Shown here one piece after another: positions 1 through 64,000 of a stretch of DNA of 64,000 bases (the first letter of the stretch is position 1; the number at the start of each line of letters is the position of its first letter). The stretch spans positions 5,623 to 69,622 of the forward strand of contig BDTO01000080.1 of assembly GCA_002897855.1 (NCBI GenBank). The letters run 5' to 3'. The position numbers and the translations under genes are program-made. The stretch comes from a bacterium BMS3Bbin05 (GTDB lineage Bacteria > Nitrospirota > Thermodesulfovibrionia > Thermodesulfovibrionales > BMS3Bbin05). The notes below the pieces were generated by a model. It saw only the letters and a program-made list of their open reading frames with translations. It was not told the DNA's origin and made no database searches.

Positions 1-474
1 TGAATTCATGATGGTCCAACGGCCTGAAGAGATACTTACCGATGTTTTCCGGGTCCTGGTGATCCGGCTGTCTGCGTCAACAGCTGATTTTTCAACATCA
101 AGTGCCATTTCAATGACTTTTTCCTCAGTAAGGGCATCAACGGCCGGATCGAATACGTCTACTTCATTCTGTGTATTATCTGCAGGGAATTCTGTATACT
201 TGTCTTCTTCCGGCCACCTTGAGGTTTCAACGGCCCTTTCAATACAGTTCATGAAGTCTTCAGGATCCGTTGAATATGAGAAGCCTTCCCTGCTGTCCCT
301 GATAACCCTTACCGAATATCCGGCATCAAAGGATTTTTCGAGGGATTCTGTCTCACCCTTTTTAACCTCGACAGTGAGATTATTTGACTTGATGATATAA
401 ATTTCCGCCTCGTCTGCACCCGACTTCAGGGCAGATGCCATGATCTTTTCTGCGAATTTATCGTCAATCTTCAT
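1..474 (-). CDS. PmbA/TldD-family metalloprotease, N-terminal part (3' end lies outside the window)
   Basis: Not in the ORF track because no stop falls in the window. My translation from the ATG at 474 reads MKIDDKFAEKIMASALKSGADEAEIYIIKSNNLTVEVKKGETESLEKSFDAGYSVRVIRDSREGFSYS.., the typical PmbA/TldD N-terminal pattern. It overlaps the queD stop by 11 nt. The listed + strand ORF 8..400 is its low-complexity antisense. Confidence 0.6.
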   Translation of the reverse strand, partial: MKIDDKFAEKIMASALKSGADEAEIYIIKSNNLTVEVKKGETESLEKSFDAGYSVRVIRDSREGFSYSTDPEDFMNCIERAVETSRWPEEDKYTEFPADNTQNEVDVFDPAVDALTEEKVIEMALDVEKSAVDADSRITRTRKTSVSISSGRWTIMNS

Positions 475-835
475 AATAAGTGGCGGAAGCAGTGCCGGAT
501 TCCCAGATGGTTACGGCAGATAGCTGTACATTTTCGCTTTCAATCTTTTTCTTCAGAGAATCATATATCCATTTGGCGATATTTTCCGACGAGGGATTTA
601 TTTCGGTAAACGGGAATATCTCGTTCAGAAACCCATGGTCCAATTGATTAACAACTTCTTCAGCATATGTCTTGATTTCATGAAAATCCATGGCTAAATC
701 GATTTCGTTAAGCTTTTCAGCCGTTACATATACCTGTACTTTCCAGTTGTGTCCGTGCAGGGCTTCACATTTGCCTTTGTATCCCCTCAACTGGTGGGCG
801 GACGAAAACCTTGTCTCAATCATAAGATCATACAT
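464..835 (-). CDS. queD: 6-carboxy-5,6,7,8-tetrahydropterin synthase (QueD)
   Basis: 123 aa. FSSAHQL..Y.GKCE.LHGHNW.V motif and size are typical of QueD/PTPS. Confidence 0.9.
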   Translation of the reverse strand: MYDLMIETRFSSAHQLRGYKGKCEALHGHNWKVQVYVTAEKLNEIDLAMDFHEIKTYAEEVVNQLDHGFLNEIFPFTEINPSSENIAKWIYDSLKKKIESENVQLSAVTIWESGTASATYYED

Positions 836-853
836 GTATTATTCTCCAGTGAT

Positions 854-1375
854 TCAGGTGCTTTTTTTAAAAACGGATATATAGGGAAGGTTCCTGAACA
901 TGTCATTGTAATCGAGCCCGTAGCCGACGACAAATTCGTTGGGAATTTCAAACCCCCTGTAATCTATGGGCACATCGACCATGCGGCGCTCCTTCTTGTC
1001 GAGAAAAGCACATATCATGATAGATTCCGGAGACCGGGTAAGAATGAGTTCCCTTATATGGTTAAGGGTAATGCCTGTATCTACTATATCCTCGACCAGA
1101 AGAACGTTTTTGCCGGAAATATCATCCCTGATGTCATAGTGGATTTTTACTTCTCCGCTTGTACCGGTCTTGACGTAACTTGAAGCAATGATGAAATCCA
1201 CCGTAAGTGGTACACGGATCTTTTTTACAAGATCGGAGAAAAACATGAAGGCGCCCTTAAGAATTCCCACAGCCAAAAGTTTTTTGCCTGAATAATCTTC
1301 GGTAATCATGTCTCCGAGTTCCCTGACCCTATGGCTTATCTGCTCTGCTGTAAGCAATGGTTTTCCGGTTACCAC
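854..1375 (-). CDS. hpt: hypoxanthine(-guanine) phosphoribosyltransferase
   Basis: 173 aa. PRPP-binding loop VLLVEDIVDTGITL and a C-terminal FVVGYGLDY motif. Confidence 0.9.
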   Translation of the reverse strand: MVTGKPLLTAEQISHRVRELGDMITEDYSGKKLLAVGILKGAFMFFSDLVKKIRVPLTVDFIIASSYVKTGTSGEVKIHYDIRDDISGKNVLLVEDIVDTGITLNHIRELILTRSPESIMICAFLDKKERRMVDVPIDYRGFEIPNEFVVGYGLDYNDMFRNLPYISVFKKST

Positions 1376-1394
1376 AGGTTTAAACCTCCTTCAT

Positions 1395-1519
1395 AAATGG
1401 ATAGTGAGCGTATTCCCCGTGGTCTTATCACGGGATCAAGTAAGCGAATATAATAAAGAAAACGAAACAATTTTCCCTGCATTAGATTCCCGGTGGCCTT
1501 GCCACAGGGAAGATCAATT
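1395..1519 (+). repeat. Dispersed repeat family 1, copy A (~125 bp, two conserved hairpins)
   Basis: aaatggatagYgagcgtatWccccgtgg..atcacggg...ttagattcccKgtgg.cttgccacagggaagatcaatt recurs at 49849..49963 (same orientation). Its 5' ~47 bp recurs inverted at 35571..35617. Confidence 0.85.
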
Positions 1520-1694
1520 TGGATTTTATATTAGCATAAAAGCGTGATGTTAAAATAGAAAATTATTTTGAAGACAGGCATTATTTTATTTATAAGGATA
1601 TGCGTTCAACCGGTTGTGAATTGATTTTTTTATAATGATTTATTATAGTTAATATTTAAACTTATAATTTCATGAGAGTGAGGTGTATAGTACT

Positions 1695-3617
1695 ATGACT
1701 GCAGAAAAGATGAGTTTCAAGACGGAGGTAAAGCAGCTGCTGGACCTTGTGGTGAATTCCCTCTATTCACACAAGGAGATATTCCTGAGAGAGCTGATAT
1801 CCAATGCATCTGATGCTATCGACAAGGCACGTTATGAGTCACTCACAAATAAAGATGTATTGGAGGGAGAAGGCGAGTGGAAGATCAGGATATTCGCAGA
1901 CAGGGATGCCGGAACCATTACTGTAAGTGATAACGGGATCGGAATGACCAGGGATGATATTATTGAGGCGTTGGGAACGATTGCCCATTCCGGCACCCAG
2001 GAATTCCTGAAGGCATTGCAGGGGAGGGATGTCAAGGACAACCCTGAGCTGATCGGTCAGTTCGGAGTCGGTTTCTATTCGTCTTTCATGGTGGCGGACA
2101 AGGTTACGGTCATATCGAGGAGGGCCGGGCAGAGCGCTGATAAAGGCGTCAAATGGGAATCCGGAGCAGACGGTTCTTTTACGGTAGAAAATTTCACCAA
2201 GGAAAAGAAAGGGACGGATGTTGTTGTCCACCTCAGAGAAGATGAAAAAAAGTACCTCGATGAATGGGAAATTCGGAATGTAGTAAGAAAATACTCGGAC
2301 TATATTGAACATCCGATAGTGATGGATGTTGTCCGTGAGAAGGAAAGCGAGATCAAGAAGGGGGAGAAATATAAGACGACTGAAGAAGAGCAGCTGAATT
2401 CAGGTAAGGCAATCTGGCTTCGGGACAGGTCCGTGGTGAGCAGAGAAGAGTATAATGAATTTTATAAGCATATATCCCACGATATTTCCGATCCTTTAGA
2501 GGTTATCCACTACAGGGCGGAGGGGACTTCAGAATTCCTCGCCCTTCTGTATATTCCGTCTCATGCGCCCTTTGATATCTTTTACAAAGAATACCGGATA
2601 GGTCCTACACTCTATGTAAAGAGAGTCCAGATTATGGATCACTGCGAAGAACTGATTCCCTTATACCTGAGATTTGTGAAGGGCGTGGTTGACTCATCGG
2701 ATCTCCCTCTGAATGTTTCCAGGGAAACACTCCAGGCCAACAGGCAGGTCGAAGTCATCAGGAACAGTTTAACCAAAAAGGTTCTTGATACGCTTGGAGA
2801 GATGAAAAAGAACGAATATGAAAAGTATACCGGTTTCTATAAAGAATTCGGCACGGTATTGAAGGAGGGTATTCATTATGATTTCAAAAGAAAAGAAACA
2901 ATTGCCGACCTGTTGATTCTTGAGTCGACAAATAAAGAGGCCGGTACTTATACCACGTTGCAGGAATATGTGGACAACATGAAGGAGGGGCAGAATGACA
3001 TCTATTATATTACAGGTACATCAAGGGATGAGGTAGCAGGTTCACCATATATTGAGGCTTTTAAAGAGAAGGATTATGAAGTTCTCATAATGCTGGACGA
3101 GATAGATGATATTATTATGGGAAGCCTCGGCGAATACAGGGGAAAAAAGATCAAATCCGTTACCAAGGGTGATATTGAGCTGGATAAAGAGAAACAGGCC
3201 GGCAGGGAAGAGGCGCAAAAGAAATACAGAGGGCTTATTGAACTGATTAAAGTCAAGTTGAAGGATGATTTAAAGGATGTACGTCTGTCCGGGAGGCTGA
3301 GGGACTCCGCCTGTTGCCTTGTCAGCGATGAGGGGACGATGGATCCGCAGATGGAAAAGGTGCTGAAGGCGATGGGGCAGGACGTACCTGTGACTAAAAG
3401 AATTCTCGAAATAAATCCTGAACATCCTCTTTTCGAAACAATGAATGCTTTGTTTGAAAAAGACAGGGGGAATCCTCTTCTTGATGAATATGCGAGTCTC
3501 CTATATGGGCAGGCCCTTGTCCTTGAGGGCTCAAAACCGAAAGACCCGGCTGCATTTGCAAGGTCGGTTGCAGACTTGATGACGGATAAGGCCGAACATC
3601 AAATCGGCTCAAAATAA
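1695..3617 (+). CDS. htpG: molecular chaperone HtpG (Hsp90)
   Basis: FKTEVKQLLDLVVNSLYSHKEIFLRELISNASDAIDK and GQFGVGFYS motifs. The track starts at GTG 1683; the ATG at 1695 follows a GAGTGAGGTG SD-like run and is preferred. Confidence 0.95.
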   Translation: MTAEKMSFKTEVKQLLDLVVNSLYSHKEIFLRELISNASDAIDKARYESLTNKDVLEGEGEWKIRIFADRDAGTITVSDNGIGMTRDDIIEALGTIAHSGTQEFLKALQGRDVKDNPELIGQFGVGFYSSFMVADKVTVISRRAGQSADKGVKWESGADGSFTVENFTKEKKGTDVVVHLREDEKKYLDEWEIRNVVRKYSDYIEHPIVMDVVREKESEIKKGEKYKTTEEEQLNSGKAIWLRDRSVVSREEYNEFYKHISHDISDPLEVIHYRAEGTSEFLALLYIPSHAPFDIFYKEYRIGPTLYVKRVQIMDHCEELIPLYLRFVKGVVDSSDLPLNVSRETLQANRQVEVIRNSLTKKVLDTLGEMKKNEYEKYTGFYKEFGTVLKEGIHYDFKRKETIADLLILESTNKEAGTYTTLQEYVDNMKEGQNDIYYITGTSRDEVAGSPYIEAFKEKDYEVLIMLDEIDDIIMGSLGEYRGKKIKSVTKGDIELDKEKQAGREEAQKKYRGLIELIKVKLKDDLKDVRLSGRLRDSACCLVSDEGTMDPQMEKVLKAMGQDVPVTKRILEINPEHPLFETMNALFEKDRGNPLLDEYASLLYGQALVLEGSKPKDPAAFARSVADLMTDKAEHQIGSK

Positions 3618-3655
3618 TGTGGTGTGATAGATGGTTTACACCATAAAAATCCGTT

Positions 3656-4909
3656 TTATACTGTCCGGCTTCTTTTCTTTAACCTCTTGATCCGTTCAAT
3701 AACCGGCGGGTGTGAATAGTGGAAAGCTGCATAGAATGGGTGGGGGTGGAGATTTGAGAGGTTGTCTCTGGAGAGTTTTACCAGAGACGAAATCATTGGG
3801 CCGCCATCGCCGATAAGGCTGCAGGAAAAGTCGTCTGCTTCTCTCTCATGTCTTCTCGATAAATAATTGAAGAGTGGAGAAAGCGGGAAAGAGGCGATGG
3901 ACCCCAGGAAACCAAGGACAATCAGCTTTGCAAACAATGTGCTTTCTTTAATCCTGAAGAGTTCGGCCAGGAAATTACCCCTGAGCAGGTGAAAAGCGAT
4001 ATAAAAGACGATAAATGCTATTATTTCGGTAGCTATTATGGATTTAAGGATGTGCCTCTTCTTCCAGTGCCCTGCCTCATGCGCAAGTACGGACAATATT
4101 TCCGCATGGTCAAGCATTTTAAGCAGGGTGTCGAAGAGTACGATCCTTTTTGTCCTGCCGATACCTGAAAAATAGGCATTGGTGTGTTTTGTCCTTTTTG
4201 AAGCGTCCATCCTGAATACCCTGCTCACCTTTATCCCGGCCCTGGACATGAGATTTATTATCCCTCCAACCAGTTCCTCGTCATCAACCGGCTTAAATTT
4301 ATTAAAGAGTGGCTCTATCACATAAGGCGAGAGGTACATAATGAACATACTGAATGAGAAAAAGAAACACCAGACCCAGAACCACCATAAATCAGGGCTC
4401 TTTTTAATAATCAACAGGCCGCACGCTATCAACAGAGAGAGGATGATTGTTGATATGACCAGCGATTTGATCGTATCCGTTATCCAGAGCTTTATTGTCA
4501 TTGTATTAAACCCGTACTTTTTCTCTATCCTGAAAGTTCGATATAATCCGAAAGGCATTTCCAGAAATGTCTGGATATATGTGAGCAGGAGAAAGAAGAT
4601 CAGGCCTGATACGATAAACGGGAGGTGCAGCGATGATACCCACGAGTTGTAAATGTCCAGTATTCCGCCGAAGATGAACAGGAGCAGAATCAGGTCACTG
4701 AACACAGAAGATATAATACCGAATCGCGAATTTTCAACAGTGTAGTCCCTGGTTCTGGAAAGAAGCGGCTGGTCAATATGGCCCTCGAATTCGGCGGGTA
4801 TGATATCACCATTTTTTTTAAGATATTTGATGTTCAGATATTCAAGCCAATAGCCGAACCCCGTGATAAGGATGTATATGATGAAAATAGCGATAAGATA
4901 GTTGTTCAT
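3656..4909 (-). CDS. M48-family (Ste24/HtpX-like) integral-membrane zinc metalloprotease
   Basis: 417 aa with multiple TM helices, an HEAGHWKKRH (HExxH) motif, and a C-terminal FHYSHPP motif typical of Ste24-type CAAX proteases. Confidence 0.8.
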   Translation of the reverse strand: MNNYLIAIFIIYILITGFGYWLEYLNIKYLKKNGDIIPAEFEGHIDQPLLSRTRDYTVENSRFGIISSVFSDLILLLFIFGGILDIYNSWVSSLHLPFIVSGLIFFLLLTYIQTFLEMPFGLYRTFRIEKKYGFNTMTIKLWITDTIKSLVISTIILSLLIACGLLIIKKSPDLWWFWVWCFFFSFSMFIMYLSPYVIEPLFNKFKPVDDEELVGGIINLMSRAGIKVSRVFRMDASKRTKHTNAYFSGIGRTKRIVLFDTLLKMLDHAEILSVLAHEAGHWKKRHILKSIIATEIIAFIVFYIAFHLLRGNFLAELFRIKESTLFAKLIVLGFLGSIASFPLSPLFNYLSRRHEREADDFSCSLIGDGGPMISSLVKLSRDNLSNLHPHPFYAAFHYSHPPVIERIKRLKKRSRTV

Positions 4910-5034
4910 TCTCTGATAAAGTGCCGTTACAGTGAGAATCCGGAAAACAGAATTCAGAAGTCCATAGTCTTCTTATCGCCGGATTCGGGTTATGTATTTC
5001 TCCGGCTCCCGGATTCTATATATGCGTGTTTTAT

Positions 5035-6603
5035 TTACCCTTTTTCTTTAAGAAGTTTGTACTCGATACTGTCCACCAGTGCCTGCCAGGAGGCCTCGAT
5101 AATATTTTCAGATACTCCGACCGTACCCCACCTGAAATCTTTGTCGCCGGATTCCACAAGTACCCGTACCCTGGCCTGTGTGCCTTTGCCGGCCGTAAGT
5201 ACCCTGACTTTATAATCAAGCAGTTTCACATCCCGGAGTTCAGGATAAAATTTTTCAAGGGCCTTTCTCAGCGCATTGTCAAGTGCATTAACCGGGCCGT
5301 TTCCCGTCGCTGCCGTATGCTCGACATGGCCTTTTACTTTAACCATTATGGTGGCTTCGCTTATTGGATCCTCTCTTTCCTTTCTCTTCTCCACGATGAC
5401 CCTGAACCCCGCAAGATCAAAGAACCGCCTGTGAAGACCAAGTGCCTTTTTCATGAGAAGTTCGAATGATGCTTCGGCGCCCTCAAACTGGAAACCCAGA
5501 TTTTCAAGCTCTTTCAGGGTATCGATAATGTCTTTCAGTTTCGGCGAATTTTTCTCGATTTTTATGCCGAACTCATCGGCCTTTCTCAGGACATTACTTC
5601 GGCCGGCAAGGTCCGATATCAGAACGCGCTGTGAATTGCCGACAAGTTCCGGCCTGATATGTTCATATGTCTCCGGTCTCTTTCTAACCGCTGAAACATG
5701 AATGCCGGCCTTGTGTGCAAAAGCGCTGTCTCCCACAAAGGGTTGCCTCTTGAAATGCCTTATGTTTGACATTTCATTGACAAAGCGTGATACTTCGCGG
5801 AGCTTTACCATTTCTTCGTCGGATATGCATCTGTATCCAAGCTTGAGCTGAAGGTTCGGTATTACCGAGCAGATATTTGCATTTCCGCATCTTTCACCAA
5901 GTCCATTGATGGTGCCCTGAAAATGAACTGCACCCGCCCCGATAGCAATAATGGTATTCGCTACCCCGCATCCGGAATCATTATGCGCATGGATGCCCAG
6001 TGGTGTGTTGACGGATTTTTTAATCTTCCTGATTGCATTGTGAATATCCAGCGGCAACGTGCCGCCGTTGGTATCGCAGAGGACGATGATATCGGCCCCC
6101 GCATCCTGAGCCGTCCTGAGGCACTTAACGGCATATACGGGATTGTTCCTGTAGCCGTCGAAAAAGTGTTCTGCATCGAAGAATACCTTGTCGACATTTT
6201 TTTTCAGGTACCTTACAGAATCAAAGATCATTTCGAGGTTTTCTTCAAGCGACGTCTTTAGTGCCTCGGCAACATGGAAGTCCCATGTCTTGCCGAATAT
6301 CGTGACGGCTTCCGTACCTGCATTCAGGAGTGTTTTGATATTGGTATCTTTTTCGACTCTCTGGCCCTTTCTCCTGGTGCTTCCGAAGGCGACTACTTTC
6401 GACCCGTGCAAACCGAGGTTCTTTACTTTTTTAAAATATGCGACATCTTTCGGATTGGAACCCGGCCAGCCTCCTTCGATGTAGTGGATACCGAATTCAT
6501 CGAGTTTTTCCGTGATCTTCAGTTTATCCTCGAGTGAGAAAGATATGTCCTCGGACTGCGCCCCATCCCTTAAAGTTGTGTCGTAAATTTCAAGCTTTTT
6601 CAC
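5035..6603 (-). CDS. cimA: (R)-citramalate synthase (LeuA-related, CimA type)
   Basis: 522 aa. [44 protein letters not shown]-terminus plus a LeuA_dimer-like C-terminus, as in the Geobacter-type citramalate synthase branch. Confidence 0.85.
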
Positions 6604-6687
6604 GGAAACTCCTTTTTAAATAACCGGGCCGCGGATTGACACGGATATTCACAGGTTTATTTAATTCCCTTATCATCTGTGACCTTA

Positions 6688-7908
6688 TTACTCCTTTTCC
6701 AGTTCAAAGGCATTATGCAGAACCCTGACAGCCAGTTCAGTATACTTCGAGTCTATAACACATGATATCTTTATCTCGGACGTGGATATCATCATTATAT
6801 TGATACCGCTGTCCGAGAGTGTCTGGAAAGTCTTTGCGGCAACGCCCGAGTGGGTCCTCATACCGACGCCCACAATGGATATCTTTGCAATGTTTTTATC
6901 CGTTGAAATGCCGGCCGCATTCAGTTCCCTTGCGACTTTTTCCACAATATCCCTTGTTTTTGCCGTATCTGTTTCGGGCACTGTAAATGATATATCCGCC
7001 AGCTTTTCGTCACTGCTTATGTTCTGAACAATCATGTCCACAACAATACCGGCTTCAGCAATGTTCCTGAACAGGGCTGCTGCTATTCCGGGCCTGTCCG
7101 GGACCCCCATGATAGTGAACTTTGTCTGGTTCTTATCATATGCAATTCCAGAAACTGCTACTTTTTCCATCTCTTTATCCTCCCTGGTAACAACCGTTCC
7201 CGGGTTACTGGAAAAGCTTGATTTCACAACCACCCGGACATCGTATTTTTTTGCGAATTCGACCGACCTCGCCTGTAATACCTTTGCCCCAAGACTGGCA
7301 AGTTCAAGCATTTCTTCATAAGATATCATATCAAGTTTCCGTGCTTCCGAAACAATATCCGGGTCTGTAGTAAAAACACCTTCCACATCAGTATATATCT
7401 CGCAGAGATCGGCATGTAAAGCAGCGGCGACCGCTACGGCTGTCAGGTCGGAACCGCCCCGTCCAAGTGTCGTTACATCCGAATTTTCCGTTATGCCCTG
7501 GAACCCGCAGATTACCGGCACAATACCATTGTCTATGGCCTGTTTTACCCTGTCTGCGGTTACCTTTTCTATCTTTGCCTCTGTATGTGAAGTGTCGGTA
7601 ATGATCCCGACCTGCCTGCCGGTAAAAGACATGGCCTTAATTCCCTGTTCATTCAGAGCCATGGCGGTCAGCGCTGCGCTGATCCTTTCACCGGACGACA
7701 GAAGCATATCCATTTCCCTCTCATGAGGATTTGATGACAGTTCATGGGCGAGTGATATCAGTCTGTCGGTCTCACCGCCCATTGCCGAAACCACGAGAAC
7801 GACCATATTCCCCTTTCTAAAGGTTTCGGCTGTATGTTCGGCAACTGCCCTGATCCTTTCAGCGCTTCCTACGGAAGTTCCGCCATATTTCTGAACGATT
7901 AAAACCAC
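6688..7908 (-). CDS. lysC: aspartate kinase with C-terminal ACT domains
   Basis: 406 aa. [10 protein letters not shown].. N-terminus, the [13 protein letters not shown] motif, and two ACT-like repeats. Confidence 0.92.
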
Positions 7909-8045
7909 TGAAAAATCTCCTTCTGTTATGTTGAAATTATAATGAATTCCGGATCTGCATTAACAAGGATTAATAAAAATAAAGTTCTTCCGGTATTTCT
8001 ATAAAGTAATCAAACCATAACCACAGAAAAAAGAAAATTATTCTA

Positions 8046-8396
8046 CCATAGACTCTCACAGACTAAAAACTTCAATTAGCCGCAGATATTCGCAGATCGG
8101 CACGGATTTTAATGACTTTTAAATTTTCTATCTGCGTTTTTCCGCGTAAATCCGCGGCTGAAAGAGTCTTTTCTTTTTCTGCCACAGACTTCCACAGACT
8201 AAAAACTTCAATTAGCCGCAGATCGGCACGGATTTTATATGACTTTTAATCTATCCGTGTTTCTCCGTGTAAATCAGCGGCTGAAAAATCCTTTTTTCTG
8301 CCACAGACTTTTTTAAAAGAACCTTTCTTTTTAATTTAAAACCATATATAGCCCTTTATTCCTTTCTTTATGTCTGTGTCCGTCCGTGGCTGATAG
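8046..8396. repeat. Tandem/nested repeat block of dispersed repeat family 2 ('ccacagac / attagccgcagat / cacggat' motifs)
   Basis: Two consecutive ~120-135 bp units start at about 8046 and 8182: ccaYagact..cacagactaaaaacttcaattagccgcagat..cggcacggatttta.atgacttttaa... A third module (8299..8392) recurs inverted at 62396..62500. Confidence 0.85.
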
Positions 8397-8422
8397 TCGG
8401 GGCCGGGCTCCATCATCGATCC

Positions 8423-9640
8423 TTATTGTTGTCCGTATATAAAGAAATCCATCAGCTTATGAGCTTTTTCAAAGGTAATTACATTTTCGGCCCCGCATAT
8501 GATTTCATTGTATCCGTCGAACCCGGATTGACCGGATTTCCCGCTGTCATAGATAATGAACGGGACAAAGTCATCCGTATGAGTTCTCAGGGATATCGGC
8601 GTTGCATGGTCCGGCATAATGAGGACCCTGAATCTGCCGAATCTTTCCTCTACTTTTCTTAAAAGAGGTCCTATTACCCGGGAATCGATATCCTCAATGG
8701 CCCTGATCTTATCTTCTACGTTGCCGTTATGCCCCGCTTCGTCGGGCGCCTCGATATGAAGATAGACAAAATCACCGTCTCCGAGGGATTCGAGGGCGGC
8801 ATCGGACTTCCCGCTGTAATTGGTATCAATATAGCCCGTCGCTCCGGGTACATTTATGATTTTAAATCCGGCATAAACGCCGAGCCCTTTGGTCAGGTCT
8901 ACAGCACTTATCAGCGCTCCGGAGAGTCCGTACCTGTCCCTGAATGGGGGCATCGAGGGTTTTTTCCCCTGCCCCCATAGCCATATGCAATTTCCGGGAT
9001 TCCTGCCGGATTTAATGCGCCTTTTATTAATATCATGTCCCCTCAGGACCTCCAGTGATTCCTTCATGAGCCTGAGCAGCACCTCTTTCCCGTTTCCATT
9101 CGGGAGGTATTTACCTATTTCCTTACCAGTGATATCATGGGGAGGGGTACAATCAACATTCTCGATGCCATCCTGCCAGACCATCAGATGACGGTAACCT
9201 GTCCCAGAGTAAAAACTGATATTTTCATTTCCAAGTTCTTCATCGACTGTCCTTATGAGTTCGCCCGCTTCTTTACTTGTAATGTGGCCTGCGCTGTAAT
9301 CCGCCATGATGAATCTGTCCCAGTCGCCGTCTTCTTTAATGGTTACGATATTGCATCTGTATGCCACATCATTGTCAAGCAGTTCAACACCCATGCTTGC
9401 CGCTTCGAGCGGCGCCCGCCCTGAATAATATTGAGCAGGGTCATACCCCAGGATACAGAGATTGGCAACATCCGAGCCGGGCTGAAACCCGTCGGGAATG
9501 GTCTTCACTTTTCCGGCAAGGCCGTTTTTTGCAAGGGCATCCATGTTAGGTGTATAAGCCTTCTGCAAAGGCGTAAGACCGCCCAACTCCTCCAATGGCC
9601 TGTCGGCCATACCGTCGCCTATGATAACAATATATTTCAT
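8423..9640 (-). CDS. cofactor-independent phosphoglycerate mutase family protein (ApgM-like; the subfamily proposed to be a non-orthologous homoserine kinase)
   Basis: 405 aa. IIGDGMADRP..LGG.TPLQ.A.TPNMD and GSDVANL.ILGYDP motifs, plus HIEAPDEAGH and PDHATP metal-site motifs of the alkaline-phosphatase superfamily. Confidence 0.85.
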   Translation of the reverse strand: MKYIVIIGDGMADRPLEELGGLTPLQKAYTPNMDALAKNGLAGKVKTIPDGFQPGSDVANLCILGYDPAQYYSGRAPLEAASMGVELLDNDVAYRCNIVTIKEDGDWDRFIMADYSAGHITSKEAGELIRTVDEELGNENISFYSGTGYRHLMVWQDGIENVDCTPPHDITGKEIGKYLPNGNGKEVLLRLMKESLEVLRGHDINKRRIKSGRNPGNCIWLWGQGKKPSMPPFRDRYGLSGALISAVDLTKGLGVYAGFKIINVPGATGYIDTNYSGKSDAALESLGDGDFVYLHIEAPDEAGHNGNVEDKIRAIEDIDSRVIGPLLRKVEERFGRFRVLIMPDHATPISLRTHTDDFVPFIIYDSGKSGQSGFDGYNEIICGAENVITFEKAHKLMDFFIYGQQ

Positions 9641-9758
9641 TCCGGTATACGAATAGTGTTATTTTAACTGTATAACCTGTGTTAAATAAACCCCGTCGGC
9701 AGGATCGAAACTCCTTATATGGAGGAAATTTCTGCAGTTCTAATGTGTGAATAACCGA

Positions 9759-11273
9759 TCAGATTCTTCCATGCATTTTCGTTATCCTGAAAAGCCTTTC
9801 GGCGGAAGAAGAAGTCAATTGCCGTGGATGGAGTTTCCACTCCCAATTGCCTCGTGCGCTTGAGGGATGGTTCATTCTTGCATCTTCATCGAGACCAAGG
9901 ATGTCCTGCATCGGGAAAATGGCCGTCCGCGCCGCAGATTTCATTGCGAGTTTGATCAGTTCCCGGTTAATTGTTCCGGCCGATACTTTACGGCCGATAT
10001 AGTTTTCGATCCTCTTTTTCTCTTCTGACCGAGCCTCTTTTTTGAACCAGCCGACTGCCGTATTATTGTCGTGTGTGCCGGTATAAACGATACAGTTTTC
10101 CGGATAGTTATGGGGAAGGTATGGATGGCCGGGATCGTCGTCGCCGAAGGCAAAGAGAAGAAGTTTCATCCCGGGAAATCCGAAGTGATTCATTACTTCT
10201 CTTACGTCGGGTGTTATCACTCCCAGGTCTTCGGCGATTATGTGAAGACCGGGCAATCTGCGCATTGCCTCCGTAAAAAAATCCATTGCCGGCGCATTGA
10301 CCCATTTGCCGTTCATGGCATTTTTTTCTCCGGATCTTACTTCCCAGAATGCAACAAATCCCCTGAAGTGGTCGATCCGGGTTATATCGAAGAGCCGCAT
10401 GTTATATCCCAGCCGGTCAATCCACCACGAATAATGCTTTTTCTTCAGCGCATCCCAGTTATATACAGGATTTCCCCAGAGTTGGCCGGTTTTGCTGAAG
10501 TAATCAGGCGGGACACCGGATACAAAGGTCATTTTTCTTTTTTCATCAAGCTTGAATATGCGGGGATGAGACCATACATCGGAACTGTCATAGTTGACAT
10601 AAATGGGTAAATCACCGATTATCCGAATATTATGTTCCCTGCAGTAATTTCGCACCCTGGCCCATTGAGTAAAAAAAAGGAACTGAAAGAAGGATTCTCT
10701 TAAAACTGTATCTTCAAGCTTGTTCTTCCATTTTTCAAGTTCACCCTGATCCCTGTACCGGAGGCTCTTTGGCCACCTGCTCCATATCCTGTTGCCGAAG
10801 TGTTTCTTGAGAGCTATAAAGAGGGTATAATTTTCAAGCCAGAATGAATTGTCTTCAAGAAAATGCTGAAACTCCGCTAAAGAACCGATTCTGTGCCTGC
10901 AACGGGTAAATGCAGTGAAAAGAATATCTTTTTTGAACCTGCAAACTTTGTCGTATTGAACCCTCTTCGTGGGGAAAGGCGGCATCGAGCGGAGATCGGA
11001 TTTCAATAAATAACCGTCCTGTACAAGTATCTCCGGACTTATGAGAAATGGGTTTCCGGCAAATGCCGAGTAACTGCTATAGGGGGAGTTTCCATAAGCA
11101 GGACTGGTCGGGTTTAGCGGAAGAATCTGCCAAATGCCCTGCCCGGACTTTACAAGGAAGTCAACGAACCTGTACGCAGATGGTCCAAGGTCTCCGATGC
11201 CGTATTTTGACGGGAGGGATGATATATGAAGAAGAATTCCGCTTTCCCTTTTCCATGCTTCTCGATGCCTCAT
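9759..11273 (-). CDS. malQ: 4-alpha-glucanotransferase (amylomaltase)
   Basis: 504 aa. [21 protein letters not shown]-terminus, plus IIGDLPIYV and TGTHDN motifs of GH77. Confidence 0.9.
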
Positions 11274-13258
11274 TGCGAAATTGTGGTTTCACAGCGCGGC
11301 ACATTTTTGAAAAAGACTGCTCCGAGAGGGGGCAGAGTGATAATGATTGAGTTTTCCCTTCCCTGATACGCTGCGGGCTCCGCCGATACTCCTCCGAAGT
11401 TTCCATGTCCGCTTCCCGAATAATCAGCTGCATCGCTGTTCAGCAGTTCCTTCCAGTATCCGCCACGGGGCACTCCGACACGGTAACGGTATCTCGGTAC
11501 AGGTGAAAAGTTACATACGACCAGTACAATGTCATCCGTGCTTCTTCCCCTTCGGAGAAAACTGATAATATTCTGTTCCCAGTCATGAAAGTCTATCCAC
11601 TCAAAACCCGTTTTCCTGAAATCCAGTTCATGCATTGCGGGTTCATCTCTGTAAAGATGATTCAGGTCACTTACCCATCTCTGGACACCTTTATGGAAGG
11701 GATATTCAAGGATGTTCCATTCGATGCTTTCATCATGTGACCACTCCTTCCACTGTGCCAGTTCCCCTCCCATGAAGATGAGCTTCTTGCCGGGATGTGC
11801 ATACATGTATCCGAAAAGCAGTCTCAGGTTTGCGTATTTCTGCCACTCGTCACCCGGCATCTTGCCGAAGAGAGAACCCTTCCCATGTACCACTTCATCA
11901 TGAGAAAGAGGTAAAACAAAGTTTTCGGAGAAGGCATACCATATGCTGAATGTAAGCTGATTATGGCGGTATTTTCTGAATACCGGTTCTGTTGACATGT
12001 AATCCAGTGTGTCATGCATCCATCCCATGTTCCATTTCATACCGAAACCGAGACCGCCGGCATAAACCGGCCGCGAAACCATTGGCCATGCCGTTGATTC
12101 CTCCGCAATGGTCTGGACATCCGGAAAGTTTTCATATACTGCTGTATTAAACCTTTTTAAAAGGGATATAGCCTCTATATTTTCTCTGCCCCCGTATTGA
12201 TTTGGTATCCATTCACCATTCTGTCTCCCGTAGTCGAGATAGAGCATCGATGCTACTGCATCTACCCGCAGGCCGTCGATATGGTATTTCTCAAACCAGA
12301 AAAGGGCATTGCTGATGAGAAAATTCCTTACTTCATTTCTTCCGTAGTTGAAGATATAGCTCTTCCAGTCGGGGTGAAAACCCTTGCGTGGGTCTGCGTG
12401 TTCGTAAAGATGCGTTCCGTCGAAATAGGACAGACCGTGCTCATCCGTCGGAAAGTGTGACGGAACCCAGTCAAGTATTACGCCGATACCGTTCTGATGA
12501 AGGCAGTCGACAAGATACATGAAATCCTGTGGTGTTCCGTACCTGCTCGTAGGCGCAAAATAGCCGGTTATCTGGTAACCCCAGGAGACGAAAAACGGAT
12601 GTTCCATTATGGGCATAAGCTCGACATGGGTGAATCCCATTTCATTTACATATTCCGCAAGCTCACGCGCCATCTCGCGGTATGAAAGAGACCTGTTCCC
12701 CTGCCCGGGGTTGCGTCTCCATGAGCCGGGGTGCACTTCATAAATCGAGAATGGAGCATTCAGGTCGTTGAGTTCGTGACGTTTTTCCATCCAATCTCCG
12801 TCTCCCCATGCATACTGCAGATCCCATATGATAGAACCCGTTCTGGGCGGGGTTTCGGAATGAAATGCATACGGGTCCGCCTTGTTTACACGGTATCCGT
12901 CATAGCGGGAGATGATGTGGTATTTATATATAGCTCCCTTATCCATGCCCGGGATGAAAAGCTCCCATATGCCGGAGCTATCCTCACGGACTTTCATCTT
13001 GTTGGAATCCGGGTTCCATCCGTTGAAATCACCGATAACAGACACCTTCTCTGCGTTTGGCGCCCAAACCGAGAAATATACACCGCAGGCGCCATCTTGC
13101 TCCATGATATGTGAGCCCATTTTGTCATAGAGGCGATAGTGGCTCCCTTCCCTGAAGAGGTAGATATCCTCATCCGTAAAGAGGGGTTTGTCCCCTGAAT
13201 TTGCAGTTGCTCCGGAATTGATGCTCATGTGGTGTCCTCCATCAGTATAGTAAAACAT
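11270..13258 (-). CDS. glgB: 1,4-alpha-glucan branching enzyme
   Basis: 662 aa with GH13 motifs ([41 protein letters not shown]). 4-nt overlap with malQ. The start may be the internal ATG 30 nt downstream. Confidence 0.93.
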
Positions 13259-13326
13259 CAGGGTGAACTTATATTCAATTTTATAGTACCGTTTGAGAGA
13301 GATTTACGATAATAACGCCGAATCGG

Positions 13327-14421
13327 TTATAGGCGTTTCTTTATTATCTCTTCAACATCTCTTAGTTTGGAACTGATACTGATTGGTTTATTAACTACAC
13401 TGAATACAGTATCGGGATCTTTCAGACCGTGACCGGTAAGGGTGCAGACAGCGGTTTGCCCTTTTTTGAAGTATCCTTTCCTGTTAAGTTTCAGGAGACC
13501 GGCAACGGGTGCAGCTGATGCAGGCTCGCAAAAAATACCCTCTGATGAAGCGATAAGCCTGTAGGCCGACAGTATCTCATCATCCGTAACGGATTCTATA
13601 AGCCCCCCTGACTCGTCCCTGGCCGCCAATGCTGCCTTCCAGCTTGCCGGGTTACCAATACGAATGGCAGTCGCCACTGTTTCCGGCCTCTCGACAGGAT
13701 GCCCCTTTACTATTGGTGATGCCCCTTCCGCCTGGAACCCTAACATTATCGGAAGAGCTGATATAATTCCTGCATCTTTATATTCCCTGTATCCTCTCCA
13801 GCAGGCGGTTATGTTCCCCGCATTGCCCACCGGCAGTAGATGGAAGTCCGGTGCATTTCCAAGCTGGTCGCATATTTCAAATGCCGCGGTTTTCTGTCCC
13901 TCGATCCTGAATGGATTAATGGAGTTGACAAGGGTCATGGGATAGAGTTCTACAAGCTTCCTGACAAGGGAAAGGGCGGTATCGAAGTTGCCGGAGACCT
14001 GGAATACGACCGAGTCATGAATAAGCGCCTGGGACAGTTTACCGAGCGCTATCTTCCCTTCCGGTATAATGACAAAGGCCTTGATGCCGGCACGGGCCGC
14101 ATAAGCGGCGGCGGCGGCAGACGTATTACCCGTTGAAGCACAGATAACAGCCTTTGCCCTTTCCTCCATGGCCTTTGAGATTGCCATGCTCATTCCCCTG
14201 TCCTTGAATGAGCCGGTGGGGTTAAGCCCTTCAAATTTGAACCAGACATCGATATCAAGACCGGCATTCTTCACGAGATTCCGTGCCCTGATAAGAGGCG
14301 TATTTCCCTCATGTAGAGTAACTACCGGAGTACTATCAGTAACGGGGAGAAATTCTCTGTACCTGTTGATTACCCCCGTCCAGACTGAACGAGGCATGGT
14401 TTTCTGGTCTTCTAAAGACAT
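13327..14421 (-). CDS. thrC: threonine synthase (short type)
   Basis: 364 aa with the PLP-lysine motif NPTGSFKDRGM and a GN.G glycine-rich loop. Confidence 0.9.
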   Translation of the reverse strand: MSLEDQKTMPRSVWTGVINRYREFLPVTDSTPVVTLHEGNTPLIRARNLVKNAGLDIDVWFKFEGLNPTGSFKDRGMSMAISKAMEERAKAVICASTGNTSAAAAAYAARAGIKAFVIIPEGKIALGKLSQALIHDSVVFQVSGNFDTALSLVRKLVELYPMTLVNSINPFRIEGQKTAAFEICDQLGNAPDFHLLPVGNAGNITACWRGYREYKDAGIISALPIMLGFQAEGASPIVKGHPVERPETVATAIRIGNPASWKAALAARDESGGLIESVTDDEILSAYRLIASSEGIFCEPASAAPVAGLLKLNRKGYFKKGQTAVCTLTGHGLKDPDTVFSVVNKPISISSKLRDVEEIIKKRL

Positions 14422-14509
14422 ATTCCCCCCGGATGGGATTTCTTCGCTGCAGCAGTCCTATGTGGAATCAAGGAGTCCATGAATTATTTAATAGCAGACA
14501 TTTTGCCTG

Positions 14510-14746
14510 CTATTCTACAATATCTCCTTCTATTAATTCGACTGAAATTCCCTGTTCGGTAAGAGACTGAATACCCTTTTCAAGATTCTCTTCAGTACCC
14601 TCCAGTTCGAGGATAAGCTCACCGACCGATTCAGTAACCCTTGCTCTCCTGATGTTAGGCATTACATCATATTTCTTTGCCATTGTGAAGACTACGGGTT
14701 CCTTTATCAGTTCCGGTGGAAAAGTAAGTTTGACCCTTCTTGTCAT
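14510..14746 (-). CDS. stand-alone NIL-domain protein (MetN C-terminal-like ferredoxin-fold domain)
   Basis: 78 aa. The pattern P.V..... VNIL/NIRRA....G.L.LEL.G.EE.L..... matches the NIL domain known from methionine ABC ATPases and NIL-ferredoxin proteins. Confidence 0.6.
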   Translation of the reverse strand: MTRRVKLTFPPELIKEPVVFTMAKKYDVMPNIRRARVTESVGELILELEGTEENLEKGIQSLTEQGISVELIEGDIVE

Positions 14747-14757
14747 AGTTCCCCCTC

Positions 14758-15039
14758 TTATTGAGATATCCCGCCTGCTATAGCGGGCACGATTGACAAT
14801 TCGTCACCATCCTTAACCACAGTCGCTTCCGCCTGGAGAAACCTGATATCCTCTTCATTTACATACATGTTGACGAAACGCCTTATCTTGTTATTCTCTG
14901 AGATTCTCTCTGCAATCCCGGGATACTGCTTATCAAGGTCGTTTACAATTTCGATGACAGTACCCGTTTTTGCTTCAACTTCTTCTTTGCCCCCCGTCAG
15001 CCTCTGGAGTGGGGTTGGAATCCTGACTTTTACCGGCAT
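14758..15039 (-). CDS. MoaD/ThiS-family sulfur-carrier protein with a C-terminal extension after the Gly-Gly
   Basis: 93 aa with a beta-grasp-size profile. The C-terminus is ..SIVPAIAGGISQ, i.e. the GG is followed by 3 extra residues. Confidence 0.75.
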   Translation of the reverse strand: MPVKVRIPTPLQRLTGGKEEVEAKTGTVIEIVNDLDKQYPGIAERISENNKIRRFVNMYVNEEDIRFLQAEATVVKDGDELSIVPAIAGGISQ

Positions 15040-15065
15040 TTTTTACCCCCTTTTATGGTTTTTCC

Positions 15066-16298
15066 TTATTTTATTTTTTTAAGGACCTTTTCGAAGGCCT
15101 CAAGATTAGGGTTAATATGATGAGGCTCGCCCATGTGGCCATGGAGTGCCTCCTGGGTCTTCAGACCGTTTCCCGTTATGCATATAACTGTTGTCTCATT
15201 TCTGTCTATATGGCCGCTCTCTATCAGTTTTTTGGTTGCGGCTACAGTAACGCCTCCTGCTGTCTCTGCAAATATGCCTTCCGTTTTTGCGAGCAGCTTC
15301 ATTCCGTCTATAATTTCTTCGTCAGTGACATCCTCACCATATCCTCCCGTATCCTTTACACACTTGTATGCGTAATATCCGTCTGCTGGATTTCCTATGG
15401 CAAGTGATTTTGCAACGGTATCGGGTTTCACAGGTACTATTATATCCGTATCGTTTTTAATAGCTGTTGCTATGGGATTGCACCCTTTTGCCTGTGCGGC
15501 GAATACCTTTGTATCGAGCTTTTTTATAATACCTATTTCCCTGAATTCCTTGAAACTTTTCCATATTTTCGTAAGCAGCGATCCGCTGGCGCATGGTACA
15601 ACGACATTATCAGGCGCTCTCCACCCCAGTTGCTCAACTATCTCAAATCCATGTGTCTTTGAACCCTCGGCGTAGAAGGGCCTGATATTAATATTAACGA
15701 ATGCCCAGTTGTACTTGTTTGCGATCTCGCTGCAGAGTCTGTTTACGTCGTCGTAATTACCATCAACTGCCACGAGATTCGGCCCATATACCAGTGATGC
15801 GGCGATCTTGCTGGCCTCAAGTGAAGCGGGTATGAATATGAACCTGTTGAATCCTGCCTTTGCCCCGAGTGCCGATACGGAATGGGCCAGATTTCCCGTT
15901 GATGCACATGCTACTGTATCAAACCCGAATTCCTTTGCCTTGGTAAGAGCTACCGATACGACCCTGTCTTTGAAAGAAAGGGTAGGGTGTGCAACGGTAT
16001 CGTCTTTTACATAAAGTTCTTTTATGCCAAGCTCTCCGGCAAGGTTGTCTGCCTTTATAAGCGGTGTAAAGCCGGAAGTAAGGCCAACCTGCGGGTTACC
16101 GTCGACAGGTAAGAGTTCCCTGTATCTCCAGAGGTTTTTTTCTCTTTTCTCTATCTTTTTTCTTGTAAGGGCTTTTTTTATCTTTGGATAGTCGTAAGCC
16201 ACTTCGAGAGGGCCGAAACAGAATTCGCATACGTATATGGGTTCAACAGCGTATTCACGGCCGCATTCACGGCATTTCAGACCTTTTATGAAACCCAT
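15066..16298 (-). CDS. threonine-synthase-like PLP enzyme with an N-terminal 4-Cys zinc ribbon
   Basis: 410 aa. N-terminal CRECG..(x14)..CEFC, PLP lysine motif PTLSFKDRVVS, and fold-type II PLP enzyme features. It is a paralog of the thrC 650 bp downstream. Confidence 0.8.
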   Translation of the reverse strand: MGFIKGLKCRECGREYAVEPIYVCEFCFGPLEVAYDYPKIKKALTRKKIEKREKNLWRYRELLPVDGNPQVGLTSGFTPLIKADNLAGELGIKELYVKDDTVAHPTLSFKDRVVSVALTKAKEFGFDTVACASTGNLAHSVSALGAKAGFNRFIFIPASLEASKIAASLVYGPNLVAVDGNYDDVNRLCSEIANKYNWAFVNINIRPFYAEGSKTHGFEIVEQLGWRAPDNVVVPCASGSLLTKIWKSFKEFREIGIIKKLDTKVFAAQAKGCNPIATAIKNDTDIIVPVKPDTVAKSLAIGNPADGYYAYKCVKDTGGYGEDVTDEEIIDGMKLLAKTEGIFAETAGGVTVAATKKLIESGHIDRNETTVICITGNGLKTQEALHGHMGEPHHINPNLEAFEKVLKKIK

Positions 16299-16366
16299 TA
16301 TCTGCCTCCTCTCAAAAAAATGAAATCAATTAGGAATTAGTATTTTAATAAAAAGCAGGGATATTT

Positions 16367-16768
16367 TTAAAGGGGTTTAACAGAAATTTCAACGATTTCG
16401 CCTTCGTTGATGGAAAATGCCTTCAACACAGGTATATCACCGGCAAGACTTACGATGATATATAAAGAATCAGGATAATAGGCAAGCCGTACATCTTTTG
16501 CCGATGGGAATGCCACGGAATCAGGGTGGGAATGATATATGGCGAGCATTTTCTCCTTCCTTTCCCTTATGTCTTTCATTACCTGAAATTGTTCCCCGGG
16601 GTCCATGAAATAGCTTACCCGTGAGTTTTCGGTATTTGTCATATTATATAAATGTGCAGAAGAGAATTCCTTTCCGGCAACAATCCCGCAGACCTCGTCC
16701 GGGTAACCGGCCTTTGCATGATCTATTATTTCATTAATGACGCTTCGGGGGATTCCAATCGTTTCCAT
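16367..16768 (-). CDS. JAMM/MPN+ metalloprotease (Mec/HcyD/QbsD-like)
   Basis: 133 aa. EVCG (catalytic Glu) plus HSHPDSVAFPSAKD, which matches HxHx7Sx2D exactly. Confidence 0.85.
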   Translation of the reverse strand: METIGIPRSVINEIIDHAKAGYPDEVCGIVAGKEFSSAHLYNMTNTENSRVSYFMDPGEQFQVMKDIRERKEKMLAIYHSHPDSVAFPSAKDVRLAYYPDSLYIIVSLAGDIPVLKAFSINEGEIVEISVKPL

Positions 16769-16858
16769 GTTCTATTCGTGAAAGACTTATTACTGACCCG
16801 GATAATCCATAAACCATCTCCGCCGTCCGCATGGCATTTAATTCATGAATAATATGGG

Positions 16859-18088
16859 TTAAAAGGCAACAGCCGGGCTGCAGGTCTGTTGTGAAAAAAG
16901 ATTGTTCAACATTAGATCGATTGCTTCACGGATTGTCGGTATGTATGTTTCTCCTTTTTTTGAGTAAATCCCGTCATTTCTTATTTCATCCAGTCTGGAA
17001 CCGGTGAATAGAAGGCCGTCTTTGAGACCGCGACGTGTTTTCGACAGCCAGTGAGCAATGCAAAACGGTGTTTTTCTGTTCATAAAGCCACAATTCTTTA
17101 TGCCTATGCAGGAAACACACCTTTTCCTCGTCTCGACCACGACTTTTGCCGCTGCCTTTAAGAATCCGTTATCAATATATCTTGACGGCATCCCGGCTGG
17201 ACTGGTCATCGTGGTAATGACCGGATACATGGGGTTCAGGTAAAATTCTTTGATTATTTCGTCGGACATGCCCGATTCCCGGGTCAGAAGCATTCTCGTT
17301 CCGCATGATACACCATTAAAACCCTGCTCCAAAGCCTTTTCGATATCCTCCCTGTACATAATGCCGCCTGCCAGGATTATCGGGATATCCGGATCAAGTT
17401 CCCTGAGACCGTTATAAAGTTCAATGGGTCTGAATTCGCTGTGATCATTTGCCTCCTCTGCATTTCCTGCGCCTAAATGCCCTCCAGCGAATTGAGGCAA
17501 TTCTACGTACCAGGCGTCCGGCTTGCGCCCCTTTCTAATCTGGGCCCTTTTTAGCATTATCCTGGCAGCCCTTACTGAAGAGATGATAGGTGCATAACGC
17601 ATATGAGGGTATCTTAGCATTTCGACCGGTAAATCCGTAGGAAGACCCGCGCCGACAAACAGGATATCAACGGATTTACTTTCGCCGATCACTTTGACCA
17701 GGATTTCGTAATTATTCACCGCTCTCATTAAATTAATACCTAAAATTCCGTATTGAGAATCTTGGCGCACTTTCCGGATCTTCCCGGAAAGTGCTGCCTT
17801 ATCTGTTTCAATAATTAATTTCTTTCTCTCCTCCATAGGCATGTTTTCAAGTTTTTCCTCGAATATATCATTGTACCCGACCAAAGAAGCAGCCAAAACT
17901 CCTATTCCACCCGCACTTATAACAGCGCCGGCCAGATCTTCATTGGAAAAATCGATTCCCATTCCCCCGTTCATTATCGGAAAGAGTATCTTGCGGGAAA
18001 AAACCGCTTCAAGATAATCGTTTTTCTCTTTTTCGGAAGAAAAAACCGGAGCAAGCAGGCTCTGTTCTTTAAGAATGGATTTTACCAT
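16859..18088 (-). CDS. nitronate monooxygenase / FabK-like FMN-dependent TIM-barrel oxidoreductase with a C-terminal Cys cluster
   Basis: 409 aa. PIMNGGMG, AGGIGVLA, FAGGHLG and ILAGGI motifs of the NMO family, plus an extra CVSCIGIKNC..(x9)..C segment. Confidence 0.7.
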   Translation of the reverse strand: MVKSILKEQSLLAPVFSSEKEKNDYLEAVFSRKILFPIMNGGMGIDFSNEDLAGAVISAGGIGVLAASLVGYNDIFEEKLENMPMEERKKLIIETDKAALSGKIRKVRQDSQYGILGINLMRAVNNYEILVKVIGESKSVDILFVGAGLPTDLPVEMLRYPHMRYAPIISSVRAARIMLKRAQIRKGRKPDAWYVELPQFAGGHLGAGNAEEANDHSEFRPIELYNGLRELDPDIPIILAGGIMYREDIEKALEQGFNGVSCGTRMLLTRESGMSDEIIKEFYLNPMYPVITTMTSPAGMPSRYIDNGFLKAAAKVVVETRKRCVSCIGIKNCGFMNRKTPFCIAHWLSKTRRGLKDGLLFTGSRLDEIRNDGIYSKKGETYIPTIREAIDLMLNNLFSQQTCSPAVAF

Positions 18089-18475
18089 AAATTTTATGGA
18101 TGAAAAAAAAGCACTCTGTCTACATTACCATGATAGACGAGAGAGAAAAGCATTTTTATATTAAATCATAATACAAACGCACGGATAATTGCAATCTTTA
18201 GATGTTGTTCGTTGTCGGGTCATTTTTTAAATAATGCAGAAAAAGTTCAATATGATTTAATAATTTGGTGTTCTGATTTTCTGCCCTACAGATAACAGTT
18301 CAGTCATTGTTCACCGAATTATACGGGTTTAGGGAGGCTACAGGTTCAAGCCTTTTATACAGGAATGTAAAATGTAATTTCCCGCGTTTTGAAAGCGTGA
18401 ACGGGGGATTCGGCATAATTCATGAAAGAAGATTTTTTCTTGACATGAGGGCTCATTTTCATGTAAAAATATGGC

Positions 18476-18820
18476 ATGAATAATCAGTGTTCCCCAAGTT
18501 ATCGTGATTTTATGAAAAAAGTTCGAGCCCGTTATTTAAATGACATATCCGTTTTTATAATATCATTGATAATTCTCTTTCCCTCGATAACGTTCTCATC
18601 CGGCTGGGAGTCGGAGTTTGAGGCGATATGTTCCAAACTAACCATGGCTGACTCCATGAGTATTGAAGAAATCCAGTCTCTTATCGACAGGTCGGATAAA
18701 CTGCTGAAAGTGATCGAGGCTTCAGATAATCCCGGGAAGAAGATATTCATCCGCAGACTTAAAAAGTGCCGTGCCTTTTTCGAATTTTCCATTGAAGTAA
18801 AAAAAGAGAAATCCAGGTAA
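18476..18820 (+). CDS. hypothetical small membrane-anchored/secreted protein
   Basis: 114 aa with one hydrophobic helix (ISVFIISLIILFPSITF). A TTGACA-N18-TAAAAA promoter-like pair lies at about 18440..18469. No recognisable family; coding status is uncertain. Confidence 0.3.
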   Translation: MNNQCSPSYRDFMKKVRARYLNDISVFIISLIILFPSITFSSGWESEFEAICSKLTMADSMSIEEIQSLIDRSDKLLKVIEASDNPGKKIFIRRLKKCRAFFEFSIEVKKEKSR

Positions 18821-18952
18821 GATTTTCCCGGTTATTTTGTCCCGACAGGCCCCGACAAGGCCGAGGGATGAATGCAGTCAGTCGGGATGTCACCCATATT
18901 AGGGTGTCTACATCGGTACCACGGGCTTGCCCGTGGGGCTCCATGTGCGGCA

Positions 18953-20599
18953 TTACTGTTTTGTTCCGAGTCCGCCCACGACGAGAGTGAAATATTTTCC
19001 GCCTGCAATATCATTGACCGAGGAAACATTCCATATTCTCACTGGTGAAGATTTGGCAGGCTGATCTTTCAGGTCCTTTCCCCAAATCCATATTGTTCCA
19101 TCTTTCATGAGTGCCATGGAATGATACATGCCGGCGGCAACTTTTCTGATGTTTCCTACGCCACCAACCTCGGAGGGGAGGGAGCCGGCATCATCTTTCC
19201 TGCCAAGCTGGCTGTATTTATTGCCGCCCCATGCCCATACATGTCCGTCTTTCTTCAGCGCAAGGCTGTGATTGAGCCCGGCGGCTATATCAATAATTCC
19301 GGAAAGTTTTTTAACCTTTACGGGTATAAGCCTGTTTACGTTTGTACCGTCACCAAGCAGTCCATTGATGTTCCATCCCCATGCCCGGACAGTTCCGTCT
19401 GAAGCCAGTGCCAAAGTATAATGAAGCCCTGCAGCGACATTTATTATTTTCGGAAGTCCGGTTACGATGACAGGTTCGGTTCTGGTTTTCGTAGTATTGT
19501 CGCCGATCTGGCCGAAAAGGTTCCATCCCCAGGTCCAGACAGTTCCATCGGAGCGTACTGCTGCACTATGATATGTACCGGCGGCAATAGCGGTTATGTT
19601 GGACAATCCTTTAACCTTTACGGGTATATTGCTGTCCCGTATGGAGCCATTCCCCAGCTGGCCGTAAGAATTTCTTCCCCATGCCCAGACAGTACCATCT
19701 GCGCGCAGGGCAAGTGTATGGTACTTGCCTGCCGCAACGTCGGTAACCTTGTAAAGTTCCTTGACCAGTACAGGGATGTGACTGTCCTCCAATGTGCCGT
19801 TACCCAGTTGACCCATGTTGTTTCTGCCCCATGCCCATACGGAACCATCAGACTTGATTGCAACAGAATAGTCCATTCCGGAAGCAACTTTTATGACATC
19901 TTCCATGCCGCCTATCGGCAGAAGTCCATCCCTGCTATTTGTAGTTCCATCACCAAGCTGGCCGTATTCATTAAGGCCCTCTGTCATTATGGCGCCTGCA
20001 ACCGCTTTCTGGGGCATCCAGCTTGAACGTACGGGCCAGAGAAATTTGTAACTGCAGGCCGACATATAATCTATGGTCATTTCGCCGGAAGACATATCAA
20101 GTATCCACACATAATCAATTATATCCCTGCCTGTAGATGACGACCAGTAGAAATGGTTTTGGATATCCACAAACGGATTATTCACCGGAAGAGCAGGATA
20201 GAATTTTGTCCTATCCACCAGTGATTGCAATTCATTGATGGCAGGCATTCGCCAGTCCGTGTACCCGAAATTCGGTCTTTTGCCATAGTTCATTTCACGG
20301 ATATAAAGTTTTGCTCCCTCCCATGTTATGGGAAGTTTACGAATATCGGCATCTTTAAGCCATACAAGACCGGTATCGCTGTCTGTGACGGTTCCATCAC
20401 CGTTATCTGCAAAACGGCCTGCCTGGAATATCGAGGAAACATTACGAGAAGGAACGTTTTCTTTCCCTGCTGTCCTCTTGAGAGATTTAACTTTTCTGTG
20501 CGGGGAAGATGCCGGCCTTTTACTGACAGATGAAGCCTCTGCTGAAAAACCTTGTGAGAAAGAGAAAACGATCACTAATATAAAACAGATAATGCGCAT
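18953..20599 (-). CDS. secreted protein: DUF1566 (Lcl C-terminal-like) domain + seven RCC1-type beta-propeller repeats
   Basis: 548 aa with a signal peptide (MRIICFILVIVFSFSQGFSAEA). DNGDGTVTDSDTGLVWLKDA...WRMPAINELQSL is DUF1566-like. This is followed by repeated W(A/T)WG.N.(Y/F)GQLG(D/N)G blades. Confidence 0.8.
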   Translation of the reverse strand: MRIICFILVIVFSFSQGFSAEASSVSKRPASSPHRKVKSLKRTAGKENVPSRNVSSIFQAGRFADNGDGTVTDSDTGLVWLKDADIRKLPITWEGAKLYIREMNYGKRPNFGYTDWRMPAINELQSLVDRTKFYPALPVNNPFVDIQNHFYWSSSTGRDIIDYVWILDMSSGEMTIDYMSACSYKFLWPVRSSWMPQKAVAGAIMTEGLNEYGQLGDGTTNSRDGLLPIGGMEDVIKVASGMDYSVAIKSDGSVWAWGRNNMGQLGNGTLEDSHIPVLVKELYKVTDVAAGKYHTLALRADGTVWAWGRNSYGQLGNGSIRDSNIPVKVKGLSNITAIAAGTYHSAAVRSDGTVWTWGWNLFGQIGDNTTKTRTEPVIVTGLPKIINVAAGLHYTLALASDGTVRAWGWNINGLLGDGTNVNRLIPVKVKKLSGIIDIAAGLNHSLALKKDGHVWAWGGNKYSQLGRKDDAGSLPSEVGGVGNIRKVAAGMYHSMALMKDGTIWIWGKDLKDQPAKSSPVRIWNVSSVNDIAGGKYFTLVVGGLGTKQ

Positions 20600-20847
20600 G
20601 GTACCCTTTTTTTACATTAATTATGTATTTGTGAGCATTTTGCCTGTCAAAAAATAAAGTTAAGAGAACTTTCTATTTTAATTTAATGATAATATCGATA
20701 TCAAGCACTTATACTAAAAAATTTGAGATTATCTTTACAATTGTTTTATATAACTTTATAATATAACAATTTGTAAGATTTGTGAAATACCGAAATATCT
20801 CGGGTAGTTCTATCTATTATGAGAAAAATAAATTACAGGGAGTTCCT

Positions 20848-22278
20848 ATGTCTGCAAAAATGAGAATGATGCCGGTTTTGACGTTCCTTTTACTGTTGGC
20901 AGGAGTTGCGACTGTATTGGCCGCTGACTTCAATGAGGATTTTGCGTTTAAGATATCCCTCGAGAACCATCTCGAGAGAAGACTTAAACAGATGATTACA
21001 GAGATTACAGGCAATGACAGGGGCGTGGTTATAGTTAACGCAGACATAGGTTCGGTCAGGAGTGGTGATTTAAGCAGGGGCCGTATAACAAAAAAGAAAA
21101 GCCGGGACGCCCTTATTCTTCCGGGAGTGCCTGTAAAAAAGCAATTTGGGACGGGTTTGTCGGAAACAGCCGAGCTTCTCTTCCCTGGAGCAGGGGGGAG
21201 TAAATATAAGGTTAATAAAATAGTGCTTGCGATCTGGCTGGACAGGGGTATTTCGGAACCCGTGGTTGCACTTGTCCGGGACCTTGCAAAGCAGGTCATA
21301 GGGTTCAACGAGAAAAGAGGGGACAAAGTGAACATCCAGTTGATTGATTTTAAGAGAAATAAATTCTACTGGAAATCGGTATTCTATCCTGAAAACCTTT
21401 ACCTTATAATTCTGGGATTAATAGCAGCCATATTTCTTTTGACAGCTTCATTGTTTCTCAGGGACCCGTTCAGCAAGCTTTCCAGCGCTCTCAATAACAT
21501 TGATTGGGATCATCTGAGGGGTACTTCCGGTACTGGAGAGATGTTGAGAGCCGGTTCGGAGATGCAAAACTCCACGTTGGCGCATGAGCCGTCTGAGGAA
21601 TTGGAGCAGGTGAAGGCCGGGGAATCCCCGCCTTTTTCCTTTGTCAGTGAAAAAGACCTGCCCAGCCTCCTGTTCCTGTTAAAGAACATGCCTGCTGAAG
21701 ATATAGCTACCGTGGCGAACTACCTTGATGCAGCCCTGGCAACCAGACTGCTTGAATCTTTCTCTCCTGAAATTCAGTCCGGGATAGCGATATACCTGAG
21801 TAGTGAAAAGATCGACCCCGAAAAGGTCCGCAGTCTTGAAAACACGTTGAAGGAGCAGATCAGTTATGTAATCGGAGGGGAAAGAAAACTCGTATCTATT
21901 CTTCGCATGGCCAGTGAAGAAGTAAAAGACAGGGCCATAGGTGTTCTCGAGAAAAGGGACAGGGATAGTGCAGAAAATCTGAAAAAGAAAGTAAAAGGAT
22001 TTGAAGAGACGATCAGGGACCTGCCTTCGCAGGGAATACAGGTTATTTACCGGAGGACAAACCCTGTGCTGTTTGCCCAGATTCTGAAAGCTTCATCAGA
22101 AGATGTCAGAAAGAAGGTGATGGATTCGATTAGCGAAGGGGCAGCGGAAAGGCTTAAACAGGAAATAGAGCTTAGCCCCCCTCTTTTACCAAGGAGGCTG
22201 CAGAGGGAGAAAGTTAACCTGATGATTATGGTTAATCGTTTTATAGACGAAGGAATAATAGAAGGAGTCAACGGCTGA
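20848..22278 (+). CDS. bitopic/biTM protein fusing a FliF/SctJ-type periplasmic ring-building motif to FliG-like middle and C-terminal (torque) domains
   Basis: The track ORF starts at GTG 20782; the ATG at 20848 with an AGGGAG SD is preferred (476 aa). Order of segments: signal/anchor helix; RBM-like LENHLERRLKQMITEITGNDRGVVIVNADIG...KIVLAIWLDRGISEPVVALVRDLAKQVIGFNEKRGDKVNIQLIDF; TM helix LYLIILGLIAAIFLLTASLFL; then FliG_M-like (NMPAEDIATVANYLDAALATRLLESFSPEIQ) and FliG_C-like (GFEETIRDLPSQGIQVIYRRT..FAQILKASSEDVRKKVMDSISEGAAERLKQEIE...FIDEGII) segments. The domain calls are by eye. Confidence 0.65.
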   Translation: MSAKMRMMPVLTFLLLLAGVATVLAADFNEDFAFKISLENHLERRLKQMITEITGNDRGVVIVNADIGSVRSGDLSRGRITKKKSRDALILPGVPVKKQFGTGLSETAELLFPGAGGSKYKVNKIVLAIWLDRGISEPVVALVRDLAKQVIGFNEKRGDKVNIQLIDFKRNKFYWKSVFYPENLYLIILGLIAAIFLLTASLFLRDPFSKLSSALNNIDWDHLRGTSGTGEMLRAGSEMQNSTLAHEPSEELEQVKAGESPPFSFVSEKDLPSLLFLLKNMPAEDIATVANYLDAALATRLLESFSPEIQSGIAIYLSSEKIDPEKVRSLENTLKEQISYVIGGERKLVSILRMASEEVKDRAIGVLEKRDRDSAENLKKKVKGFEETIRDLPSQGIQVIYRRTNPVLFAQILKASSEDVRKKVMDSISEGAAERLKQEIELSPPLLPRRLQREKVNLMIMVNRFIDEGIIEGVNG

Positions 22279-22280
22279 TT

Positions 22281-23057
22281 ATGGATTTTATGACGCTTAT
22301 AGGTTTGCTGCTCGGGGGGTTAACTGTATATTTCGTTATGGTGTCAGGCCACATCCTTCACATGCTGTTTAATCCGATTGCTGCACTGCTCGTTTTTGGG
22401 GGAACATTCAGTGCTACCCTGATTGCCTATCCATGGGATCTCATTAAACAGACGGTTCCATCTTTCAGGCTCATGTTTTTCCCTAAAAAAAATACTTATG
22501 GACACCTGGGGAACCTTGTGGAAATACTCACATCACTCTCTGAAAAAGCCCGCAGGCAAAGTATCGAGAGTCTCCAGAGTGATCTCGGCAGGATAGATGA
22601 CAGGTTCTTTTCTCACAGTATGCAGATGGTAATCGACGGTCTTGAGACTGACGTGGTAAAGGAGAACATGCAGAGAGAGATTCTCTATTCAAGGCAGAGT
22701 TTCCAGAAAGTCTGCGGTGTTTTCAGAACTATGGCTACACTTGCTCCGATTTTTGGTCTGCTGGGCACACTGATAGGTGTTGTTGAAGTCCTCCGGAACC
22801 TTTCAGACCCTGCAACAATGGGAAGCGGTATGGCGATTGCCATAACAACGACATTTTATGGTATCTTTGCGGCCAACTTTTTGTTTCTTCCCATTGCCAT
22901 CAAGCTCAACGAACACAGCGAAAGAGATGTATTGATCAAGGAACTGATTGCTGAAGGGATTAGTGCAATTCAGGGTGGAGACCTGCCTCTGATTGTCAGG
23001 AAAAAACTCAATGCATTTCTCTCGTCCAATATAAAGGAAAAAAACGAAGGCAGGTAA
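22281..23057 (+). CDS. motA: MotA/PomA-type stator channel subunit
   Basis: 258 aa with a 4-TM layout. Conserved TM3-TM4 core LAPIFGLLGTLIGVVEVL...GMAIAITTTFYGIFAANFLFLPIAIKL. Starts 2 nt after the upstream stop. Confidence 0.85.
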   Translation: MDFMTLIGLLLGGLTVYFVMVSGHILHMLFNPIAALLVFGGTFSATLIAYPWDLIKQTVPSFRLMFFPKKNTYGHLGNLVEILTSLSEKARRQSIESLQSDLGRIDDRFFSHSMQMVIDGLETDVVKENMQREILYSRQSFQKVCGVFRTMATLAPIFGLLGTLIGVVEVLRNLSDPATMGSGMAIAITTTFYGIFAANFLFLPIAIKLNEHSERDVLIKELIAEGISAIQGGDLPLIVRKKLNAFLSSNIKEKNEGR

Positions 23058-23059
23058 AA

Positions 23060-23740
23060 ATGATAAAACGTTTTTTTCTTCTCAGAAACAGAAGGGAAAC
23101 AAGTCCTCTCTGGCTCATCATATTCTCCGACATGACAACCAATCTCATGCTTTTTTTTCTGATACTCTTTGCAATGACCAGGATGACAGCGACCGGCAAG
23201 GAATTGATGATTGAAGGAATGGGAAATGCAGTCAGTGACGAATTGAGGCAGGTCCAGCTTAAGGGTGAAAAGCTTCTCAAACAGATTAAGGACGAAGAAG
23301 CTATAAATAACCTGAGAAATGTGCTTATGCATGGAAAACTGGCCGGCTATACGAAGATGACGGTTGATGAAGACAGGGTAAATATAACACTTAATCCGCC
23401 GCACTTTTTTGCGACCGGCAGTGCCGAGCTGAACCCGGATATTCTAACCGAGCTCGAAAGCCTTGTTGATCCGCTGAAGAGATTTCCCAATGATATAGTA
23501 ATAGAGGGGCATACGGACAATGTTCCGGTAGCCAGCGGTAAATACCGGTCAAACTGGGAACTTTCGATAGCGCGTGCCGTAAGTGTCATAAATTTTTTAA
23601 CGGAAAAAGGATTAAACCCAAAGCAACTCATAACAGCGGGCTATGGCAAATATCACCCTGCATATCCCAATGATACCGAAGAACACCGTGCGCGTAACCG
23701 CCGGATAGAAATTACAATAATAAGGAAACAGAGGTTGTAG
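23060..23740 (+). CDS. motB: MotB-type stator subunit (TM with conserved Asp + OmpA-like peptidoglycan-binding domain)
   Basis: 226 aa. The PLWLIIFSDMTTNLMLFFLILF TM helix carries the MotB Asp. The OmpA-like C-terminus reads GHTDNVP...SNWELSIARA...GYG...P...NRRIEITI. Confidence 0.85.
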   Translation: MIKRFFLLRNRRETSPLWLIIFSDMTTNLMLFFLILFAMTRMTATGKELMIEGMGNAVSDELRQVQLKGEKLLKQIKDEEAINNLRNVLMHGKLAGYTKMTVDEDRVNITLNPPHFFATGSAELNPDILTELESLVDPLKRFPNDIVIEGHTDNVPVASGKYRSNWELSIARAVSVINFLTEKGLNPKQLITAGYGKYHPAYPNDTEEHRARNRRIEITIIRKQRL

Positions 23741-23745
23741 AGACG

Positions 23746-24396
23746 GTGGACTCCATTCAGAAAATGATTTCAAACCTGAAAGACAACGAAGTGGATAGTT
23801 CGCTTTGGATGGTTCCATATAGCACACTTATGCTGATTTTGATGATATTATTTGCAGTTCTCTATGGTATGTCATACATGCAATCAGTTGAATATGAGTC
23901 TGCCATTTCAGAGCTTGACACGGCAAATCCGGGACTGAAAAAGGAGATAATACTGGCCAAGGCCATGCAGAAATATATTGAAGATCATAATTTGACCGGT
24001 CAGGCCGAGGTAAGGGTATCGGCCCGGTTCATAAAAATGGATCTCAAGAGCCCTGCACTGTTTGAAACCGGGAGAGCCAAACTGAAACCGGCCATACTGC
24101 CCCTCTTTGAAGAACTGGCTAAGAACCTGCAGAGGGTGGATAACCGTGTTATTGTGGAAGGCCACACGGACGATGTCCCTATACATAACAGACACTATAA
24201 TTCCAATTGGGAACTTTCGGCAGCCAGGGCGTTCAATGTAATATATTTCCTTATAAAAAGAAATATTGATCCTGCACGTCTGATTGCCCTCGGCTTCGGC
24301 GAATACAGGCCGGCATTCCCGAACAACACCGAAGAAAACCGTGCAAAGAATCGCAGAATAGATATCACGATCATCCGGGAAGGTAAAACTGCATGA
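23746..24396 (+). CDS. MotB paralog lacking the conserved channel Asp (OmpA-like C-terminal domain intact)
   Basis: 216 aa with a GTG start. The TM helix LWMVPYSTLMLILMILFAVLY aligns to WLIIFSDMTTNLMLFF of the upstream paralog with Thr in place of Asp. The OmpA-like region reads GHTDDVP..SNWELSAARA..GFG..RP..NRRIDITI. Confidence 0.75.
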   Translation: MDSIQKMISNLKDNEVDSSLWMVPYSTLMLILMILFAVLYGMSYMQSVEYESAISELDTANPGLKKEIILAKAMQKYIEDHNLTGQAEVRVSARFIKMDLKSPALFETGRAKLKPAILPLFEELAKNLQRVDNRVIVEGHTDDVPIHNRHYNSNWELSAARAFNVIYFLIKRNIDPARLIALGFGEYRPAFPNNTEENRAKNRRIDITIIREGKTA

Positions 24397-25694
24397 AGAG
24401 TGCCATATCTGTTTTCATGATGATATTCCTGTTGACTTCGGTTTCTGTTGAGGCGATATCGCAAAAACAGCTTGAGAGGGTCGAAGAACTCAAGAAGGAA
24501 GCAGTTGAATTGCTCAGACATAAGGAATTCGACAAGGCCGTGCCGGTGCTGAACGAGATACTCTCAATAGACCCGTTTGAGAAGACAGCTAAACGGTATC
24601 TCATGCTTGCCAGACAGCAGTCGATGGAGCCTTTCTGCAAGGAAGCGGCGACGGCTTTCATGCATGACGATTACGCGAGGGCAATTGATATATGGGAAAA
24701 AATTCTCCGGATGAATCCTGATGATTACAGATTTTCCAGGCTGATTGAGATTACAAAGAATCTTATTTCGGACAAGGCAATAAATGATATGTATGTACAT
24801 GCCGATGAATTTCTTAAGAAGGGAGACAAGAAATCCGCCATCAATGAACTTGAGAAAATTCTTTTCGTCAAACCATCTGAAAGACGAGCAAGGGAAATGC
24901 TGGCAACTGCCAGGCAGTCTACATCGGACATCAGGACAAAAAAGCATTATAAACGGGCTGAGAAATATATGAAACAGAAAAAGTATGATCTTGCCATTGA
25001 GGAATGGAATAAGATACTCGAAATAGACGAAACCCAGCAGGAGGCCAAACGATTCATTGCGTCCGCCATAAGGGCGAAACTGAAGGTCCAGTATGCCAGG
25101 GCCAGACGTCTCTATGAGAAAGGAGACTATCTTTCCGCGCGTGATCATTATTACAAGATAATGGTTGACAACCCCACGGATACGAATGTGAAAAGCATAA
25201 TATCGAATCTTGACGAAACGGTCAAGATCGTGAGCAGGCTTAGCCGGAAGGGCAAGACATTTGATATGATGAGAATGGCGCTGAAAAATCATATCGCTGC
25301 GGAAGGAAACAGGAAGGCGGCAATTGTAGCTGCATGGTATGCGGTTCAGCTTGACCCGATGAACAGTACCGCTCTTGCGATAAAGAATTTCCTGGAACAC
25401 AAGTATGTTGCTATTCTTAATACCCTGGAACCTCCCATTGGAGATATGAATATTATTGATCAGTACCTGTTTGCGGCGCTTAACAATATATATGAGGGAC
25501 GTTATGACCGTGCGATCGAGGAATCCACTATTGTTATCGAACTTCAGTCCGATAATGTCCTTGCATGGAAGAGACTTGGTTCAGCATATTTTGCGTTGGG
25601 CAGGAAGGACAAGGCACGCAAGGCATGGAAAAAAGCGCTGAAATTGGCGCCTGACGATGCCGAGCTTAAGAGGTTTATCAGACAAACTAAATAA
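24393..25694 (+). CDS. secreted TPR-repeat protein
   Basis: 433 aa with a signal peptide (MKSAISVFMMIFLLTSVSVEA). Multiple TPR-like units (..Y..A...Y.K.L..DP.. / AWKRLGSAYFALGRKDKARKAWKKALKLAPDD). ATGA overlap with the upstream gene. Confidence 0.75.
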   Translation: MKSAISVFMMIFLLTSVSVEAISQKQLERVEELKKEAVELLRHKEFDKAVPVLNEILSIDPFEKTAKRYLMLARQQSMEPFCKEAATAFMHDDYARAIDIWEKILRMNPDDYRFSRLIEITKNLISDKAINDMYVHADEFLKKGDKKSAINELEKILFVKPSERRAREMLATARQSTSDIRTKKHYKRAEKYMKQKKYDLAIEEWNKILEIDETQQEAKRFIASAIRAKLKVQYARARRLYEKGDYLSARDHYYKIMVDNPTDTNVKSIISNLDETVKIVSRLSRKGKTFDMMRMALKNHIAAEGNRKAAIVAAWYAVQLDPMNSTALAIKNFLEHKYVAILNTLEPPIGDMNIIDQYLFAALNNIYEGRYDRAIEESTIVIELQSDNVLAWKRLGSAYFALGRKDKARKAWKKALKLAPDDAELKRFIRQTK

Positions 25695-25746
25695 ATGGAA
25701 GGATTATATTTGGGATTTACTTTATTAATCATGATGGGGTGAATCG

Positions 25747-27204
25747 ATGTTTAAGGCAATGTTAAAAAAAATATTATTTATTCTTATAATTATTGCCTGT
25801 CAGATGCTGATTGGTTCCGTAATTTCCGTCAATTCTGTTTATGCACAGGAAAAAGAATGCCTCAAATGTCATAAGGCGATGACAAAAGGCAAGGTTGTTC
25901 ATGGCGCCCTCCAAAAAGGATGTTCTTCATGCCACCAGTCACCGCACGCGGGAGGCAAACCCGTTCTTTCATTGATATCCGAACAGCCCGGTCTTTGTTA
26001 TAAATGCCACAGCCGCGGGATATTTCTGAGACAACACCAGCATGCCCCGGTAGCTGACGGGAAATGTACGGCATGTCACAACCCTCACTCTTCAAACAAT
26101 GCCGGACTTCTGAAGATAAAACTTACAGACATATGTTTCAGTTGTCATGATAAAAAGATAATCGAAAAAAACTATGTCCATTTTCCTGCCGCGGCAGGAC
26201 TTTGCATATTCTGTCATGATCCTCACAGCTCGGATTACAATGATAAGCTGTATACTTATGATAAGACCGAGCTCTGCCTGCAATGCCACGACAAGGCCGC
26301 ATTGGTTGCGGGGTCATCAGTGCATCAGCCTATAATTGTGGGTGACTGTACTTCATGTCACAATCCACACGGGGCAGATAACAAAAACCTTCTTGTTGAG
26401 AAGATACCCGAATTATGTTTCAGATGCCATGATAGCAGGAATTTTATGAAAGGCATGCTCCATAAACCGGTTGGGCTTGGAAAATGTCTTTCATGCCATC
26501 AGCCGCATAAGTCGGAGTATGACAAACTCCTGATTGCAAAGGAGCCTGAACTGTGTTTCAGGTGTCATGACAAAGCGTCATATATGGGAGATAAGAATAT
26601 TCACAGGCCGGTTGCATCGGGTAGATGTTCTACCTGTCATAAGCCTCATACTTCGAAGTCCAAAAACATGCTTGACGGGGCTGTAGCCGACCTCTGTTTT
26701 AAGTGCCACATGTCACAGGAATTTATGCAGAGGTTTAAACATGGGCCCTTTAAAATTGGTATGTGTAGTGCTTGTCACAACGCACATCAGAGTGAAAACA
26801 ATGAGCTGTTGATCGACAAAGTGCCGGGACTCTGTTTTAATTGTCATAATATTGAAGCATTCAGTCGCCGTAAGATACACAAGCCTGTTGCAGAGGGCAG
26901 ATGCTTTGAATGTCATGATATTCATACCTCTCCTTCCAGGGGATTACTGAAGGCCGAGCCGGACGAAATATGCAGAAAATGTCATAAGAATCTATTTAAG
27001 AGACCACATCCAATTACTAAATTGCCGGGAAAAACTGAAGGACCAAACCAGGGGCACCCGCTTGCAGGAGTTGAAAATCCGAGAAGACCCGGTAACATGA
27101 TGTCGTGCGTGAGTTGCCATGACCCCCACAGCTCCGACTGGGGTAGCCTGTTCCGCTATAAAACAGAAAAACCTGAAGACCTCTGTGGCTACTGTCACAG
27201 ATGA
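25747..27204 (+). CDS. periplasmic multihaem c-type cytochrome, 19 CxxCH motifs (nine di-haem repeat modules + one)
   Basis: 485 aa with a signal peptide ending VYAQE. I counted 19 CxxCH motifs, organised as alternating LC(F/Y)xCH and H.P(V/I)..G.CxxCH.PH units. Confidence 0.9.
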   Translation: MFKAMLKKILFILIIIACQMLIGSVISVNSVYAQEKECLKCHKAMTKGKVVHGALQKGCSSCHQSPHAGGKPVLSLISEQPGLCYKCHSRGIFLRQHQHAPVADGKCTACHNPHSSNNAGLLKIKLTDICFSCHDKKIIEKNYVHFPAAAGLCIFCHDPHSSDYNDKLYTYDKTELCLQCHDKAALVAGSSVHQPIIVGDCTSCHNPHGADNKNLLVEKIPELCFRCHDSRNFMKGMLHKPVGLGKCLSCHQPHKSEYDKLLIAKEPELCFRCHDKASYMGDKNIHRPVASGRCSTCHKPHTSKSKNMLDGAVADLCFKCHMSQEFMQRFKHGPFKIGMCSACHNAHQSENNELLIDKVPGLCFNCHNIEAFSRRKIHKPVAEGRCFECHDIHTSPSRGLLKAEPDEICRKCHKNLFKRPHPITKLPGKTEGPNQGHPLAGVENPRRPGNMMSCVSCHDPHSSDWGSLFRYKTEKPEDLCGYCHR

Positions 27205-27289
27205 AAAGGATGAGATTATCTACTTGGCAGAATTGACTTAATAAAAGGTTTTTTTTAAAATTTAACATCTTATCAGGGAGGTATATATT

Positions 27290-28054
27290 ATGAAATTTAA
27301 ATTTCTATTGCTGTCTTTCATGCTTTTACTGTCCGTCTCTGTTGTGTTGGCTGCGACATTCGGCACAAAGAAAAGAATGAAAAAGCCTTATGAATTCGGC
27401 AATGTCATAATAAATAACTATTCAAAGAAGAGCGAAATTGCCCCGGTTATTTTCAGGCATTGGACACACAGGTCAAAGTATACGTGCAGATTGTGCCATG
27501 TTGATATCGGGTTCGCTATGGAGGCCGGGGGCAGTGATATCAGGGAAGAAGATAACAAGATCGGATTGTATTGCGGAACATGTCATAATGGCAAAATTTC
27601 CTTTGATCTGAAATCGAAAGATAATTGCGTTAAGTGCCACTCCCTCGGAAAAGAGAGTGAGCCCGTTAAGAAATTTTATGAATTTTCAAACAAGATGCCC
27701 AAGGAACGCTTTGGAAACCGCATAGACTGGATGAAGGCCGAAGAGAAGGGAATAATTAAACTCCAGGATTATGTAGAAGGCGTATCGATGAAGAGAAAAC
27801 AGTTGAAGGCGGGGAAGGATTTCGAAGTCAAGTCCAAAATTCTTGGTATGCCTGATATTATCTTCTCACATAAAAAACATGCAGTTATGAACGGATGCGA
27901 ACTTTGTCACCCTGAAATATTCGGCGCAAAAAAGGGTGTTACCAAATATTCCATGGAGGATATATTCGCGGGGAAATATTGCGGCGCCTGTCATGATAAG
28001 GTGGCATTCCCTTTTTATGATTGCCAGCGTTGCCATGTAAAGGAAACATATTAG
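27290..28054 (+). CDS. hexahaem c-type cytochrome (two c7/c3-like trihaem halves)
   Basis: 254 aa with a signal peptide and 6 CxxCH motifs (CRLCH, CGTCH, CVKCH, CELCH, CGACH, CQRCH). Each half begins F(R/S)H..H. Confidence 0.85.
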   Translation: MKFKFLLLSFMLLLSVSVVLAATFGTKKRMKKPYEFGNVIINNYSKKSEIAPVIFRHWTHRSKYTCRLCHVDIGFAMEAGGSDIREEDNKIGLYCGTCHNGKISFDLKSKDNCVKCHSLGKESEPVKKFYEFSNKMPKERFGNRIDWMKAEEKGIIKLQDYVEGVSMKRKQLKAGKDFEVKSKILGMPDIIFSHKKHAVMNGCELCHPEIFGAKKGVTKYSMEDIFAGKYCGACHDKVAFPFYDCQRCHVKETY

Positions 28055-28105
28055 ATTCAGCTGATAAGGTCTGATATCTTTTGTTGATCTGAAAGTGAGA
28101 TCACA

Positions 28106-28864
28106 ATGCAGAGTATAGTCCTGCTTTTTTCCCTTGCTCTTCTGGGAGTGATGAACTACGCAACGTTGTGGGATTTTCCCAAACTCCCTCCGCCCTCACA
28201 ATACGGGAATATTCTGATAAACAGGATATCCGGAAAAAACGGTCAGCTGCCGGTTACTTTTTCACACTGGATTCACCGCATTAAGTATACCTGCAGGGTA
28301 TGCCACTCGGAACTGGATTTTGCAATGGAGGTCAACAAGACGGAAATTACTATGAAAAAAAACCGTGAAGGCGAATACTGCGGTGCCTGCCATAATGGTA
28401 AAACCGCATTTGGATTTACGAAAGAAAACTGTCCAAAATGTCATAATGGAGATATTGCATACGGGTCGGAAAAATTTGAAGAATTCAGAAGACATATGCC
28501 CAAGTCGCGCTATGGGAATAAGATCAACTGGTCAAAAGCCATCGGAAAGAAGAGGATCAAACCAAAAAGCAGTATCAGGGATGATGATTATTCACCAATA
28601 CCTTTCAAAAAGATGCTTGTCCTGAAGTCTGAGTGGTCTCTCACTGCTGACGCCTTTGCTGTTTTTTCGCACAAGAGGCACATCAGGTGGCTTGATTGTG
28701 CTGATTGTCATCCCGATATATTCAATATCAAAAAAAAGGGTACGAAATTCTTCAGAATGAAATATATTCTTGACCGTAAATTCTGTGGCGTGTGCCATAT
28801 GAACGTGGCATTTCCGGTGCAGGATTGCATACGATGCCATCCCGCGCTGGGAAGAAATGAATAG
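28106..28864 (+). CDS. hexahaem c-type cytochrome, paralog of 27290..28054
   Basis: 252 aa with 6 CxxCH motifs (CRVCH, CGACH, CPKCH, CADCH, CGVCH, CIRCH). Spacing and flanking motifs match the upstream gene (PVTFSHWIHRIKYTCRVCH vs PVIFRHWTHRSKYTCRLCH). Confidence 0.85.
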   Translation: MQSIVLLFSLALLGVMNYATLWDFPKLPPPSQYGNILINRISGKNGQLPVTFSHWIHRIKYTCRVCHSELDFAMEVNKTEITMKKNREGEYCGACHNGKTAFGFTKENCPKCHNGDIAYGSEKFEEFRRHMPKSRYGNKINWSKAIGKKRIKPKSSIRDDDYSPIPFKKMLVLKSEWSLTADAFAVFSHKRHIRWLDCADCHPDIFNIKKKGTKFFRMKYILDRKFCGVCHMNVAFPVQDCIRCHPALGRNE

Positions 28865-29015
28865 TAATGTAATCAGGTAAACAACTTTGATGGGCTTTAT
28901 ATAATTTCTTCAGCCGAATTATCCGCCGGTCTGACAAGTACTTCCCCGGAAAGAATGGGGTCTCTGATAAACGGCAGTTTTAATATTTTTCTATAGGCGC
29001 CTTTCGTAGAAACGG

Positions 29016-29168
29016 TAAATAGAGTCTGTGTATAAAGTCGGTTTCTCTATCTGTCATTTCCCGACTTAGTCGGGGAATCTATTCTTTTCAATAAATTCCG
29101 GATGTCCCGAAGGCTTTCGGGGCATGACAGGAATAAAAAAACAACAATTTATACACAGACTCTAAATA
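29016..29168 (+). mobile_element. MITE-like element, copy 1 (~153 bp, ~16-bp terminal inverted repeats AGAGTCTGTGTATAAA)
   Basis: taaatAGAGTCTGTGTATAAAgtc...gtcccgaaggctttcggggcatgac...TTTATACACAGACTCTaaata. Homologous copies lie at 40633..40786, 53973..54126 and 54121..54275. Confidence 0.8.
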
Positions 29169-29336
29169 AGCTAATAAAGGGAAAGGCCGGCGGTGACTGT
29201 GAAGGTTGTCTCCCTTTGATAATATGGAATAATGCCCCGCAGCACTTGAATTTATCGCCTGATGCGGTGCTCAACGGACAACAATTTTACGGGAACGAAT
29301 AAAATAAGCGTAAACAGTACATGAAATTTGATCTGT

Positions 29337-30143
29337 TCAGAAATTCATCCTGCAGTAGTCCGCCTCGTAGTCCTGAAGTTCGGTAATCGTAGGATTCTCT
29401 CCGCATACAGGGCATTTCGGATTCTTCGGTACTTTTACTTTCCTGAAACTTACCTTCAGGGCGTCATAGATAAGCATCCGGTTCTGAAGTACGTCGCCTT
29501 TCCCGATGATGAGTTTCAGTACCTCCATAGCCTGAAGTCCTCCGATAATACCGGGCAGGGCTCCGAGTACGCCGGCCTCCTGGCAGGAGGGAACAAGACC
29601 TGCCGGCGGCATCTCTTCAAAGAGGCACCTGTAGCAATGCCCTTGCCTGGGGATGATTGTCGTTACCTGTCCTTCAAACCTCAGTATGGCGCCGCTAACC
29701 AGAGGTTTCCCCACAAGCACGCACGCATCGTTCACAAGGTATCTTGTTGGGAAGTTGTCACTGCCGTCGACTACGACATCACAGTCTTCAATAAGGCCAA
29801 TTATATTATCTTTGGTTATCTTTTCATTCAACGCAATAACCTTGACATCCGGGTTCAATGCCTGAAATGTTTTTTTGGCGGATTCCGCCTTGGGCATACC
29901 CACTCTTTCGGTATTATGTGCAATCTGCCTCTGTAAATTGCTCAGTTCAACATTGTCATTGTCTATCATGACAATGGTTCCCACCCCCGCCGCCGTAAGA
30001 TAGTAACCAACAGGGCAGCCCAGTCCTCCCGCGCCTACTATGACAACTCTGGAGGAGAGAAGCCTTTCCTGCCCCTTGCCACCGACTTCAGGCAGGATTA
30101 TGTGTCTGCTGTATCTGTGAATCTGGTCATCAGTGAAATCCAT
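29337..30143 (-). CDS. MoeB/ThiF/HcyF-type sulfur-carrier adenylyltransferase (E1-like), no rhodanese domain
   Basis: 268 aa. RYSRHIILPEVG..GQ..L, the GAGGLGCP nucleotide loop, and two CxxC pairs (CYRC / CPVC). Confidence 0.88.
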   Translation of the reverse strand: MDFTDDQIHRYSRHIILPEVGGKGQERLLSSRVVIVGAGGLGCPVGYYLTAAGVGTIVMIDNDNVELSNLQRQIAHNTERVGMPKAESAKKTFQALNPDVKVIALNEKITKDNIIGLIEDCDVVVDGSDNFPTRYLVNDACVLVGKPLVSGAILRFEGQVTTIIPRQGHCYRCLFEEMPPAGLVPSCQEAGVLGALPGIIGGLQAMEVLKLIIGKGDVLQNRMLIYDALKVSFRKVKVPKNPKCPVCGENPTITELQDYEADYCRMNF

Positions 30144-30424
30144 TACTCTTTTTCCTTTCTAACCACTATAATCCATTCCCTGTCATTGATCTTTTCAACT
30201 TTTAGTACCTTCTGGCCGTGGTCCTGCATGGATTTTGGAATATTTTCTGTCGCATCTTTGTAGTCAAGCAAAATCTCGAGCACCTGCCCGAGTTCCAAAC
30301 TTTCTATTGCAAGTTTCGATCTTACAAAAGTGTATGGGCAGACGAGTCCCCTGATATCGACTTTTTTGTCCGGTTTGATCTGTTCCATTAAGCCTCCCCC
30401 GAAATTTGAAGAAGAGTCACTCAT
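30143..30424 (-). CDS. TusA/SirA-like sulfurtransferase
   Basis: 93 aa. DIRGLVCPYTFVRSKLAIESLELGQVLEILLD fits the TusA D.RG..CP.P......L..G..L pattern (CPYT in place of CPxP). 1-nt overlap with the E1 gene. Confidence 0.7.
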   Translation of the reverse strand: MSDSSSNFGGGLMEQIKPDKKVDIRGLVCPYTFVRSKLAIESLELGQVLEILLDYKDATENIPKSMQDHGQKVLKVEKINDREWIIVVRKEKE

Positions 30425-30493
30425 ATATAATTTTAAACATTATTGTCAGGATTTTTCAATGAAGGATATTCAGCGCCCCCGGCCGGGGTGAAA

Positions 30494-31795
30494 TTAATCC
30501 TCCCTGCCCTCGACACGTATAAAAATCGTTTTGTCCGCAACAACGTCCAGCCGGTCTATTTCTTCGATGGCTTTTTTAACATCTTTTTCTCTTGATTTAT
30601 GGGTCAGCACAACGAGCGGAACGGCTTCTCCCGCATGCCTGCCCTTCTGGATCACAGATGCTATGCTTATATTGTAAGAGCCGAGGATTCCTGAGATTCG
30701 GGATAATACCCCCGGTTTGTCAATGGCGGTAAATCTGAAGTAGTAAATTGAGTCGATGTCGTCGATATCCTTGACATGGAAGTTGCCATAGTGCCTGAGA
30801 GGAGCGTGATATGCACAGCCCTTTTTCGATGCTATATCGATGATGTCGCTTACGACGGCGCTGCCGGTCGGCATATCACCTGCCCCTTTGCCATAGTAGA
30901 GCGTCTCCCCGACTGCATTACCGTTTACATACACGGCGTTGAAGACGCCGTCGACCTTTGCTATCATGTAATTTTCGGGAATCATTGTAGGATGGACTCT
31001 CATCTCAATTTCATCATTAACCGCCTTTGTAATGGCAAGCAGTTTTATCCTGTATCCGAATTCCTTTGCAAATTGAATGTCATGAGTTGATATCTTTGAG
31101 ATGCCCTCGCAGTATAACATGTTGTAAGAAAGGGGGATGCCATAAATGAGTGATGATATAAGAGTCAGTTTGTGTGCAGAATCAATTCCCTCTATATCTA
31201 ATGTTGGATCAGCTTCCGCATATCCAAGTTCCTGAGCTTCTTTCAAAGCGGAATTAAAATCAACATTCTCAGAAGTCATTTTTGTGAGGATGTAATTGCA
31301 GGTACCGTTGATTATTCCGTAGACGGAAAGAATTCTGTTTGCGGCGAGTCCTTCCCTCAGGATCTTGATAATGGGGATGCCGCCTGCGACGGAAGCCTCG
31401 AATCCGAGATAAACACCCTTTTCCCTTGCAGCCTCAAAGAGTTCATTGCCTTCGGTTGCGAGAAGCGCCTTGTTTGCCGTGACTATATGTTTTCCGTTTC
31501 TTATGGCCTGGAGTATGAAATCCCTGGCCGGGTCTGTTCCTCCTATCAACTCTACGATGATATCTATTTCCGGGTCGTTGAGAAGTTTCTTTGCATCGTC
31601 AATAAGGACTCCCGCGGGAAGCTTGATCCCACGGTCTGTCTCTGTGTCAGGATCCGCAATGCTTTTCAGTTCCAGCTTAACCCCGGTGCGTTCCGCAATG
31701 AACTCATTATTGTCCAGGATTATTTTTGCAGTACCGCTTCCAACAGTACCAAACCCTATTATCCCGATTTTTACTGTCTGCATGATGACCGACAC
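30494..31795 (-). CDS. hom: homoserine dehydrogenase with C-terminal ACT domain
   Basis: 433 aa. The IGIIGFGTVGSG Rossmann loop, homoserine_dh core motifs, and an ACT-like tail (DKPGVLSRISGILG). Confidence 0.92.
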   Translation of the reverse strand: MSVIMQTVKIGIIGFGTVGSGTAKIILDNNEFIAERTGVKLELKSIADPDTETDRGIKLPAGVLIDDAKKLLNDPEIDIIVELIGGTDPARDFILQAIRNGKHIVTANKALLATEGNELFEAAREKGVYLGFEASVAGGIPIIKILREGLAANRILSVYGIINGTCNYILTKMTSENVDFNSALKEAQELGYAEADPTLDIEGIDSAHKLTLISSLIYGIPLSYNMLYCEGISKISTHDIQFAKEFGYRIKLLAITKAVNDEIEMRVHPTMIPENYMIAKVDGVFNAVYVNGNAVGETLYYGKGAGDMPTGSAVVSDIIDIASKKGCAYHAPLRHYGNFHVKDIDDIDSIYYFRFTAIDKPGVLSRISGILGSYNISIASVIQKGRHAGEAVPLVVLTHKSREKDVKKAIEEIDRLDVVADKTIFIRVEGRED

Positions 31796-31800
31796 TCCAA

Positions 31801-32976
31801 CTAAGATGTTTTCAGCAGTTGTCTTATCCCTCTTACAGCCTGTCTTATCCTGTGTTCATTTTCAACAAGGGCAAACCTGACGTATTCGTCTCCACCCTCG
31901 CCGAATCCTATCCCCGGCGAGACGGCTACTTTTGCCCTTTTTAATACTGTTTTGGCGAATTCCAGAGAGCCCATTTCCCTGAAGGGCTCCGGTATCTTTG
32001 CCCAGACAAACATGGTAGCCCTGGGATGTCTTATGTCCCAGCCCGCATTTTTTAAACCGCTTATCAGGGTATTTCTTCTCTTCTCGTATATATTCTTCAT
32101 TTCTTTTACGCAGTCCTGCGGCCCTCTGAATGCGACGATGCTTGCAATCTGTATGGGCTGGAACATTCCATAATCCAGATAACTCTTTATTTTTGTGAGC
32201 GCTCCTACAATTTCCCTGTTGCCCGCGCAGAAGCCGACCCGCCATCCTGCCATGGAATAACTCTTTGTCATGCTGAAAAATTCTACTCCAACATCTTTTG
32301 CCCCCTTTGCCTGTAGGAAGCTCGGAGCTTTGTAGTCGTCAAAGGTAAGGTCTGCATATGCAAAATCGTGAATTACGATTAATTTATTTTCCTTTGCAAA
32401 ATCGACCACCTTCTGGAAGAAGTCGGGATCCACACACTCCGTGGTCGGATTATGGGGAAAATTGATTATAAGCAGCTTGGGCCTGGGCCATGTGTTCTTG
32501 TATGCCTTCTCCATCTCATCGAAGAAATTAATGCCTTCTCCGATTGGGATACTTCTCACCTCCCCACCGGCAATGATTACGCTGTAAGGATGAATCGGAT
32601 AGGCAGGAGTTGGAGTAAGGGTTACATCACCGGGCTCGACTATCGCAAGAACAAGATGGCTCAGTCCCTCTTTTGAGCCTATGGTGGCTACGGCCTCTGT
32701 CTCGGGATCTATGTCAACGTCAAATCTCCTCTTATACCATTCCGACAGTGCAACCCTGAGCTGAGTAATGCCTTTCGATGCCGAATACCTGTGGTTTTTC
32801 GGATTATTCGCCGCCTCACATAATTTACCAACTACATGTTCAGGTGCGGGCAGATCCGGATTGCCCATACCGAGGTCTATTATGTCATCACCTTTTCTGC
32901 GTGCCTCGTGCTTGAGGTTATTTACAATGGAGAATACATAGGGCGGCAGTCTTTTTATTCTGTTAAACTGGAACAT
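31801..32976 (-). CDS. class I/II PLP aminotransferase (AlaA/AspC-like)
   Basis: 391 aa. LPPYVF...........[13 protein letters not shown]-terminus and an [17 protein letters not shown]-lysine region. Confidence 0.88.
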
Positions 32977-33090
32977 TTTCTATAGCCTATCCTGCCTGAG
33001 TTTAAATAGATACCAAATTATTATACATCACTGCTGCCTAAAAATATTTAGTATTTTGATGTGCCGGACAGGTATGATTATACATGAAGG

Positions 33091-33936
33091 TTAATCATTA
33101 TGTAAAAAAAGTTCTTCTGCATTCATCGAGCTTCTTACCAGAGGGGCGGAGGCGACGAATCTGAACCCGAGCCTCTGTGCCTGATCTTTGTATTTGTCAA
33201 ATATATCAGGGTGAACATACTCCCTGACGGGGATGTTGTTTTTTTCAGGCCGAAGATACTGTCCGATAGTAAGCATACGACAGCCCGCTTCTCTCAGGTC
33301 TTTCATTACATTAGCGACCTCTTCGAAACTTTCTCCGAGGCCGACCATGAGACCCGATTTTGTTAGCGCTCCGCGAGAAAGGCCGGCTGCCCTCCGGAGA
33401 ACGGATAGCGACCGTTTATAGTCGGCCTGGGGTCTTACCTTGGCGTACAGATGCGGAACGGTTTCGATATTGTGATTAAAGACATCAGGGCATGCATCAA
33501 GTACCGTCTTGATTGAGTTGGAATCGCCCCTGAAGTCGGGTGTAAGTATCTCTATCCTGGCTTCCGCAACGCTCTCCCGAATTGCGCGGACCGTGAGAGC
33601 AAACTGTTCCGCCCCTCCATCGGGCAGGTCATCACGCGTAACCGATGTTACAACGACATATTTGAGCCCCATTTCTTTTACGGCCCGCGCTACCCTTTCG
33701 GGCTCTTCCGGGTCCGGCGGAGAAGGACGGCCCGGATTGACAGAACAGAATGAACAGTTTCTTGTACAGTGGTCGCCGAGGATAAGAAAGGTAGCCGTTG
33801 GTTTGGAGAAACAGTGCCCCCTGTTCGGGCACCGCGCCTCTTCACATACCGTAGAGAGGCGGTGTCCTCTCAAAATGCTTTTGGTCCTGTGGAGATTACT
33901 GAAGGTATTTGTTCTTAACCATGGCGGAAGTCTCAT
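33091..33936 (-). CDS. lipA: lipoyl synthase
   Basis: 281 aa. CEEARCPN..(C) auxiliary cluster motif and the radical-SAM CTRNCSFC motif. Confidence 0.93.
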   Translation of the reverse strand: MRLPPWLRTNTFSNLHRTKSILRGHRLSTVCEEARCPNRGHCFSKPTATFLILGDHCTRNCSFCSVNPGRPSPPDPEEPERVARAVKEMGLKYVVVTSVTRDDLPDGGAEQFALTVRAIRESVAEARIEILTPDFRGDSNSIKTVLDACPDVFNHNIETVPHLYAKVRPQADYKRSLSVLRRAAGLSRGALTKSGLMVGLGESFEEVANVMKDLREAGCRMLTIGQYLRPEKNNIPVREYVHPDIFDKYKDQAQRLGFRFVASAPLVRSSMNAEELFLHND

Positions 33937-34222
33937 ACATATAAAGGTAAATATAAGTTGCGGGCTTTGTCAATAATGAGAATCTGTTACTCGTCACTGC
34001 GGCGTACGCAAGTACGCCTCATTGCCTGGAAATTTGTGCGCCTTGTATCTGATGATTTTTGCTTAGCCATCCCTTTTTGGACTTTTTGCGAGTGCATCAA
34101 TCAAGGGCAATACCGGATCATTCTGTTTAAAGTGGCGGGAGAAAAATATTCCATGTGCATAAAAAATGCATGCAGAATTATAACAAAATTGTTATACTTA
34201 TTAAATCCAGAGGGGGATTGCC

Positions 34223-35497
34223 ATGAGTTTCCTTAATAAAACTCGGAAATCTGTTCCACAGTATCAGGATGTGGTTGATCGTGTCTGCTCGCTCCTTTCC
34301 GATAACCGATCCCTTTCCGCTCTCTTCATGAACTTCTCAAAGATCAGCGGAATAGAGAAACATTATGGCAAGAAGGTGTACCTGGATATCATGGGCAATA
34401 TCCGGAAAATACTGTCAGAGGCAAAAGGAAAGATTATACGGAAAGAGGATATTATTGTCTCTACTGAAACAGGAGATGAATTTATCATCTTTCTTACAAA
34501 AAAACGGGAGGATAAGTCCGATTTTTATCCTTCGGACCTCGAAAGCCTTTGTGACAGGATGACCGACTGGTTAAACGAAAATATTCCCGCCATTACCTTT
34601 CCATATTTCAAGGGAAGACCGAGAGTGGGTGTCGGATACGCGATCGTTTTACATAATCCTCTTATCAGGGAAGAAAAGCTCGTTAATAAATTGATAGATG
34701 ATGCCAGGCTTATGGCCGAATACCAAGGCTTTAAGACCATGATGAGGGATAAGGAAAAGCTTCAGGAGTTGATAATAAAAGAAAGTATCATAACGGTCTT
34801 TCATCCAATCGTGGACTTTGTTAAAAAGAAAATTATCGGTTATGAAGCTCTTACCCGCGGGCCTGAAGGCACCGAATATGAAAGCCCTTATGTTTTATTT
34901 GATGCCGCATCCGACTCGGAATTGCTTTTTGAGCTCGACAGGCTCTGCAGGCAAAAGGCCCTGCTCAATGCAAAGGGGTTAAGCAGCGACTACAGACTGT
35001 TTATGAACTGTATTCCGTCTGCGGTTCATGACCCTGAATTCAGAGGCAGGTATTTGCAGGCGTTGCTTGATGAAGTTTCTATCAGACCCGAGAACGTGGT
35101 TTTTGAGGTGACCGAGAGGGAGGCTATCGATAACTATCATCTTTTCAGGGAGGCAGTAGAATATTACACCGACTTTGGTTTTTCCATAGCCGTGGATGAT
35201 GCGGGTGCGGGCTACTCAAGCCTTGAGACCATTGTTGAATTGAAGCCCCATTATATAAAACTTGATATTTCAATAATCAGAGGTATTGAAAAAAATATAC
35301 TGAAGCAGGAACTGATCAGGGCGATTAAAAGTCTTGCGGATAAGATGCATTCAACTGTGATCGCAGAAGGTATAGAGACTGAAGCGGAATTGAGCGCTTT
35401 AAAGGAAATCGGAATTCAGACCGGACAGGGGTTTCTGTTTGCAAAACCAGGACCTGCCTTTCCTGATATAAACAGAAATATTATCCAATCTGCATAA
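34223..35497 (+). CDS. c-di-GMP phosphodiesterase: degenerate GGDEF-like N-domain + EAL domain
   Basis: 424 aa. YEALTRGP, EVTERE, DDAGAGYSSL, KLDISI, EGIET and QGFLFAKP EAL-domain motifs. The N-terminal half carries only TGDEF. Confidence 0.88.
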   Translation: MSFLNKTRKSVPQYQDVVDRVCSLLSDNRSLSALFMNFSKISGIEKHYGKKVYLDIMGNIRKILSEAKGKIIRKEDIIVSTETGDEFIIFLTKKREDKSDFYPSDLESLCDRMTDWLNENIPAITFPYFKGRPRVGVGYAIVLHNPLIREEKLVNKLIDDARLMAEYQGFKTMMRDKEKLQELIIKESIITVFHPIVDFVKKKIIGYEALTRGPEGTEYESPYVLFDAASDSELLFELDRLCRQKALLNAKGLSSDYRLFMNCIPSAVHDPEFRGRYLQALLDEVSIRPENVVFEVTEREAIDNYHLFREAVEYYTDFGFSIAVDDAGAGYSSLETIVELKPHYIKLDISIIRGIEKNILKQELIRAIKSLADKMHSTVIAEGIETEAELSALKEIGIQTGQGFLFAKPGPAFPDINRNIIQSA

Positions 35498-35570
35498 TCA
35501 ATCCTCATCAATGTTTTTTCAAATCCCCCCGGTCCCCCCTTTTCTAAAGGGGGGTAAAAAAGATATTATT

Positions 35571-35617
35571 GGTCTTCCCCGTGATAAGGCCACGGGGTGT
35601 ACGCTCGCTATCCATTT
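35571..35617 (-). repeat. Dispersed repeat family 1, partial inverted copy
   Basis: The reverse complement aaatggatagcgagcgtacaccccgtggccttatcacgggg matches the 5' part of copies at 1395 and 49849. Confidence 0.75.
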
Positions 35618-35649
35618 AATGACCATTTGCATTATGTTATACTTTTTTT

Positions 35650-36414
35650 ATGAATCTGAAAAAACTTGTGGAGATAATGAGTACTCTTAGGGCTGAGGAC
35701 GGTTGCCCGTGGGACAGGGAGCAGACACGGGAGTCGCTCAAGCCCTTTCTTATTGAAGAGACGTATGAAGTGATAGAGGCTATCGATGAAGGGGATTCAG
35801 GCAAAATAAAGGAAGAACTCGGGGACCTCCTGTTCCAGATAATATTCCATGCACAGATAGGAAAGGAGAAAGGAGAATTTGACATCAACGATGTTATAGA
35901 AAGGTCCGCGCAAAAAATGATTGCACGTCATCCCCATGTATTCGGTGATGAAGATTGCGGTTCTTCAGAAGAAGTGTTAAAGAGGTGGGATGACCACAAG
36001 AGAAAAGAGGGGAAGCTGAAGGACTCCATACTCGACGGCGTACCCGGGAGTCTGCCTTCACTGCTCAGGGCTCACAGGCTCCAGGAAAGGGTATCGAGGG
36101 TCGGATTTGACTGGGAAAAAGCTGAAGATATTCTAAGAAAGCTTGATGAGGAGATAAGCGAATTCAGGGAAGCACTGCAAAACGATTCAGCAGATAAAGT
36201 GGAGAATGAACTGGGTGATATATTCTTTGTACTGGTTAATATTTCGAGGTTTGCAGGCGTAGATCCTGAAAATGCCCTGCGCAGGGCCATAGGCAAATTT
36301 GTGAGACGTTTTCGCCATATAGAAATGGCTGCAGATGAAAAAAAAATGTCTCTTTCAGAGATGAGTCTCAATGAAATGAATGAACTATGGGAGTCGGCAA
36401 AAAAGGGTGAATAA
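35650..36414 (+). CDS. mazG: nucleoside triphosphate pyrophosphohydrolase MazG
   Basis: 254 aa. GCPWDREQT..SL....IEE.YE..EAI and two EELGD(L/I)(L/F)F MazG repeats. Confidence 0.9.
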   Translation: MNLKKLVEIMSTLRAEDGCPWDREQTRESLKPFLIEETYEVIEAIDEGDSGKIKEELGDLLFQIIFHAQIGKEKGEFDINDVIERSAQKMIARHPHVFGDEDCGSSEEVLKRWDDHKRKEGKLKDSILDGVPGSLPSLLRAHRLQERVSRVGFDWEKAEDILRKLDEEISEFREALQNDSADKVENELGDIFFVLVNISRFAGVDPENALRRAIGKFVRRFRHIEMAADEKKMSLSEMSLNEMNELWESAKKGE

Positions 36415-36544
36415 TTTTCTTGACATCGGGAAATAAGAATGTTATAAAAGATTAGCCTGTATTTTGCAGGTTTATCACCGCAGCAACATTATTTACTGTC
36501 TTTCTGCAGGATGTTGTGTCCGGTAAAAAGGAGGCTTCAGAAGT

Positions 36545-36751
36545 ATGTCTTACCGTGGTACAGTCAAGTGGTTTAATGAACAGAAAGGGTTTGGCTTTAT
36601 TACCCAGGAAAACGGGCAGGATATATTTGTCCACTACTCATCCATCCAGACTGATGGATACAAGACACTTGCGGAAGGTCAGCAGGTTGAGTTTGACATT
36701 GTCGAAGGCGAAAAAGGTCCAAAAGCAACGAATGTAGTAAAAGTAAGCTGA
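36545..36751 (+). CDS. cspA: cold-shock protein (CspA family)
   Basis: 68 aa. [15 protein letters not shown] (RNP1) and DIFVHYS (RNP2). Confidence 0.93.
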
Positions 36752-36757
36752 TCAGGA

Positions 36758-36790
36758 AAAGGGCTGCTTTTCCGTGCAGCCCTTTCTAAT
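36758..36790 (+). terminator. rho-independent terminator after csp
   Basis: A perfect 10-bp stem, aaagggctgc / gcagcccttt, with an 8-nt loop, followed by a T-rich tail. Confidence 0.7.
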
Positions 36791-36832
36791 ATTTCTTCAT
36801 TTCCCTTTTTTAAGGATAATAAATAATAAATA

Positions 36833-37276
36833 TTGCCACGCTTTTGTATAAGAGATATGTGCCAGGATGATCTTGAGGCTGTCATCTCTATAGAGATGTA
36901 CAGCTTTACAACTCCCTGGTCTCAAACGGTTTTTTATGAAGAGATGTCCAACCCGCTTTCAATATTGAAAGTGGCGGAGTCCAACGGGAATGTTGTTGGA
37001 TATATCTGTGCATCACATATAATGGGGGAGGGACATATTCTGGATCTGGCCGTCAGTATTTTATACAGGAGAATGGGGATAGCGACCATCCTGATCGAGA
37101 ATATAATAGCGGTTCTGAAAGAATATTCCTGTAGCAAGGTCTGCCTCGAGGTGAGGGCGGGCAACAGGGCGGCAATTGAAATGTACAGAAAGCTCGAATT
37201 CGTTGAATCCTCAAGAAGCAAGGGATATTATCGCCAGCCGAGAGAAGATGCAGTCATAATGTTGAGGGATTTGTAG
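36833..37276 (+). CDS. rimI: ribosomal-protein-alanine N-acetyltransferase (GNAT)
   Basis: 147 aa. IR.M...DL..V..IE...F..PWS and a Q/RxxGxA-like RRMGIAT acetyl-CoA loop. Non-ATG (TTG) start as listed. Confidence 0.8.
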   Translation: MPRFCIRDMCQDDLEAVISIEMYSFTTPWSQTVFYEEMSNPLSILKVAESNGNVVGYICASHIMGEGHILDLAVSILYRRMGIATILIENIIAVLKEYSCSKVCLEVRAGNRAAIEMYRKLEFVESSRSKGYYRQPREDAVIMLRDL

Positions 37277-37288
37277 GAATGGCAGCGG

Positions 37289-37699
37289 TTATCCCTGTTT
37301 TAAACCGCTCAATAATTTTACGGCATCTATTAGTAATTGGATAAATTTTTTGTTGTTTATTTTTCTGAGCAGATCTATCAGTTTTAATTCATCTCTGTTG
37401 AGTTCACCGTAAGTTATTTCAGGTTCTGATACTGTCAGTCCGTTGCTGTCTCCGATGAAGTATGACAGAGGCAGGTTGAGGGCCTCTGAAATCTGGCTTA
37501 ACCTTTTGAGGGTTAGCTGACTTTTTCCGTTTTCGTATTTCTGAATCTGCTGGTATGAAATTCCGATTCTCTCGGCCAATTTCATCTGGCTCAGCCCTTT
37601 AGAGAGCCTTGCAGACCTGATTCGCATCCCGGGTTCAGAAGTGTTTCTTTTCTTTGATCTCTTCCGCATGTAATTATGTTCATTGTTTGTGCCCCCCAC
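37289..37699 (-). CDS. XRE-family helix-turn-helix transcriptional regulator
   Basis: HTH_3 pattern IRSARLSKGLSQMKLAERIGISYQQIQKYENGKSQLTL. The exact start is uncertain. Confidence 0.8.
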   Translation of the reverse strand: MGGTNNEHNYMRKRSKKRNTSEPGMRIRSARLSKGLSQMKLAERIGISYQQIQKYENGKSQLTLKRLSQISEALNLPLSYFIGDSNGLTVSEPEITYGELNRDELKLIDLLRKINNKKFIQLLIDAVKLLSGLKQG

Positions 37700-37760
37700 T
37701 GTCTACAGAATATTAGTTGTAAATATTGACAAACACTCGTTAAAGTAGTAAAATTATTAA

Positions 37761-38117
37761 ATGAATTCTTGTCGAAAAGTATTAATTGTCGATGATGATG
37801 CTTTAATCCGGGAACTTTTCAAGGCCTGGTTTCAGAGATATAGTATTGATGCTGATACCGCTGACAATCCGGAATTTGGACTGGAACTCGTTACATTAAA
37901 TAAATATACCATAATCATCGTCGACTTCTCAATGCCTGCCATGAAGGGCAATGAATTGATAAAAAAGATTCGGATGGTTGACATGAGAACAAAAATAATC
38001 GGCACCAGTGCGCAGCATTGGGTCGGTGACCTGTTTTATAAAGCCGGAGCAGATTATTTTGTCAAAAAACCCGTTGACTTCGGCGAGCTTGCAGGAATCA
38101 TTGACAAGGTATTGTAA
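37761..38117 (+). CDS. stand-alone response-regulator receiver domain
   Basis: 118 aa. VLIVDDD acidic pocket, the phospho-acceptor Asp in IIVDFSMP, and a conserved Lys in FVKKP. Confidence 0.8.
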   Translation: MNSCRKVLIVDDDALIRELFKAWFQRYSIDADTADNPEFGLELVTLNKYTIIIVDFSMPAMKGNELIKKIRMVDMRTKIIGTSAQHWVGDLFYKAGADYFVKKPVDFGELAGIIDKVL

Positions 38118-38148
38118 ACAGCAGGATGAATTGCCGGGCGGAACGGAC

Positions 38149-39159
38149 TCATGTCCATATACCGGGGATTATGTGTCGACAGTCCGGACATAAGCCACCG
38201 GATAACCTGTTTTCAATAATTGAAAATCCCGTTCTTTTGATAACCGTCGCTCCGCAATGATGGCAATATGTGTTTTCTCTCCCTTCACCCGGTACATTGC
38301 CTTCAAATACAAAATGAAGTCCTGCGTTTAACCCGATTTCCCTTGCCCTCTTCAACGTCTTGAGTGGAGTTCTCGGCTTATCATTAAGCCTGTAAGTAGG
38401 ATAATACTGTGTTACGTGCCACGGGATTTCCGGGCTTACGGATTTGATAAAACCGGCTATCATCGTCAGGGTTTCATCAGAATCATTATAATCGGGGATG
38501 ATGAGAGTCGTTACCTCTACCCAGACCCCTTTTTCTTTCATTAGTCTTATGGCATTTTTGACAGGTTCAACATGTGCGCCACAGATTTTTTTATAGAATT
38601 CCTCATCTCCCTTCAGATCAATATTGTCTCCGTCAAGATACGGTGCAATGAGTTCAACGCTTTCCGGCGTCATGTATCCGTTGCTTACGAATACGTTTTT
38701 TATGCCTTTGGCATGAGCGATCTTTGCACAATCATATGCAAACTCCATAAATATGGTCGGCTCAGTATATGTGTAGGATATGCTTTCACAGCCATGTTTG
38801 AGTGCCGCTTCAACTATTGATTCAGGTGTCATATCACTCCCCATTATGGTACCGTCGTGTTCCTTTGGAAATTGCGATATCTCACTGTTTTGACAATGCA
38901 GACATCTGAAATTACAGCCTGCAGTGGATATGGAAAGGGAGCGTGAACCGGGGAGAAAATGGAAAAGTGGTTTTTTCTCTATCGGATCGACATTAAAGGA
39001 GACTACCTTTCCATAGACAAGGCTGTAAAGGGTGCCGCCCCTGTTCTCTCTTACATGACATATCCCCCTCCTGCCGTTCTTTATCGTACAGCGGTGAGCA
39101 CAGAGATGACAATTAACCTTTTTGTCATCAAGCTTTTCGTAAAGCATGGCTTCTTTCAT
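38149..39159 (-). CDS. AmmeMemoRadiSam-system radical SAM enzyme (PflA-like)
   Basis: 336 aa. C.LC.HRC.I..G.RGIC.VR, DPIEKKPLFHF.PGS, and GCNFRCLHCQN (CxxxCxxC). Confidence 0.8.
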   Translation of the reverse strand: MKEAMLYEKLDDKKVNCHLCAHRCTIKNGRRGICHVRENRGGTLYSLVYGKVVSFNVDPIEKKPLFHFLPGSRSLSISTAGCNFRCLHCQNSEISQFPKEHDGTIMGSDMTPESIVEAALKHGCESISYTYTEPTIFMEFAYDCAKIAHAKGIKNVFVSNGYMTPESVELIAPYLDGDNIDLKGDEEFYKKICGAHVEPVKNAIRLMKEKGVWVEVTTLIIPDYNDSDETLTMIAGFIKSVSPEIPWHVTQYYPTYRLNDKPRTPLKTLKRAREIGLNAGLHFVFEGNVPGEGRENTYCHHCGATVIKRTGFSIIENRLSGGLCPDCRHIIPGIWT

Positions 39160-39370
39160 AAATTAATTATATCACAGGACATCTGTGTATCCAATTCTTT
39201 CTGGAGGAATAGTCAGGGCCGGTAGAATACATTCAGCAGTTTAATTTGCGGTCCCGAACGATAGCTTGAGCCTTATTTTTCAATTTTTCGGCAAAGGGAT
39301 CATCTATGTGTTTGATTATGGTTTGAAATTTCTGTTTCATATACCCTTTCCCGTCAATAGCGTTATACTA

Positions 39371-39748
39371 TCACATATGGATGGAGGTAATCCTGCCGTC
39401 AAAATATCTTTTTAATATTTTCTTAATGAATCCCCGTGTGACAGGAAATACCATCAAAAAGCCGATAATATCCGTGATGAATCCCGGGGTAAGGAGTAAA
39501 GCTCCGGCAATGAGTATCATCGCACCATTGATAAGATCATCGGCTGGAAATATACCATCCATCAGATTTCTTCTTATACGGAGCCATACACCAATACCTT
39601 CCAGCCTGACCATGTAAGCGCCTATGATGGCGGTCAAAATTACGATTGCTATGGTATTGAGAGTCCCTATGACCGAGCCCACCTTAATGAGAACCGCAAG
39701 CTCTGCTACCGGGATTAAAGTAAATATAAGAAATAACTTAAAAAGCAG
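39371..39748 (-). CDS. fxsA: FxsA-family membrane protein, probable CTG start
   Basis: The track gives 39371..39682 from an internal GTG. Upstream in frame with no stop is LFKLFLIFTLIPVAELAVLIKVG (the FxsA P..E motif), beginning at a CTG preceded by GGAGG with a 5-nt spacer. Confidence 0.7.
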   Translation of the reverse strand: MLFKLFLIFTLIPVAELAVLIKVGSVIGTLNTIAIVILTAIIGAYMVRLEGIGVWLRIRRNLMDGIFPADDLINGAMILIAGALLLTPGFITDIIGFLMVFPVTRGFIKKILKRYFDGRITSIHM

Positions 39749-39810
39749 TTCGGCCTCCGCATATTTATATTACGGGCAGTCAAAATATATTTACTGTCCG
39801 GTTAAACTGT

Positions 39811-40185
39811 TTAGAATGTGAGTCCCTGCCTTTCCATGAGCATCTCACCGAGGAATGAGCCCGGTTTGATTTCTGCATTTGGGATAAGGTTAGCCTTATC
39901 TATATCGAAATGTTTTACACATGATGCACAGACATAAAATTTGACATCGAGGTCTTCACTCAATGTCTTGATAAGTTCGTGGAGAGGGGAAAACTCGTCC
40001 TTTTTCTGCCACTCCACTGTCTCGGCGAATCCCTTTTTAGCGAGTGTAACACCTTTGTCCATAAGAAAGATATCAACTTCCGCGTCAAACGCCTTCATGT
40101 TGGTGGCGAGCTGTAATGCCCCGGCCGCCTTGTCGGGATTATCGAACGAATGCGTGATGATAAAGACAAATTTCTTTTCTGCCAT
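39811..40185 (-). CDS. DsrE/DsrF-like family protein
   Basis: 124 aa. F.FIITHS..NPDKA..AL.LA and a late YVCASC motif, consistent with the DsrE-like sulfur-relay fold. Assigned by pattern only. Confidence 0.55.
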   Translation of the reverse strand: MAEKKFVFIITHSFDNPDKAAGALQLATNMKAFDAEVDIFLMDKGVTLAKKGFAETVEWQKKDEFSPLHELIKTLSEDLDVKFYVCASCVKHFDIDKANLIPNAEIKPGSFLGEMLMERQGLTF

Positions 40186-40632
40186 GATATCCTCCTTTAA
40201 TGTGTTTATATACCCAATGTCATTACTATCCGGAATATCTTAATATACTCTTATAGAAGGAGGCAAAATGCGTCAAAAACACAACAGCGGTTCCTTCTTT
40301 AAAAACAGTTCCAACCGTTCAGCCTGTTTATAAAATGAGCATCCGGCTTTACGAATTCAGAATGTTTTTTATAAGGCAATCCCTTTCCCTCAGGGTCAGA
40401 TCAAAGTAAAAGCTGCTTTCCATGAGGATACCTATAATTTCCCTGGTAACCTTTTTGCCGAACTTATAGTATCTTTTTTCTTTCATCTTTATCACAACCT
40501 TCCTGCCTTTTATACTATGTTAAAAAGCATATATTGTGCCACATGTAATATCTTGATTTTTAACAATTATCACCAATGGAGGTTTGCAAAGTTGAGACAT
40601 TTTTTGCATAAAACTGAAATAAGATGTCCGGT

Positions 40633-40786
40633 TAAATAGAGTCTGTGTATAAAGTCAGTCTCTCTATCTGTCATTCCGGCAGTCCTTAAGCCGGAATCTA
40701 TTCTTTTCAATAAGTTCTGAATGTCCCGAAAGCGTTCGGGGCATGACAAAAATAAAAAACAGCAATTTATACACAGACACTAAATA
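40633..40786 (+). mobile_element. MITE-like element, copy 2
   Basis: Same termini as copy 1 (taaatAGAGTCTGTGTATAAA ... TTTATACACAGACACTaaata). The internal hairpin is tccggc-agtccttaa-gccgga. Confidence 0.8.
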
Positions 40787-40847
40787 ATTCCCGAATCCGG
40801 CAATCGGCAGCGCTGCTTATCGCTGAATCCGGGTCGCAGACTGTGTT

Positions 40848-41498
40848 TCAGGAATTTGATTCCTCCCAGCCGTGTTTCCCGACAAGTGGAACAAATACAC
40901 ACATAGTATAACTTGATCTCGATACCTGTCCTTCTTTCTTTGTTATTTTTGTAAGTATCTGATTATACCGGCTGCCGACCGGCGCAATTCCGATGCCGTT
41001 TTCTGCAAGCTGTTCGATGAGAGGGACAGGGAATTCCGGTGTGGCGGCGGTTACGATGATCCTGTCAAAGGGGGCCTCTTCTATCCATCCTTCCGATCCA
41101 TCAGAAGTCTTAAGGGTTACATTTAAGCAGCCGGCTTTCCTGAGATTTTCACGGGCATAGTCTGTAAGTTCCGCTATCCTTTCCACAGAGAAGACCCAGT
41201 CTGACAATTCAGCGAGTACGGCGGTCTGGTATCCGGACCCCGTGCCTATCTCAAGGACTTTTTCTTTTCCCGCCAGATCGAGCAGTTCAGTCATTATTGC
41301 GACCATATAGGGCTGCGAGATGGTCTGGCCATGTCCGATAGGGAGGGCACAGTCGTCATATGCCCTGATTCTTTCGATTTCGGGTACAAACAGGTGCCTG
41401 GGTACTTTTTTCATGGCTTCGATCACTCTCGCATCTTTTATATGGCGGGCAAGAAGCTGAGTCCTGACCATATATTCTCTCATTTGTCCGAAGTCCAT
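40848..41498 (-). CDS. pcm: protein-L-isoaspartate O-methyltransferase
   Basis: GHGQTISQPYMVA and the VLEIGTGSGYQTAVLA SAM motif. The track start at 41534 would overlap the upstream gene by 32 nt. The internal ATG at 41498 (MDFGQMREYMV..) fits the family N-terminus better. Confidence 0.88.
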   Translation of the reverse strand: MDFGQMREYMVRTQLLARHIKDARVIEAMKKVPRHLFVPEIERIRAYDDCALPIGHGQTISQPYMVAIMTELLDLAGKEKVLEIGTGSGYQTAVLAELSDWVFSVERIAELTDYARENLRKAGCLNVTLKTSDGSEGWIEEAPFDRIIVTAATPEFPVPLIEQLAENGIGIAPVGSRYNQILTKITKKEGQVSRSSYTMCVFVPLVGKHGWEESNS

Positions 41499-41502
41499 GC
41501 CT

Positions 41503-42882
41503 TCAGCCCCTGCTGATGATTTCCCTGGCGGCAATAATACCTGAAGCGGATGCCTGGATCAAACCTCTGCTTACGCCGGCCCCGTCTCCGATTGCAAAAA
41601 GATTTTTTATCTCTGTTTCCAGCTTGTTCGTGAGTTTTATCTGCATCGAGTAAAATTTTACTTCCATGCCGTACAGCAGACTATGCCGGGAGTTGACCCC
41701 CGGAGCGATTTTGTCGAGCGCCTCGAGCATTTCAAGGATATCGGCGAGATATCTGTATGGTATCGCGAAGCTGAGGTCCCCCGGGGTTGCATCTTTAAGT
41801 GTCGGCAGTACGATACCCCTGTTTATTCTTTCCCCTGTGGACCTGCGACCCTTCTGGAGGTCGCCGAGCCTCTGTACTATTACCCCTTTCCCGAGAAAAT
41901 TGGCAAGTCTGGCAATATACCGTCCATATGAAATCGGTTCATTGAAAGGCTGTGTAAAATATGTACTGACGAGCAGTGCAAAATTGGTATTTTCCGTTTT
42001 ACGCCCTGCGTAGCTGTGACCGTTGACTGTCCAGATACCTTTAAGATATTCTTTGACCACTTCTCCGTACGGATTGACACAGAAGGTTCTTACCATGTCA
42101 TCAAATTTTTTCGAATAAAAAAGCAGCTTGGGCTCATAAGTGATGCTGGTGAGCGGCTCGAAGACGGATGCCGGGACTTCAACCCTGACACCGATATCGA
42201 CGGGGTTGTTCAGTAGTGTAAGGCCGAGTTTTTTTGCCTCTCTTTCGAGCCATTGAGATCCCTCCCTGCCCGGTGCGAGCACAACAAAACGGCCAAAATG
42301 CCTTTCGCCGTTTCCGAGTTCAATGCCGGGCATCTTACCCTCTTCAGCGGAGATATGCATTACCGGTGAATGGAATCTCATGTGTATTTTGTCATTTATA
42401 AAATCACGAACATTCTGGAGGACATTCCTGCACCGGTCGGTACCTATATGTCTGATTCGCGAGGGAACAAGGATAAGGTCGTTCCTGGATGCCTCCATCT
42501 GAAGCCTGGAGACTCTTTCTTTGTCGTCACCATAGATTTGTTGCGGTGCGCCGTATTTAATGTAGATATTGTCGACATATTGAATGAGAGCAAGGATTTT
42601 ATCCCGGTTGATATACCGGGAGAGGTGCCCTCCGACCTCGGGAGACATGCTCAGCTTGCCGTCGCTGAATGCGCCTGCGCCTCCCCAGCCGCTCAGGAGA
42701 TCACACTCCTTGCACTCAATGCACGATATGTCTTTTGTGTTCATGGGGCATGACCTCTCGGGCAGGTCCTTTCCTTTCTCTGTCAGCAGTACTTTAAGTG
42801 AAGGATTATTTTTCAGGAGTTCCAGGGCACAGAAGATTCCGGCGGGGCCTGCCCCTACAATTATAACGTCATATTTATTCAT
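41503..42882 (-). CDS. FAD-dependent oxidoreductase (uncharacterised FAD-dependent dehydrogenase family)
   Basis: 459 aa. YDVIIVGAGPAGIF dinucleotide-binding motif and a C-terminal AIGDGAGVSRG motif. Confidence 0.7.
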   Translation of the reverse strand: MNKYDVIIVGAGPAGIFCALELLKNNPSLKVLLTEKGKDLPERSCPMNTKDISCIECKECDLLSGWGGAGAFSDGKLSMSPEVGGHLSRYINRDKILALIQYVDNIYIKYGAPQQIYGDDKERVSRLQMEASRNDLILVPSRIRHIGTDRCRNVLQNVRDFINDKIHMRFHSPVMHISAEEGKMPGIELGNGERHFGRFVVLAPGREGSQWLEREAKKLGLTLLNNPVDIGVRVEVPASVFEPLTSITYEPKLLFYSKKFDDMVRTFCVNPYGEVVKEYLKGIWTVNGHSYAGRKTENTNFALLVSTYFTQPFNEPISYGRYIARLANFLGKGVIVQRLGDLQKGRRSTGERINRGIVLPTLKDATPGDLSFAIPYRYLADILEMLEALDKIAPGVNSRHSLLYGMEVKFYSMQIKLTNKLETEIKNLFAIGDGAGVSRGLIQASASGIIAAREIISRG

Positions 42883-43637
42883 CCGATATAGTTATTCCAG
42901 TTGCTTTTCAGGTAATCAAGTGCACCGTAATTCGTCAGATCGAGGTGGATCGGCGTAATGGATACGTAACCCTTTTTTACTGCATAAAAGTCCGTGTCAT
43001 TTCCCTCTTTCCACAGTGGCACCCCACCGCCGATCCAGTAATGTTTAGAACCTTTCGGGTCAAATGTGTCCTGGATCGAATTGTCATAGATCCTCTTGCC
43101 CTGCCTGGTGAAGATAACCCCTTTTATTTTACCTGGTGTTGAATTCGGCACATTGATATTCAGGAGGGTGTCTCCCGGCAGCCCCTCCCTTAAAATGATC
43201 CCGGCCAACTTTTTTGCATAGCCTGCAGCCGTGGCGAAACGATAATCTTTTTCACCTTCCATCGAGATTGCGAGAGAAGGTATAGAGAGAATTGTCCCTT
43301 CTATGGCAGCCGATACGGTGCCGGAATATGTAATGTCATCCCCGAGATTGCCACCCTTATTAATACCTGAAACGACGAGGTCGGGTTTCCTCTTCAGCAC
43401 CTTGCTGACTGCTATGGTCACACAGTCGGTAGGGGTACCGTTTAATGCATAAATATTTTTTGCCAGCTTCTCGGTCCTCAGGGGTCTATGGAGTGTGAGG
43501 GAATGGCTCACCGCACTTTTTTCCCTGTCAGGAGCGACAATTACCGCCTGCCCTATTGTATTCATCGCCCTGTATAGACTGAGCAGACCCTTCGAGTAAA
43601 TTCCATCGTCATTAGTAACCAGGATTAGCGGTTTCAC
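42879..43637 (-). CDS. surE: 5'/3'-nucleotidase SurE
   Basis: 252 aa. ILVTNDDGI...G N-terminus and GINKG.N.G.D..YSGTV motif. Confidence 0.92.
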   Translation of the reverse strand: MKPLILVTNDDGIYSKGLLSLYRAMNTIGQAVIVAPDREKSAVSHSLTLHRPLRTEKLAKNIYALNGTPTDCVTIAVSKVLKRKPDLVVSGINKGGNLGDDITYSGTVSAAIEGTILSIPSLAISMEGEKDYRFATAAGYAKKLAGIILREGLPGDTLLNINVPNSTPGKIKGVIFTRQGKRIYDNSIQDTFDPKGSKHYWIGGGVPLWKEGNDTDFYAVKKGYVSITPIHLDLTNYGALDYLKSNWNNYIG

Positions 43638-43869
43638 AAGAATATTGTATCACATGATGGAATTTTTTATTGAATTCCAAATATGCCGTGTTTTGATTCC
43701 CAAATTCTTTGTTTGCACAATTAAAAGGCATTGTGTAGAATATTGGCATGCCTCTCCCAAAAGATATTTTGATTATCTCATATTATCTATATTGGTGCCC
43801 AAGCCGGCTGTTTAATGCCGGATGAATCGTATTTTTGCCTTTCCTGTTAAAAACAGTAAGGTTTAGAAT

Positions 43870-44541
43870 ATGAAATCGCTGATTAAGAATGCTGCAGGCA
43901 GAAAGATTTTCATGGCTGTTACAGGCCAGTTGATGGTCCTGTTTATTATAATACATGTAATCGGTAACTCCACAATTTACTTTGGCGTACTCAATTCATA
44001 TGCCGATCATCTGCACGCAGTACCTTTCCTCCTGTGGGTATTTCGATTGGTTATGCTCACGGTCTTTTTGATCCATGTATTGTTCGGTATCCTGCTGACT
44101 CTTGATAACTGTTCCGCCAGGCCCGGCTCTTATGCGGTCAGGGCTTACCGGCAGTCGACATTTGCCTCAAGAAACATGATCTGGACAGGTCTTTTAATAT
44201 GCCTGTTTCTTTTCTATCACCTCCTGCACTTTACTTTTCAGATTATCAGGCCGGAGGTTTCCGCCGGTGTGAACAGTGACGCCATGGGCCGGCCCGATGT
44301 CTTTAATATGTTAGTGATGAACTTTCAGCATTTCTCTGTTACATTGATATATATTCTTGCAATAGTTGCCCTTGTTCTTCATCTCTCGCATGGCATACAG
44401 AGTTCTTTCCAGACACTCGGACTGAATAATGAAAGGACACTCCCTGTTATAACAAAAGGGGGATCAATCGTGGCATATGTCCTGTTTTTTGGTTATATAG
44501 CAATTCCTGTAATGATCTTTATAGGTATATTGCATGGTTAG
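43870..44541 (+). CDS. sdhC: succinate dehydrogenase/fumarate reductase cytochrome b subunit (single 5-TM, b558-type)
   Basis: 223 aa, five hydrophobic helices with conserved His residues, located immediately upstream of sdhA/sdhB. Confidence 0.75.
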   Translation: MKSLIKNAAGRKIFMAVTGQLMVLFIIIHVIGNSTIYFGVLNSYADHLHAVPFLLWVFRLVMLTVFLIHVLFGILLTLDNCSARPGSYAVRAYRQSTFASRNMIWTGLLICLFLFYHLLHFTFQIIRPEVSAGVNSDAMGRPDVFNMLVMNFQHFSVTLIYILAIVALVLHLSHGIQSSFQTLGLNNERTLPVITKGGSIVAYVLFFGYIAIPVMIFIGILHG

Positions 44542-44550
44542 GAGTTATTT

Positions 44551-46464
44551 ATGATACTGGATGGGAAATGCCCGTCCGGGCCGCTTTCTGAAAAATGGGA
44601 CAAAAGGCGCAGCGAAATGCGATTGATAAATCCCTCCAACAAACGGAGATATAAGATCATTGTTGTGGGGACCGGGCTTGCAGGGGCATCCGCTGCGGCT
44701 TCTTTAGGTGAACTCGGCTATAATGTCGAGGCGTTCTGCTATCAGGACAGCCCACGGAGGGCGCACAGCATTGCCGCACAGGGTGGTATAAATGCCGCCA
44801 AGAACTATCCCAACGACGGTGACGGCATATACCGGCTTTTTTACGACACCATAAAGGGAGGGGATTTCAGGTCAAGGGAAGCTAATGTATACCGTCTTGC
44901 ACAGGTGAGCAATAATATAATTGATCAGTGTGTGGCACAGGGTGTTCCTTTTGCGCGGGATTATGCAGGATATCTTGATAACCGTTCGTTTGGAGGTGCC
45001 CAGGTTTCGCGTACCTTTTATGCAAAGGGACAGACGGGTCAGCAGCTGCTTCTCGGCGCATATTCAGCGCTGTCAAGGCAGATAAATGCGGGTAGTGTCA
45101 GACTTCATACGCGCACAGAGATGCTCGATCTGGTTGTAATAGAAGGTGAAGCCAGGGGTATTACGGTGCGCGACATGATAACAGGCGAGATCCGGTCCTA
45201 TGCTGCAGATGCCGTTTGTCTCTGTAGCGGCGGATATATAAATGTATTCTGTCTGTCTACGAATGGGATGGGGTCTAATGTAACAGCCGCGTATCGTGCT
45301 TATAAGAAGGGGGCATTCCTTGCAAACCCGTGTTTTACCCAGATTCACCCTACCTGTATTCCGGTAAGTGGTGACCATCAGTCCAAACTTACACTAATGT
45401 CCGAATCCCTGAGGAATGACGGGAGGGTCTGGGTCCCGAAGAAGACGGGGGACAACCGGTCGCCTCGTGAGATCCCGGAAGAGGAGCGGGACTACTATCT
45501 TGAAAGGAAGTATCCGGGCTTCGGCAATCTTGCCCCCCGTGATATATCATCACGTGCCGCGAAGGAGGTGTGTGATGAGGGGCGGGGTGTTGGTCCGGGC
45601 GGACGGGGCGTATACCTTGATTTTGCCGGTGCGATTGCACGCATTGGCGAGTCGGTGATAAGGCAAAGGTATGGAAACCTGTTCGATATGTATGAGAGGA
45701 TTACGGGTGAGAATGCATACAGGCAGCCTATGCGGATATATCCGGCCCCCCATTATGCTATGGGGGGCCTGTGGGTCGACTACAATCTCGAAAGCAACAT
45801 CAGGGGATTGTTTGTGCTCGGCGAGGCAAACTTCTCTGACCACGGGGCGAACCGTCTCGGTGCGAGTGCCCTGATGCAGGGACTTGGAGACGGATACTTT
45901 ATAATTCCTTATACAATTGCTGATTATCTGGCGCAGAGGACGCCCGGTACGGTAACGTCCGAGCACCCGGAATTCAGGAGGTCAAGGGATGAAAGGGCAG
46001 TGGAAATAAAGAGACTGTTTTCGATTAACGGGAGAAAATCCGTGAATGACTTTTACCGGGAACTCGGCGGTGTAATGTGGGATTATGCAGGTTTGCCCCG
46101 GAGTGAGGAGAGTCTGAAGAAGGCCCTGGAACTGATACCGCGCATACGTGCTGAATTCTGGGAAAATGTGAAGATACCGGGCAGTGGATCGGAACTCAAC
46201 CAGGAGCTCGAAAAGGCCGGCCGGGTTGCCGATTTCCTCGAATTCGGAGAACTCATCACTCTTGACGCGCTTCACCGGAATGAATCGTGCGGAAGCCATT
46301 TCCGGGTGGAATACCAGATGCCGGACGGAGAAGCCAGACGTGACGATGAAAACTTCTGCTACGTCGGTGCCTGGCAGTACATGGGCGCAGACAAGATGCC
46401 CGAACTCCATAAGGAGCCGCTGGATTTTGAGAATATCCAGCTTTCGGTGAGGAGTTACAAGTAA
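44551..46464 (+). CDS. sdhA: succinate dehydrogenase/fumarate reductase flavoprotein subunit
   Basis: 637 aa. [12 protein letters not shown], the [14 protein letters not shown]-histidyl region (H in RRAHS), and HYAMGG. Confidence 0.93.
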
Positions 46465-47255
46465 TGAATCTGACCCTGTTTGTATGGCGCCAGAAAGGTC
46501 CCGAAGATACGGGAAGACTCGAACGTTATGAAGCCGGGGATATAAGCACCGGGATGTCATTTCTGGAGATGCTGGACGTTGTCAATGATAAACTGATCAA
46601 GAATGGGGAAGAACCAATCGCTTTCGACCATGATTGCCGCGAAGGTATTTGTGGTACCTGTTCGCAGGTGATAAACGGAGTGCCTCATGGTCCCGAGGGA
46701 AAAACGACCGTCTGTCAGCTGCACATGAGGAACTTCAGTGATGGAGATACCATATATATAGAGCCTCTGAAATCGAAGGCATTTCCCGTAATCAGCGATT
46801 TAATAGTGGACCGGAGCGCTCTTGACCGGATCATCCAGGCGGGCGGATATATATCCGTTCATACCGGAGGGGTACCTGATGCCAATACGATACTTGTCGC
46901 GAAGCATGACGCCGACACTGCTATGGACGCGGCTGAATGTATCGGGTGCGGGGCGTGCGTGGCGGCCTGTCCCAATGGATCGGCAATGCTTTTTTTGGCT
47001 GCCAGGGTTTCACATCTGGCCATGCTGCCCCAGGGCCGGGTAGAGGCAAAGAGACGCGTAAGATCGATGATCAGCGCAATGTCGAAAGAGGGTTTTGGTA
47101 ATTGCTCCAACCATTACGAATGTCATGCTGTCTGCCCTAAAGGGATCAAGCTTTCTTTCATTGCAAAACTGAATCGTGAGTTTATCAAGGCCTTCGGCTA
47201 TGTTGCAGAAAAAGACTCTGCCGCTCGGCCTGCAGATGTTTCAATAGCCGATTGA
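46464..47255 (+). CDS. sdhB: succinate dehydrogenase/fumarate reductase iron-sulfur subunit
   Basis: 263 aa. CREGICGTC (2Fe-2S), [12 protein letters not shown] and C..C..CP clusters. Confidence 0.9.
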
Positions 47256-47426
47256 TCTTGTTCAAAATTTGTTGAAAAATAAAGACAGGCAGAGTACAAT
47301 AGCTTATTAGTTCATGAAATAAATTTATTAGAACAATTAATAGGTTAGCCATTCAATGAACCCGCTGTATTTCAAAAAAAGAGGCAGGTATTTTCTGTAA
47401 ACCTTTCAAAAAGGAGGACATGCATC

Positions 47427-48776
47427 ATGAAGAGGCTATTTGTCATTTTTGCTGCTTTATCATTTCTTATGTTTTTGGGAGGGTGCCAAAAGGCAAAGGA
47501 ACAGGCCTCGAAAGAGCCGATAAAGGTCGGGGTCATCCTTCCTCTTACAGGAAAACATGCAAAATTTGGTGAGATTGAGAAGAAGTCATTCCAAATGGCT
47601 GTCGAGGAGATCAACTCCGGACAGGGGGTGAACGGGAGAAAGATTCAACTCCTGATCGAGGATACTCAGGGCAAGCCTGATGTTGGTCGTTCTGCCGTTG
47701 AGAAGCTTATTACTCAGGATAAGGTTGTTATGATAGGGGGAGGATACAGTTCATCGGTAACCTATGCTGCGGCCGGCGTCGCCATTAATAAAGGATTTCC
47801 TTTTCTTGTCAACACCGGTTCTGCCGACAAGATTACGGAACCCTCGTCATTTACACCGAGCGGACAGAGGGTAGACAATCTGAAGAAGAATCTGAAAAAG
47901 GAAAAAGACAAGGCAAAAATAGCCGTGCTGAAGGAAGAGATAGCTGCACTGGAAAAAAAGAGCGCTGAAGAGTCCAGGAAACTGATGGACCGCTTTTCTA
48001 TTTTCAGGCTCAACCCGCCGGTAAGTGAATATGCCAGCGGGCTTGAGGGGTTCCTTGCAAAGGTAGTCAAGCCGAAGACAGCGGTCATACTGAATGAGAA
48101 CAGCCTTTTCGGTACAAAGGGGGCCAAGGCCTTCGAGAAGAGCTGCAAGAAACTTGGTATCAAGGTGTTGATGAAAGAGAGCTACGACGCCGGGGCTGTT
48201 GATTTTAAACCCCTTCTTGCCAAGGTAAAGGAGGCAAACCCTGACGTAGTATATATGATTTCCTATCTTATGGATGCATCATTGCTCATGCGCCAGTCAA
48301 TGGAGTTGAAGATGAATCCGAAGCTCTTTGCAGGTGCTGCTGCAGGTTTTACGCTACCTGAATTTGCCGAAAATGCAGGCAAGGCATCTGAGAAGGTTGT
48401 ATCTGCGACTCTCTGGCATGAGTCACTATCGATTCCCGGAGCCAGGGCATATTACGATAAATTCGTAAAGAGATATAACAAGCCTACCGAATACCATGGT
48501 GCAGAGGCCTATTCCGCGATGTACGTCATTGCCGACGTCCTGAAAAGGGCAAAATCATATAAGCCCGCAGACATAAAGAAGGCCCTTTCCGAAACAGATA
48601 TGATGACCGTATTCGGGCCTGTAAAGTTTACATCATACGGCAAGAAGATACACCAGAACAAACTCGAGACTTATGTGGTGCAGTGGATAAACGGCAAGCT
48701 TAAGATGATCTGGCCGGAGAACCTTGCCAAGGACAAATACGTCTATCCTGTCAACTGGATCAAGGAACGCCAGTAA
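47427..48776 (+). CDS. ABC transporter substrate-binding lipoprotein (LivK/branched-chain amino-acid type) with a ~50-aa Lys/Glu-rich insertion
   Basis: 449 aa. Lipobox FLGGC. Type-I periplasmic binding fold motifs (IKVGVILPLTG, GGGYSS). The extra segment is NLKKNLKKEKDKAKIAVLKEEIAALEKKSAEESRKL. Confidence 0.8.
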   Translation: MKRLFVIFAALSFLMFLGGCQKAKEQASKEPIKVGVILPLTGKHAKFGEIEKKSFQMAVEEINSGQGVNGRKIQLLIEDTQGKPDVGRSAVEKLITQDKVVMIGGGYSSSVTYAAAGVAINKGFPFLVNTGSADKITEPSSFTPSGQRVDNLKKNLKKEKDKAKIAVLKEEIAALEKKSAEESRKLMDRFSIFRLNPPVSEYASGLEGFLAKVVKPKTAVILNENSLFGTKGAKAFEKSCKKLGIKVLMKESYDAGAVDFKPLLAKVKEANPDVVYMISYLMDASLLMRQSMELKMNPKLFAGAAAGFTLPEFAENAGKASEKVVSATLWHESLSIPGARAYYDKFVKRYNKPTEYHGAEAYSAMYVIADVLKRAKSYKPADIKKALSETDMMTVFGPVKFTSYGKKIHQNKLETYVVQWINGKLKMIWPENLAKDKYVYPVNWIKERQ

Positions 48777-48783
48777 ATCCTTC

Positions 48784-48815
48784 AAAGGGCGCCCGGTAAA
48801 CAGGGCGCCCTTTTT
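48784..48815 (+). terminator. rho-independent terminator/attenuator between the binding-protein gene and livH
   Basis: A perfect 10-bp stem, aaagggcgcc / ggcgcccttt, with a 10-nt loop, followed by a T run. Confidence 0.75.
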
Positions 48816-48901
48816 ATCCCGACAAGGTCGGGGTTGGTACCATCCCGACGTATAGTCGTGATGGGGCTCCATAAAAAGTTACAGGACCGGTAGGTTTACT
48901 T

Positions 48902-49777
48902 ATGGATCTTTTTTTGCAGACGCTTGTATCGGGTTTTCTCAAGGGCGGTCTTTATGCACTTGTTGGTATAGGTATGACACTGATCATGGGTGTTATGGGT
49001 ATTATAAACCTTGCACACGGTCAGCTCATGATGGTGGCAATGTATGTTACGTTTGTATGCTTTACGTATCTCGGGATAGATCCCTATGTTTCGCTCCTGC
49101 TGTCAATGCCGATACTCTTCCTTATCGGCATTATAGTACAGAAGTATCTCCTTAATCCGCTTCTGAGAACTGAAACGATTCTTCCCGAAAACCAGGTTCT
49201 GATGACGGTAGGAATCGGTATGGTGCTGACGGAGGTTATGCGATTCATATTTACTTCGGATTATAAGTCAGTAAAGACCTCTTATTCGAATGCCACATTT
49301 TTCCTGGGTAATATATCTTTCAGTGTCCCCCTTTTAATTGATCTCGCATTTATAATTTTACTCACTCTGGGGCTTTTCTGGTTCCTTAACAGGACAGATA
49401 TCGGCAGATCTATCAGGGCTACTGCTCAGGATAAAGAAGCAGCAATTCTGATGGGAGTTAATTCAGAAAAGATAACATATATAACATTTGGTATAGGCGC
49501 CGCTCTTGTGGCCGCCGCCGGTACCCTTCTCGTCCCGGTTTATTACCTCTTCCCGGATATAGGCGGCGATTTTACCCGCAGGGCATTTATTATTTGTATT
49601 CTGGGTGGTCTTGGGTCCACGGTTGGTGCGATATTCGGCGGTATAACCCTTGGTCTTGCAGAGGCATTTGGCGCAACGTATGTTGCAATGGAATTTGAGG
49701 ATATAATCGGGCTGATAATCTTCATTATCGTACTTTTATTCCTGCCGGGCGGATTTAAAAGGCTTATAAAAATATGA
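48902..49777 (+). CDS. livH: branched-chain amino-acid ABC transporter permease
   Basis: 291 aa polytopic protein with the LivH-type motif INLAHG and a C-terminal GGLGS..GA..GG pattern. Confidence 0.85.
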   Translation: MDLFLQTLVSGFLKGGLYALVGIGMTLIMGVMGIINLAHGQLMMVAMYVTFVCFTYLGIDPYVSLLLSMPILFLIGIIVQKYLLNPLLRTETILPENQVLMTVGIGMVLTEVMRFIFTSDYKSVKTSYSNATFFLGNISFSVPLLIDLAFIILLTLGLFWFLNRTDIGRSIRATAQDKEAAILMGVNSEKITYITFGIGAALVAAAGTLLVPVYYLFPDIGGDFTRRAFIICILGGLGSTVGAIFGGITLGLAEAFGATYVAMEFEDIIGLIIFIIVLLFLPGGFKRLIKI

Positions 49778-49848
49778 TTAAAATTAAAACTGTCAGGCAT
49801 GCACAGAAGGGGAATAATAAAATATATTCCTTTTTATTACCCCAATTT

Positions 49849-49963
49849 AAATGGATAGCGAGCGTATACCCCGTGGTTTCATCACGGGGTAGAAAAAGCG
49901 AATATGATAAAATTTTTTTCCTTACATTAGATTCCCTGTGGTCTTGCCACAGGGAAGATCAAT
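49849..49963 (+). repeat. Dispersed repeat family 1, copy B
   Basis: Aligns end to end with 1395..1519, including both hairpins (ccccgtg/cacgggg and tccctgtgg/ccacaggga). Confidence 0.85.
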
Positions 49964-50031
49964 TAATCTGAGCGAGGAATATCTTTTAGTGAACATTAAA
50001 AAAGATTCTTTCTCATCCTAAGTGGGTGAAT

Positions 50032-50141
50032 GTAAGCCTGTCATGGTAAGCCTGTCATGGTGAGCTTGTCATGGTGAGCCTGTCATGGTGAGCCTGTCAT
50101 GGTGAGCCTGTCATGGTGAGCCTGTCATGGTGAGCTTGTCG
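50032..50141 (+). repeat. 14-bp tandem repeat array (gtRagcYtgtcatg, ~7.5 units)
   Basis: Seven head-to-tail units were counted directly, and the last runs into the GIY-YIG ORF start. The unit length is not a multiple of 3. Confidence 0.9.
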
Positions 50142-50411
50142 AACCATGGCAGTTATTATACTGGTGTAACCAACGATATAGAGGGTCGTTTCTATGAGCA
50201 TCAGGAAGGTCTCATTGAAGGATGTTACACCCATGATAAAAGACCTTTGAAATTAATGCATGTTGAAGAATTTACAGATATTATAGAAGCAATCTCCAGG
50301 GAGAAACAGATAAAAGGCTGGTCAAGAAGAAAAAAAGAGGCTATAATCGCTGGAGATTATGAAGAGTTGGCAGAATTATCTAAAAGCCACCCTTCGACAA
50401 GCTCAGGGTGA
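50127..50411 (+). CDS. small GIY-YIG-superfamily nuclease-like protein, N-terminally truncated by the repeat array
   Basis: 94 aa. GSYYTGVTNDIEGRFYEHQEG...REKQIKGWSRRKKEAII matches the stand-alone GIY-YIG family from the YIG motif onward. The first strand with the GIY Tyr is missing, and an in-frame stop lies at 50103. Confidence 0.7.
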   Translation: MVSLSNHGSYYTGVTNDIEGRFYEHQEGLIEGCYTHDKRPLKLMHVEEFTDIIEAISREKQIKGWSRRKKEAIIAGDYEELAELSKSHPSTSSG

Positions 50412-50607
50412 CAGTTTTTAAGCTCAGGGTGACAGTTTTTAAGCTCAGGGTGACAGTTTTTAAGCTCAGGGTGACAGTTTTTAAGCTCAGGGTGACAGTT
50501 TTTAAGCTCAGGGTGACAGTTTTTACTCACAGGGAGACAGTTTTTACCCACAGGGAGACAGTTTTTACCCACAGGGAGACAGTTTTTTACCCTCAGGGTG
50601 ATAGTTT
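50399..50607 (+). repeat. 21-bp tandem repeat array (aagctcagggtgacagttttt x6, then acYcacagggagacagttttt x3, plus a degenerate unit)
   Basis: Counted directly. The array starts inside the last codons of the GIY-YIG ORF and ends at the livM start region. Confidence 0.9.
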
Positions 50608-50618
50608 ACCCATTTGAA

Positions 50619-51623
50619 ATGAGAAAGAACATTAAAAAAGTTACCCCCGTAATAGTCCTTGTGATACTTGTATTATTCCCGCTTGTGGTGAATGAGTACT
50701 ATCAGCACCTGATGATACTCGTGCTCATGTGGGTGGTGATAGGTTCTGCATGGAACCTGATAGCCGGCTATACGGGGCAGGTTTCGTTTGGTGATGCCGC
50801 TTTTTTCGGAACCGGTGCATACACGGCCGGTCTTCTGGTTACGAAGTTGGGTTTGTCGGCCTGGTGGGGCCTTATACTTGGCGGTATTTCAGCATCTCTT
50901 ATAGCCCTGCCGTTTGGCTGGATATGTTTCAGGCTAAGAGGTGCATATTTTGCTCTTGCGACACTTGCACTTAATGAGGTTATGCGCCATGTGGCGACTA
51001 TTTGGGAGGATTTTACGGGGGGGATGGTTGGCATCCTGACCTTACAGTCATTTGTTTCAAAACTTCCGTATTACTATATAGCACTTGGACTGGCAGTTAT
51101 TGCCATTGTTGTTATCAGGCTGGTTATGCATTCCAAACTGGGTTACTATTTCCTCTCGATTCGTGAAGACCAGGATGCAGCAGAAAGCCTTGGTATAAAT
51201 ACGCACCATTACAAGATGATATCCCTCGTAATTGCAGCGGCACTTACGGGTGTTGCAGGTGCACTCTATATGAATTACATGGGTTTCATTGATCCGCACG
51301 TGGTCTTTTCCCTGCACGATATATCCATTATGGCAATCCTGGTCGGTATTGTGGGAGGAGTGGGAACTCAATATGGTCCCGCAGTTGGTGCTTTTGTGAT
51401 GGTTGCGGTTCAGGAAATGTTCAGAACGGGCGGATTCGGCCTGGTCTCAAAGATTGCGCGGGCCAGTGGCTCCGATCTGCTAATCAGTATATCCGATATG
51501 ATCTCGAAGGCGCATGTAATGGGTTTCGGAATTCTTGTTGTAATTGCGATTCTGTTCATGCCAAATGGCATTGTCGGTGACTGGAAAAAGATTATCGGGC
51601 TTTTTTCGCGAAAGACACAGTGA
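50619..51623 (+). CDS. livM: branched-chain amino-acid ABC transporter permease
   Basis: Polytopic LivM-type motifs (GYTGQVSFGDAAFFGTGAY). The track start (GTG 50598) lies in the repeat array; the ATG at 50619 (MRKNIKK..) is preferred. Confidence 0.85.
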   Translation: MRKNIKKVTPVIVLVILVLFPLVVNEYYQHLMILVLMWVVIGSAWNLIAGYTGQVSFGDAAFFGTGAYTAGLLVTKLGLSAWWGLILGGISASLIALPFGWICFRLRGAYFALATLALNEVMRHVATIWEDFTGGMVGILTLQSFVSKLPYYYIALGLAVIAIVVIRLVMHSKLGYYFLSIREDQDAAESLGINTHHYKMISLVIAAALTGVAGALYMNYMGFIDPHVVFSLHDISIMAILVGIVGGVGTQYGPAVGAFVMVAVQEMFRTGGFGLVSKIARASGSDLLISISDMISKAHVMGFGILVVIAILFMPNGIVGDWKKIIGLFSRKTQ

Positions 51624-51632
51624 GGCTGGTAA

Positions 51633-52355
51633 TTGAGTTTTCTTAAGGTTAAAAATATAATCAAGAATTTCGGCGGGTTGACCGCAATTAATGATGTGAG
51701 TTTTGAGGTAGGACGCGGAGAAATAGTGGGGCTTATCGGGCCGAACGGGGCCGGTAAAACAACACTTTTTAATGTGGTGAATGGTTTTTACAGACCAACC
51801 AGAGGTGAGGTGTTTTTCAGAGGGAAGAAGGTGTCCGGACTAAAACCGCACAGGCTCTGCAAAATGGGGATTGCGAGGACCTTCCAGGTTGTCAAGCCGC
51901 TCCAGAGGCTGAGCGTAATGGATAATGTAGTTGCTTCGGCATTTGTGAGGGCAGCTACCAAGCGCAGGGCTGAAGAGATAGCGGAGGAAGCGCTCAGGTT
52001 TACACGGTTATACGAGGACCGCAATATAGTATCCAGGGGTCTCCCGCTTGGGAAGCGAAAGAGGCTTGAAATAACCAGGGCACTTGCCACACAACCGGAG
52101 TTGCTGCTTCTTGACGAATCTTTTGCAGGACTGAATCCTTCCGAGCTGAATGATTCTATAGAGATAATAAAGGCAATCAGGGAGAAAGGTATAACCATAC
52201 TGATAATTGAGCACCACATGAAGGTAATCATGTCAATCTCTGACAGGATTGTCGTTATCAACTATGGAGAGAAGATAGCCGAGGGGACTCCTGCGGAGAT
52301 CGGGAATAATCCCGGGGTTATCGAGGCATATCTGGGTGAGGTGCATAATGCTTGA
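51633..52355 (+). CDS. livG: branched-chain amino-acid ABC transporter ATP-binding protein
   Basis: 240 aa. Walker A GPNGAGKTT, LLLDESFAGLNP (signature/Walker B region). TTG start. Confidence 0.9.
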   Translation: MSFLKVKNIIKNFGGLTAINDVSFEVGRGEIVGLIGPNGAGKTTLFNVVNGFYRPTRGEVFFRGKKVSGLKPHRLCKMGIARTFQVVKPLQRLSVMDNVVASAFVRAATKRRAEEIAEEALRFTRLYEDRNIVSRGLPLGKRKRLEITRALATQPELLLLDESFAGLNPSELNDSIEIIKAIREKGITILIIEHHMKVIMSISDRIVVINYGEKIAEGTPAEIGNNPGVIEAYLGEVHNA

Positions 52356-53052
52356 GATATCCAATATAGATGTTTCATATGGCGATGTGCAGGTGATCTG
52401 GGATGTTTCGTTCGTGGTCAGGCAGGCTGAGGTGGTTGCTCTTATCGGAGCTAACGGGGCCGGGAAGTCCACGATACTTAAGACTATCTCCGGCTTGCTA
52501 AGACCCAAAAAAGGCGGAATACTGTTTGAGGGGAAGGCGATTCATAATGTAAAACCCTACAATCTGATCGAGTTGGGCATTGCTCATGTGCCTGAGGGAA
52601 GGAGGCTCTTTTCAGATATGACGGTTGAGGAAAATCTCGATATGGGATCCCTTAAGGGGGATGCGAAGGATAAGAGGCCGGAGACGAAAGAGATGGTCTT
52701 TGACCTTTTCCCGAGACTGAAAGAGAGGAGAAAGCAGGCTACAGGGACATTAAGCGGAGGTGAGCAACAGATGGTTGCTGTCGGAAGAGGTCTCATGTCG
52801 AGGCCGAGGCTTATCATGTTCGATGAACCATCGCTTGGTCTTGCACCCATACTTGTCAAAGATATCTTTAATGTTATAAATAAAATCAGGGAGGAGGGGA
52901 CTACCGTCCTGATCGTTGAACAAAATGTGAAACAGACACTGGCGACAGCCGACAGAGCCTATGTGCTTGAAAACGGAAGGGTAGTCATTGAAGGAACAGG
53001 TGAATCTCTACTGGGGAATGAACATGTAAAAACGGCTTATCTGGGAGTTTAG
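52348..53052 (+). CDS. livF: branched-chain amino-acid ABC transporter ATP-binding protein
   Basis: Walker A GANGAGKST, signature LSGGEQQM, Walker B LIMFDEPS. The ATG at 52348 (MLEISNIDVSYG) is preferred to the listed GTG at 52336. Confidence 0.9.
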   Translation: MLEISNIDVSYGDVQVIWDVSFVVRQAEVVALIGANGAGKSTILKTISGLLRPKKGGILFEGKAIHNVKPYNLIELGIAHVPEGRRLFSDMTVEENLDMGSLKGDAKDKRPETKEMVFDLFPRLKERRKQATGTLSGGEQQMVAVGRGLMSRPRLIMFDEPSLGLAPILVKDIFNVINKIREEGTTVLIVEQNVKQTLATADRAYVLENGRVVIEGTGESLLGNEHVKTAYLGV

Positions 53053-53298
53053 ACCTGTTGCAGGTTTCAGAATGCAGGCTGCAGTTTAGTTTTGAATTGC
53101 GAGGATGCTTGCTGAATGACCGGCATCTTGAAACGGCGATGAAAGCAGGCTATCCAATAATTATTCCGGTTCATCCGGCTTTTGTGTGGGTAAGTAGCAG
53201 GGCAATATAATTTTTCCCCCTTTGAAAAAGGGTGCTTGACTAAAGTGTTTCTATGGCGTGCAACTTGAAACATGTAACTTGATGCAGGGGGTGAGTTT

Positions 53299-53943
53299 AT
53301 GTTTGTCTCTGACTGGATGACAAAAAGGGTTTTTACTGTTTCACCGGATGACAGCATTTCCGATGCTGCCAGGCTGCTAAAAGAAAAAGGCATCAAACAT
53401 ATTCCGGTAGTAAAGGGCGAAAAGATCAGGGGTATCCTTTCCGACAGGGATATAAAGGAATATGTTCCTTCAAAAGCCACCAGCCTTGATGTCTATGAGC
53501 TCCACTATCTGCTTTCCAAGACCAGGGTCAGGGAAGTAATGAAGTCCGATGTAATAACCGTTTCCCCGGACATTCCAATTGAAGAAGCCGCAATGATAAT
53601 GTACGACAATTGTATAGGATGCCTGCCGGTAGTTGACCGAAAGAGGCTTGCAGGCATTATATCCGACCGCGATATCTTCCGTGTGCTGGTCGACATTACC
53701 GGGATCAGGCATGGCGGCCACAGGATTTCTTCGATAATAGAGGATAAACCCGGGTCTATAAAGGTTCTTGCCGACATTATAAGGAAGCACGGATTCAGCC
53801 TTCAGAGTATACTGACATCTTACGAGGGTGCCGGGGCAGGTTACAGGAATGTAGTCATCAGGACAAAGAATAAGGGGAATTTCAGGGCGTTAAAAGAAGA
53901 GCTTGAAGGGGACTACGGCAAGATAGAGATCATTAAGGGATAA
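53299..53943 (+). CDS. CBS-pair protein with C-terminal ACT-like domain (AcuB-like)
   Basis: 214 aa. Two CBS motifs (VSDWMTKRVFTVSPD...HIPVV..GKIRGILSDRDI; VREVMKSDVITVSPD..LPVVD..LAGIISDRDI). Confidence 0.75.
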   Translation: MFVSDWMTKRVFTVSPDDSISDAARLLKEKGIKHIPVVKGEKIRGILSDRDIKEYVPSKATSLDVYELHYLLSKTRVREVMKSDVITVSPDIPIEEAAMIMYDNCIGCLPVVDRKRLAGIISDRDIFRVLVDITGIRHGGHRISSIIEDKPGSIKVLADIIRKHGFSLQSILTSYEGAGAGYRNVVIRTKNKGNFRALKEELEGDYGKIEIIKG

Positions 53944-53972
53944 TAGGATGAAGAATAATACGAGTCTTTCTC

Positions 53973-54126
53973 TATTTAGTGTCTGTGTATAAACTGCCGT
54001 TTTTTATTTGCGTCATGTCCCGCAAGCGTTCGGGGCATCCGGAACTTATTGAAAAGAATAGATTCCGGCTTAAGGACTGCCGGAATGACAGATAGAGATG
54101 CTGACTTTATACACAGAGTCTATTTA
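53973..54126 (-). mobile_element. MITE-like element, copy 3 (inverted relative to copies 1-2)
   Basis: tatttAGTGTCTGTGTATAAA ... TTTATACACAGAGTCTattta. The internal sequence is the reverse complement of copy 2. Confidence 0.8.
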
Positions 54127-54275
54127 GAGTCTGTCCATAAATTGCCATTTTTTATTTTTGTCATGCTCGAAATCTTTAATCGGGCATCCAGAACTTATTG
54201 AAAAGACTGGATTCCGGCTTAAGGACTGCCGGAATGACAGATAGAGAGACTGACTTTATGGACAGACTCTATTTA
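54121..54275 (-). mobile_element. MITE-like element, copy 4, abutting copy 3 and sharing the 6-bp tattta junction
   Basis: tatttAGAGTCTGTCCATAAA ... TTTATGGACAGACTCTattta. The TIR variants (CC/GG) are compensatory between its two ends. Confidence 0.8.
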
Positions 54276-54502
54276 TATTATTTGAGGTCTCACTTTATTT
54301 CAGCCGTATTTTAAATGCTTGTTGCCCTGTGCGTTGTTTTATTGAGGGAGTTGTTAAGGGGCTGTTGCCCAAATATGAAAATGCCCTTACTGTCATTCTG
54401 AACTTGATTCAGAATCTAATAAAAACAATGAGGTACGAGACCCTGAAACAAGTTCAGGGTGACAATAAACAAGTTCAGGGTGACAATTTATGGTTTGGGC
54501 AA

Positions 54503-54747
54503 CAGCCCGTTAATGAATGACCTAAAAGCCGATCAGTAATTGATGTACAAGGTTTTCAATGTCCTTTGCCTGATCTAAGGGTTAAAAAGGCGCTGGATTG
54601 TGTTAAGTCAGGTCAGGTCCGCGGGGTAATCTCATCTGATCCGGGTTCACGGTCAGATATTACCGCCTTGTTAAAAGACCCGGCCATGGTCTGGTTGATA
54701 CAGTAGAGGCCGCAGGCAGGATAAATTTTTTTATAACAAAGAAGTGA
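54503..54747 (+). pseudogene. TusA/SirA-like gene disrupted by at least two frameshifts
   Basis: My translation falls in three frames: MNDLKADQ* | VIDVQGFQCPLPDLRVKKALDCVKSGQVRGVISSDPGSRSDITAL.. | ..KRPGHGLVDTVEAAGRINFFITKK*. Together these rebuild a complete TusA pattern (D.(R/Q)G..CP.P ... G..L.V..DP....DI......GH.L). It could also be an assembly error. Confidence 0.5.
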
Positions 54748-54888
54748 TCCATCGTAAAAAATTCCCGACGTTTATTGATAATTTTCTTACATTATTCTTA
54801 TATGGCAACTTATAGCCGGCTTATAACATATGTAGTGTAATATAACGTAAATATTGACTTTGCAGCGATATAATGCTATATTTTCCAT

Positions 54889-55593
54889 ATGTGTAGGGTA
54901 TTATTATTTTTTATATTTATTTTTTTCATGTACATTCCTGCAAACGCTGATATCTATAAGTATAAAACTGAAGATGGAACTGTTGTTTATACAGACACTC
55001 CGTTGGGAAAAAATGCTTCCCTCATACTCAAGAGCAGAAAATCCCCTGCGGATGCGTTTAACGGTAAATACAGGAAATTATATAAGAATATAAGAAAGTA
55101 TTATCCTATTGTTAAAAAAAGGGCAAAAGAGTACTCGGTTGACCCTGATCTTATAAGAGCCATGATTACGGTTGAATCCAACTGGTTTCCAATGGCGATA
55201 TCTTCAAAAGGCGCTATGGGGCTGATGCAACTCATGCCCCGTACCGCAAAGGCCCTGGAGGTGAATAACCCTTTCGACCCCGACGAGAATATCGACGGGG
55301 GGATCAAGTATTTCAGAATGCTTCTTGACCTGTTTAAGGGCAATCTGCGATACGCCCTTGCAGCTTATAATTCCGGACCGACAAGGGTAAGGAGCGATTC
55401 CTATTTCCCCGAAGGATCGGAGACGAGGAGATATGTTGTGAAGGTCCTGTCGATTTATGGTGGCGAGGATAAGTTTGAGTATATCCCTCTTCGGAGGGAC
55501 CTGCATCCAAAACCGATTTACAGGCTGGTACTTGAAGACGGTACGCTGCTCTTTACCGATACCCCTCATCTTTCCGGTGGTACAAATTTTTAA
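54889..55593 (+). CDS. secreted lytic transglycosylase (SLT domain) flanked by DUF4124-like segments
   Basis: 234 aa with a signal peptide ending ANA. IYKYKTEDGTVVYTDTP (DUF4124-like). SLT motifs ESNW..AIS..GAMGLMQLMP and AAYNSGP. A C-terminal IYRLVLEDGTLLFTDTP repeat. Confidence 0.8.
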   Translation: MCRVLLFFIFIFFMYIPANADIYKYKTEDGTVVYTDTPLGKNASLILKSRKSPADAFNGKYRKLYKNIRKYYPIVKKRAKEYSVDPDLIRAMITVESNWFPMAISSKGAMGLMQLMPRTAKALEVNNPFDPDENIDGGIKYFRMLLDLFKGNLRYALAAYNSGPTRVRSDSYFPEGSETRRYVVKVLSIYGGEDKFEYIPLRRDLHPKPIYRLVLEDGTLLFTDTPHLSGGTNF

Positions 55594-56576
55594 TGAAAGA
55601 TACTGATGCACTGAAAGATCGGATATTTGATCTGAAGGCAAAGAGGAATGCTATTATACTCTCCCACAATTATCAGCGGGATGAGGTTCAGGATGTTGCT
55701 GATTTTGTAGGCGATTCTCTGGAACTGTCAAGACGGGCTGCTGATATCGACTGCGATGTCATTGTTTTCTGCGGTGTAAATTTCATGGCTGAGAGCGCAT
55801 CTATTCTTTCTCCCGGCAAGACGGTTCTCCTGCCCGAAATCGGCGCAAACTGTCCCATGGCAGACATGATCCGGGTCAGCTCGGAAAGAAAGGTATGGAA
55901 GTCCTTCCCCGGCTATAAAGAACAGCCCGCTTTTGCATACCCCCATGATTTTACTCTGAGAGATATCAGGGCACAGTATCCAGGTGCGCCGGTTGTCGCC
56001 TATGTAAACACTACTGCGGAGGTAAAGGCTGAGAGTGATATATGTTGCACTTCTTCGAATGTCATAAAGGTCGTCGAGTCCCTTCAGCAGGAAGAGGTTA
56101 TCTGCATCCCGGACAAGAATCTTTCGATGTGGGCTGCAAAGAACACCGGTAAAAAGATAATTGCATGGGACGGATTCTGCCATGTACATGACAGAATAAC
56201 TGCAGCAGATGTTGAAAAGGCCGGAATGGAGCACCCTGATGCCGTCCTTATGGCTCACCCCGAGTGCAGGATGGAGGTGCTTAAGGCAGCTGATTATGTG
56301 ACGAGTACCTCGGGGATGCTGCGATTTGCCCGGTCTTCGGATGCGGGCGAGTTTATAGTCGGTACCGAAGTGGGTCTTATGTACAGATTGAGGAAAGAAA
56401 ATCCGGAAAAGATTTTTCATCCTCTCAGAAAAGACATGATCTGCCCAAACATGAAAAAAACAAGGCTTGAAAGCATCCTAACCGCCCTCACCAAAATGGT
56501 TAATATCATAAAGGTGCCTGAAGATATCCGCATCCCGGCAAAGAAGTCACTGGACAGAATGCTCGAGATAAAATAA
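55593..56576 (+). CDS. nadA: quinolinate synthase
   Basis: 327 aa. ILSHNYQ..EVQD.ADFVGDSL.LS and later HPEC and TSG motifs. Confidence 0.9.
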   Translation: MKDTDALKDRIFDLKAKRNAIILSHNYQRDEVQDVADFVGDSLELSRRAADIDCDVIVFCGVNFMAESASILSPGKTVLLPEIGANCPMADMIRVSSERKVWKSFPGYKEQPAFAYPHDFTLRDIRAQYPGAPVVAYVNTTAEVKAESDICCTSSNVIKVVESLQQEEVICIPDKNLSMWAAKNTGKKIIAWDGFCHVHDRITAADVEKAGMEHPDAVLMAHPECRMEVLKAADYVTSTSGMLRFARSSDAGEFIVGTEVGLMYRLRKENPEKIFHPLRKDMICPNMKKTRLESILTALTKMVNIIKVPEDIRIPAKKSLDRMLEIK

Positions 56577-56632
56577 GATAAAAATTCCGGTATCAGGCCC
56601 TGCGGAATGCAATATTATTAAGTTGCAGGTCG

Positions 56633-57502
56633 ATGTCAATACGTGAAAATCTGAAAAAAATTGTATATTATCTTTCAGGCGAGATAGGTCCGAGAAGTTA
56701 CCTCCGCACCGAAGCCCTCAGGAAATCAGCCGCATATATTATTTCGGAATTCGGTGGATATGGCTACGATGTCTTTTCCCGGCCTTATACTGTCAAAGAC
56801 AGAATATATGAGAACATATATGTTGAGAAAAAAGGGGTACGCTATCCGGAAAAGATTCTGGTAGTGGGCGCCCATTATGATACGGCAACCGGTACACCCG
56901 GCGCGGATGATAATGCCAGCGGCATAGCGGGACTTCTTGAGCTTGCAAGACTTGTCAAGGAAATGACGTTTGACAAGACTGTTCGCTTTGCAGCCTTTAC
57001 ACTTGAGGAGCCGCCTTTTTATAGAACTGAAAATATGGGAAGCTACAGATTCGCAAAAAGTCTCAGGGATAATGGCGAGGATATTGAAGGTATGATATGC
57101 ATTGAAATGATAGGGTATTTTAGTGACCTTCCGAAGAGCCAGTTCTTTCCGGCAACTTTTTTTAAATGGTTTTATCCTGAACAGGGGAATTTCATTCTTC
57201 TGGCCGGCAACCTGAGTTCAAAAGGCTTCCTGTTGAAGGTAAAAGAGGGTTTTGAGAAAGGCTCGGACCTGCCTGTTGAATCAATATCGACCTTGCCCCT
57301 CGTCCCTGGAATTGATTTTTCGGATAACTGGGCATTCTATAAGATGGGCTACAATGCGGTTATGGTTACCGATACGGCTTTTTACCGCAACCCGTATTAC
57401 CATGACGCCGGAGATACACCCGATACGCTTGATTATGATAGAATGGCCGATGTGGTGACGGGCTTGAGATCTGCTATCCTGGCATTTGCAGTGGATGGAT
57501 AA
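56633..57502 (+). CDS. M28-family aminopeptidase
   Basis: 289 aa. VVGAHYDT....PGADDNASGIAGLLELAR zinc-ligand region. Confidence 0.8.
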   Translation: MSIRENLKKIVYYLSGEIGPRSYLRTEALRKSAAYIISEFGGYGYDVFSRPYTVKDRIYENIYVEKKGVRYPEKILVVGAHYDTATGTPGADDNASGIAGLLELARLVKEMTFDKTVRFAAFTLEEPPFYRTENMGSYRFAKSLRDNGEDIEGMICIEMIGYFSDLPKSQFFPATFFKWFYPEQGNFILLAGNLSSKGFLLKVKEGFEKGSDLPVESISTLPLVPGIDFSDNWAFYKMGYNAVMVTDTAFYRNPYYHDAGDTPDTLDYDRMADVVTGLRSAILAFAVDG

Positions 57503-57596
57503 TTTTACCAACCTTTTTCTTTAAAGATATCCCGGAATATTTTTTCTTCGAAGATCAGCGGATATCCGTATTAATCTGCGGCCCAAAATTCTTTTT

Positions 57597-57625
57597 TTGA
57601 CAATTTTACCTGATTATGTTTAAAT
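57597..57625 (+). promoter_or_regulatory. sigma70-like promoter of the pyr operon
   Basis: TTGACA (57597..57602), a 17-nt spacer, then TTAAAT. Confidence 0.5.
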
Positions 57626-57635
57626 AGTATAGCTT

Positions 57636-59241
<1,606 letters not shown>

Positions 59242-59250
59242 GGTGTTGAA

Positions 59251-60588
59251 ATGATTATTTTGATAGTAAACGGACATATTATCGACCCACGCAATGAAAT
59301 GTATGGCCTGGGAGATATCGTCATTGAAAACTGGAAGATAAAAGAGATTAGATACAGGGAATCAAAGCCGGGACAGGGTAATCCGGAAAGTGAAGGCGAT
59401 TCGTTTGTTCAACAGTTTCCCGAATCTCCGGAAATAATCGATGCCTCCGGACTTTATGTCATGCCCGGTCTTGTTGACATGCATGTTCATTTGAGGGAGC
59501 CCGGTTATGAATACAAGGAGACAATAAAGTCAGGGACCATGGCTGCTGTGAGGGGCGGTTTTACGTCTGTCTGTTGCATGCCCGACACAAAACCCGTGAA
59601 CGATAATGAAACTGTTACAGAATTCATACTTCGCAAGGCCTATGCAGAGGGTGCATGCTATGTTTATCCGATAGGCGCTGTTACGAAGGGACAGGAGGGC
59701 CGGGAGCTTGCCGAGATGGGAATGATGCGGGAAGCCGGCTGTGTAGCTTTTTCCGATGATGGTATGCCTGTAAAGAACAGCCTGATTATGAGGAGGGCGC
59801 TTGAATATTCGAGGACTTTTGGCGCCCCTGTAATTTCTCATGCCGAGGATATTGACCTTACGGCTTGCGGTGTAATGAATGAAGGATATCTGTCAACTCT
59901 TCTCGGTCTGAAAGGAATCCCGAGAGAGGCTGAAGTAATCATGATCAAGAGGGATATAGACCTGGCATTGCTGACGGGAGGCAGGCTCCATATTGCCCAC
60001 GTCTCTACTGAAGAAGGGGTAAATGCCATCAGGGAGGCCAAGAGGGCGGGGATCAATGTAACCGCCGAGACATGCCCCCATTATTTCACGATTACCGAAG
60101 ATGCTGTTAAGGATTACAATACCGATGCGAAGGTGAATCCACCGCTCAGGACTGAGAAGGATATAGCTGCAATCAAGGAGGGGTTATCTGATGATACCAT
60201 TGATGTTATTGCAACAGATCATGCTCCGCACCACAGAGACGAAAAGCTGTGTGAATTTGACAGTGCGGCTTCCGGTATTTCCGGCCTGGAAACAGCCCTC
60301 CCTCTTGGACTGAAACTTGTTGAGGAAGGCGTTCTTGACCTCTCTCACTTAATCCGGAAGATGTCCCTTAATCCTTCCGATATCCTTGGTCTGGACAGGG
60401 GAGTTCTCCGGGAAGGTTCTGATGCGGCTCTTGTAATAGTGGATATGGACAGCGAGTTCGAGGTAGAACCGGAGAAATTTGTCTCAAAAGGTAAAAACAC
60501 GCCCTTTAAGGGTATGTATTTGAAAGGCAGGCCTGTTGTAACAATATGCAAGGGAAGGATATATGATTTCAGGGCGGAAAGACCATGA
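59251..60588 (+). CDS. pyrC: dihydroorotase
   Basis: 445 aa. PGLVDMHVHLREPG, and an ATDHAPH motif. Confidence 0.9.
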   Translation: MIILIVNGHIIDPRNEMYGLGDIVIENWKIKEIRYRESKPGQGNPESEGDSFVQQFPESPEIIDASGLYVMPGLVDMHVHLREPGYEYKETIKSGTMAAVRGGFTSVCCMPDTKPVNDNETVTEFILRKAYAEGACYVYPIGAVTKGQEGRELAEMGMMREAGCVAFSDDGMPVKNSLIMRRALEYSRTFGAPVISHAEDIDLTACGVMNEGYLSTLLGLKGIPREAEVIMIKRDIDLALLTGGRLHIAHVSTEEGVNAIREAKRAGINVTAETCPHYFTITEDAVKDYNTDAKVNPPLRTEKDIAAIKEGLSDDTIDVIATDHAPHHRDEKLCEFDSAASGISGLETALPLGLKLVEEGVLDLSHLIRKMSLNPSDILGLDRGVLREGSDAALVIVDMDSEFEVEPEKFVSKGKNTPFKGMYLKGRPVVTICKGRIYDFRAERP

Positions 60589-61721
60589 ATAAGGCATTGC
60601 TGGTCCTTGCGGACGGGATGGTTTTTGAAGGGGAGTCTTTTGGCGCCGGGGGAGAGACGATCGGTGAAGTGGTTTTCAATACATCCATGGCCGGTTATCA
60701 GGAGATACTTTCGGATCCGTCATATAAGGGGCAAATAGTAACGATGACATACACACAGATGGGCAACTATGGTGTTAATGAAGAGGACATCGAATCTGAG
60801 GGAGGGCCGAAGACTGAAGGATTTATTGTGAGGGAGTATCTCGATTATTCCGGCAACTGGCGCTCTAAAAAGTCACTTGGTGAATATCTCAGGGAATCCG
60901 GCATAGTTGGGATACAGGCTGTGGATACCAGGGCGCTGACACGACACATCAGGGATCGTGGAGTGCAGATGGGGATAATTTCAACGGAAGACCTGAACCC
61001 TTCGAGCCTTTATGAAAAGGTGGTTGCACATCCCGGTATCGCGGGAGTGGACCTGGTCAGGTTTGTGACTACAGATAAAGAGTATAAGTGGTATGAAAAG
61101 GTCTGGCAATGGGGCCCGTGTAAGAAGGAAGCGCCGGTGCCCAGTCCCCGACCCGCAACCCCATCTGTTATTGTCTACGATTTCGGGGTTAAATTTAATA
61201 TTTTGCGCAACCTTGCCGGCGCCGGATTTGATATAACAGTGGTGCCGGCTCAAACTCCGGCAGAAGCGGTACTTGAAATGAATCCCGACGGTATCCTGCT
61301 CAGTAACGGGCCGGGGGACCCGGGAGCAGTAACGTACGGCATTGACAATGCCGGGAAACTTATAGGTAAAAAGCCTGTCTTCGGGATATGTCTTGGCCAT
61401 CAGATACTCGGCCTTGCACTTGGGGGTTCTACTTACAAACTGAAATTTGGTCACCATGGTGGCAACCATCCGGTAAAGGACCTTGTTACGGGAAAGGTCG
61501 AAATTACCTCGCAGAACCATAATTATTGTGTTGCCATCGAGAGCATTGGTGACAGGGTGCGGCTTACGCACAGAAACCTTTATGATGGTACGGAAGAAGG
61601 GATGGAACATGTAGAACTTCCTATAATGTCGGTTCAGCACCATCCCGAAGCGGGGCCGGGGCCGAATGATTCAAGGCACATATTTGTCAGATTCAGGAAT
61701 ATGATAGAAGAATATAAGTAG
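60585..61721 (+). CDS. carA: carbamoyl-phosphate synthase small (glutaminase) subunit
   Basis: 378 aa. GEVVFNT.M.GYQE..DPSY.GQI and the GATase triad region GICLGHQ ... HHPE. Confidence 0.93.
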   Translation: MNKALLVLADGMVFEGESFGAGGETIGEVVFNTSMAGYQEILSDPSYKGQIVTMTYTQMGNYGVNEEDIESEGGPKTEGFIVREYLDYSGNWRSKKSLGEYLRESGIVGIQAVDTRALTRHIRDRGVQMGIISTEDLNPSSLYEKVVAHPGIAGVDLVRFVTTDKEYKWYEKVWQWGPCKKEAPVPSPRPATPSVIVYDFGVKFNILRNLAGAGFDITVVPAQTPAEAVLEMNPDGILLSNGPGDPGAVTYGIDNAGKLIGKKPVFGICLGHQILGLALGGSTYKLKFGHHGGNHPVKDLVTGKVEITSQNHNYCVAIESIGDRVRLTHRNLYDGTEEGMEHVELPIMSVQHHPEAGPGPNDSRHIFVRFRNMIEEYK

Positions 61722-62354
61722 ATGAATGAAAACAGTATATATACTCTGAAAGAAAACGGTGATATTGTAACATTAAAAACGGCGTCATTCAGGGCGGAAC
61801 GGGGAAGTGTACTACACAGCGGGATTTTTAACAGGGAACTGGCTTCAAGTTTTCTGGCGGCGACTGCCGCGGTGACAGTGCTGATTCTTTTTGCGGTCTT
61901 TTCTGAATTGCACCTTGTAAGTTATGTTATTGTTTTAGTTGTGTTTATTGTTGTCTTACCCCTGTCCAGGATATATGTATTCGGGGAAACATATATCGAA
62001 ACGGTGTTTGACAGGGGCTCGAAGACCGTTTCAGTGCATCTGAAAAGAGCGGTTGGCAGCAGAAAGATTAAAAAGTCCATGGATTCATTAAGGGATATTA
62101 CTATAGATCATATAAGGATTGAGCCCGAAAATCCCGACGGGATAGCCATAGTTGAAAAGATTGCACTTCAGCACGGCACTGTAATTCCCGGGTTTGGTGA
62201 GGTCAAGGAATTTTATAATGTAGATTTGAAGTTTGAAGATGCCGGTTATACTGTATTGAGTACATCTTCTGAAGATGATGCCAGGGCTGTTGTTGAGACT
62301 CTGAAGAAATATATTGAAGATTCTCTGCAGCAAGCTGGCAAGCCTGCAAGTTGA
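61722..62354 (+). CDS. hypothetical two-TM membrane protein inserted between carA and carB
   Basis: 210 aa. The ATG directly abuts the carA stop. Two adjacent hydrophobic helices (FLAATAAVTVLILFAVF / VSYVIVLVVFIVVLPL) and a soluble C-terminal half. No family recognised. Confidence 0.5.
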   Translation: MNENSIYTLKENGDIVTLKTASFRAERGSVLHSGIFNRELASSFLAATAAVTVLILFAVFSELHLVSYVIVLVVFIVVLPLSRIYVFGETYIETVFDRGSKTVSVHLKRAVGSRKIKKSMDSLRDITIDHIRIEPENPDGIAIVEKIALQHGTVIPGFGEVKEFYNVDLKFEDAGYTVLSTSSEDDARAVVETLKKYIEDSLQQAGKPAS

Positions 62355-62395
62355 CAAGCTCATTGGCTCAGTAGCAAAGAAAGAAAAAACTTTTT

Positions 62396-62500
62396 GGCCA
62401 CAGACGGACACGGACTTAAAGAGAAAAATAGAGGGCTATATGATGGTTTTAGAATAAAAAGAAAGAATCTTTTAAAAAAGTCTGTGAGAGTCTGTGGCAA
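62396..62500. repeat. Dispersed repeat family 2, inverted copy of 8299..8392
   Basis: ggccacagacggacacggac...gggctatat.atggtttta.aa.aaaaagaaag..tcttttaaaaaagtctgtg..gtctgtggca aligns to the reverse complement of 8299..8392 at roughly 80% identity by eye. Confidence 0.8.
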
Positions 62501-62580
62501 ATAAAGAAGGGTGTTGGGGGTTAGTGGTTAGGAATTGGTAAAAAACCAAACCCTAATCCCCCGTTAAAGGTGAACTGGAA

Positions 62581-64000
62581 TTGCCTAAGAGAGACGACAT
62601 AAGAAAGATCCTACTGATCGGTTCAGGCCCCATAGTTATAGGCCAGGCGTGTGAGTTTGATTATTCCGGGGCGCAGGCATGTAAGGCGCTTCGGGAAGAG
62701 GGATATACGGTCATACTTGTCAACTCAAATCCTGCAACTATCATGACTGACCCTGATATGGCGGATGTGACATATATTGAACCTTTGACGCCGGAGATTC
62801 TTGAGTTGATCATTGAAAAGGAGAGGCCCGATGCACTGCTTCCGACAATGGGCGGGCAGACCGCACTCAACCTCTCTGTTGACCTCGCTAAGGCAGGTGT
62901 CTTCGATCGTTTCGGCGTTGAACTCATTGGTGCAAATATTACTGCGATTGAGAAGGCGGAGGACAGGGATCTCTTCAAGAATGCAATGATGAAGATCGGT
63001 CTTGAAATCCCGAGGTCATCGGCTGTCAATAAACTGGAGAAAGGACTTGAAATAATAGAATATGTAGGATTCCCGGCAATCCTCAGACCTGCGTTTACGC
63101 TTGGTGGTACAGGCGGGGCGGTTGCCTACAATATGGAGGAGTACAAAATACTTCTCGAAAATGCACTCAAGCTCAGTCCGGTATCACAGGTCCTTGTCGA
63201 AGAGTCTGTAATAGGATGGAAGGAATACGAACTCGAGGTAATGAGAGACAATGCGGACAATGTTGTTATTATCTGTTCTATTGAGAATTTTGATCCCATG
63301 GGTGTTCATACGGGAGATTCCATAACCGTTGCGCCGGCGCAGACTCTTACCGACAAAGAGTACCAGAGGATGAGGGATGCAGCAGTCAGTATAATCAGGG
63401 AAATAGGTGTTGATACAGGTGGAAGCAACATCCAGTTTGCCCTTAATCCGGAGGATGGGAAGATGGTGATTATAGAGATGAATCCAAGAGTCTCCCGTTC
63501 ATCGGCACTTGCTTCGAAGGCAACCGGTTTCCCCATTGCAAAGATTGCTGCAAAACTGGCGGTGGGGCTGACCCTTGACGAAATTCCGAATGATATAACA
63601 AGAGAGACACCTGCAAGCTTTGAACCGACTATTGACTATGTAGTGACAAAAGTGCCGAGATTTGCATTTGAAAAATTTCCGGAGGCCGATCCGGTCCTGA
63701 CTACACAAATGAAATCAGTAGGCGAGGTGATGTCAGTTGGCAGAACATTCAAGGAGTCTTTGCAGAAGGCTATCAGGAGCCTGGAGATAGACAGTTATGG
63801 ATTTGAGGAAAAGAATGGCGATTCGGATGAGATAAGAGAGAGGCTGAAAATACCTGACAGTGAGAGGCTCTGGTATATCGCACAGGCATTCAGGGAAGGG
63901 GTTGATCTTCAGGAAATTTACGAACTGACGAAGATTGATCCGTGGTTTCTGAATAATATCAGAGAGATTGTTGAATTCGAAGCAGAGATCCGGGATGCAG
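62581..64000 (+). CDS. carB: carbamoyl-phosphate synthase large subunit (5' part; continues beyond the window)
   Basis: Not in the ORF track because no stop falls in the window. The TTG start is preceded by AAAGGTGA. My translation reads (M)[57 protein letters not shown].., and it stays open to position 64000. Confidence 0.9.

Follow-up and report, generated by a model that had tools for sequence, protein, structure and literature searches.

Six co-oriented genes lie next to each other on the minus strand of the window (the whole 64-kb stretch of DNA analysed here; Table 1). In 5' to 3' order they encode an NMO-family flavoprotein, a JAMM protease, a ThrC paralog, a small sulfur carrier, a NIL-domain protein and a canonical threonine synthase. 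ORFs were found at the positions and in the order given by an earlier, sequence-only reading of this DNA, and profile matches and ORF translations showed that the domains and motifs quoted for all six genes are real. The same reading had listed lysC, hom, an alternative homoserine kinase and thrC, and all four were recovered; the kinase is HomK, a family validated as such in GapMind 2026. Overlooked had been the genes for an E1 enzyme and a TusA-like protein adjoining hom, about 12 kb from the other genes, while the interpretation as a sulfur-carrier module was itself supported.

Table 1. Positions of the module and of functionally related genes in the window
Feature	Position	Strand	Length and profile evidence
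lysC (aspartate kinase)	6688-7908	-	NF005155 610 bits
HomK (iPGM-like homoserine phosphotransferase)	8423-9640	-	TIGR02535 549.6 bits, cutoff 446.3
thrC, canonical threonine synthase	13327-14421	-	364 aa; TIGR00260 329 bits, cutoff 167; canonical motifs
Stand-alone NIL-domain protein	14510-14746	-	78 aa; PF09383, E 8.5e-18
MetO/CysO-like sulfur carrier, ThiS/MoaD fold	14758-15039	-	93 aa; PF02597, E 3.8e-17
ThrC paralog, MetM-like candidate	15066-16298	-	410 aa; PALP E 5e-69; TIGR00260 303 bits
JAMM/JAB metalloprotease (Mec/HcyD-like)	16367-16768	-	133 aa; Prok-JAB, E 2.3e-25
NMO-family flavoprotein	16859-18088	-	409 aa; PF03060, E 2.6e-31
ThiF/MoeB-type E1 adenylyltransferase	29337-30143	-	PF00899 E 1.9e-87; PRK05690 (MoeB subfamily) 315 bits, cutoff 266
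TusA-like sulfurtransferase	30143-30424	-	DIRGLVCP in ORF; weak YedF/TsuB-type matches
hom (homoserine dehydrogenase)	30494-31795	-	NF004976 559 bits

Gene neighbourhood in the window and in relatives

In Dissulfurispira thermophila, a cultured and prototrophic relative, the genes form the contiguous order hom-TusA-ThiF-JAB-MetM-ThiS-NIL-thrC-HomK...lysC, a set that is split by insertions in the window. The E1 has E. coli MoeB (1jw9) as its best solved relative and carries no rhodanese domain. The end of the TusA-like ORF overlaps the ThiF start codon, and Pfam TusA was called on the D. thermophila ortholog. In D. thermophila, as in two loci of the survey (L012, L013), the ThiF E1 directly adjoins JAB and MetM; near the MetM-like gene, ThiF was present in 24, JAB in 19 and TusA in 11 of the 72 informative loci. 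At their distance from the module, the E1 and TusA of the window could also serve Moco synthesis or tRNA thiolation.

The aspartate-family context, cited in the sequence-only reading in favour of homocysteine, is present in the window, but this embedding is specific to Thermodesulfovibrionia: only in relatives from this group, at 7 of 72 loci, is thrC adjacent to the module. Outside Thermodesulfovibrionia the PLP enzyme encoded nearby is a CysK/CysM cysteine synthase (23/72 loci).

The flavoprotein had been counted as part of the module, and here the comparison gave a different picture. An NMO gene was found near the MetM-like gene at none of the 72 species-level loci, outside the window species only one sister lineage has kept it beside JAB, and a homolog with 46% identity occurs in an unrelated context. 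Its extra Cys cluster (C324-x2-C327-x5-C333-x9-C343) exists as described, but the entire NMO subfamily shares it, which makes it a family trait. The flavoprotein is probably a sub-lineage neighbour and not a module member.

The ThrC paralog and SAM-I riboswitches in its relatives

The 410-aa protein shares 37% identity with the window's own ThrC. Both have the same fold and the PLP lysine motif SFKDR, and OPH (O-phosphohomoserine) is the presumed substrate of both; E-values of the paralog to solved threonine synthases (Thermus thermophilus 1UIM, Aquifex 2ZSJ) were about 1e-60. Unlike canonical ThrC, the paralog starts with a four-Cys zinc ribbon (C9xxC12...C24xxC27, labelled 'NinF' by Pfam). 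It also carries the motifs PTLSFKDRV, ASTGNLA, VNINIRPFYAEGSKT, PCASGSL, AKSLAIGNPADG and ITGNGLKT, where canonical enzymes have ASTGNTS, NS-xNPxRxEGQKT, GNAGN and TGHGLKD. The changes fall in the substrate and PLP loops: ASTGNL replaces ASTGNT, the Arg is shifted in RPFYAEG (RPFYAEGSKT where canonical enzymes have NPxRxEGQKT), and ASGSL replaces the PLP-phosphate loop GNAGN. Judged from these motifs, the paralog is a member of a sharply defined subfamily with remodelled loops. Members of this subfamily are encoded by at least 600 genomes at species level, spread over about 15 phyla.

When the protein was placed relative to ThrC, as the sequence-only reading had proposed, it grouped with actinobacterial proteins in a clade apart from canonical ThrC. 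The subfamily motifs mark this clade, which includes Micromonosporaceae proteins with 54% identity to the paralog and an Actinoplanes protein whose gene is immediately preceded by a SAM-I riboswitch of the same orientation. Of 34 loci tested, 18 have such a riboswitch (68-93 bits) directly before the MetM-like gene: the Actinoplanes locus and 17 of the remaining 33 species-level ones, these 17 belonging to Verrucomicrobiota, Kiritimatiellae, Zetaproteobacteria, Chloroflexi and Elusimicrobia. The riboswitch ties the operon to methionine in these relatives, and both the carrier and NIL genes lie within the transcription units that it controls. In the window's own operon no SAM riboswitch was found, and no metA/X, metB/Y/Z or DUF39 route is encoded within the 64-kb window.

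The sulfur carrier, the JAMM protease and the NIL protein

The best solved relatives of the carrier are CysO-type proteins (4n6e_B, 88 bits; M. tuberculosis CysO 3dwg_C, 77 bits), compared with only 37 bits for MoaD; by these scores the carrier is CysO-like and not MoaD-like. Its gene follows the MetM-like gene directly in 60 of 72 informative loci. The carrier ends in ...PAIAGGISQ, and the argument that such a tail needs JAMM processing held up. Even closely related carriers differ freely in the residues after GG, and in some related loci ThiS is naturally fused to NIL or to ThiF, an arrangement that requires cleavage after GG; where NIL is fused past the Gly-Gly, cleavage by a JAMM protease would be obligatory. 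In line with this, JAB was located nearby in 9/9 ThiS-NIL fusion loci versus 3/29 loci with a GG-ending carrier (Fisher p ~1e-6, uncorrected for phylogeny). The protease of the window contains the exact HxHx7Sx2D motif (HSHPDSVAFPSAKD) and an upstream Glu in 'PDEVCG'.

The NIL gene has a Shine-Dalgarno sequence of its own (AGGGGG). A NIL domain follows the carrier in about three quarters of the loci overall, as a separate downstream gene in 43 of 72 and fused to the carrier C-terminus in 10 more, the latter coming from several phyla. In the NIL proteins of related loci no conserved Cys was found, and the motif NiR.A.V never varies. MetN C2 domains of solved structure (2qsw, 3dhx) can be aligned with the window protein. 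PF09383 recurs in three methionine-related systems with the Asn of the 'NI' motif conserved: besides the protein studied here, it is present in the C2 domain of the methionine ABC ATPase MetN and in the NIL-ferredoxin of the DUF39 homocysteine pathway (MA1822/DvMF_0262), which genetic evidence shows to be needed for homocysteine synthesis (PMC5764234). In contrast to both, the window-type NIL has neither an ATPase nor a ferredoxin domain: it either stands alone, with 78 aa in the window, or extends the carrier at its C-terminus, and unlike the NIL-ferredoxin it belongs to a homoserine-dependent pathway. From its sequence and synteny, we propose that NIL is a genuine, conserved third component of the carrier/MetM-like module.

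A proposed homocysteine route via a protein thiocarboxylate and its alternatives

Taken together, the cluster is likely to encode a MetM/MetO-type route to homocysteine via a protein thiocarboxylate, branching from threonine synthesis at OPH. Support for the homocysteine reading extends to five of the six genes, and the clade, the riboswitches and the carrier synteny back the earlier proposal of a ThrC-like enzyme working with a thiocarboxylate carrier on OPH. The scheme that follows is inferred as to each chemical step, the origin of the sulfur and what NIL does. OPH, which the neighbouring HomK and thrC genes make the logical substrate, would be supplied by LysC, Hom and HomK, and canonical ThrC would turn part of it into threonine, competing for the same pool. 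The carrier would be translated as a pro-form ending in GG-ISQ, its tail trimmed by the JAMM protease to expose Gly-Gly, and its terminal glycine adenylated by the ThiF/MoeB-type E1. A persulfide would then form the thiocarboxylate; since the window E1 has no rhodanese domain, the adjacent TusA-like protein is the most likely donor. OPH would be bound on the PLP of the 410-aa paralog and lose its phosphate, after which the carrier thiocarboxylate would attack C-gamma, instead of water being added at C-beta. By analogy with CysO/Mec+ and HcyS/HcyD, the carrier-homocysteine adduct may be resolved by an S-to-N acyl shift and JAMM hydrolysis, and the homocysteine freed in this way would be methylated to methionine. 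NIL would act as the third component, and we tentatively picture it as a regulatory or adaptor subunit that binds methionine or homocysteine and works where the pathways part at OPH.

In the CysO/CysM/Mec+/MoeZ system of M. tuberculosis, a thiocarboxylate attacks the PLP intermediate of an O-phospho amino acid and a JAMM protease hydrolyses the carrier adduct. The similarity of the window carrier to CysO and the cysteine synthases sharing related clusters recall this system, but the PLP enzyme of the window has the ThrC fold and not that of CysM, and the product would be homocysteine, not cysteine, formed by gamma- and not beta-replacement. For Wolinella succinogenes, Krishnamoorthy and Begley reportedly described in 2011 a homocysteine pathway consisting of HcyS, HcyD, HcyF and MetY. 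There, as proposed here, residues after the GG of HcyS are removed by the JAMM enzyme HcyD, the carrier is activated by an E1 and homocysteine is the product; MetY, however, is a fold type I O-acetylhomoserine sulfhydrylase using an acylated substrate, in contrast to the ThrC-like fold-type II enzyme of the window with its phosphorylated homoserine.

The closest counterpart is the ThrC-like/sulfur-carrier pathway that the sequence-only reading had named for Streptomyces and that does exist (Hasebe et al. 2024, AEM 90:e01247-24, as summarised in GapMind 2026 and PMC12172450). According to GapMind 2026, S. albulus makes homocysteine from OPH with MetM, which is homologous to ThrC, together with MetO, Mec and MoeZ; a SAM riboswitch lies upstream of metM (PMC12172450). 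Orthology to MetM was anchored indirectly, via riboswitch-controlled actinobacterial relatives, with the S. albulus system compared by its description only. As far as this description goes, both systems combine a ThrC-homologous PLP enzyme with an adjacent ThiS/CysO-like carrier gene and need a JAMM protease and an E1, and the methionine link made here by the riboswitches of relatives is shared. The window differs by its stand-alone NIL after the carrier (fused to it in other phyla), by an E1 that has TusA as its partner and no MoeZ-type rhodanese domain, by an operon lacking a riboswitch, by its embedding in an aspartate-family super-operon and by its phylum, Nitrospirota.

In one alternative, which is unlikely, the 410-aa paralog would still turn OPH into homocysteine but would draw directly on free sulfide in vivo; the carrier, E1 and JAMM protease would be dispensable, or would mainly supply thiocarboxylate to neighbouring or other users such as cysteine synthase, Moco synthesis or tRNA thiolation. 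A MetM-type enzyme was assayed in vitro with Na2S as sulfur source (PMC12172450), so that strict carrier dependence in a sulfide-rich organism is only proposed; the source organism belongs to a sulfidic lineage, its E1 and TusA genes are unlinked from the module, and MetM-like genes without an adjacent carrier occur in Actinoplanes L003, Aquifex L029, L035 and Poribacteria. Against this stand the carrier gene immediately downstream in most loci, inside the SAM-riboswitch-controlled unit, and GapMind 2026, where the steps by MetO, Mec and MoeZ all count as required. Use of O-phosphoserine or another phosphorylated or acylated amino acid, giving cysteine or another thiol in a ThrC-fold analogue of CysM/CysO or cysteate synthase, appears very unlikely. 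ThrC-fold enzymes are able to use O-phosphoserine, the cysteate synthase model gave a weak match (69 bits), and the CysO-like carrier and the cysteine synthase beside many modules would fit; yet the riboswitches indicate methionine and not cysteine, the separate CysK/M would make a second cysteine synthase redundant, the genes of the window lineage sit among hom, HomK, thrC and lysC, and the characterised family member, as summarised in GapMind 2026, makes homocysteine from OPH.

That the paralog is simply a second threonine synthase isozyme, with ThiS, JAB and NIL as unrelated neighbours (e.g. a MoaD of molybdopterin synthesis or a SAMP-like protein-conjugation system), is largely refuted and retains only a marginal probability. 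Every database does label the protein a threonine synthase, and it passes TIGR00260, the generic model for thrC; the SAMP1 and desampylase models give weak matches to the carrier and to JAB (84 bits), respectively. Both scores, however, are below cutoff, a canonical thrC is already located 650 bp away, and the remodelled loops, the separate clade, the carrier synteny kept across about 15 phyla, the upstream riboswitches and the CysO-type scores of the carrier all speak against it.

We retain the MetM/MetO-type homocysteine route as the preferred reading. JAMM, NIL and NMO had been put forward as new context; the NMO flavoprotein falls outside the module and JAMM is not new, because Mec already figures among the steps of the published pathway, but NIL stands, and in the texts consulted on the Streptomyces system we found no report of a NIL partner. 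What is new here is the NIL protein that accompanies the MetM/MetO-type module: the route would be widespread, and across its loci it usually comes with this extra small NIL-domain protein.

Gene content and carrier system of the module

Genes were assigned by Pfam and NCBIfam profile matches (table). The six co-oriented minus-strand reading frames described in the sequence-only reading were recovered at the positions and in the order claimed, and both profile collections agree on each assignment. This gene set was real but incomplete, as an adenylyltransferase (E1) gene and a TusA-like gene beside hom had been overlooked. Also encoded in the window are lysC, hom and HomK, a homoserine phosphotransferase of TIGR02535 that scores above the curated cutoff. 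When the cluster was scanned for promoters and terminators, it gave no difference from shuffled sequence.

Features of the window with strand and supporting matches or remarks
Feature	Position	Strand	Match or remark
NMO family gene	16859-18088	-	Pfam E 2.6e-31
Prok-JAB (JAMM) gene	16367-16768	-	E 2.3e-25
410-aa PALP/ThrC-like (MetM-like) gene, N-terminal CxxC...CxxC ribbon	15066-16298	-	PALP E 5e-69; TIGR00260 303 bits
ThiS-family carrier gene, product ending AGG-ISQ	14758-15039	-	start 26 bp downstream of MetM-like gene
78-aa NIL protein gene	14510-14746	-	E 8.5e-18
Canonical thrC, 364 aa	13327-14421	-	TIGR00260 329 bits
ThiF/MoeB-type E1 gene, 268 aa	29337-30143	-	adjoins hom block, 12 kb from module
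TusA-like gene	30143-30424	-	end overlaps E1 start
glgB (branching enzyme)	11270-13258	-	between thrC and HomK
malQ (4-alpha-glucanotransferase)	9759-11273	-	between thrC and HomK
548-aa secreted protein, Lcl C-terminal domain and multiple RCC1 repeats	18953-20599	-	between NMO and FliG-like cluster, within 11-kb block
FliG-like (FliG_M + FliG_C, 498 aa), MotA, two MotB/OmpA-like and TPR protein genes	20782-25694	+
Three multihaem c7-type cytochromes	25747-28864		after FliG-like/Mot cluster
PyrR-binding-site RNA (RF00515)	57629-57738	+	58.9 bits; upstream of pyrB, pyrC, carA
pyrB, pyrC, carA	58303-61721

The JAB protein contains HSHPDSVAFPSAKD, the perfect HxHx7Sx2D motif that had been claimed for it. 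The closest solved relatives of the carrier are of the CysO type (4n6e_B, 88 bits; M. tuberculosis CysO, 77 bits), with MoaD at 37 bits. The sequence-only reading had also considered that the carrier might be the organism's only MoaD, with moaE elsewhere; the carrier reached 21 bits against the moaD model TIGR01682 (cutoff 66), no moaE was detected within the window, and synteny of the carrier is instead with MetM-like genes. MoeZ-type E1 enzymes carry a rhodanese fusion, whereas the E1 of the window consists of the ThiF domain alone, the MoeZ model aligning over only the first 273 of 392 positions, and it lies beside the TusA-like gene, to which it is translationally coupled.

In Dissulfurispira thermophila, a cultured prototroph whose MetM-like protein is 82% identical to that of the window, the genes are contiguous in the order aminotransferase-hom-TusA-ThiF-JAB-MetM-ThiS-NIL-thrC-HomK...lysC-cimA. 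The window holds the same genes, broken by an 11-kb insertion and by glgB-malQ. Since thrC and HomK stand side by side in D. thermophila and the majority of relatives, glgB-malQ represents a lineage-specific disruption of an aspartate-family super-operon. The 11-kb insertion contains cytochromes, MotAB and FliG-like genes, an RCC1 protein and NMO. RCC1 repeats are unusual in bacteria. Apart from the FliG-like/MotA/MotB set no other flagellar genes were found in the window, and this cluster possibly forms a stator-like module that has nothing to do with flagella.

The ThrC paralog, its relatives and the link to methionine

The 410-aa protein is a fold-type II PLP enzyme homologous to threonine synthase (PLP-lysine motif SFKDR; E ~1e-60 to solved ThrCs), with 37% identity to the product of the thrC gene 650 bp away. 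When aligned to solved ThrCs and representatives of a 1.8-billion-protein set, it showed ASTGNL where canonical ThrC has ASTGNT, VNINIRPFYAEGSKT in place of VN-SxNPxRxEGQKT, with the Arg moved by three positions, and PCASGSL where ThrC has PVGNAGN. The co-resident 364-aa ThrC keeps all three canonical loops (ASTGNT, NSxNPxRxEGQKT, GNAGN) and the 410-aa protein none. With reference to the Thermus ThrC structures, the replaced positions would include phosphate- and water-positioning residues, the loss of which would fit an abolished C-beta hydration step. In the PDB only canonical ThrCs were matched and no MetM structure was found.

The remodelled motifs and the four-Cys ribbon are invariant across the subfamily, including high-GC actinobacterial proteins such as P0125 from Micromonosporaceae (54% identical to the window protein). 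The subfamily forms one clade in a neighbour-joining tree, with canonical ThrC and a further ThrC-like group with a zinc ribbon both lying outside it. A second zinc-ribbon ThrC-like subfamily (P0190, P0211, P0212, P0224, P0237, P0247, P0248) is told apart from canonical ThrC as well as from the MetM-like clade by its motifs, namely ASTGNAA, RNTGxNPYTREGKKT, VPVGDGNIIS and ADSISVxxPRDG. Both by motifs and by neighbour-joining, the window protein groups with Micromonosporaceae proteins, one of which has a SAM riboswitch, as reported for Streptomyces albulus metM.

A SAM-I riboswitch (72.7 bits) ends 10 nt before the start codon of the subfamily gene in Actinoplanes derwentensis. In other phyla, Rfam matches of 68-93 bits placed a co-oriented SAM-I riboswitch immediately ahead of the gene in 17 of 33 species-level loci (Verrucomicrobiota, Kiritimatiellae, Zetaproteobacteria, Chloroflexi, Elusimicrobia), which gives 18 of the 34 related loci tested when Actinoplanes is included. 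In one of these loci (L031) the riboswitch occurs together with a ThiS-NIL fusion. The S. albulus metM gene has a SAM riboswitch upstream and homologs in cyanobacteria (PMC12172450), but the MetM-like gene of the window has none: no SAM riboswitch was matched by Rfam in the window even at E<=1. Because the element is not universal, being missing also from the Microcystis member of the family (PMC12172450), it is supportive rather than defining.

When run over species-representative genomes, the pattern RP[YFW]Y[AV]EG[SA]K of the subfamily matched in at least 600 species-level genomes, including Nitrospirota, Nitrospira, Verrucomicrobiota, Planctomycetota, Zetaproteobacteria, Chloroflexi and Aquificota. 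The best 80 of these at least 600 loci show 58-82% identity and span about 15 phyla, Aquificota among them, and the 72 of them that have 1.5 kb or more of sequence downstream were used for synteny. A ThiS gene follows the MetM-like gene directly in 60/72 loci and a separate NIL gene comes next in 43/72; the surrounding 5 kb include ThiF in 24 loci, JAB in 19 and TusA in 11. An initial count of thrC neighbours in 30/72 loci was rejected, as most of these genes fell into a separate deep clade of the tree; re-scoring left true thrC in 7 loci, all in the window's own lineage, and CysK/CysM cysteine synthases in 23. Because of the latter, the carrier system appears to serve both cysteine and homocysteine synthesis outside the window's lineage, like the mec-cysO-cysM cluster of M. 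tuberculosis.

Eight Nitrospira/Nitrospirales loci (L036, L048, L053, L056, L057, L064, L070, L083) have the order CysK/M-ThiF-MetM-like-ThiS-NIL-second ThiF-JAB, and the two E1 genes with a cysteine synthase suggest one carrier for both syntheses there. Aquificota carry subfamily genes in L029 (Aquifex aeolicus MAG, 2317-3543) and L035 (Aquificaceae, 148-1365), 63-64% identical to the window protein; on these short contigs no adjacent carrier gene was found. As Price et al. 2018 listed A. aeolicus without a known homocysteine route, the MetM-like gene may fill this gap.

The NMO gene, which had been counted as part of the module, did not stand as such. It occurs within 5 kb in none of the 72 species-level loci, and its four-Cys cluster is common to the whole subfamily including cyanobacterial flavin oxidoreductases, so that, considered as a sulfur-relay reductase, it was rejected as a core part. 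Close homologs are few and all from Thermodesulfovibrionales; one homolog of 46% identity is found among unrelated genes, and no relatives of the NMO protein came up in a metagenome scan. The gene is most reasonably seen as a neighbour peculiar to the lineage, and a functional link to the module is doubtful. One sister lineage (L087) retains NMO-JAB-MetM... with a different upstream flank, in which a 256-aa rhodanese protein (508-1278) and a CxxCxxCC protein (1410-1838) are encoded 4-5 kb upstream of NMO. Neither ThiF nor TusA was seen in the 5.5 kb upstream of NMO to the contig end, thus the sulfur relay may differ there.

Carrier fusions and the NIL protein

The carrier tails after GG differ even between close relatives (ISQ, K, GKN, SC, RGI, CFL and others), and 34 carriers end exactly at GG; such free variation is as expected of a pro-peptide that is discarded. 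ThiS-NIL is encoded as a single reading frame, with a full ThiS HMM match (...AIAGG), a linker of 4-25 aa and a full NIL domain, in ten loci (Planctomycetia, Thermodesulfobacteriota, Sumerlaeota, Omnitrophota and others). In two further loci ThiS is fused to the N-terminus of a ThiF E1 (L014, an Elusimicrobiota MAG, 11217-12332; L028, an Actinomycetota MAG, 11235-12299), each followed by a separate NIL gene. As a thiocarboxylate carrier requires a free Gly-Gly, both kinds of fusion must be cleaved after it. JAB was present in 9/9 fusion loci with adequate flank versus 3/29 loci with GG-ending carriers (Fisher p ~1e-6, uncorrected for phylogeny).

Separate or fused, NIL is found in 53/72 loci in all, also inside SAM-riboswitch-controlled transcription units. 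Due to this frequency, the co-transcription behind riboswitches and the fusion to the carrier (a 'Rosetta stone' argument), NIL is regarded as a conserved component. The NIL gene of the window has its own Shine-Dalgarno sequence. NIL proteins have no conserved cysteine, their NiR.A.V motif is invariant, and they align with the C2 domains of the methionine importer MetN. In MetN this domain binds methionine for trans-inhibition via the Asn of the motif. The DUF39 homocysteine pathway, which is unrelated, depends genetically on a NIL-ferredoxin protein (PMC5764234). This DUF39/NIL-ferredoxin work was all that connected NIL with homocysteine or MetM in the accessible literature, a scope outside which the primary MetM/MetO paper lies; no tie of NIL to MetM/MetO or ThiS/JAB operons was found within it. 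Cysteine synthase operons are named in a 2006 survey of Ubl/JAB/E1 systems, whereas ThrC-like genes and NIL are not.

By analogy to MetN, we propose that NIL may bind methionine or homocysteine as a regulatory or adaptor subunit, which is the weakest step of our model. More tentatively still, NIL could be a third MetM/MetO subunit for which no report was found, made in several phyla as a JAMM-cut ThiS-NIL pro-protein. As a MetN-type feedback domain it might then sense methionine or homocysteine and switch carrier maturation or MetM activity at the O-phosphohomoserine branch between threonine and methionine, and replace riboswitch control in lineages that, like that of the window, lack the SAM riboswitch.

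Proposed homocysteine route and its alternatives

Taken on sequence and genomic context, a MetM/MetO-type route from O-phosphohomoserine is very probably the right model and the best supported one; the sequence-only reading of carrier-dependent homocysteine synthesis was essentially correct. HomK would produce O-phosphohomoserine, for which ThrC and the MetM-like enzyme would compete. The carrier would be matured by JAMM, adenylated by ThiF and thiocarboxylated by a TusA-borne persulfide; the MetM-like enzyme would then catalyse gamma-replacement and JAMM would free homocysteine from the carrier adduct. The parts of such a carrier system are all encoded in the window (AGG+ISQ carrier, JAB with intact HxHx7Sx2D, ThiF/MoeB E1) and are contiguous in D. 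thermophila. No alternative homocysteine routes were found within the 64-kb window.

That the enzyme uses sulfide directly and the carrier is dispensable seems unlikely. Chemistry with O-phosphoserine or towards cysteine has a precedent in M. tuberculosis, where the mec-cysO-cysM cluster pairs the carrier with a cysteine synthase, as do the related loci with CysK/CysM; set beside the riboswitches upstream of other subfamily genes, it is highly improbable here. A plain second ThrC with unrelated neighbours is hardly credible: the protein does pass the generic thrC model TIGR00260 (cutoff 167 bits), but GapMind 2026 warns that MetM is often misannotated as threonine synthase.

For the preferred MetM/MetO-type route, the pathway that the sequence-only reading had named from Streptomyces does exist (GapMind 2026; PMC12172450). 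Its steps comprise the MetO carrier, the Mec JAMM hydrolase, the MoeZ E1 and MetM (GapMind 2026), and as relayed there it was reported in 2024 for "some Streptomyces"; the GapMind 2026 supplements do not mention Dissulfurispira. As the core system is known since 2024, the finding opens no new category. What sets this variant apart is a conserved NIL partner that can be fused to the carrier, together with TusA beside a rhodanese-less E1, the aspartate-family super-operon and a very wide, mis-annotated distribution.

Homocysteine synthesis is a stubborn gap in genome-based metabolic reconstruction, and the putative MetM/MetO-type genes, present in at least 600 species-level genomes, carry the annotation "threonine synthase" everywhere. 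The O-phosphohomoserine branch point is otherwise known from plants, and its probable occurrence here makes one ask how threonine and methionine synthesis share the flux. The ThiS-NIL and ThiS-ThiF fusions would be a bacterial example of a ubiquitin-like pro-protein needing JAMM processing. Most versions of the module have the added NIL component, which is absent from the accessible published description. The recurrence of NIL across three methionine systems that are separate from each other (MetN importer, DUF39/NIL-ferredoxin pathway, MetM/MetO-type module) offers a concrete testable handle on the function of this domain.

Follow-up and report, generated by a model that had tools for sequence, protein, structure and literature searches.

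The 64,000-nucleotide stretch of bacterium BMS3Bbin05 DNA analysed here (hereafter the window) carries genes for a flagellar-type rotor and stator among housekeeping genes: do these genes serve a flagellum, or do they encode a motor with another task? The initial annotation had proposed a flagellum-independent, ion-driven module, a proposal that our analysis supports, short of proof. It had also recognized five same-strand genes, g1 to g5 (Table 1), and the open reading frames lie exactly where it had placed them: g1 and g2 are separated by 2 nt, g2 and g3 by 2 nt and g3 and g4 by 5 nt, while direct reading shows that the stop codon of g4 overlaps the start codon of g5 (ATGA). A ribosome-binding site (AGGGAG) lies 7 nt upstream of the g1 ATG, and the GTG start of g4 is supported by homologues of equal length. 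The 248-nt divergent intergenic region common to g1 and the RCC1/Lcl_C gene contains a promoter-like site, which is a consensus match only. A pattern scan found no terminator-like site in the interval from g5 to the first of the cytochrome genes; the strongest such site in the region, also a pattern match only, is the hairpin that follows the last cytochrome gene. The three multihaem cytochrome genes are possibly co-transcribed with g1–g5.

Table 1. Features of the cassette and of its surroundings (positions in the window; residues refer to g1)
Feature	Coordinates	Strand	Description
RCC1/Lcl_C gene	18953..20599	-	Secreted RCC1-repeat β-propeller protein with Lcl_C domain, divergent to g1
Promoter-like site	20734..20762	+	TTTACA-17-TATAAT, 11/12 consensus matches, ~85 nt upstream of g1
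g1	20848..22278	+	476-aa rotor protein, fusion of a FliF RBM3 ring domain with the FliG middle and C-terminal domains
Residues 7–25	20866..20922	+	N-terminal hydrophobic helix, hydropathy 2.32
Residues 27–170	20926..21357	+	Periplasmic ring-building domain, α-β-β-α-β fold, homologous to FliF RBM3 and SpoIIIAG
Residues 70–119	21055..21204	+	Insert between the first two strands, at the FliF β-collar position, with LPGVP motif
Residues 181–205	21388..21462	+	Second TM helix, then disordered cytoplasmic linker to ~258
Residues 259–340	21622..21867	+	FliG middle domain, PFSF motif at its start
Residues 367–472	21946..22263	+	FliG C-terminal domain
Residues 427–441	22126..22170	+	Torque helix, inside the FliG C-terminal domain
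g2	22281..23057	+	258 aa, stator A subunit of MotA/PomA type
g3	23060..23740	+	226 aa, MotB1
g4	23746..24396	+	216 aa, GTG start, MotB2
g5	24393..25694	+	433 aa, secreted all-helical TPR protein
Cytochrome c gene	25747..27204	+	19 CXXCH
Cytochrome c gene	27290..28054	+	6 CXXCH
Cytochrome c gene	28106..28864	+	6 CXXCH
Terminator-like hairpin	29056..29078	+	10-bp stem and T run, downstream of the last cytochrome gene

The FliG part of g1 is recognized by the Pfam families FliG_C (2.1e-13, residues 367–472, 50.9 bits for a cut-off of 23.3) and FliG_M (4.6e-7, residues 274–340, 30.4 bits for a cut-off of 25). YscJ_FliF_C matches residues 119–168 (1.6e-4) with 22.6 bits, just under a cut-off of 23.8 that is exceeded in two relatives (44.5 bits in P0189, 37.2 bits in P0145). 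Compared with PDB sequences, a profile of the g1 family retrieves the middle and C-terminal domains of Thermotoga maritima FliG (1lkv; 2.9e-38, residues 259–469), FliF chains (1.8e-4 for residues 40–165 and 3.4e-4 for the end of RBM3 plus TM2) and SpoIIIAG (0.0099). The AlphaFold monomer model, which is moderately confident (mean pLDDT 69.7, pTM 0.31; collar-like insert below pLDDT 50 and unmodelled), displays a ring-building fold with a low-confidence insert of ~50 residues, the TM helix 181–205, a disordered linker (225–258) and FliG-like helices. With this model, Foldseek retrieves FliG M+C from the PDB at E ~1e-9 and the FliF RBM3/collar rings 6sd1, 8ftf and 8z5v at E ~1e-4, with TM-scores of 0.5–0.58 on the target. 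These profile and structure searches thus recover both the FliF ring and the FliG M/C folds in the 476-aa protein and bear out the one-polypeptide FliF-ring/FliG fusion of the initial annotation; the single ring-building motif noted there can be specified as an RBM3-type domain containing a short collar-like insert, and the torque helix falls, in the Pfam and profile alignments, within FliG_C. The LPGVP motif of the insert is kept family-wide (P92 in 131/132 members, G93 in 128/132, P95 in 120/131). The N-terminal helix is either a signal peptide, with a possible cleavage site between VLA and A, or a TM1 anchor.

Several canonical parts are missing: by Pfam and profile comparison, g1 has neither FliG_N nor RBM1/RBM2, which in canonical FliF house the export gate; the FliM-binding EHPQ(R) motif of FliG is replaced by M-P-A-E and is not conserved, and the MFXF hinge is degenerate; the initial annotation had noted neither change. 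FliF–FliG fusion mutants of Salmonella are still motile. Engineered Vibrio FliF–FliG fusions are described as making rings, and by analogy the architecture of g1 would be compatible with ring formation. The chlamydial FliF–FliG-like fusion mentioned in the initial annotation is real, but its architecture differs from that of g1 (PMC4768692).

As for the stator, the PomA-size MotA expected after g1 is indeed g2, a flagellar-type MotA/PomA/MotP protein (NCBIfam, 1e-53; PDB stators, 1e-47 to 4e-33) whose match to the TolQ family reaches only 7.7e-5. By sequence comparison, the cassette stator thus belongs with flagellar stators rather than with those of Tol/Ton systems; no Zorya signature was found for the cassette. 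Pfam assigns MotB-plug and OmpA domains to g3 and g4 alike, in agreement with the predicted pair, a MotB that has the channel Asp and another MotB-like protein. MotB1 has a TM helix with the channel Asp (IFSDMTTNLMLFF), the plug and an OmpA-type peptidoglycan-binding domain; MotB2 has the same architecture, but a Ser at the channel-Asp position (LPYSTLML). In a comparison of 20 loci, all have Ser, Ala or Gly at this position; beyond that set, L029 has Ser, whereas L031 and L028, a locus from an Elusimicrobiota MAG, have Asp. In this lineage, the channel Asp of MotB2 has been lost, which the initial annotation had missed.

In E. coli, MotA R90 pairs with FliG D288/D289 and MotA E98 with FliG R281 (PMC12505986). 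We counted the corresponding interface residues and the ring motifs in an alignment of about 136 diverse g1 family members. The Gly-Gly linker is kept in 132/140 members; g1 retains K414 (equivalent to K264; K/R in 107/135) and E439 (equivalent to D289; Glu in 120/136), and the R281 equivalent, G431, is Gly throughout this lineage and in 122/136 members. Of the five classical charge positions of FliG, R281 and R297 are not conserved. On the stator side, the R90 equivalent is retained in g2 and basic in all 19 cassette MotAs with this region aligned, as in three distant ones; the E98 equivalent, Gln in g2, is never acidic in these proteins (Q/A/S/T/R), which carry an acidic residue three positions before it. 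Rotor and stator thus co-vary, the MotA-E98/FliG-R281 charge pair being neutral on both partners and R90/D289 being kept. This joint divergence from the canonical interface argues for a private pairing, and the interface and ring motifs of the family are under purifying selection.

The g1 family is large and extends beyond this phylum, a breadth that the initial annotation had missed. An exhaustive profile search with a threshold of E<=1e-30 yielded 300 representative proteins; among the 150 best of these, the majority match over their full length (profile positions ~10–470), about 20 being shorter fragments, and four family members bear Elusimicrobiota names. The five-gene order recurs at some 30 independent loci that belong to two phyla or more (Nitrospirota and Elusimicrobiota, together with unclassified lineages), down to the ~25% identity of L028. 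Such recurrence indicates that the arrangement is not due to chance. The order is complete in L001–L003, L005–L013, L015–L019, L021, L022, L025, L026, L028 and L031, and partial on short contigs in L014, L020, L027 and L029; L030, a subfamily locus, has no stator genes next to it. One complete relative genome, CP070669.1, carries the cassette.

The secreted TPR protein that ends the cassette, as initially described, is g5, an all-helical protein with a signal peptide and TPR repeats, and a weak NCBIfam match to tol_pal_ybgF (8.4e-6); fusion partners of its homologues include a PorP/SprF-type barrel in L029, another N-terminal region that looks barrel-like in L030 and a FecR domain in L005. In Nitrospirota, the conserved block exceeds five genes, which the initial annotation had missed on both sides: at least 12 Nitrospirota loci, as well as L027, keep the RCC1/Lcl_C gene upstream of g1, and the multihaem cytochrome block directly follows g5 in 11 Nitrospirota loci. 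Both neighbours are lineage-specific, the cytochromes being missing from L005, L025, L026, L028 and L031. Elsewhere, the accessory genes code for a ~640-aa putative outer-membrane protein (three loci), FecR proteins, or the PorP/SprF–TPR fusion (one locus), which adjoins a large fn3/Ig surface protein. The accessory set varies by lineage, but all its members are envelope or secreted proteins. A small HAMP protein adjoins the g1 homologue in L029.

Is the cassette nevertheless part of a flagellum? As initially stated, the window contains no other flagellar or chemotaxis family among the called genes (~10.8–50 kb) and the ORFs of at least 150 aa at both ends, a scan that covered everything except some short segments between genes and some small ORFs; nor does any such flagellar family occur at the cassette loci with Pfam-annotated genes. 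According to a preprint, Elusimicrobiota with a free-living lifestyle possess motAB and fliG but no structural flagellar genes (bioRxiv 10.1101/2022.07.08.499144). The sole trace of such a cassette that we found in the literature is a passing remark that the role of motAB and fliG in non-flagellated Elusimicrobiota is "unclear". Flagella occur in some cultured Nitrospirota, and extra stator sets in many bacteria. One alternative is that g1 is a divergent FliF/FliG working with a canonical flagellum encoded elsewhere, for instance as an additional rotor or stator set for another condition; such a flagellum may coexist in the genome, and the cassette could cooperate with it. Family members are named "flagellar motor switch protein FliG" by NCBI and JGI, including P0001 (bacterium BMS3Abin07), which is 100% identical to g1; yet g1 scores far below the NCBIfam equivalog cut-offs (66.8 versus 226.7 for fliG, 20.7 versus 129.75 for fliF). 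Together with the missing RBM1/RBM2, FliG_N and FliM-binding motif, the non-canonical interface, the loci devoid of flagellar neighbours and the presence of the family in Elusimicrobiota, this makes a flagellar accessory quite unlikely. That the cassette is the functionless remnant of a lost flagellar gene set, as a few flagellar-type genes among housekeeping genes might suggest, is effectively refuted by near-invariant motifs, by a gene order fixed across phyla and by the conservation of the fusion itself, the reading frames being intact and full length.

Two further alternatives dispense with a rotating ring. The g1 protein could form a static platform, a ring or a smaller oligomer, whose FliG_C merely recruits and unplugs MotA/MotB, force reaching the TPR protein and outer-membrane partners directly through MotA rotation around MotB or through extension of the periplasmic domains of MotB, as in Tol-Pal, Ton and GldLM. 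No other known non-flagellar 5:2 motor uses a large rotor (review: PMC9389320); a secreted TPR protein downstream of stator genes recalls CpoB/YbgF in tol-pal operons, and two peptidoglycan-binding B paralogues, one without the channel Asp in this lineage, would fit, as would the outer-membrane and secreted neighbours. We still consider this Tol/Ton-like platform unlikely: the MotA, with its expanded cytoplasmic torque domain, is clearly of the flagellar type rather than TolQ/ExbB, the ring-building domain is retained family-wide, and a complete FliG M+C with Gly-Gly linker, torque helix and co-varying MotA loop goes beyond what docking needs. Less probable still is an ion or envelope-stress sensor in which a FliG/MgtE_N-like domain and a MotAB-like channel control the expression or activity of neighbouring envelope proteins. 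In its favour are weak MgtE_N matches (Pfam, 8.2e-5), the recurrence of FecR domains in the vicinity of the cassette or in fusion with its TPR protein, and the HAMP protein of L029. However, the MgtE_N matches are sub-threshold and overlie the region where FliG_M scores better, the cassette has no consistent link to any gene for a DNA-binding protein or sigma factor, and it is the torque-interface residues that are conserved.

On balance, we lean towards a self-contained, flagellum-independent, ion-driven rotor–stator machine with an output in the envelope. This functional reading is strengthened by the gene order conserved in at least two phyla, by the co-varying charge interface and by the preprint on Elusimicrobiota; given the recurrence of the cassette in that phylum, a task other than spinning a flagellum is probable, and the cassette is probably an undescribed rotary machine. 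In this machine, g1 would oligomerize via its ring-building domain into an inner-membrane ring, under which the covalently attached FliG parts would form a 1:1 cytoplasmic torque ring. MotA5/MotB2-type units, anchored to the cell wall through their OmpA domains and in this lineage probably comprising MotB1/MotB2 heterodimers with a single channel Asp or mixed unit populations, would turn the ring as they conduct H+ or Na+; torque would pass via the R90-type Arg that MotA retains, via the D289-type Glu on the FliG helix and via a relocated charge pair. The cassette lacks every gene for switch, export and axial parts, and g1 lacks FliG_N, the MFXF hinge and the FliM-binding motif; a ring of this kind would therefore probably be unidirectional, with neither an export function nor a rod. 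Most speculatively, the periplasmic collar of g1 (LPGVP loop) and the TPR protein might transmit the output to outer-membrane or secreted partners: RCC1/Lcl_C and the multihaem cytochromes here, the ~640-aa protein, the FecR proteins or the PorP/SprF–TPR fusion in other lineages. This step rests on few neighbourhoods, since the accessory genes differ between lineages. If it holds, the cassette would be an engine to move, secrete or energize envelope or surface proteins.

The five genes of the cassette (g1 to g5, encoding a rotor protein, MotA, the two MotB paralogues MotB1 and MotB2, and a secreted TPR protein) were called as ORFs at exactly the positions proposed in the initial annotation. 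Successive genes from g1 to g4 are separated by 2, 2 and 5 nt, and direct reading of the sequence shows g4 and g5 to overlap by an ATGA. An AGGGAG ribosome-binding site lies ahead of g1, and the best promoter-like match of the region is found ~85 nt upstream of this gene. The first of three multihaem cytochrome c genes follows g5 after 52 nt on the same strand, and a pattern search revealed no terminator-like site upstream of the end of the third one, so that an eight-gene transcript comprising g1–g5 and the three cytochrome genes is possible. A search of the 18000–29500 region against Rfam detected no RNA elements.

Positions of the cassette genes and their neighbours in the window, and of the ~640-aa protein loci in three relatives
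Feature	Location	Positions	Strand	Remark
RCC1-repeat (β-propeller)/Lcl_C secreted protein	window	18953-20599	-	548 aa, divergent from g1
g1, rotor protein	window	20848-22278	+	476 aa
g2, MotA	window	22281-23057	+	ORF
g3, MotB1	window	23060-23740	+	ORF
g4, MotB2	window	23746-24396	+	ORF, GTG start
g5, secreted TPR protein	window	24393-25694	+	ORF
Three multihaem cytochrome c genes	window	25747-28864	+	19, 6 and 6 CXXCH
~640-aa protein locus	L028	15086-21393
~640-aa protein locus	L031	14798-19225
~640-aa protein locus	L020	538-2469

The product of g1 is 100% identical to a protein named 'flagellar motor switch protein FliG' by NCBI, and its nearest relatives come from Nitrospirota MAGs. It matches the Pfam families FliG_C (2.1e-13, 50.9 bits for a cut-off of 23.3) and FliG_M (4.6e-7, 30.4 bits for a cut-off of 25), and its YscJ_FliF_C score (22.6 bits) is just under the cut-off of 23.8; in more distant relatives, YscJ_FliF_C is matched over its full length and above the cut-off (44.5 and 37.2 bits). 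A family profile built from 29 members and compared with PDB sequences matches the middle and C-terminal domains of Thermotoga FliG (FliG M+C; 1lkv, 2.9e-38, residues 259–469), FliF chains (1.8e-4 and 3.4e-4) and SpoIIIAG (0.0099); PDB entry 8z4d is also among its matches. The AlphaFold model of g1 (mean pLDDT 69.7) displays, in this order, an N-terminal hydrophobic helix, a ring-building fold, a TM helix (residues 181–205), a disordered linker and FliG-like helices, the ring-building fold being of the α–β–β–α–β type and split by a low-confidence insert of ~50 residues. When the model was compared with the PDB using Foldseek, FliG M+C structures ranked first (E ~1e-9), and the RBM3/collar rings of FliF were retrieved with E ~1e-4, a probability of 1.0 and target-normalised TM-scores of 0.5–0.58. 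We conclude that g1 consists of a ring-building motif (RBM) domain of the RBM3 type, bearing a short insert where FliF has its β-collar, a TM helix, and FliG minus its N domain.

The initial annotation had proposed that the non-covalent contact between the FliF tail and FliG_N is replaced by a covalent joint, and the profile, the Pfam matches and the model bear this out: the two parts of g1 are connected by a peptide linker. No match to FliG_N was found in g1; the profile-to-structure alignment begins at the middle domain and, in the model, the place of FliG_N is occupied by the TM helix and the disordered linker. Likewise, neither the SctJ-like RBM1 and RBM2 that house the export gate nor the C-terminal FliG-binding peptide was found in g1, whose periplasmic part amounts in the model to a single domain of only ~145 residues. 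The protein scores 20.7 bits against the fliF equivalog TIGR00206 (cut-off 129.75) and 66.8 bits against the fliG equivalog TIGR00207 of NCBIfam (cut-off 226.7). Since FliG_N, the EHPQR motif (see below), RBM1/2, the FliG-binding tail and equivalog-level scores are all lacking, g1 should not be filed as 'the' FliG or FliF. An MgtE-type transporter domain was also considered for g1 and rejected. Note that some long variants of g1 bear extra cytoplasmic TPRs after FliG_C, which share only generic TPR similarity with g5.

The residues that g1 has kept, changed or lost were counted after aligning the family, i.e. the close family and ~136 diverse members, to Thermotoga FliG. The Gly-Gly linker is kept in 132/140 members of the wide family, and the close family shows no variation at G343 and G344. 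Conservation is lost at the FliM-binding EHPQ(R) motif, where the g1 of the window has M-P-A-E; in the wide family, His does not figure among the seven commonest residues at its position. The MFXF hinge of the switch has likewise degenerated, V-K-G-F being aligned to it. As to the charged residues (E. coli numbering), the K264 equivalent is K or R in 107 of 135 members (K414 is invariant in the close family), the D289 equivalent is Glu in 120/136, the D288 equivalent is Gln or Glu, the R281 equivalent is Gly in 122/136, and the R297 equivalent is P, T or S, hence not basic. In the periplasmic part, the LPGVP motif of the insert is almost invariant (P92 in 131/132) and an RGD motif is kept after the second helix of the fold.

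The g2 product is a full-length flagellar-type stator A subunit of PomA-like length. It contains the Pfam MotA_N and MotA_ExbB domains (91.1 and 31.2 bits), matches the NCBIfam models MotP/MotA (1e-53), PomA (2e-46) and TolQ (7.7e-5), and aligns over its entire length with the flagellar stators of the PDB (1.4e-47 to 4e-33); its best curated equivalog score is 181.9 bits, below the cut-offs of 340–394. MotB1 carries the channel Asp in an 'IFSD' motif, together with the MotB_plug (36.1 bits) and OmpA (77.1 bits) domains of Pfam, and MotB2 likewise has a plug and an OmpA-type peptidoglycan-binding domain. The channel Asp of MotB1 is present in 20/20 loci compared (IFSD-x-TNLMLFF). The corresponding position of MotB2 is a Ser in the window, a Ser, Ala or Gly in 20/20 loci compared (LPY-S-TLML), again a Ser in L029, and an Asp in two other relatives, L028 (an Elusimicrobiota MAG, 13500–14201) and L031 (13091–13852). 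The retention of this Asp in L028 and L031 indicates that the two MotB paralogues are old and fixed and that the loss of the Asp is limited to some lineages, which suggests that the B2 axle of these lineages is a heterodimer in which a single site can be protonated.

In E. coli, the residues paired across the interface are MotA R90 with FliG D288/D289 and MotA E98 with FliG R281 (PMC12505986). The MotAs of the cassette were aligned with the E. coli MotA sequence, and the alignment with the Clostridium stator served as a check of the register. The comparison covers 22 proteins, namely 19 family MotAs in which this region is aligned and three distant ones. All of them have a basic residue at the R90 position, the ARR motif being conserved, and none has an acidic one at the E98 position, which is occupied by Q, A, S, T or R; a conserved acidic residue lies three positions before the latter (A-R-R-x-G/S-I/L/V-E/D-S-L-Q). 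One classical charge pair is therefore retained on both rotor and stator, and the E98/R281 pair is neutral on both partners. About one helical turn off, the close g1 family has new conserved charges at E434 and R435, and MotA has its shifted acidic residue. Such a joint divergence would be expected of a real, private rotor–stator interface, and we infer that the new charges of g1 and MotA may pair with each other.

The family was delineated by several searches. A word-indexed search gave ~70 clusters of ~475-aa proteins, and word-indexed profile searches with the close and wide families returned the same ~70 proteins with one addition (P0181) and no new taxa; a contig scan with one peptide pattern gave 16 loci. 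With HMMER, an exhaustive search of 1.84 billion representatives detected 300 proteins at E<=1e-30. Among the 150 best of these 300, most are 450–735 aa long and match the profile over nearly its whole length, ~20 being shorter fragments. Clustering divided the g1 family into many subfamilies. Where taxon names are given, they are Nitrospirota and Elusimicrobiota, with the sole exception of one archaeon-labelled contig. The protein in question (RLE71917.1, P0170/P0216) is 705 aa long, has C-terminal cytoplasmic TPRs and lies on a 4.9-kb contig labelled 'Thermoprotei archaeon'; this contig is probably mis-binned, given its short length and the bacterial-type MotAB relatives.

The order g1–MotA–MotB–MotB–TPR is found in 11 Nitrospirota loci with full flanks and in several partial loci. 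It recurs in the complete 2.29-Mb genome CP070669, in an unclassified lineage (35% identity), in two further lineages devoid of all the Nitrospirota neighbours, and in an Elusimicrobiota MAG (~25% identity) and another distant lineage. L030, the locus of a long variant, has no stator genes beside g1. In the MAG JBAIYC01 'bin_6', two contigs (L014 and L019) each hold the 3' half of g1 and the 5' part of the MotA gene, which implies either two copies of the cassette in the genome or a strain-mixed bin.

The conserved block extends further than the initial annotation had recognized: the five genes stand, and it had missed, in Nitrospirota, a larger block including the RCC1/Lcl_C gene and the three cytochrome genes. 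The RCC1/Lcl_C gene upstream of g1 is conserved in at least 12 Nitrospirota loci and in L027, and the three cytochrome genes directly follow the TPR gene in 11 Nitrospirota loci, many of which contain more multihaem cytochromes 3–6 kb upstream. In the relative L003, there is a second Lcl_C protein, as well as a 370-aa ORF in which OmpA-like (30.3 bits) and Paired_CXXCH matches occur together. These RCC1/Lcl_C and cytochrome neighbours are absent from the other lineages, where different envelope proteins are encountered. One of them is a ~640-aa protein with a signal peptide, no Pfam match and a C-terminus ending in ...RISYSF or ...RISITF (34–35% identity across three loci), which may be an outer-membrane protein. 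It is accompanied beside the cassette by FecR-domain and CARDB-like proteins in L028 and L031, and occurs without them in L020; in one lineage, FecR is fused to the TPR protein, and giant fn3 proteins are among the neighbours in a distant lineage. Upstream of the cassette of L029 (1–4139) lie a large fn3/Ig protein with an FlgD_ig/CHU_C-like C-terminus, a fusion of a PorP/SprF barrel (28.7 bits, cut-off 22.3) to a g5-like TPR, and a 158-aa HAMP protein, an arrangement that recalls the cargo and PorP/SprF gene pairs of type IX secretion. No homologue of the ~640-aa protein, the PorP/SprF-like barrel, the FecR or the CARDB proteins was found in the Nitrospirota loci or the window, indicating that these accessories are lineage-specific. 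All neighbour contexts point to the same compartments, namely periplasm, outer membrane and cell surface. All g5-type proteins carry signal peptides; the model of g5 and its fold search, like a sequence search against the PDB, retrieved generic TPR solenoids only.

Around the cassette, the called genes of ~10.8–50 kb and the ORFs of at least 150 aa towards both ends of the window comprise only housekeeping genes (glycogen, amino-acid, pyrimidine and NAD metabolism, succinate dehydrogenase, an ABC transporter). Genes encoding two PALP enzymes lie with ThiS-like, NIL, JAB-type and NMO-family genes (13327–18088, minus strand), with ThiF and TusA on the other side of the cassette (29337–30424, minus strand), and together they look like a sulfur-carrier-protein route to sulfur amino acids. 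A gene of ~200 aa without Pfam match directly follows carA (61722–62354, plus strand); a gene of similar size, also without Pfam match, separates carA from carB in the complete relative L001 (910–1515). The carbamoyl-phosphate synthase operon seems to contain a conserved insert at this place. Finally, between the NMO and RCC1 genes (18476–18820, plus strand), there is a small ORF that has no Pfam match and includes a hydrophobic segment; a 102-aa gene is called at this position in the source contig and in L001.

The likeness to the flagellar motor core is extensive: an RBM3-type ring domain, FliG M+C with its Gly-Gly linker and torque helix, a MotA with an R90-type Arg, and a MotB with plug, channel Asp and OmpA domain. 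Torque is presumably made as in the flagellar motor. The cassette differs from it in that FliF and FliG form one polypeptide devoid of RBM1/RBM2, FliG_N and a conserved EHPQR motif, with a degenerate MFXF, in that the E98/R281 pair is neutral, in that the operon constantly includes two MotB paralogues and a TPR protein, and in that FliM/N, export-gate, rod, hook, filament and che genes are absent from its neighbourhood.

Fusions of FliF to FliG have precedents. Salmonella mutants bearing such a fusion reportedly remain motile. In engineered or spontaneous fusions of Salmonella and Vibrio alginolyticus, the covalent link still permits ring formation (PMC10941966, PMC11481574). These fusions join full-length FliF to full-length FliG within a complete flagellum, whereas that of g1 is natural, shortened (RBM3 and FliG M+C only) and stand-alone. 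Another precedent comes from the Chlamydiaceae, organisms without flagella in which a shortened FliF is naturally fused to a FliG-like cytoplasmic part. The chlamydial protein (~330 aa) comprises RBM2, a second RBM-like domain and a FliG-middle-like region only, hence no torque domain, and it is discussed with type III secretion proteins with no mention of a stator operon (PMC4768692). Identity of g1 with this fusion, compared by description only, was rejected, as g1 has 476 aa, RBM3, FliG M+C and a stator operon. As for Zorya, which was also rejected, PADLOC gave no ZorA match for g2, a generic ZorB (MotB) match only for g3 and g4, and none for g1.

What, then, does the cassette do? The initial annotation had read it as a flagellum-independent rotary module, and the domain architecture, the operon, its conservation and the interface residues support this reading. 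We rate the cassette as a probable flagellar torque core used on its own, and consider it fairly probable that it is a flagellum-independent rotor–stator machine. It might instead work as a part of a canonical flagellum encoded elsewhere in the genome. PflA and PflB of Campylobacter and Helicobacter and the spirochaete collar protein FlcA are TPR scaffolds of elaborate flagellar motors and, like g5 in the cassette, link a periplasmic TPR protein functionally to MotB-type stators. They decorate a complete flagellum, and g5 showed no sequence relationship to these scaffolds beyond generic TPR similarity. No other flagellar gene was found at any locus with Pfam-annotated genes, nor any export-gate, rod, hook, FliM/N or flagellar regulator gene in the window (called genes from ~10.8 to 50 kb, and ORFs of at least 150 aa at both ends). 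We therefore hold such an accessory role to be improbable.

A non-rotating docking platform, transmitting force in a Tol/Ton-like manner, deserves slightly more credit and is nevertheless unlikely in our opinion. AglRQS of Myxococcus associates one A subunit with two B paralogues, as the cassette does. GldLM/PorLM, AglRQS–Glt, Tol–Pal and Ton all couple an ion-driven inner-membrane A5B2 unit to periplasmic, outer-membrane or surface proteins (PMC9389320, PMC8986121). They have no FliF/FliG rotor and use A subunits of the TolQ/ExbB/GldL type, the A subunit of the cassette being of the flagellar type. No GldL, GldM, TolA or TonB family matches were seen, and the cassette contains no TolA- or TonB-like gene. 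Membership of g2 in the Tol–Pal or Ton systems was rejected on its scores (TolQ, 22.5 bits for a cut-off of 221; ExbB, 18.5 bits for a cut-off of 206; MotP/MotA, ~182 bits). Beside the rotor–stator machine and the platform, a sensor seems to us a poor candidate, and a relic hardly conceivable; a pseudogene relic was considered and rejected.

If the cassette is such a rotor–stator machine, what is known of FliF, FliG and MotAB predicts the following: (i) g1 would assemble into a ring in the inner membrane, under which its FliG parts would form a torque ring in a 1:1 ratio; (ii) ion flow through wall-anchored MotA5B2-type units would turn this ring; (iii) the ring would not switch direction, for want of FliM/N binding and of an intact hinge; and (iv) without RBM1/2, it would house no export gate. 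More speculatively, a periplasmic collar and the TPR protein could hand the output on to partners in the outer membrane or at the surface. A tentative extension, with a fair chance of being right, is that the cassette is the engine of an unseen trans-envelope machine, in which a rotor ring turned by MotAB would transmit its rotation through a TPR adaptor to outer-membrane or surface proteins, in hosts that are perhaps flagellum-free. If this were true, it would represent a new drive for surface-protein transport, gliding or secretion, and its Nitrospirota version may be tied to extracellular multihaem cytochromes.

The system appears to be undescribed: the literature searched, with incomplete coverage, held no description specific to the cassette except a one-sentence remark on Elusimicrobiota. 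In a recent survey of MotAB relatives, stators of the flagellar type are without exception classed as flagellar (PMC12505986). Non-flagellated Elusimicrobiota are reported to lack structural flagellar genes and to carry motAB and fliG, whose role is called unclear or enigmatic (bioRxiv 10.1101/2022.07.08.499144). That preprint gives gene names only, with no fusion architecture, cassette, second MotB, TPR protein or interface changes. Since the family includes Elusimicrobiota-named members and the same five-gene cassette is found there, these orphan genes are very likely those of the cassette, which is thus a concrete candidate for their unexplained presence.

The finding would bear directly on the evolutionary assembly of the flagellar motor. 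The cassette could be a living relative of the minimal rotor–stator core from, or out of, which this motor evolved, since it contains only RBM3, FliG M+C and MotAB. To our knowledge, every FliF/FliG rotor described so far is used inside a flagellum, and we know of no non-flagellar 5:2 motor (Ton, Tol, GldLM, Agl, Zorya) that has one. A conserved stand-alone cassette of rotor and stator would therefore be a third arrangement beside flagella and rotor-less 5:2 motors, and the torque core would be shown to be workable, now or once, apart from type III export and an axial filament. Structural and single-molecule studies would also gain a natural motor reduced to one rotor protein, coupled 1:1 in its rings, devoid of a switch and re-wired in its charge interface. 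In Nitrospirota, the fixed position of the cassette beside large multihaem cytochromes raises the testable possibility that a rotary engine is connected with electron transfer to the cell exterior or with attachment to surfaces.

What the first reader, a model, noticed from the sequence alone, without database searches (positions are those of the whole stretch)
25747..28864. 19-haem and twin hexahaem cytochromes directly downstream of, and co-oriented with, the rotor-stator cassette
Three secreted c-type cytochromes follow the TPR gene on the same strand, after gaps of only 52, 85 and 51 nt. I see no terminator between them.

The first has 19 CxxCH motifs arranged as nine near-regular di-haem modules (LCFxCH ... 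H.P(V/I)..G.CxxCH.PH) plus a terminal CGYCH. This is the kind of repetitive architecture seen in long-range electron-transfer cytochromes of metal reducers.

The next two are tandem paralogs, each made of two trihaem c7-like halves (6 CxxCH each).

Physical linkage of a MotAB-type energiser with a 31-haem periplasmic electron-transfer set is not an association I know from the literature. It may be coincidental adjacency. If they are co-transcribed, it would suggest an ion-motive-force-coupled process acting on, or regulated by, periplasmic or extracellular electron-transfer components, for example assembly, export or positioning.
Basis: partly seen in the sequence, partly recalled or inferred. 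Interest (0 to 1): 0.55.

Follow-up and report, generated by a model that had tools for sequence, protein, structure and literature searches.

The report
Multihaem cytochromes tied to motor-like cassette
Three real periplasmic multihaem cytochromes sit behind a non-flagellar FliF/FliG-MotAB "motor-like" gene cassette, and this order is kept across a whole clade of Nitrospirota; the 19-haem protein always travels with the cassette, the two hexahaem genes are a common free-standing module, and any working link between motor and cytochromes is still only inferred.

Summary
ORFs 25747-27204, 27290-28054 and 28106-28864 encode cytochromes with 19, 6 and 6 CxxCH motifs. The gaps are 52, 85 and 51 nt, and no intrinsic terminator appears before 29056-29078.

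The window comes from the Nitrospirota MAG BMS3Abin07. The 19-haem protein is an MtrA/DmsE-type wire of about twice the usual length. The two hexahaems are 41%-identical paralogues, each equal to half of Geobacter GSU1996.

In 13 of 15 distinct loci that read past the TPR gene, the cassette (FliF-RBM3/FliG fusion, MotA, MotB, Asp-less MotB', TPR) is followed by the 19-haem gene. Wherever the contig continues, the haem counts are 19/6/6, while the flanking genes differ. One apparent exception is a scaffold-gap artefact.

The link is specific to this lineage:
- Two distant cassettes (36-37% identity) have no cytochromes.
- The fusion family has at least 120 clusters at 50% identity.
- The hexahaem pair (more than 2,600 clusters) stands alone elsewhere and has a conserved promoter-like element of its own.

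Best reading: the 19-haem gene is a dedicated, co-expressed accessory of the cassette, and the hexahaem pair is a docked general electron-carrier module. Mechanical coupling is not shown. No description was found in the literature. Interest is moderate to high.

The parts
18476..18820 (+). Small conserved protein (114-aa ORF; about 104 aa in relatives). No Pfam match. Part of the conserved block in the Nitrospirota clade.
   Evidence: BLASTP orthologues (38-48% id) sit at the same position in L001, L002, L008-L010, L016, L018, L021, L022, L024, L027 and L030. No Pfam or PADLOC hit.
18953..20599 (-). Secreted RCC1-repeat / Lcl_C protein, transcribed divergently from the cassette. Conserved accessory of the block.
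   Evidence: Pfam RCC1 x6 and Lcl_C. Orthologues (51-65% id) lie directly upstream of the cassette in all clade A and B loci, but not in the cassette-only loci L003 and L005.
20734..20762 (+). Best sigma-70-like promoter match of the region (TTTACA-17-TATAAT, 11/12), upstream of the first cassette gene.
   Evidence: A consensus match only; no transcript data.
20848..22278 (+). FliF(RBM3-like periplasmic domain)-TM-FliG(middle + C-terminal) fusion, the putative rotor. The ORF opens at GTG 20782; the database protein starts at ATG 20848.
   Evidence: Pfam FliG_C, FliG_M and weak YscJ_FliF_C. 100% identical to P0001, named FliG of bacterium BMS3Abin07. The AF2 model has an alpha-beta-beta-alpha-beta domain, a TM helix and a helical FliG_MC part. 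Foldseek hits FliG at E 3e-9 and FliF RBM3/S-ring at E 1e-4. phmmer hits FliG 1lkv at E 3e-14.
22281..23057 (+). MotA-type stator A subunit.
   Evidence: Pfam MotA_ExbB (E 6e-26) and MotA_N. Full-length NCBIfam MotA/MotP/PomA alignments score about 182 bits, below the equivalog cutoffs.
23060..23740 (+). MotB1: plug, TM segment with the conserved Asp (FSDM), and an OmpA-like peptidoglycan-binding domain.
23746..24396 (+). MotB2: a MotB paralogue that lacks the channel Asp (PYSTLM) in every lineage.
24393..25694 (+). Periplasmic TPR protein (433 aa) and last gene of the five-gene core cassette. Overlaps MotB2 by 4 nt.
   Evidence: Pfam TPR families. Present in all cassettes, including the cytochrome-less L003 and L005 (44-46% id).
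25747..27204 (+). 19-haem periplasmic c-type cytochrome: an MtrA/DmsE-type paired-CXXCH wire with haem spacing of 23-24 aa.
   Evidence: 19 CxxCH, 39 His. 9 x Paired_CXXCH_1. TIGR03508 scores 225 bits against a cutoff of 192. PDB MtrA 6r2q_A at E 2.9e-17. AF2 pLDDT 82.5. By Foldseek only MtrA is significant, E 2.8e-8, TM 0.58. Orthologues have 19 haems in all 11 loci measured.
27233..27261 (+). Promoter-like TTGACT-17-TAAAAT element 57 nt upstream of the first hexahaem gene. Conserved in position in clade A.
   Evidence: 10/12. The same element lies at -56 in L037 and -61 in L032, although the rest of the spacer has diverged. The stand-alone pair in L034 has TTGACA-17-TATATT.
27290..28054 (+). 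Hexahaem cytochrome A: two c7-type triheme domains, equal to half of GSU1996.
   Evidence: PDB 3ov0 at E 3.3e-34 with four domain alignments. 2,618 homologous clusters at 54-75% id among the best.
28106..28864 (+). Hexahaem cytochrome B: an ancient paralogue (41% id) of the preceding gene, always found in tandem with it.
   Evidence: The tandem partner is present in every context examined.
29056..29078 (+). Best intrinsic-terminator-like hairpin (10-bp stem, U-rich tail), 190 nt after the last cytochrome gene. The likely end of the transcription unit.
   Evidence: The fold of 29000-29135 gives z = -3.2.

Best explanation
SHOWN. The three ORFs encode Sec-type periplasmic c-type cytochromes.
- The first is a 19-haem wire of the MtrA/DmsE kind, with enough histidines for all-bis-His ligation and nearly twice MtrA's length.
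- The other two are an ancient tandem pair of hexahaem cytochromes, each made of two c7 triheme domains (half of GSU1996).

They form the 3' end of a ten-gene block: small protein, RCC1/Lcl_C protein, FliF-RBM3/FliG fusion, MotA, MotB, Asp-less MotB', TPR, 19-haem, hexahaem, hexahaem. Two deep clades of Nitrospirota keep this block intact while its flanks are rearranged.

INFERRED.
- The 19-haem gene is a dedicated accessory of the motor-like cassette, specific to this lineage. It is co-inherited with the cassette and most likely transcribed with it, from the promoter near 20734 to the terminator near 29056.
- The hexahaem pair is a general periplasmic electron carrier or capacitor module with its own promoter, docked behind the 19-haem gene.
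- Working model: the hexahaem pair passes electrons to or from the 19-haem wire. Scaling from MtrA (10 haems, about 8 nm) gives about 15 nm, enough to bridge much of the periplasm.
- The pmf-driven, peptidoglycan-anchored FliFG/MotAB/TPR complex is made at the same time. It may anchor, position or assemble that wire in the envelope. It is not needed for the hexahaem pair's general function.
For: Identity of the proteins.

Conserved order and exact 19/6/6 haem counts: seen in the window, L037, L001 (=L019), L002, L008, L009, L016, L018, L021, L022 and L025. L024 is cut after the 19-haem gene.

Apparent exception resolved: L010 is explained by 100-N scaffold gaps. The N-terminal 99 aa of the 19-haem gene follow TPR with a 4-nt ATGA overlap. 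The C-terminal 368 aa plus the twin pair follow another gap in L032.

Co-divergence: 19-haem identity tracks TPR identity (69/72, 55/58, 74/79 %) across loci with 45-61% GC.

The block behaves as a unit:
- Flanks differ between and within clades.
- TPR-to-19-haem gaps run from -4 to 112 nt, on the same strand, with no terminator.
- There is no compositional break.

Test from the cytochrome side: of five hexahaem-pair contexts reached independently of the cassette, two have both the 19-haem gene and the cassette and three have neither.

Own promoter of the twin pair.
Against: - There are no transcript data.
- Cytochrome junctions (52-85 nt) are much looser than the cassette's internal ones (-4 to +5 nt).
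- Sub-clade B1 has a conserved promoter-like element between TPR and the 19-haem gene.
- The cassette occurs without any cytochrome in L003/L004 and L005/L028. Its family has at least 120 full-length clusters at 50% identity, and context is known for only four.
- Loci were mostly retrieved with the cassette protein as bait, so a 19-haem orthologue without the cassette could have been missed. The word-indexed search with the 19-haem protein returned only repeat-rich paralogues.
- The block has no inner-membrane quinol dehydrogenase and no outer-membrane porin, so it is not a complete conduit.
- No physical interaction was tested.
Confidence: 0.45

Rival explanations
1. Conserved but functionally neutral adjacency. 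The cytochromes are ordinary periplasmic electron carriers that were placed next to the cassette in an ancestor of these Nitrospirota. They have stayed there by inheritance, perhaps sharing read-through transcription, without working together with the motor-like complex.
For: - The twin pair works elsewhere without the cassette.
- The cassette exists without cytochromes.
- Promoter-like elements lie in front of the hexahaem pair and, in sub-clade B1, in front of the 19-haem gene.
- The cytochrome junctions are looser than the cassette junctions.
Against: Order, orientation, spacing and exact haem counts survive divergence to about 55% protein identity and a 45-to-61% GC shift, while the flanks are rearranged even within clade A. 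In L010 the 19-haem gene overlaps the TPR stop codon by 4 nt. In the contexts sampled, the 19-haem gene was seen only with the cassette.
Confidence: 0.3
2. Redox input to the motor. The periplasmic cytochromes report the redox state of the periplasm or of an external acceptor, and the FliFG/MotAB complex responds to it. In this reading the cytochromes regulate the machine rather than being its cargo.
For: Only the conserved linkage, together with the fact that the cassette is the older, self-sufficient unit.
Against: A 19-haem wire and 12 further haems are far more than a sensor needs. No sensor or transducer domain (PAS, HAMP, MCP) is present in the block. In clade B the neighbouring two-component genes lie outside the conserved block.
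Confidence: 0.1
3. Part of a porin-cytochrome outer-membrane conduit of the MtrAB / PioAB / Pcc type. The 19-haem protein would be the periplasm-facing wire threaded into a beta-barrel encoded elsewhere. The cassette would be unrelated or only helping the envelope.
For: MtrA is the only significant sequence and fold match. TIGR03508 scores above its cutoff. Clade B loci carry further multihaem cytochromes and NHL propellers nearby, as EET clusters do.
Against: No beta-barrel gene is among the ten conserved genes, and none was seen in the flanks of the loci examined. The protein has 19 haems rather than 10. The window holds no other multihaem ORF in 64 kb.
Confidence: 0.1
4. The upstream genes are simply flagellar stator and switch genes, and the cytochromes happen to lie next to a flagellar locus.
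For: The source record names the first gene 'flagellar motor switch protein FliG'. The MotA and MotB hits are to flagellar families.
Against: - All flagellar equivalog cutoffs are missed by a wide margin: FliG 66.7 against 226.7, MotA 182 against 340-394.
- FliG_N is replaced by a periplasmic FliF-RBM3-like domain plus a TM helix.
- There are two MotB genes, one without the channel Asp.
- No other flagellar gene is present in the window or in any related locus.
- The five genes travel as a fixed cassette.
Confidence: 0.03

Closest known systems
MtrA / DmsE family decahaem cytochromes (Shewanella MtrCAB, PDB 6R2Q chain A; TIGR03508)
   Same: Periplasmic Sec-exported wire built of paired CXXCH modules, with enough His for bis-His ligation throughout. 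MtrA is the only significant PDB match by sequence (E 2.9e-17) and by predicted fold (E 2.8e-8, TM 0.58). The family model scores above its cutoff (225 against 192 bits).
   Different: It has 19 haems in 485 aa instead of 10 in about 330 aa. No MtrB-type barrel or MtrC-type partner is in the block. It is encoded behind a FliFG/MotAB/TPR cassette, whereas MtrA is encoded beside its porin.
GSU1996 dodecahaem 'nanowire' cytochrome of Geobacter sulfurreducens (PDB 3OV0; hexahaem fragments 3OUE, 3OUQ; TIGR04257)
   Same: Each twin is made of two c7-type triheme domains. All four GSU1996 domains align (E 3.3e-34). Each twin has four or five spare His plus a Met aligned with the GSU1996 'TMLDME' segment. 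From my own recollection of the GSU1996 structure, this fits two bis-His haems and one His-Met haem per domain.
   Different: Each protein has two domains rather than four. The proteins occur as a fixed tandem pair of 41%-identical paralogues, conserved at 54-75% identity across phyla. I found no characterised member of this pair.
Flagellar rotor-stator interface (FliF MS-ring, FliG, MotA5B2)
   Same: The fusion protein carries a FliF RBM3-like fold, a TM helix and FliG middle and C-terminal domains. MotA is of the flagellar type. MotB1 has the plug, the channel Asp and a peptidoglycan-binding domain.
   Different: There are no rod, hook, export-gate, FliM or FliN genes. FliF and FliG are one polypeptide without FliG_N. 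The Arg at the position of T. maritima 'SKRAA' is Gly, with an Arg three residues later. A second MotB lacks the Asp. A periplasmic TPR protein is a fixed member. All equivalog cutoffs are missed.
Other non-flagellar 5:2 ion-driven motors with periplasmic adaptors (ExbBD-TonB, TolQR-TolA-Pal-CpoB, AglRQS-Glt, GldLM, ZorAB)
   Same: The general logic is the same: an inner-membrane ion-driven unit, a peptidoglycan-anchored component, and TPR or other periplasmic adaptors that serve lineage-specific clients. This is my own knowledge of those systems. The mBio 2025 survey PMC12505986 lists such non-flagellar relatives.
   Different: Those systems use ExbB/TolQ-type A subunits and have no FliG partner. 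Here MotA is flagellar-type and is paired with a FliG domain. ZorA, ZorC and ZorD are absent. None of those systems is known to have a multihaem cytochrome client.
Uet electron-uptake cluster of 'Ca. Tenderia electrophaga' (bioRxiv 10.1101/2022.05.06.490989)
   Same: It co-localises c7-type triheme cytochromes, a long multihaem cytochrome, NHL propellers and a TPR protein in one conserved EET module.
   Different: It contains a beta-barrel porin and cytochrome-maturation genes, and no MotA, MotB or FliG genes.

Membership tests
MtrA/DmsE decahaem cytochrome family (TIGR03508) | Sequence match above the curated family cutoff | tested here: met
   225.0 bits against a cutoff of 192.2, spread over 5 repeated stretches. 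MtrA 6r2q_A matches at E 2.9e-17.
MtrA/DmsE decahaem cytochrome family (TIGR03508) | Ten CxxCH haem sites in about 300-350 aa | tested here: not met
   19 CxxCH in 485 aa. The count is invariant in 11 orthologues.
MtrA/DmsE decahaem cytochrome family (TIGR03508) | Encoded next to its outer-membrane beta-barrel partner (MtrB/DmsF/PioB) | tested here: not met
   None of the ten conserved block genes is a barrel, and none was seen in the flanks examined. The rest of the genome could not be searched.
MtrA/DmsE decahaem cytochrome family (TIGR03508) | Extended MtrA-like fold | tested here: met
   AF2 pLDDT 82.5. By Foldseek only 6r2q_A is significant, E 2.8e-8, TM (target) 0.58 over 266 columns.
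c7-type triheme multidomain cytochromes (GSU1996 type, TIGR04257) | c7 triheme domain match above cutoff | tested here: met
   123 bits against a cutoff of 40, two domains in each twin. 3ov0 matches at E 3.3e-34.
c7-type triheme multidomain cytochromes (GSU1996 type, TIGR04257) | Four domains / twelve haems, as in GSU1996 | tested here: not met
   Two domains and six haems per protein. This equals the AB or CD half (3ouq, 3oue).
c7-type triheme multidomain cytochromes (GSU1996 type, TIGR04257) | One His-Met haem and two bis-His haems per domain | tested here: inconclusive
   Four or five spare His per protein and a Met aligned with the GSU1996 'TMLDME' segment fit this pattern. Ligation cannot be established from sequence.
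Single operon with the cassette | Same strand, short gaps, no intrinsic terminator in between | tested here: met
   Gaps are 52, 85 and 51 nt in the window and -4 to 112 nt (TPR to 19-haem) in relatives. The first good terminator is at 29056-29078.
Single operon with the cassette | No internal promoter | tested here: inconclusive
   A conserved TTGACT-17-TA[AG]AAT element precedes the hexahaem pair in clade A. A conserved TTGATT-17-TAGACT element precedes the 19-haem gene in sub-clade B1. No such element is found in the window's 52-nt gap.
Single operon with the cassette | Gene order conserved across diverged genomes | tested here: met
   13 of 15 distinct loci that read past TPR have the 19-haem gene next. 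Ten besides the window show the full 19/6/6 set.
Single operon with the cassette | A transcript spanning 25694-25747 and 27204-27290 | not testable with these tools
   No RNA data are available.
Flagellar motor genes (FliG TIGR00207; MotA NF005997 and others) | Equivalog score cutoffs | tested here: not met
   FliG scores 66.7 against 226.7. MotA scores about 182 against 340-394. MotB scores 114-154 against 283-301.
Flagellar motor genes (FliG TIGR00207; MotA NF005997 and others) | Neighbouring flagellar structural or export genes | tested here: not met
   None is present in the 64-kb window or in any related locus.
Zorya anti-phage system | ZorA plus ZorC/ZorD (or ZorE) partners | tested here: not met
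   Only generic ZorB/MotB hits were found. MotA does not hit ZorA, and there is no ZorC, ZorD or ZorE.

The most novel reading that the evidence does not exclude
The Nitrospirota block encodes a previously unrecognised envelope machine. A non-flagellar FliF-FliG/MotAB motor, pmf-driven and peptidoglycan-anchored, would be mechanically coupled through its periplasmic ring and the TPR protein to a wire of 19 haems and about 15 nm. Ion flow would then insert, extend, retract or turn an electron conduit. This would be a motorised or switchable periplasmic wire, fed by the hexahaem pair.
Probability: 0.12. Interest if true: 0.9.

Novelty: new variant of a known kind. Interest (0 to 1): 0.6.

Why it matters
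The cytochromes alone extend known families: an MtrA-type wire of double length, and an uncharacterised but very widespread tandem hexahaem module.

What is unusual is the partner. The cassette pairs flagellar-type stator genes with a natural FliF-FliG fusion, and its family has at least 120 clusters at 50% identity. I found no description of it in the literature.

If the conserved linkage reflects function, it would be the first case of an ion-driven rotor/stator-type machine serving a respiratory electron conduit. It would also give a concrete handle on two things:
- how long periplasmic cytochrome wires are positioned across peptidoglycan in diderm bacteria;
- what non-flagellar FliG/MotAB modules do.

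If the linkage is neutral, the result still defines a clean marker block for a Nitrospirota clade. It also flags the twin hexahaem pair as a conserved carrier worth characterising.

Tried and rejected
1. The word-indexed homologue search with the 19-haem protein returned 2,398 repeat-rich paralogues. It found neither the query nor its orthologues, so it could not show whether the orthologue ever occurs without the cassette. The closest paralogue, P0026, sits in a four-cytochrome + NHL cluster without a cassette.

2. L010 (CP070669.1) at first looked like a cassette with only a 3-haem remnant, with the twin pair 1.1 Mb away. I rejected this reading. Both places abut 100-N scaffold gaps, and the two pieces add up to the 19-haem gene.

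3. In L037 the 19-haem gene seemed missing from the gene calls. A full 19-haem ORF is present.

4. The Zorya / defence reading is rejected.

5. A sigma-54 promoter search gave fewer hits than chance and none in the relevant gaps.

6. Rfam and tRNA scans found nothing in the block.

7. Four literature searches for the association or the cassette found nothing relevant. A search for the MAG name also found nothing.

8. The cluster look-up for taxonomy of distant fusion-family members returned no names.

9. The canonical flagellar reading is rejected on score cutoffs, domain architecture and gene context.

Full report
**Observation**

- They carry 19, 6 and 6 CxxCH motifs and no variant motifs.
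- The gaps are 52, 85 and 51 nt.
- The first protein has 39 His for 19 haems, enough for bis-His ligation throughout. From haem 3 to haem 17 the motifs are spaced 23-24 residues apart.
- Pfam sees nine Paired_CXXCH_1 modules in it, and two c7 domains in each of the other two proteins.
- The twins are 41% identical.
- All three start with a signal-peptide-like segment. In every orthologue of the 19-haem protein an A-x-A site directly precedes the first CxxCH. This rests on inspection only.
- GC and GC3 match the neighbouring genes.

**What lies upstream**

The window belongs to the Nitrospirota MAG 'bacterium BMS3Abin07'. Five tightly packed genes (junctions -4 to +5 nt) lie in front of the cytochromes.
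- The first is a fusion of a FliF-RBM3-like periplasmic domain, a TM helix and the FliG middle and C-terminal domains. The evidence is Pfam, the AF2 model, Foldseek hits to FliG at E 3e-9 and to FliF RBM3 rings at E 1e-4, and phmmer to FliG 1lkv.
- Next come a flagellar-type MotA and a MotB with plug and channel Asp.
- A second MotB lacks that Asp in every lineage.
- The last gene is a periplasmic TPR protein.

All flagellar equivalog cutoffs are missed. No other flagellar gene is present in the window or in related loci. It is not a Zorya system.

**Transcription signals**

- The best promoter-like site of the region (11/12) lies at 20734-20762, before the first cassette gene. The best terminator-like hairpin lies at 29056-29078, after the last cytochrome gene (fold z = -3.2).
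- No terminator lies in between.
- The 52-nt gap folds into an AU-rich hairpin over the ribosome-binding site (z = -2.5).
- The 85- and 51-nt gaps fold no better than shuffles.
- The 85-nt gap does hold TTGACT-17-TAAAAT (27233-27261). The same element lies at the same distance from the hexahaem start in L037 and L032, although the spacer is otherwise diverged. A stand-alone pair (L034) has TTGACA-17-TATATT. The hexahaem pair therefore probably has its own promoter.
- No sigma-54 site is present.

**Comparative synteny, seeded with the cassette**

The sources were a genome scan, a metagenome scan with an alignment of 20 family members and contig look-ups. Together they gave 15 distinct loci that read past the TPR gene.
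- In 13 of them the next gene is the 19-haem cytochrome.
- Wherever the contig continues, the two hexahaem genes follow, and the haem counts are exactly 19/6/6.
- These loci fall into two clades. Clade A has about 45% GC and includes the window, L037 and L010. Clade B has 55-61% GC. Proteins are about 55-58% identical between the clades.
- Identity of the 19-haem protein tracks that of the TPR protein, which indicates co-inheritance rather than recent insertion.
- The conserved unit is ten genes long. It also includes a small protein and a divergent RCC1/Lcl_C protein.
- Outside the unit the flanks differ between clades and even within clade A. For example, TusA lies left of the block in L037 and L010 but right of it in the window.

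**An apparent exception that is an artefact**

In the 'complete' genome CP070669.1 the cassette seemed to be followed by only a 3-haem stub, with the twin pair 1.1 Mb away. Both places abut runs of 100 N.
- The stub is the N-terminal 99 aa of the 19-haem gene, and it overlaps the TPR stop codon by 4 nt.
- The C-terminal 368 aa plus the twins follow the other gap.

The repetitive gene broke the assembly, so the order there is most likely the same as elsewhere.

**Limits of the linkage**

1. Two distant cassettes have all five core genes but no RCC1 gene and no ORF with two or more CxxCH anywhere in 14-16 kb. These are L003/L004 (36% identity) and L005/L028 (37% identity).
2. An exhaustive profile search shows that the FliF-FliG fusion family is large. 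It has 224 representatives at E<=1e-30, and about 122 of the best 150 match full length. The cytochrome-linked clades account for about two of these clusters, and context is known for only four.
3. The hexahaem protein has 2,618 homologous clusters, 54-75% identical among the best 120. In three contexts reached independently of the cassette, the tandem pair stands alone among unrelated genes. These are Desulfobulbaceae L033, BMS3Bbin06 L034, and L038-L040 at 63% identity, as close to the window as clade B is. Of the five contexts reached from the cytochrome side, the 19-haem gene is present exactly where the cassette is (two with both, three with neither).
4. Sub-clade B1 has a strongly conserved non-coding element between TPR and the 19-haem gene: TTGATT-17-TAGACT with a TG extension. 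This suggests an additional promoter there.

**What the proteins are like**

- The 19-haem protein passes the DmsE/MtrA family cutoff (225 against 192 bits).
- It matches MtrA of the Mtr complex (6r2q_A) and essentially nothing else, by sequence (E 2.9e-17) and by predicted fold (pLDDT 82.5; E 2.8e-8, TM 0.58).
- It has nearly twice MtrA's haems and no barrel partner in the block.
- Scaling from MtrA's ten haems over about 8 nm (my own knowledge of the 2020 Mtr structure) gives about 15 nm.
- Each twin aligns to all four domains of GSU1996 (3ov0, E 3.3e-34) and equals one half of it.
- The closest non-orthologous relative of the 19-haem protein lies in a four-cytochrome + NHL cluster without a cassette.

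**Interpretation**

- Shown: the cytochromes are real, and the 19-haem gene is inherited together with the cassette across two deep Nitrospirota clades. The hexahaem pair is an autonomous, widespread module.
- Inferred: the 19-haem gene is co-transcribed with the cassette and acts as a lineage-specific accessory of it.
- Inferred: the hexahaem pair exchanges electrons with it, by analogy with PpcA or STC feeding OmaB or MtrA (established knowledge of Geobacter and Shewanella pathways).
- Inferred: the pmf-driven, peptidoglycan-anchored complex may anchor or position the wire.
- The main rival is conserved but neutral adjacency.

I found no paper describing the cassette or its association with cytochromes. 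The nearest thematic parallel is the Tenderia Uet cluster, which combines c7 cytochromes, NHL propellers and a TPR protein but has a porin and no Mot or FliG genes.

**Verdict**

The cytochromes are new variants of known kinds. Their conserved partnership with a FliFG/MotAB cassette has no precedent that I could find, but it is proven only at the level of gene order.

Noticed in passing
window 20848-25694 and proteins P0263-P0408: The FliF(RBM3)-TM-FliG(M,C) fusion that heads the cassette belongs to a large unnamed family. It has 224 representatives (50%-identity clusters) at E<=1e-30, and about 122 of the best 150 match full length at 450-730 aa. No names, taxonomy or papers were found for it.
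   Followed up: partly
window 23746-24396 (MotB2) compared with 23060-23740 (MotB1): MotB2 lacks the ion-binding Asp of the TM segment (PYSTLM) in every lineage, including the cytochrome-less cassettes. MotB1 keeps it (FSD[MIL]). This suggests a MotB1/MotB2 heterodimer with a single conducting site, or a non-conducting anchor subunit.
   Followed up: partly
L008 4143-7390 (-), also L001, L009, L016, L021, L022, L023; L002 18308-21347 (+): Clade B loci carry a 13-haem cytochrome next to the block, plus an 8-haem cytochrome with an internal OmpA/MotB-type peptidoglycan-binding domain. Two NHL propeller genes follow these in L008 and L009, the two loci where Pfam gene tables were available. The pairing of cytochromes with peptidoglycan anchoring thus recurs.
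   Followed up: partly
L010 15130-15229; L032 2236-2335 and 8711-8810 (CP070669.1): The 'complete genome' CP070669.1 contains 100-N scaffold gaps. One pair of gaps splits the repetitive 19-haem gene between positions about 2.12 Mb and 1.02 Mb, so the contig order in that record is unreliable here.
   Followed up: yes
L001 14830-14880, L009, L021, L024 (TPR to 19-haem junction): A strongly conserved non-coding element, TGTTTGATTTTT-N11-CTGATAGACTTTCG, resembles a sigma-70 promoter with an extended -10. It is present only in sub-clade B1.
   Followed up: partly
window 25710-25746: An AU-rich hairpin in the 52-nt gap pairs with the GGGGUG ribosome-binding site of the 19-haem gene (fold z = -2.5). 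It may modulate translation. It is not conserved in L037 or L010.
   Followed up: partly
window 18476-20599: A small protein with no family match and a secreted RCC1-repeat/Lcl_C protein are conserved on the other side of the cassette. They occur in exactly the lineages that have the cytochromes and are absent from the cytochrome-less cassettes.
   Followed up: partly
window 57629-57738: A PyrR binding site (RF00515, 58.9 bits) lies in front of the pyrR-pyrB-pyrC-carA-carB cluster. The same cluster lies near the block in L010 and L037.
   Followed up: no
window 15066-18088 and 29337-30424: Sulfur-carrier-type genes flank the block on both sides: a PLP enzyme with an N-terminal zinc ribbon, a JAB/MPN protease, MoeB/ThiF and TusA. 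This suggests that the block was inserted into, or inverted within, such a cluster.
   Followed up: no
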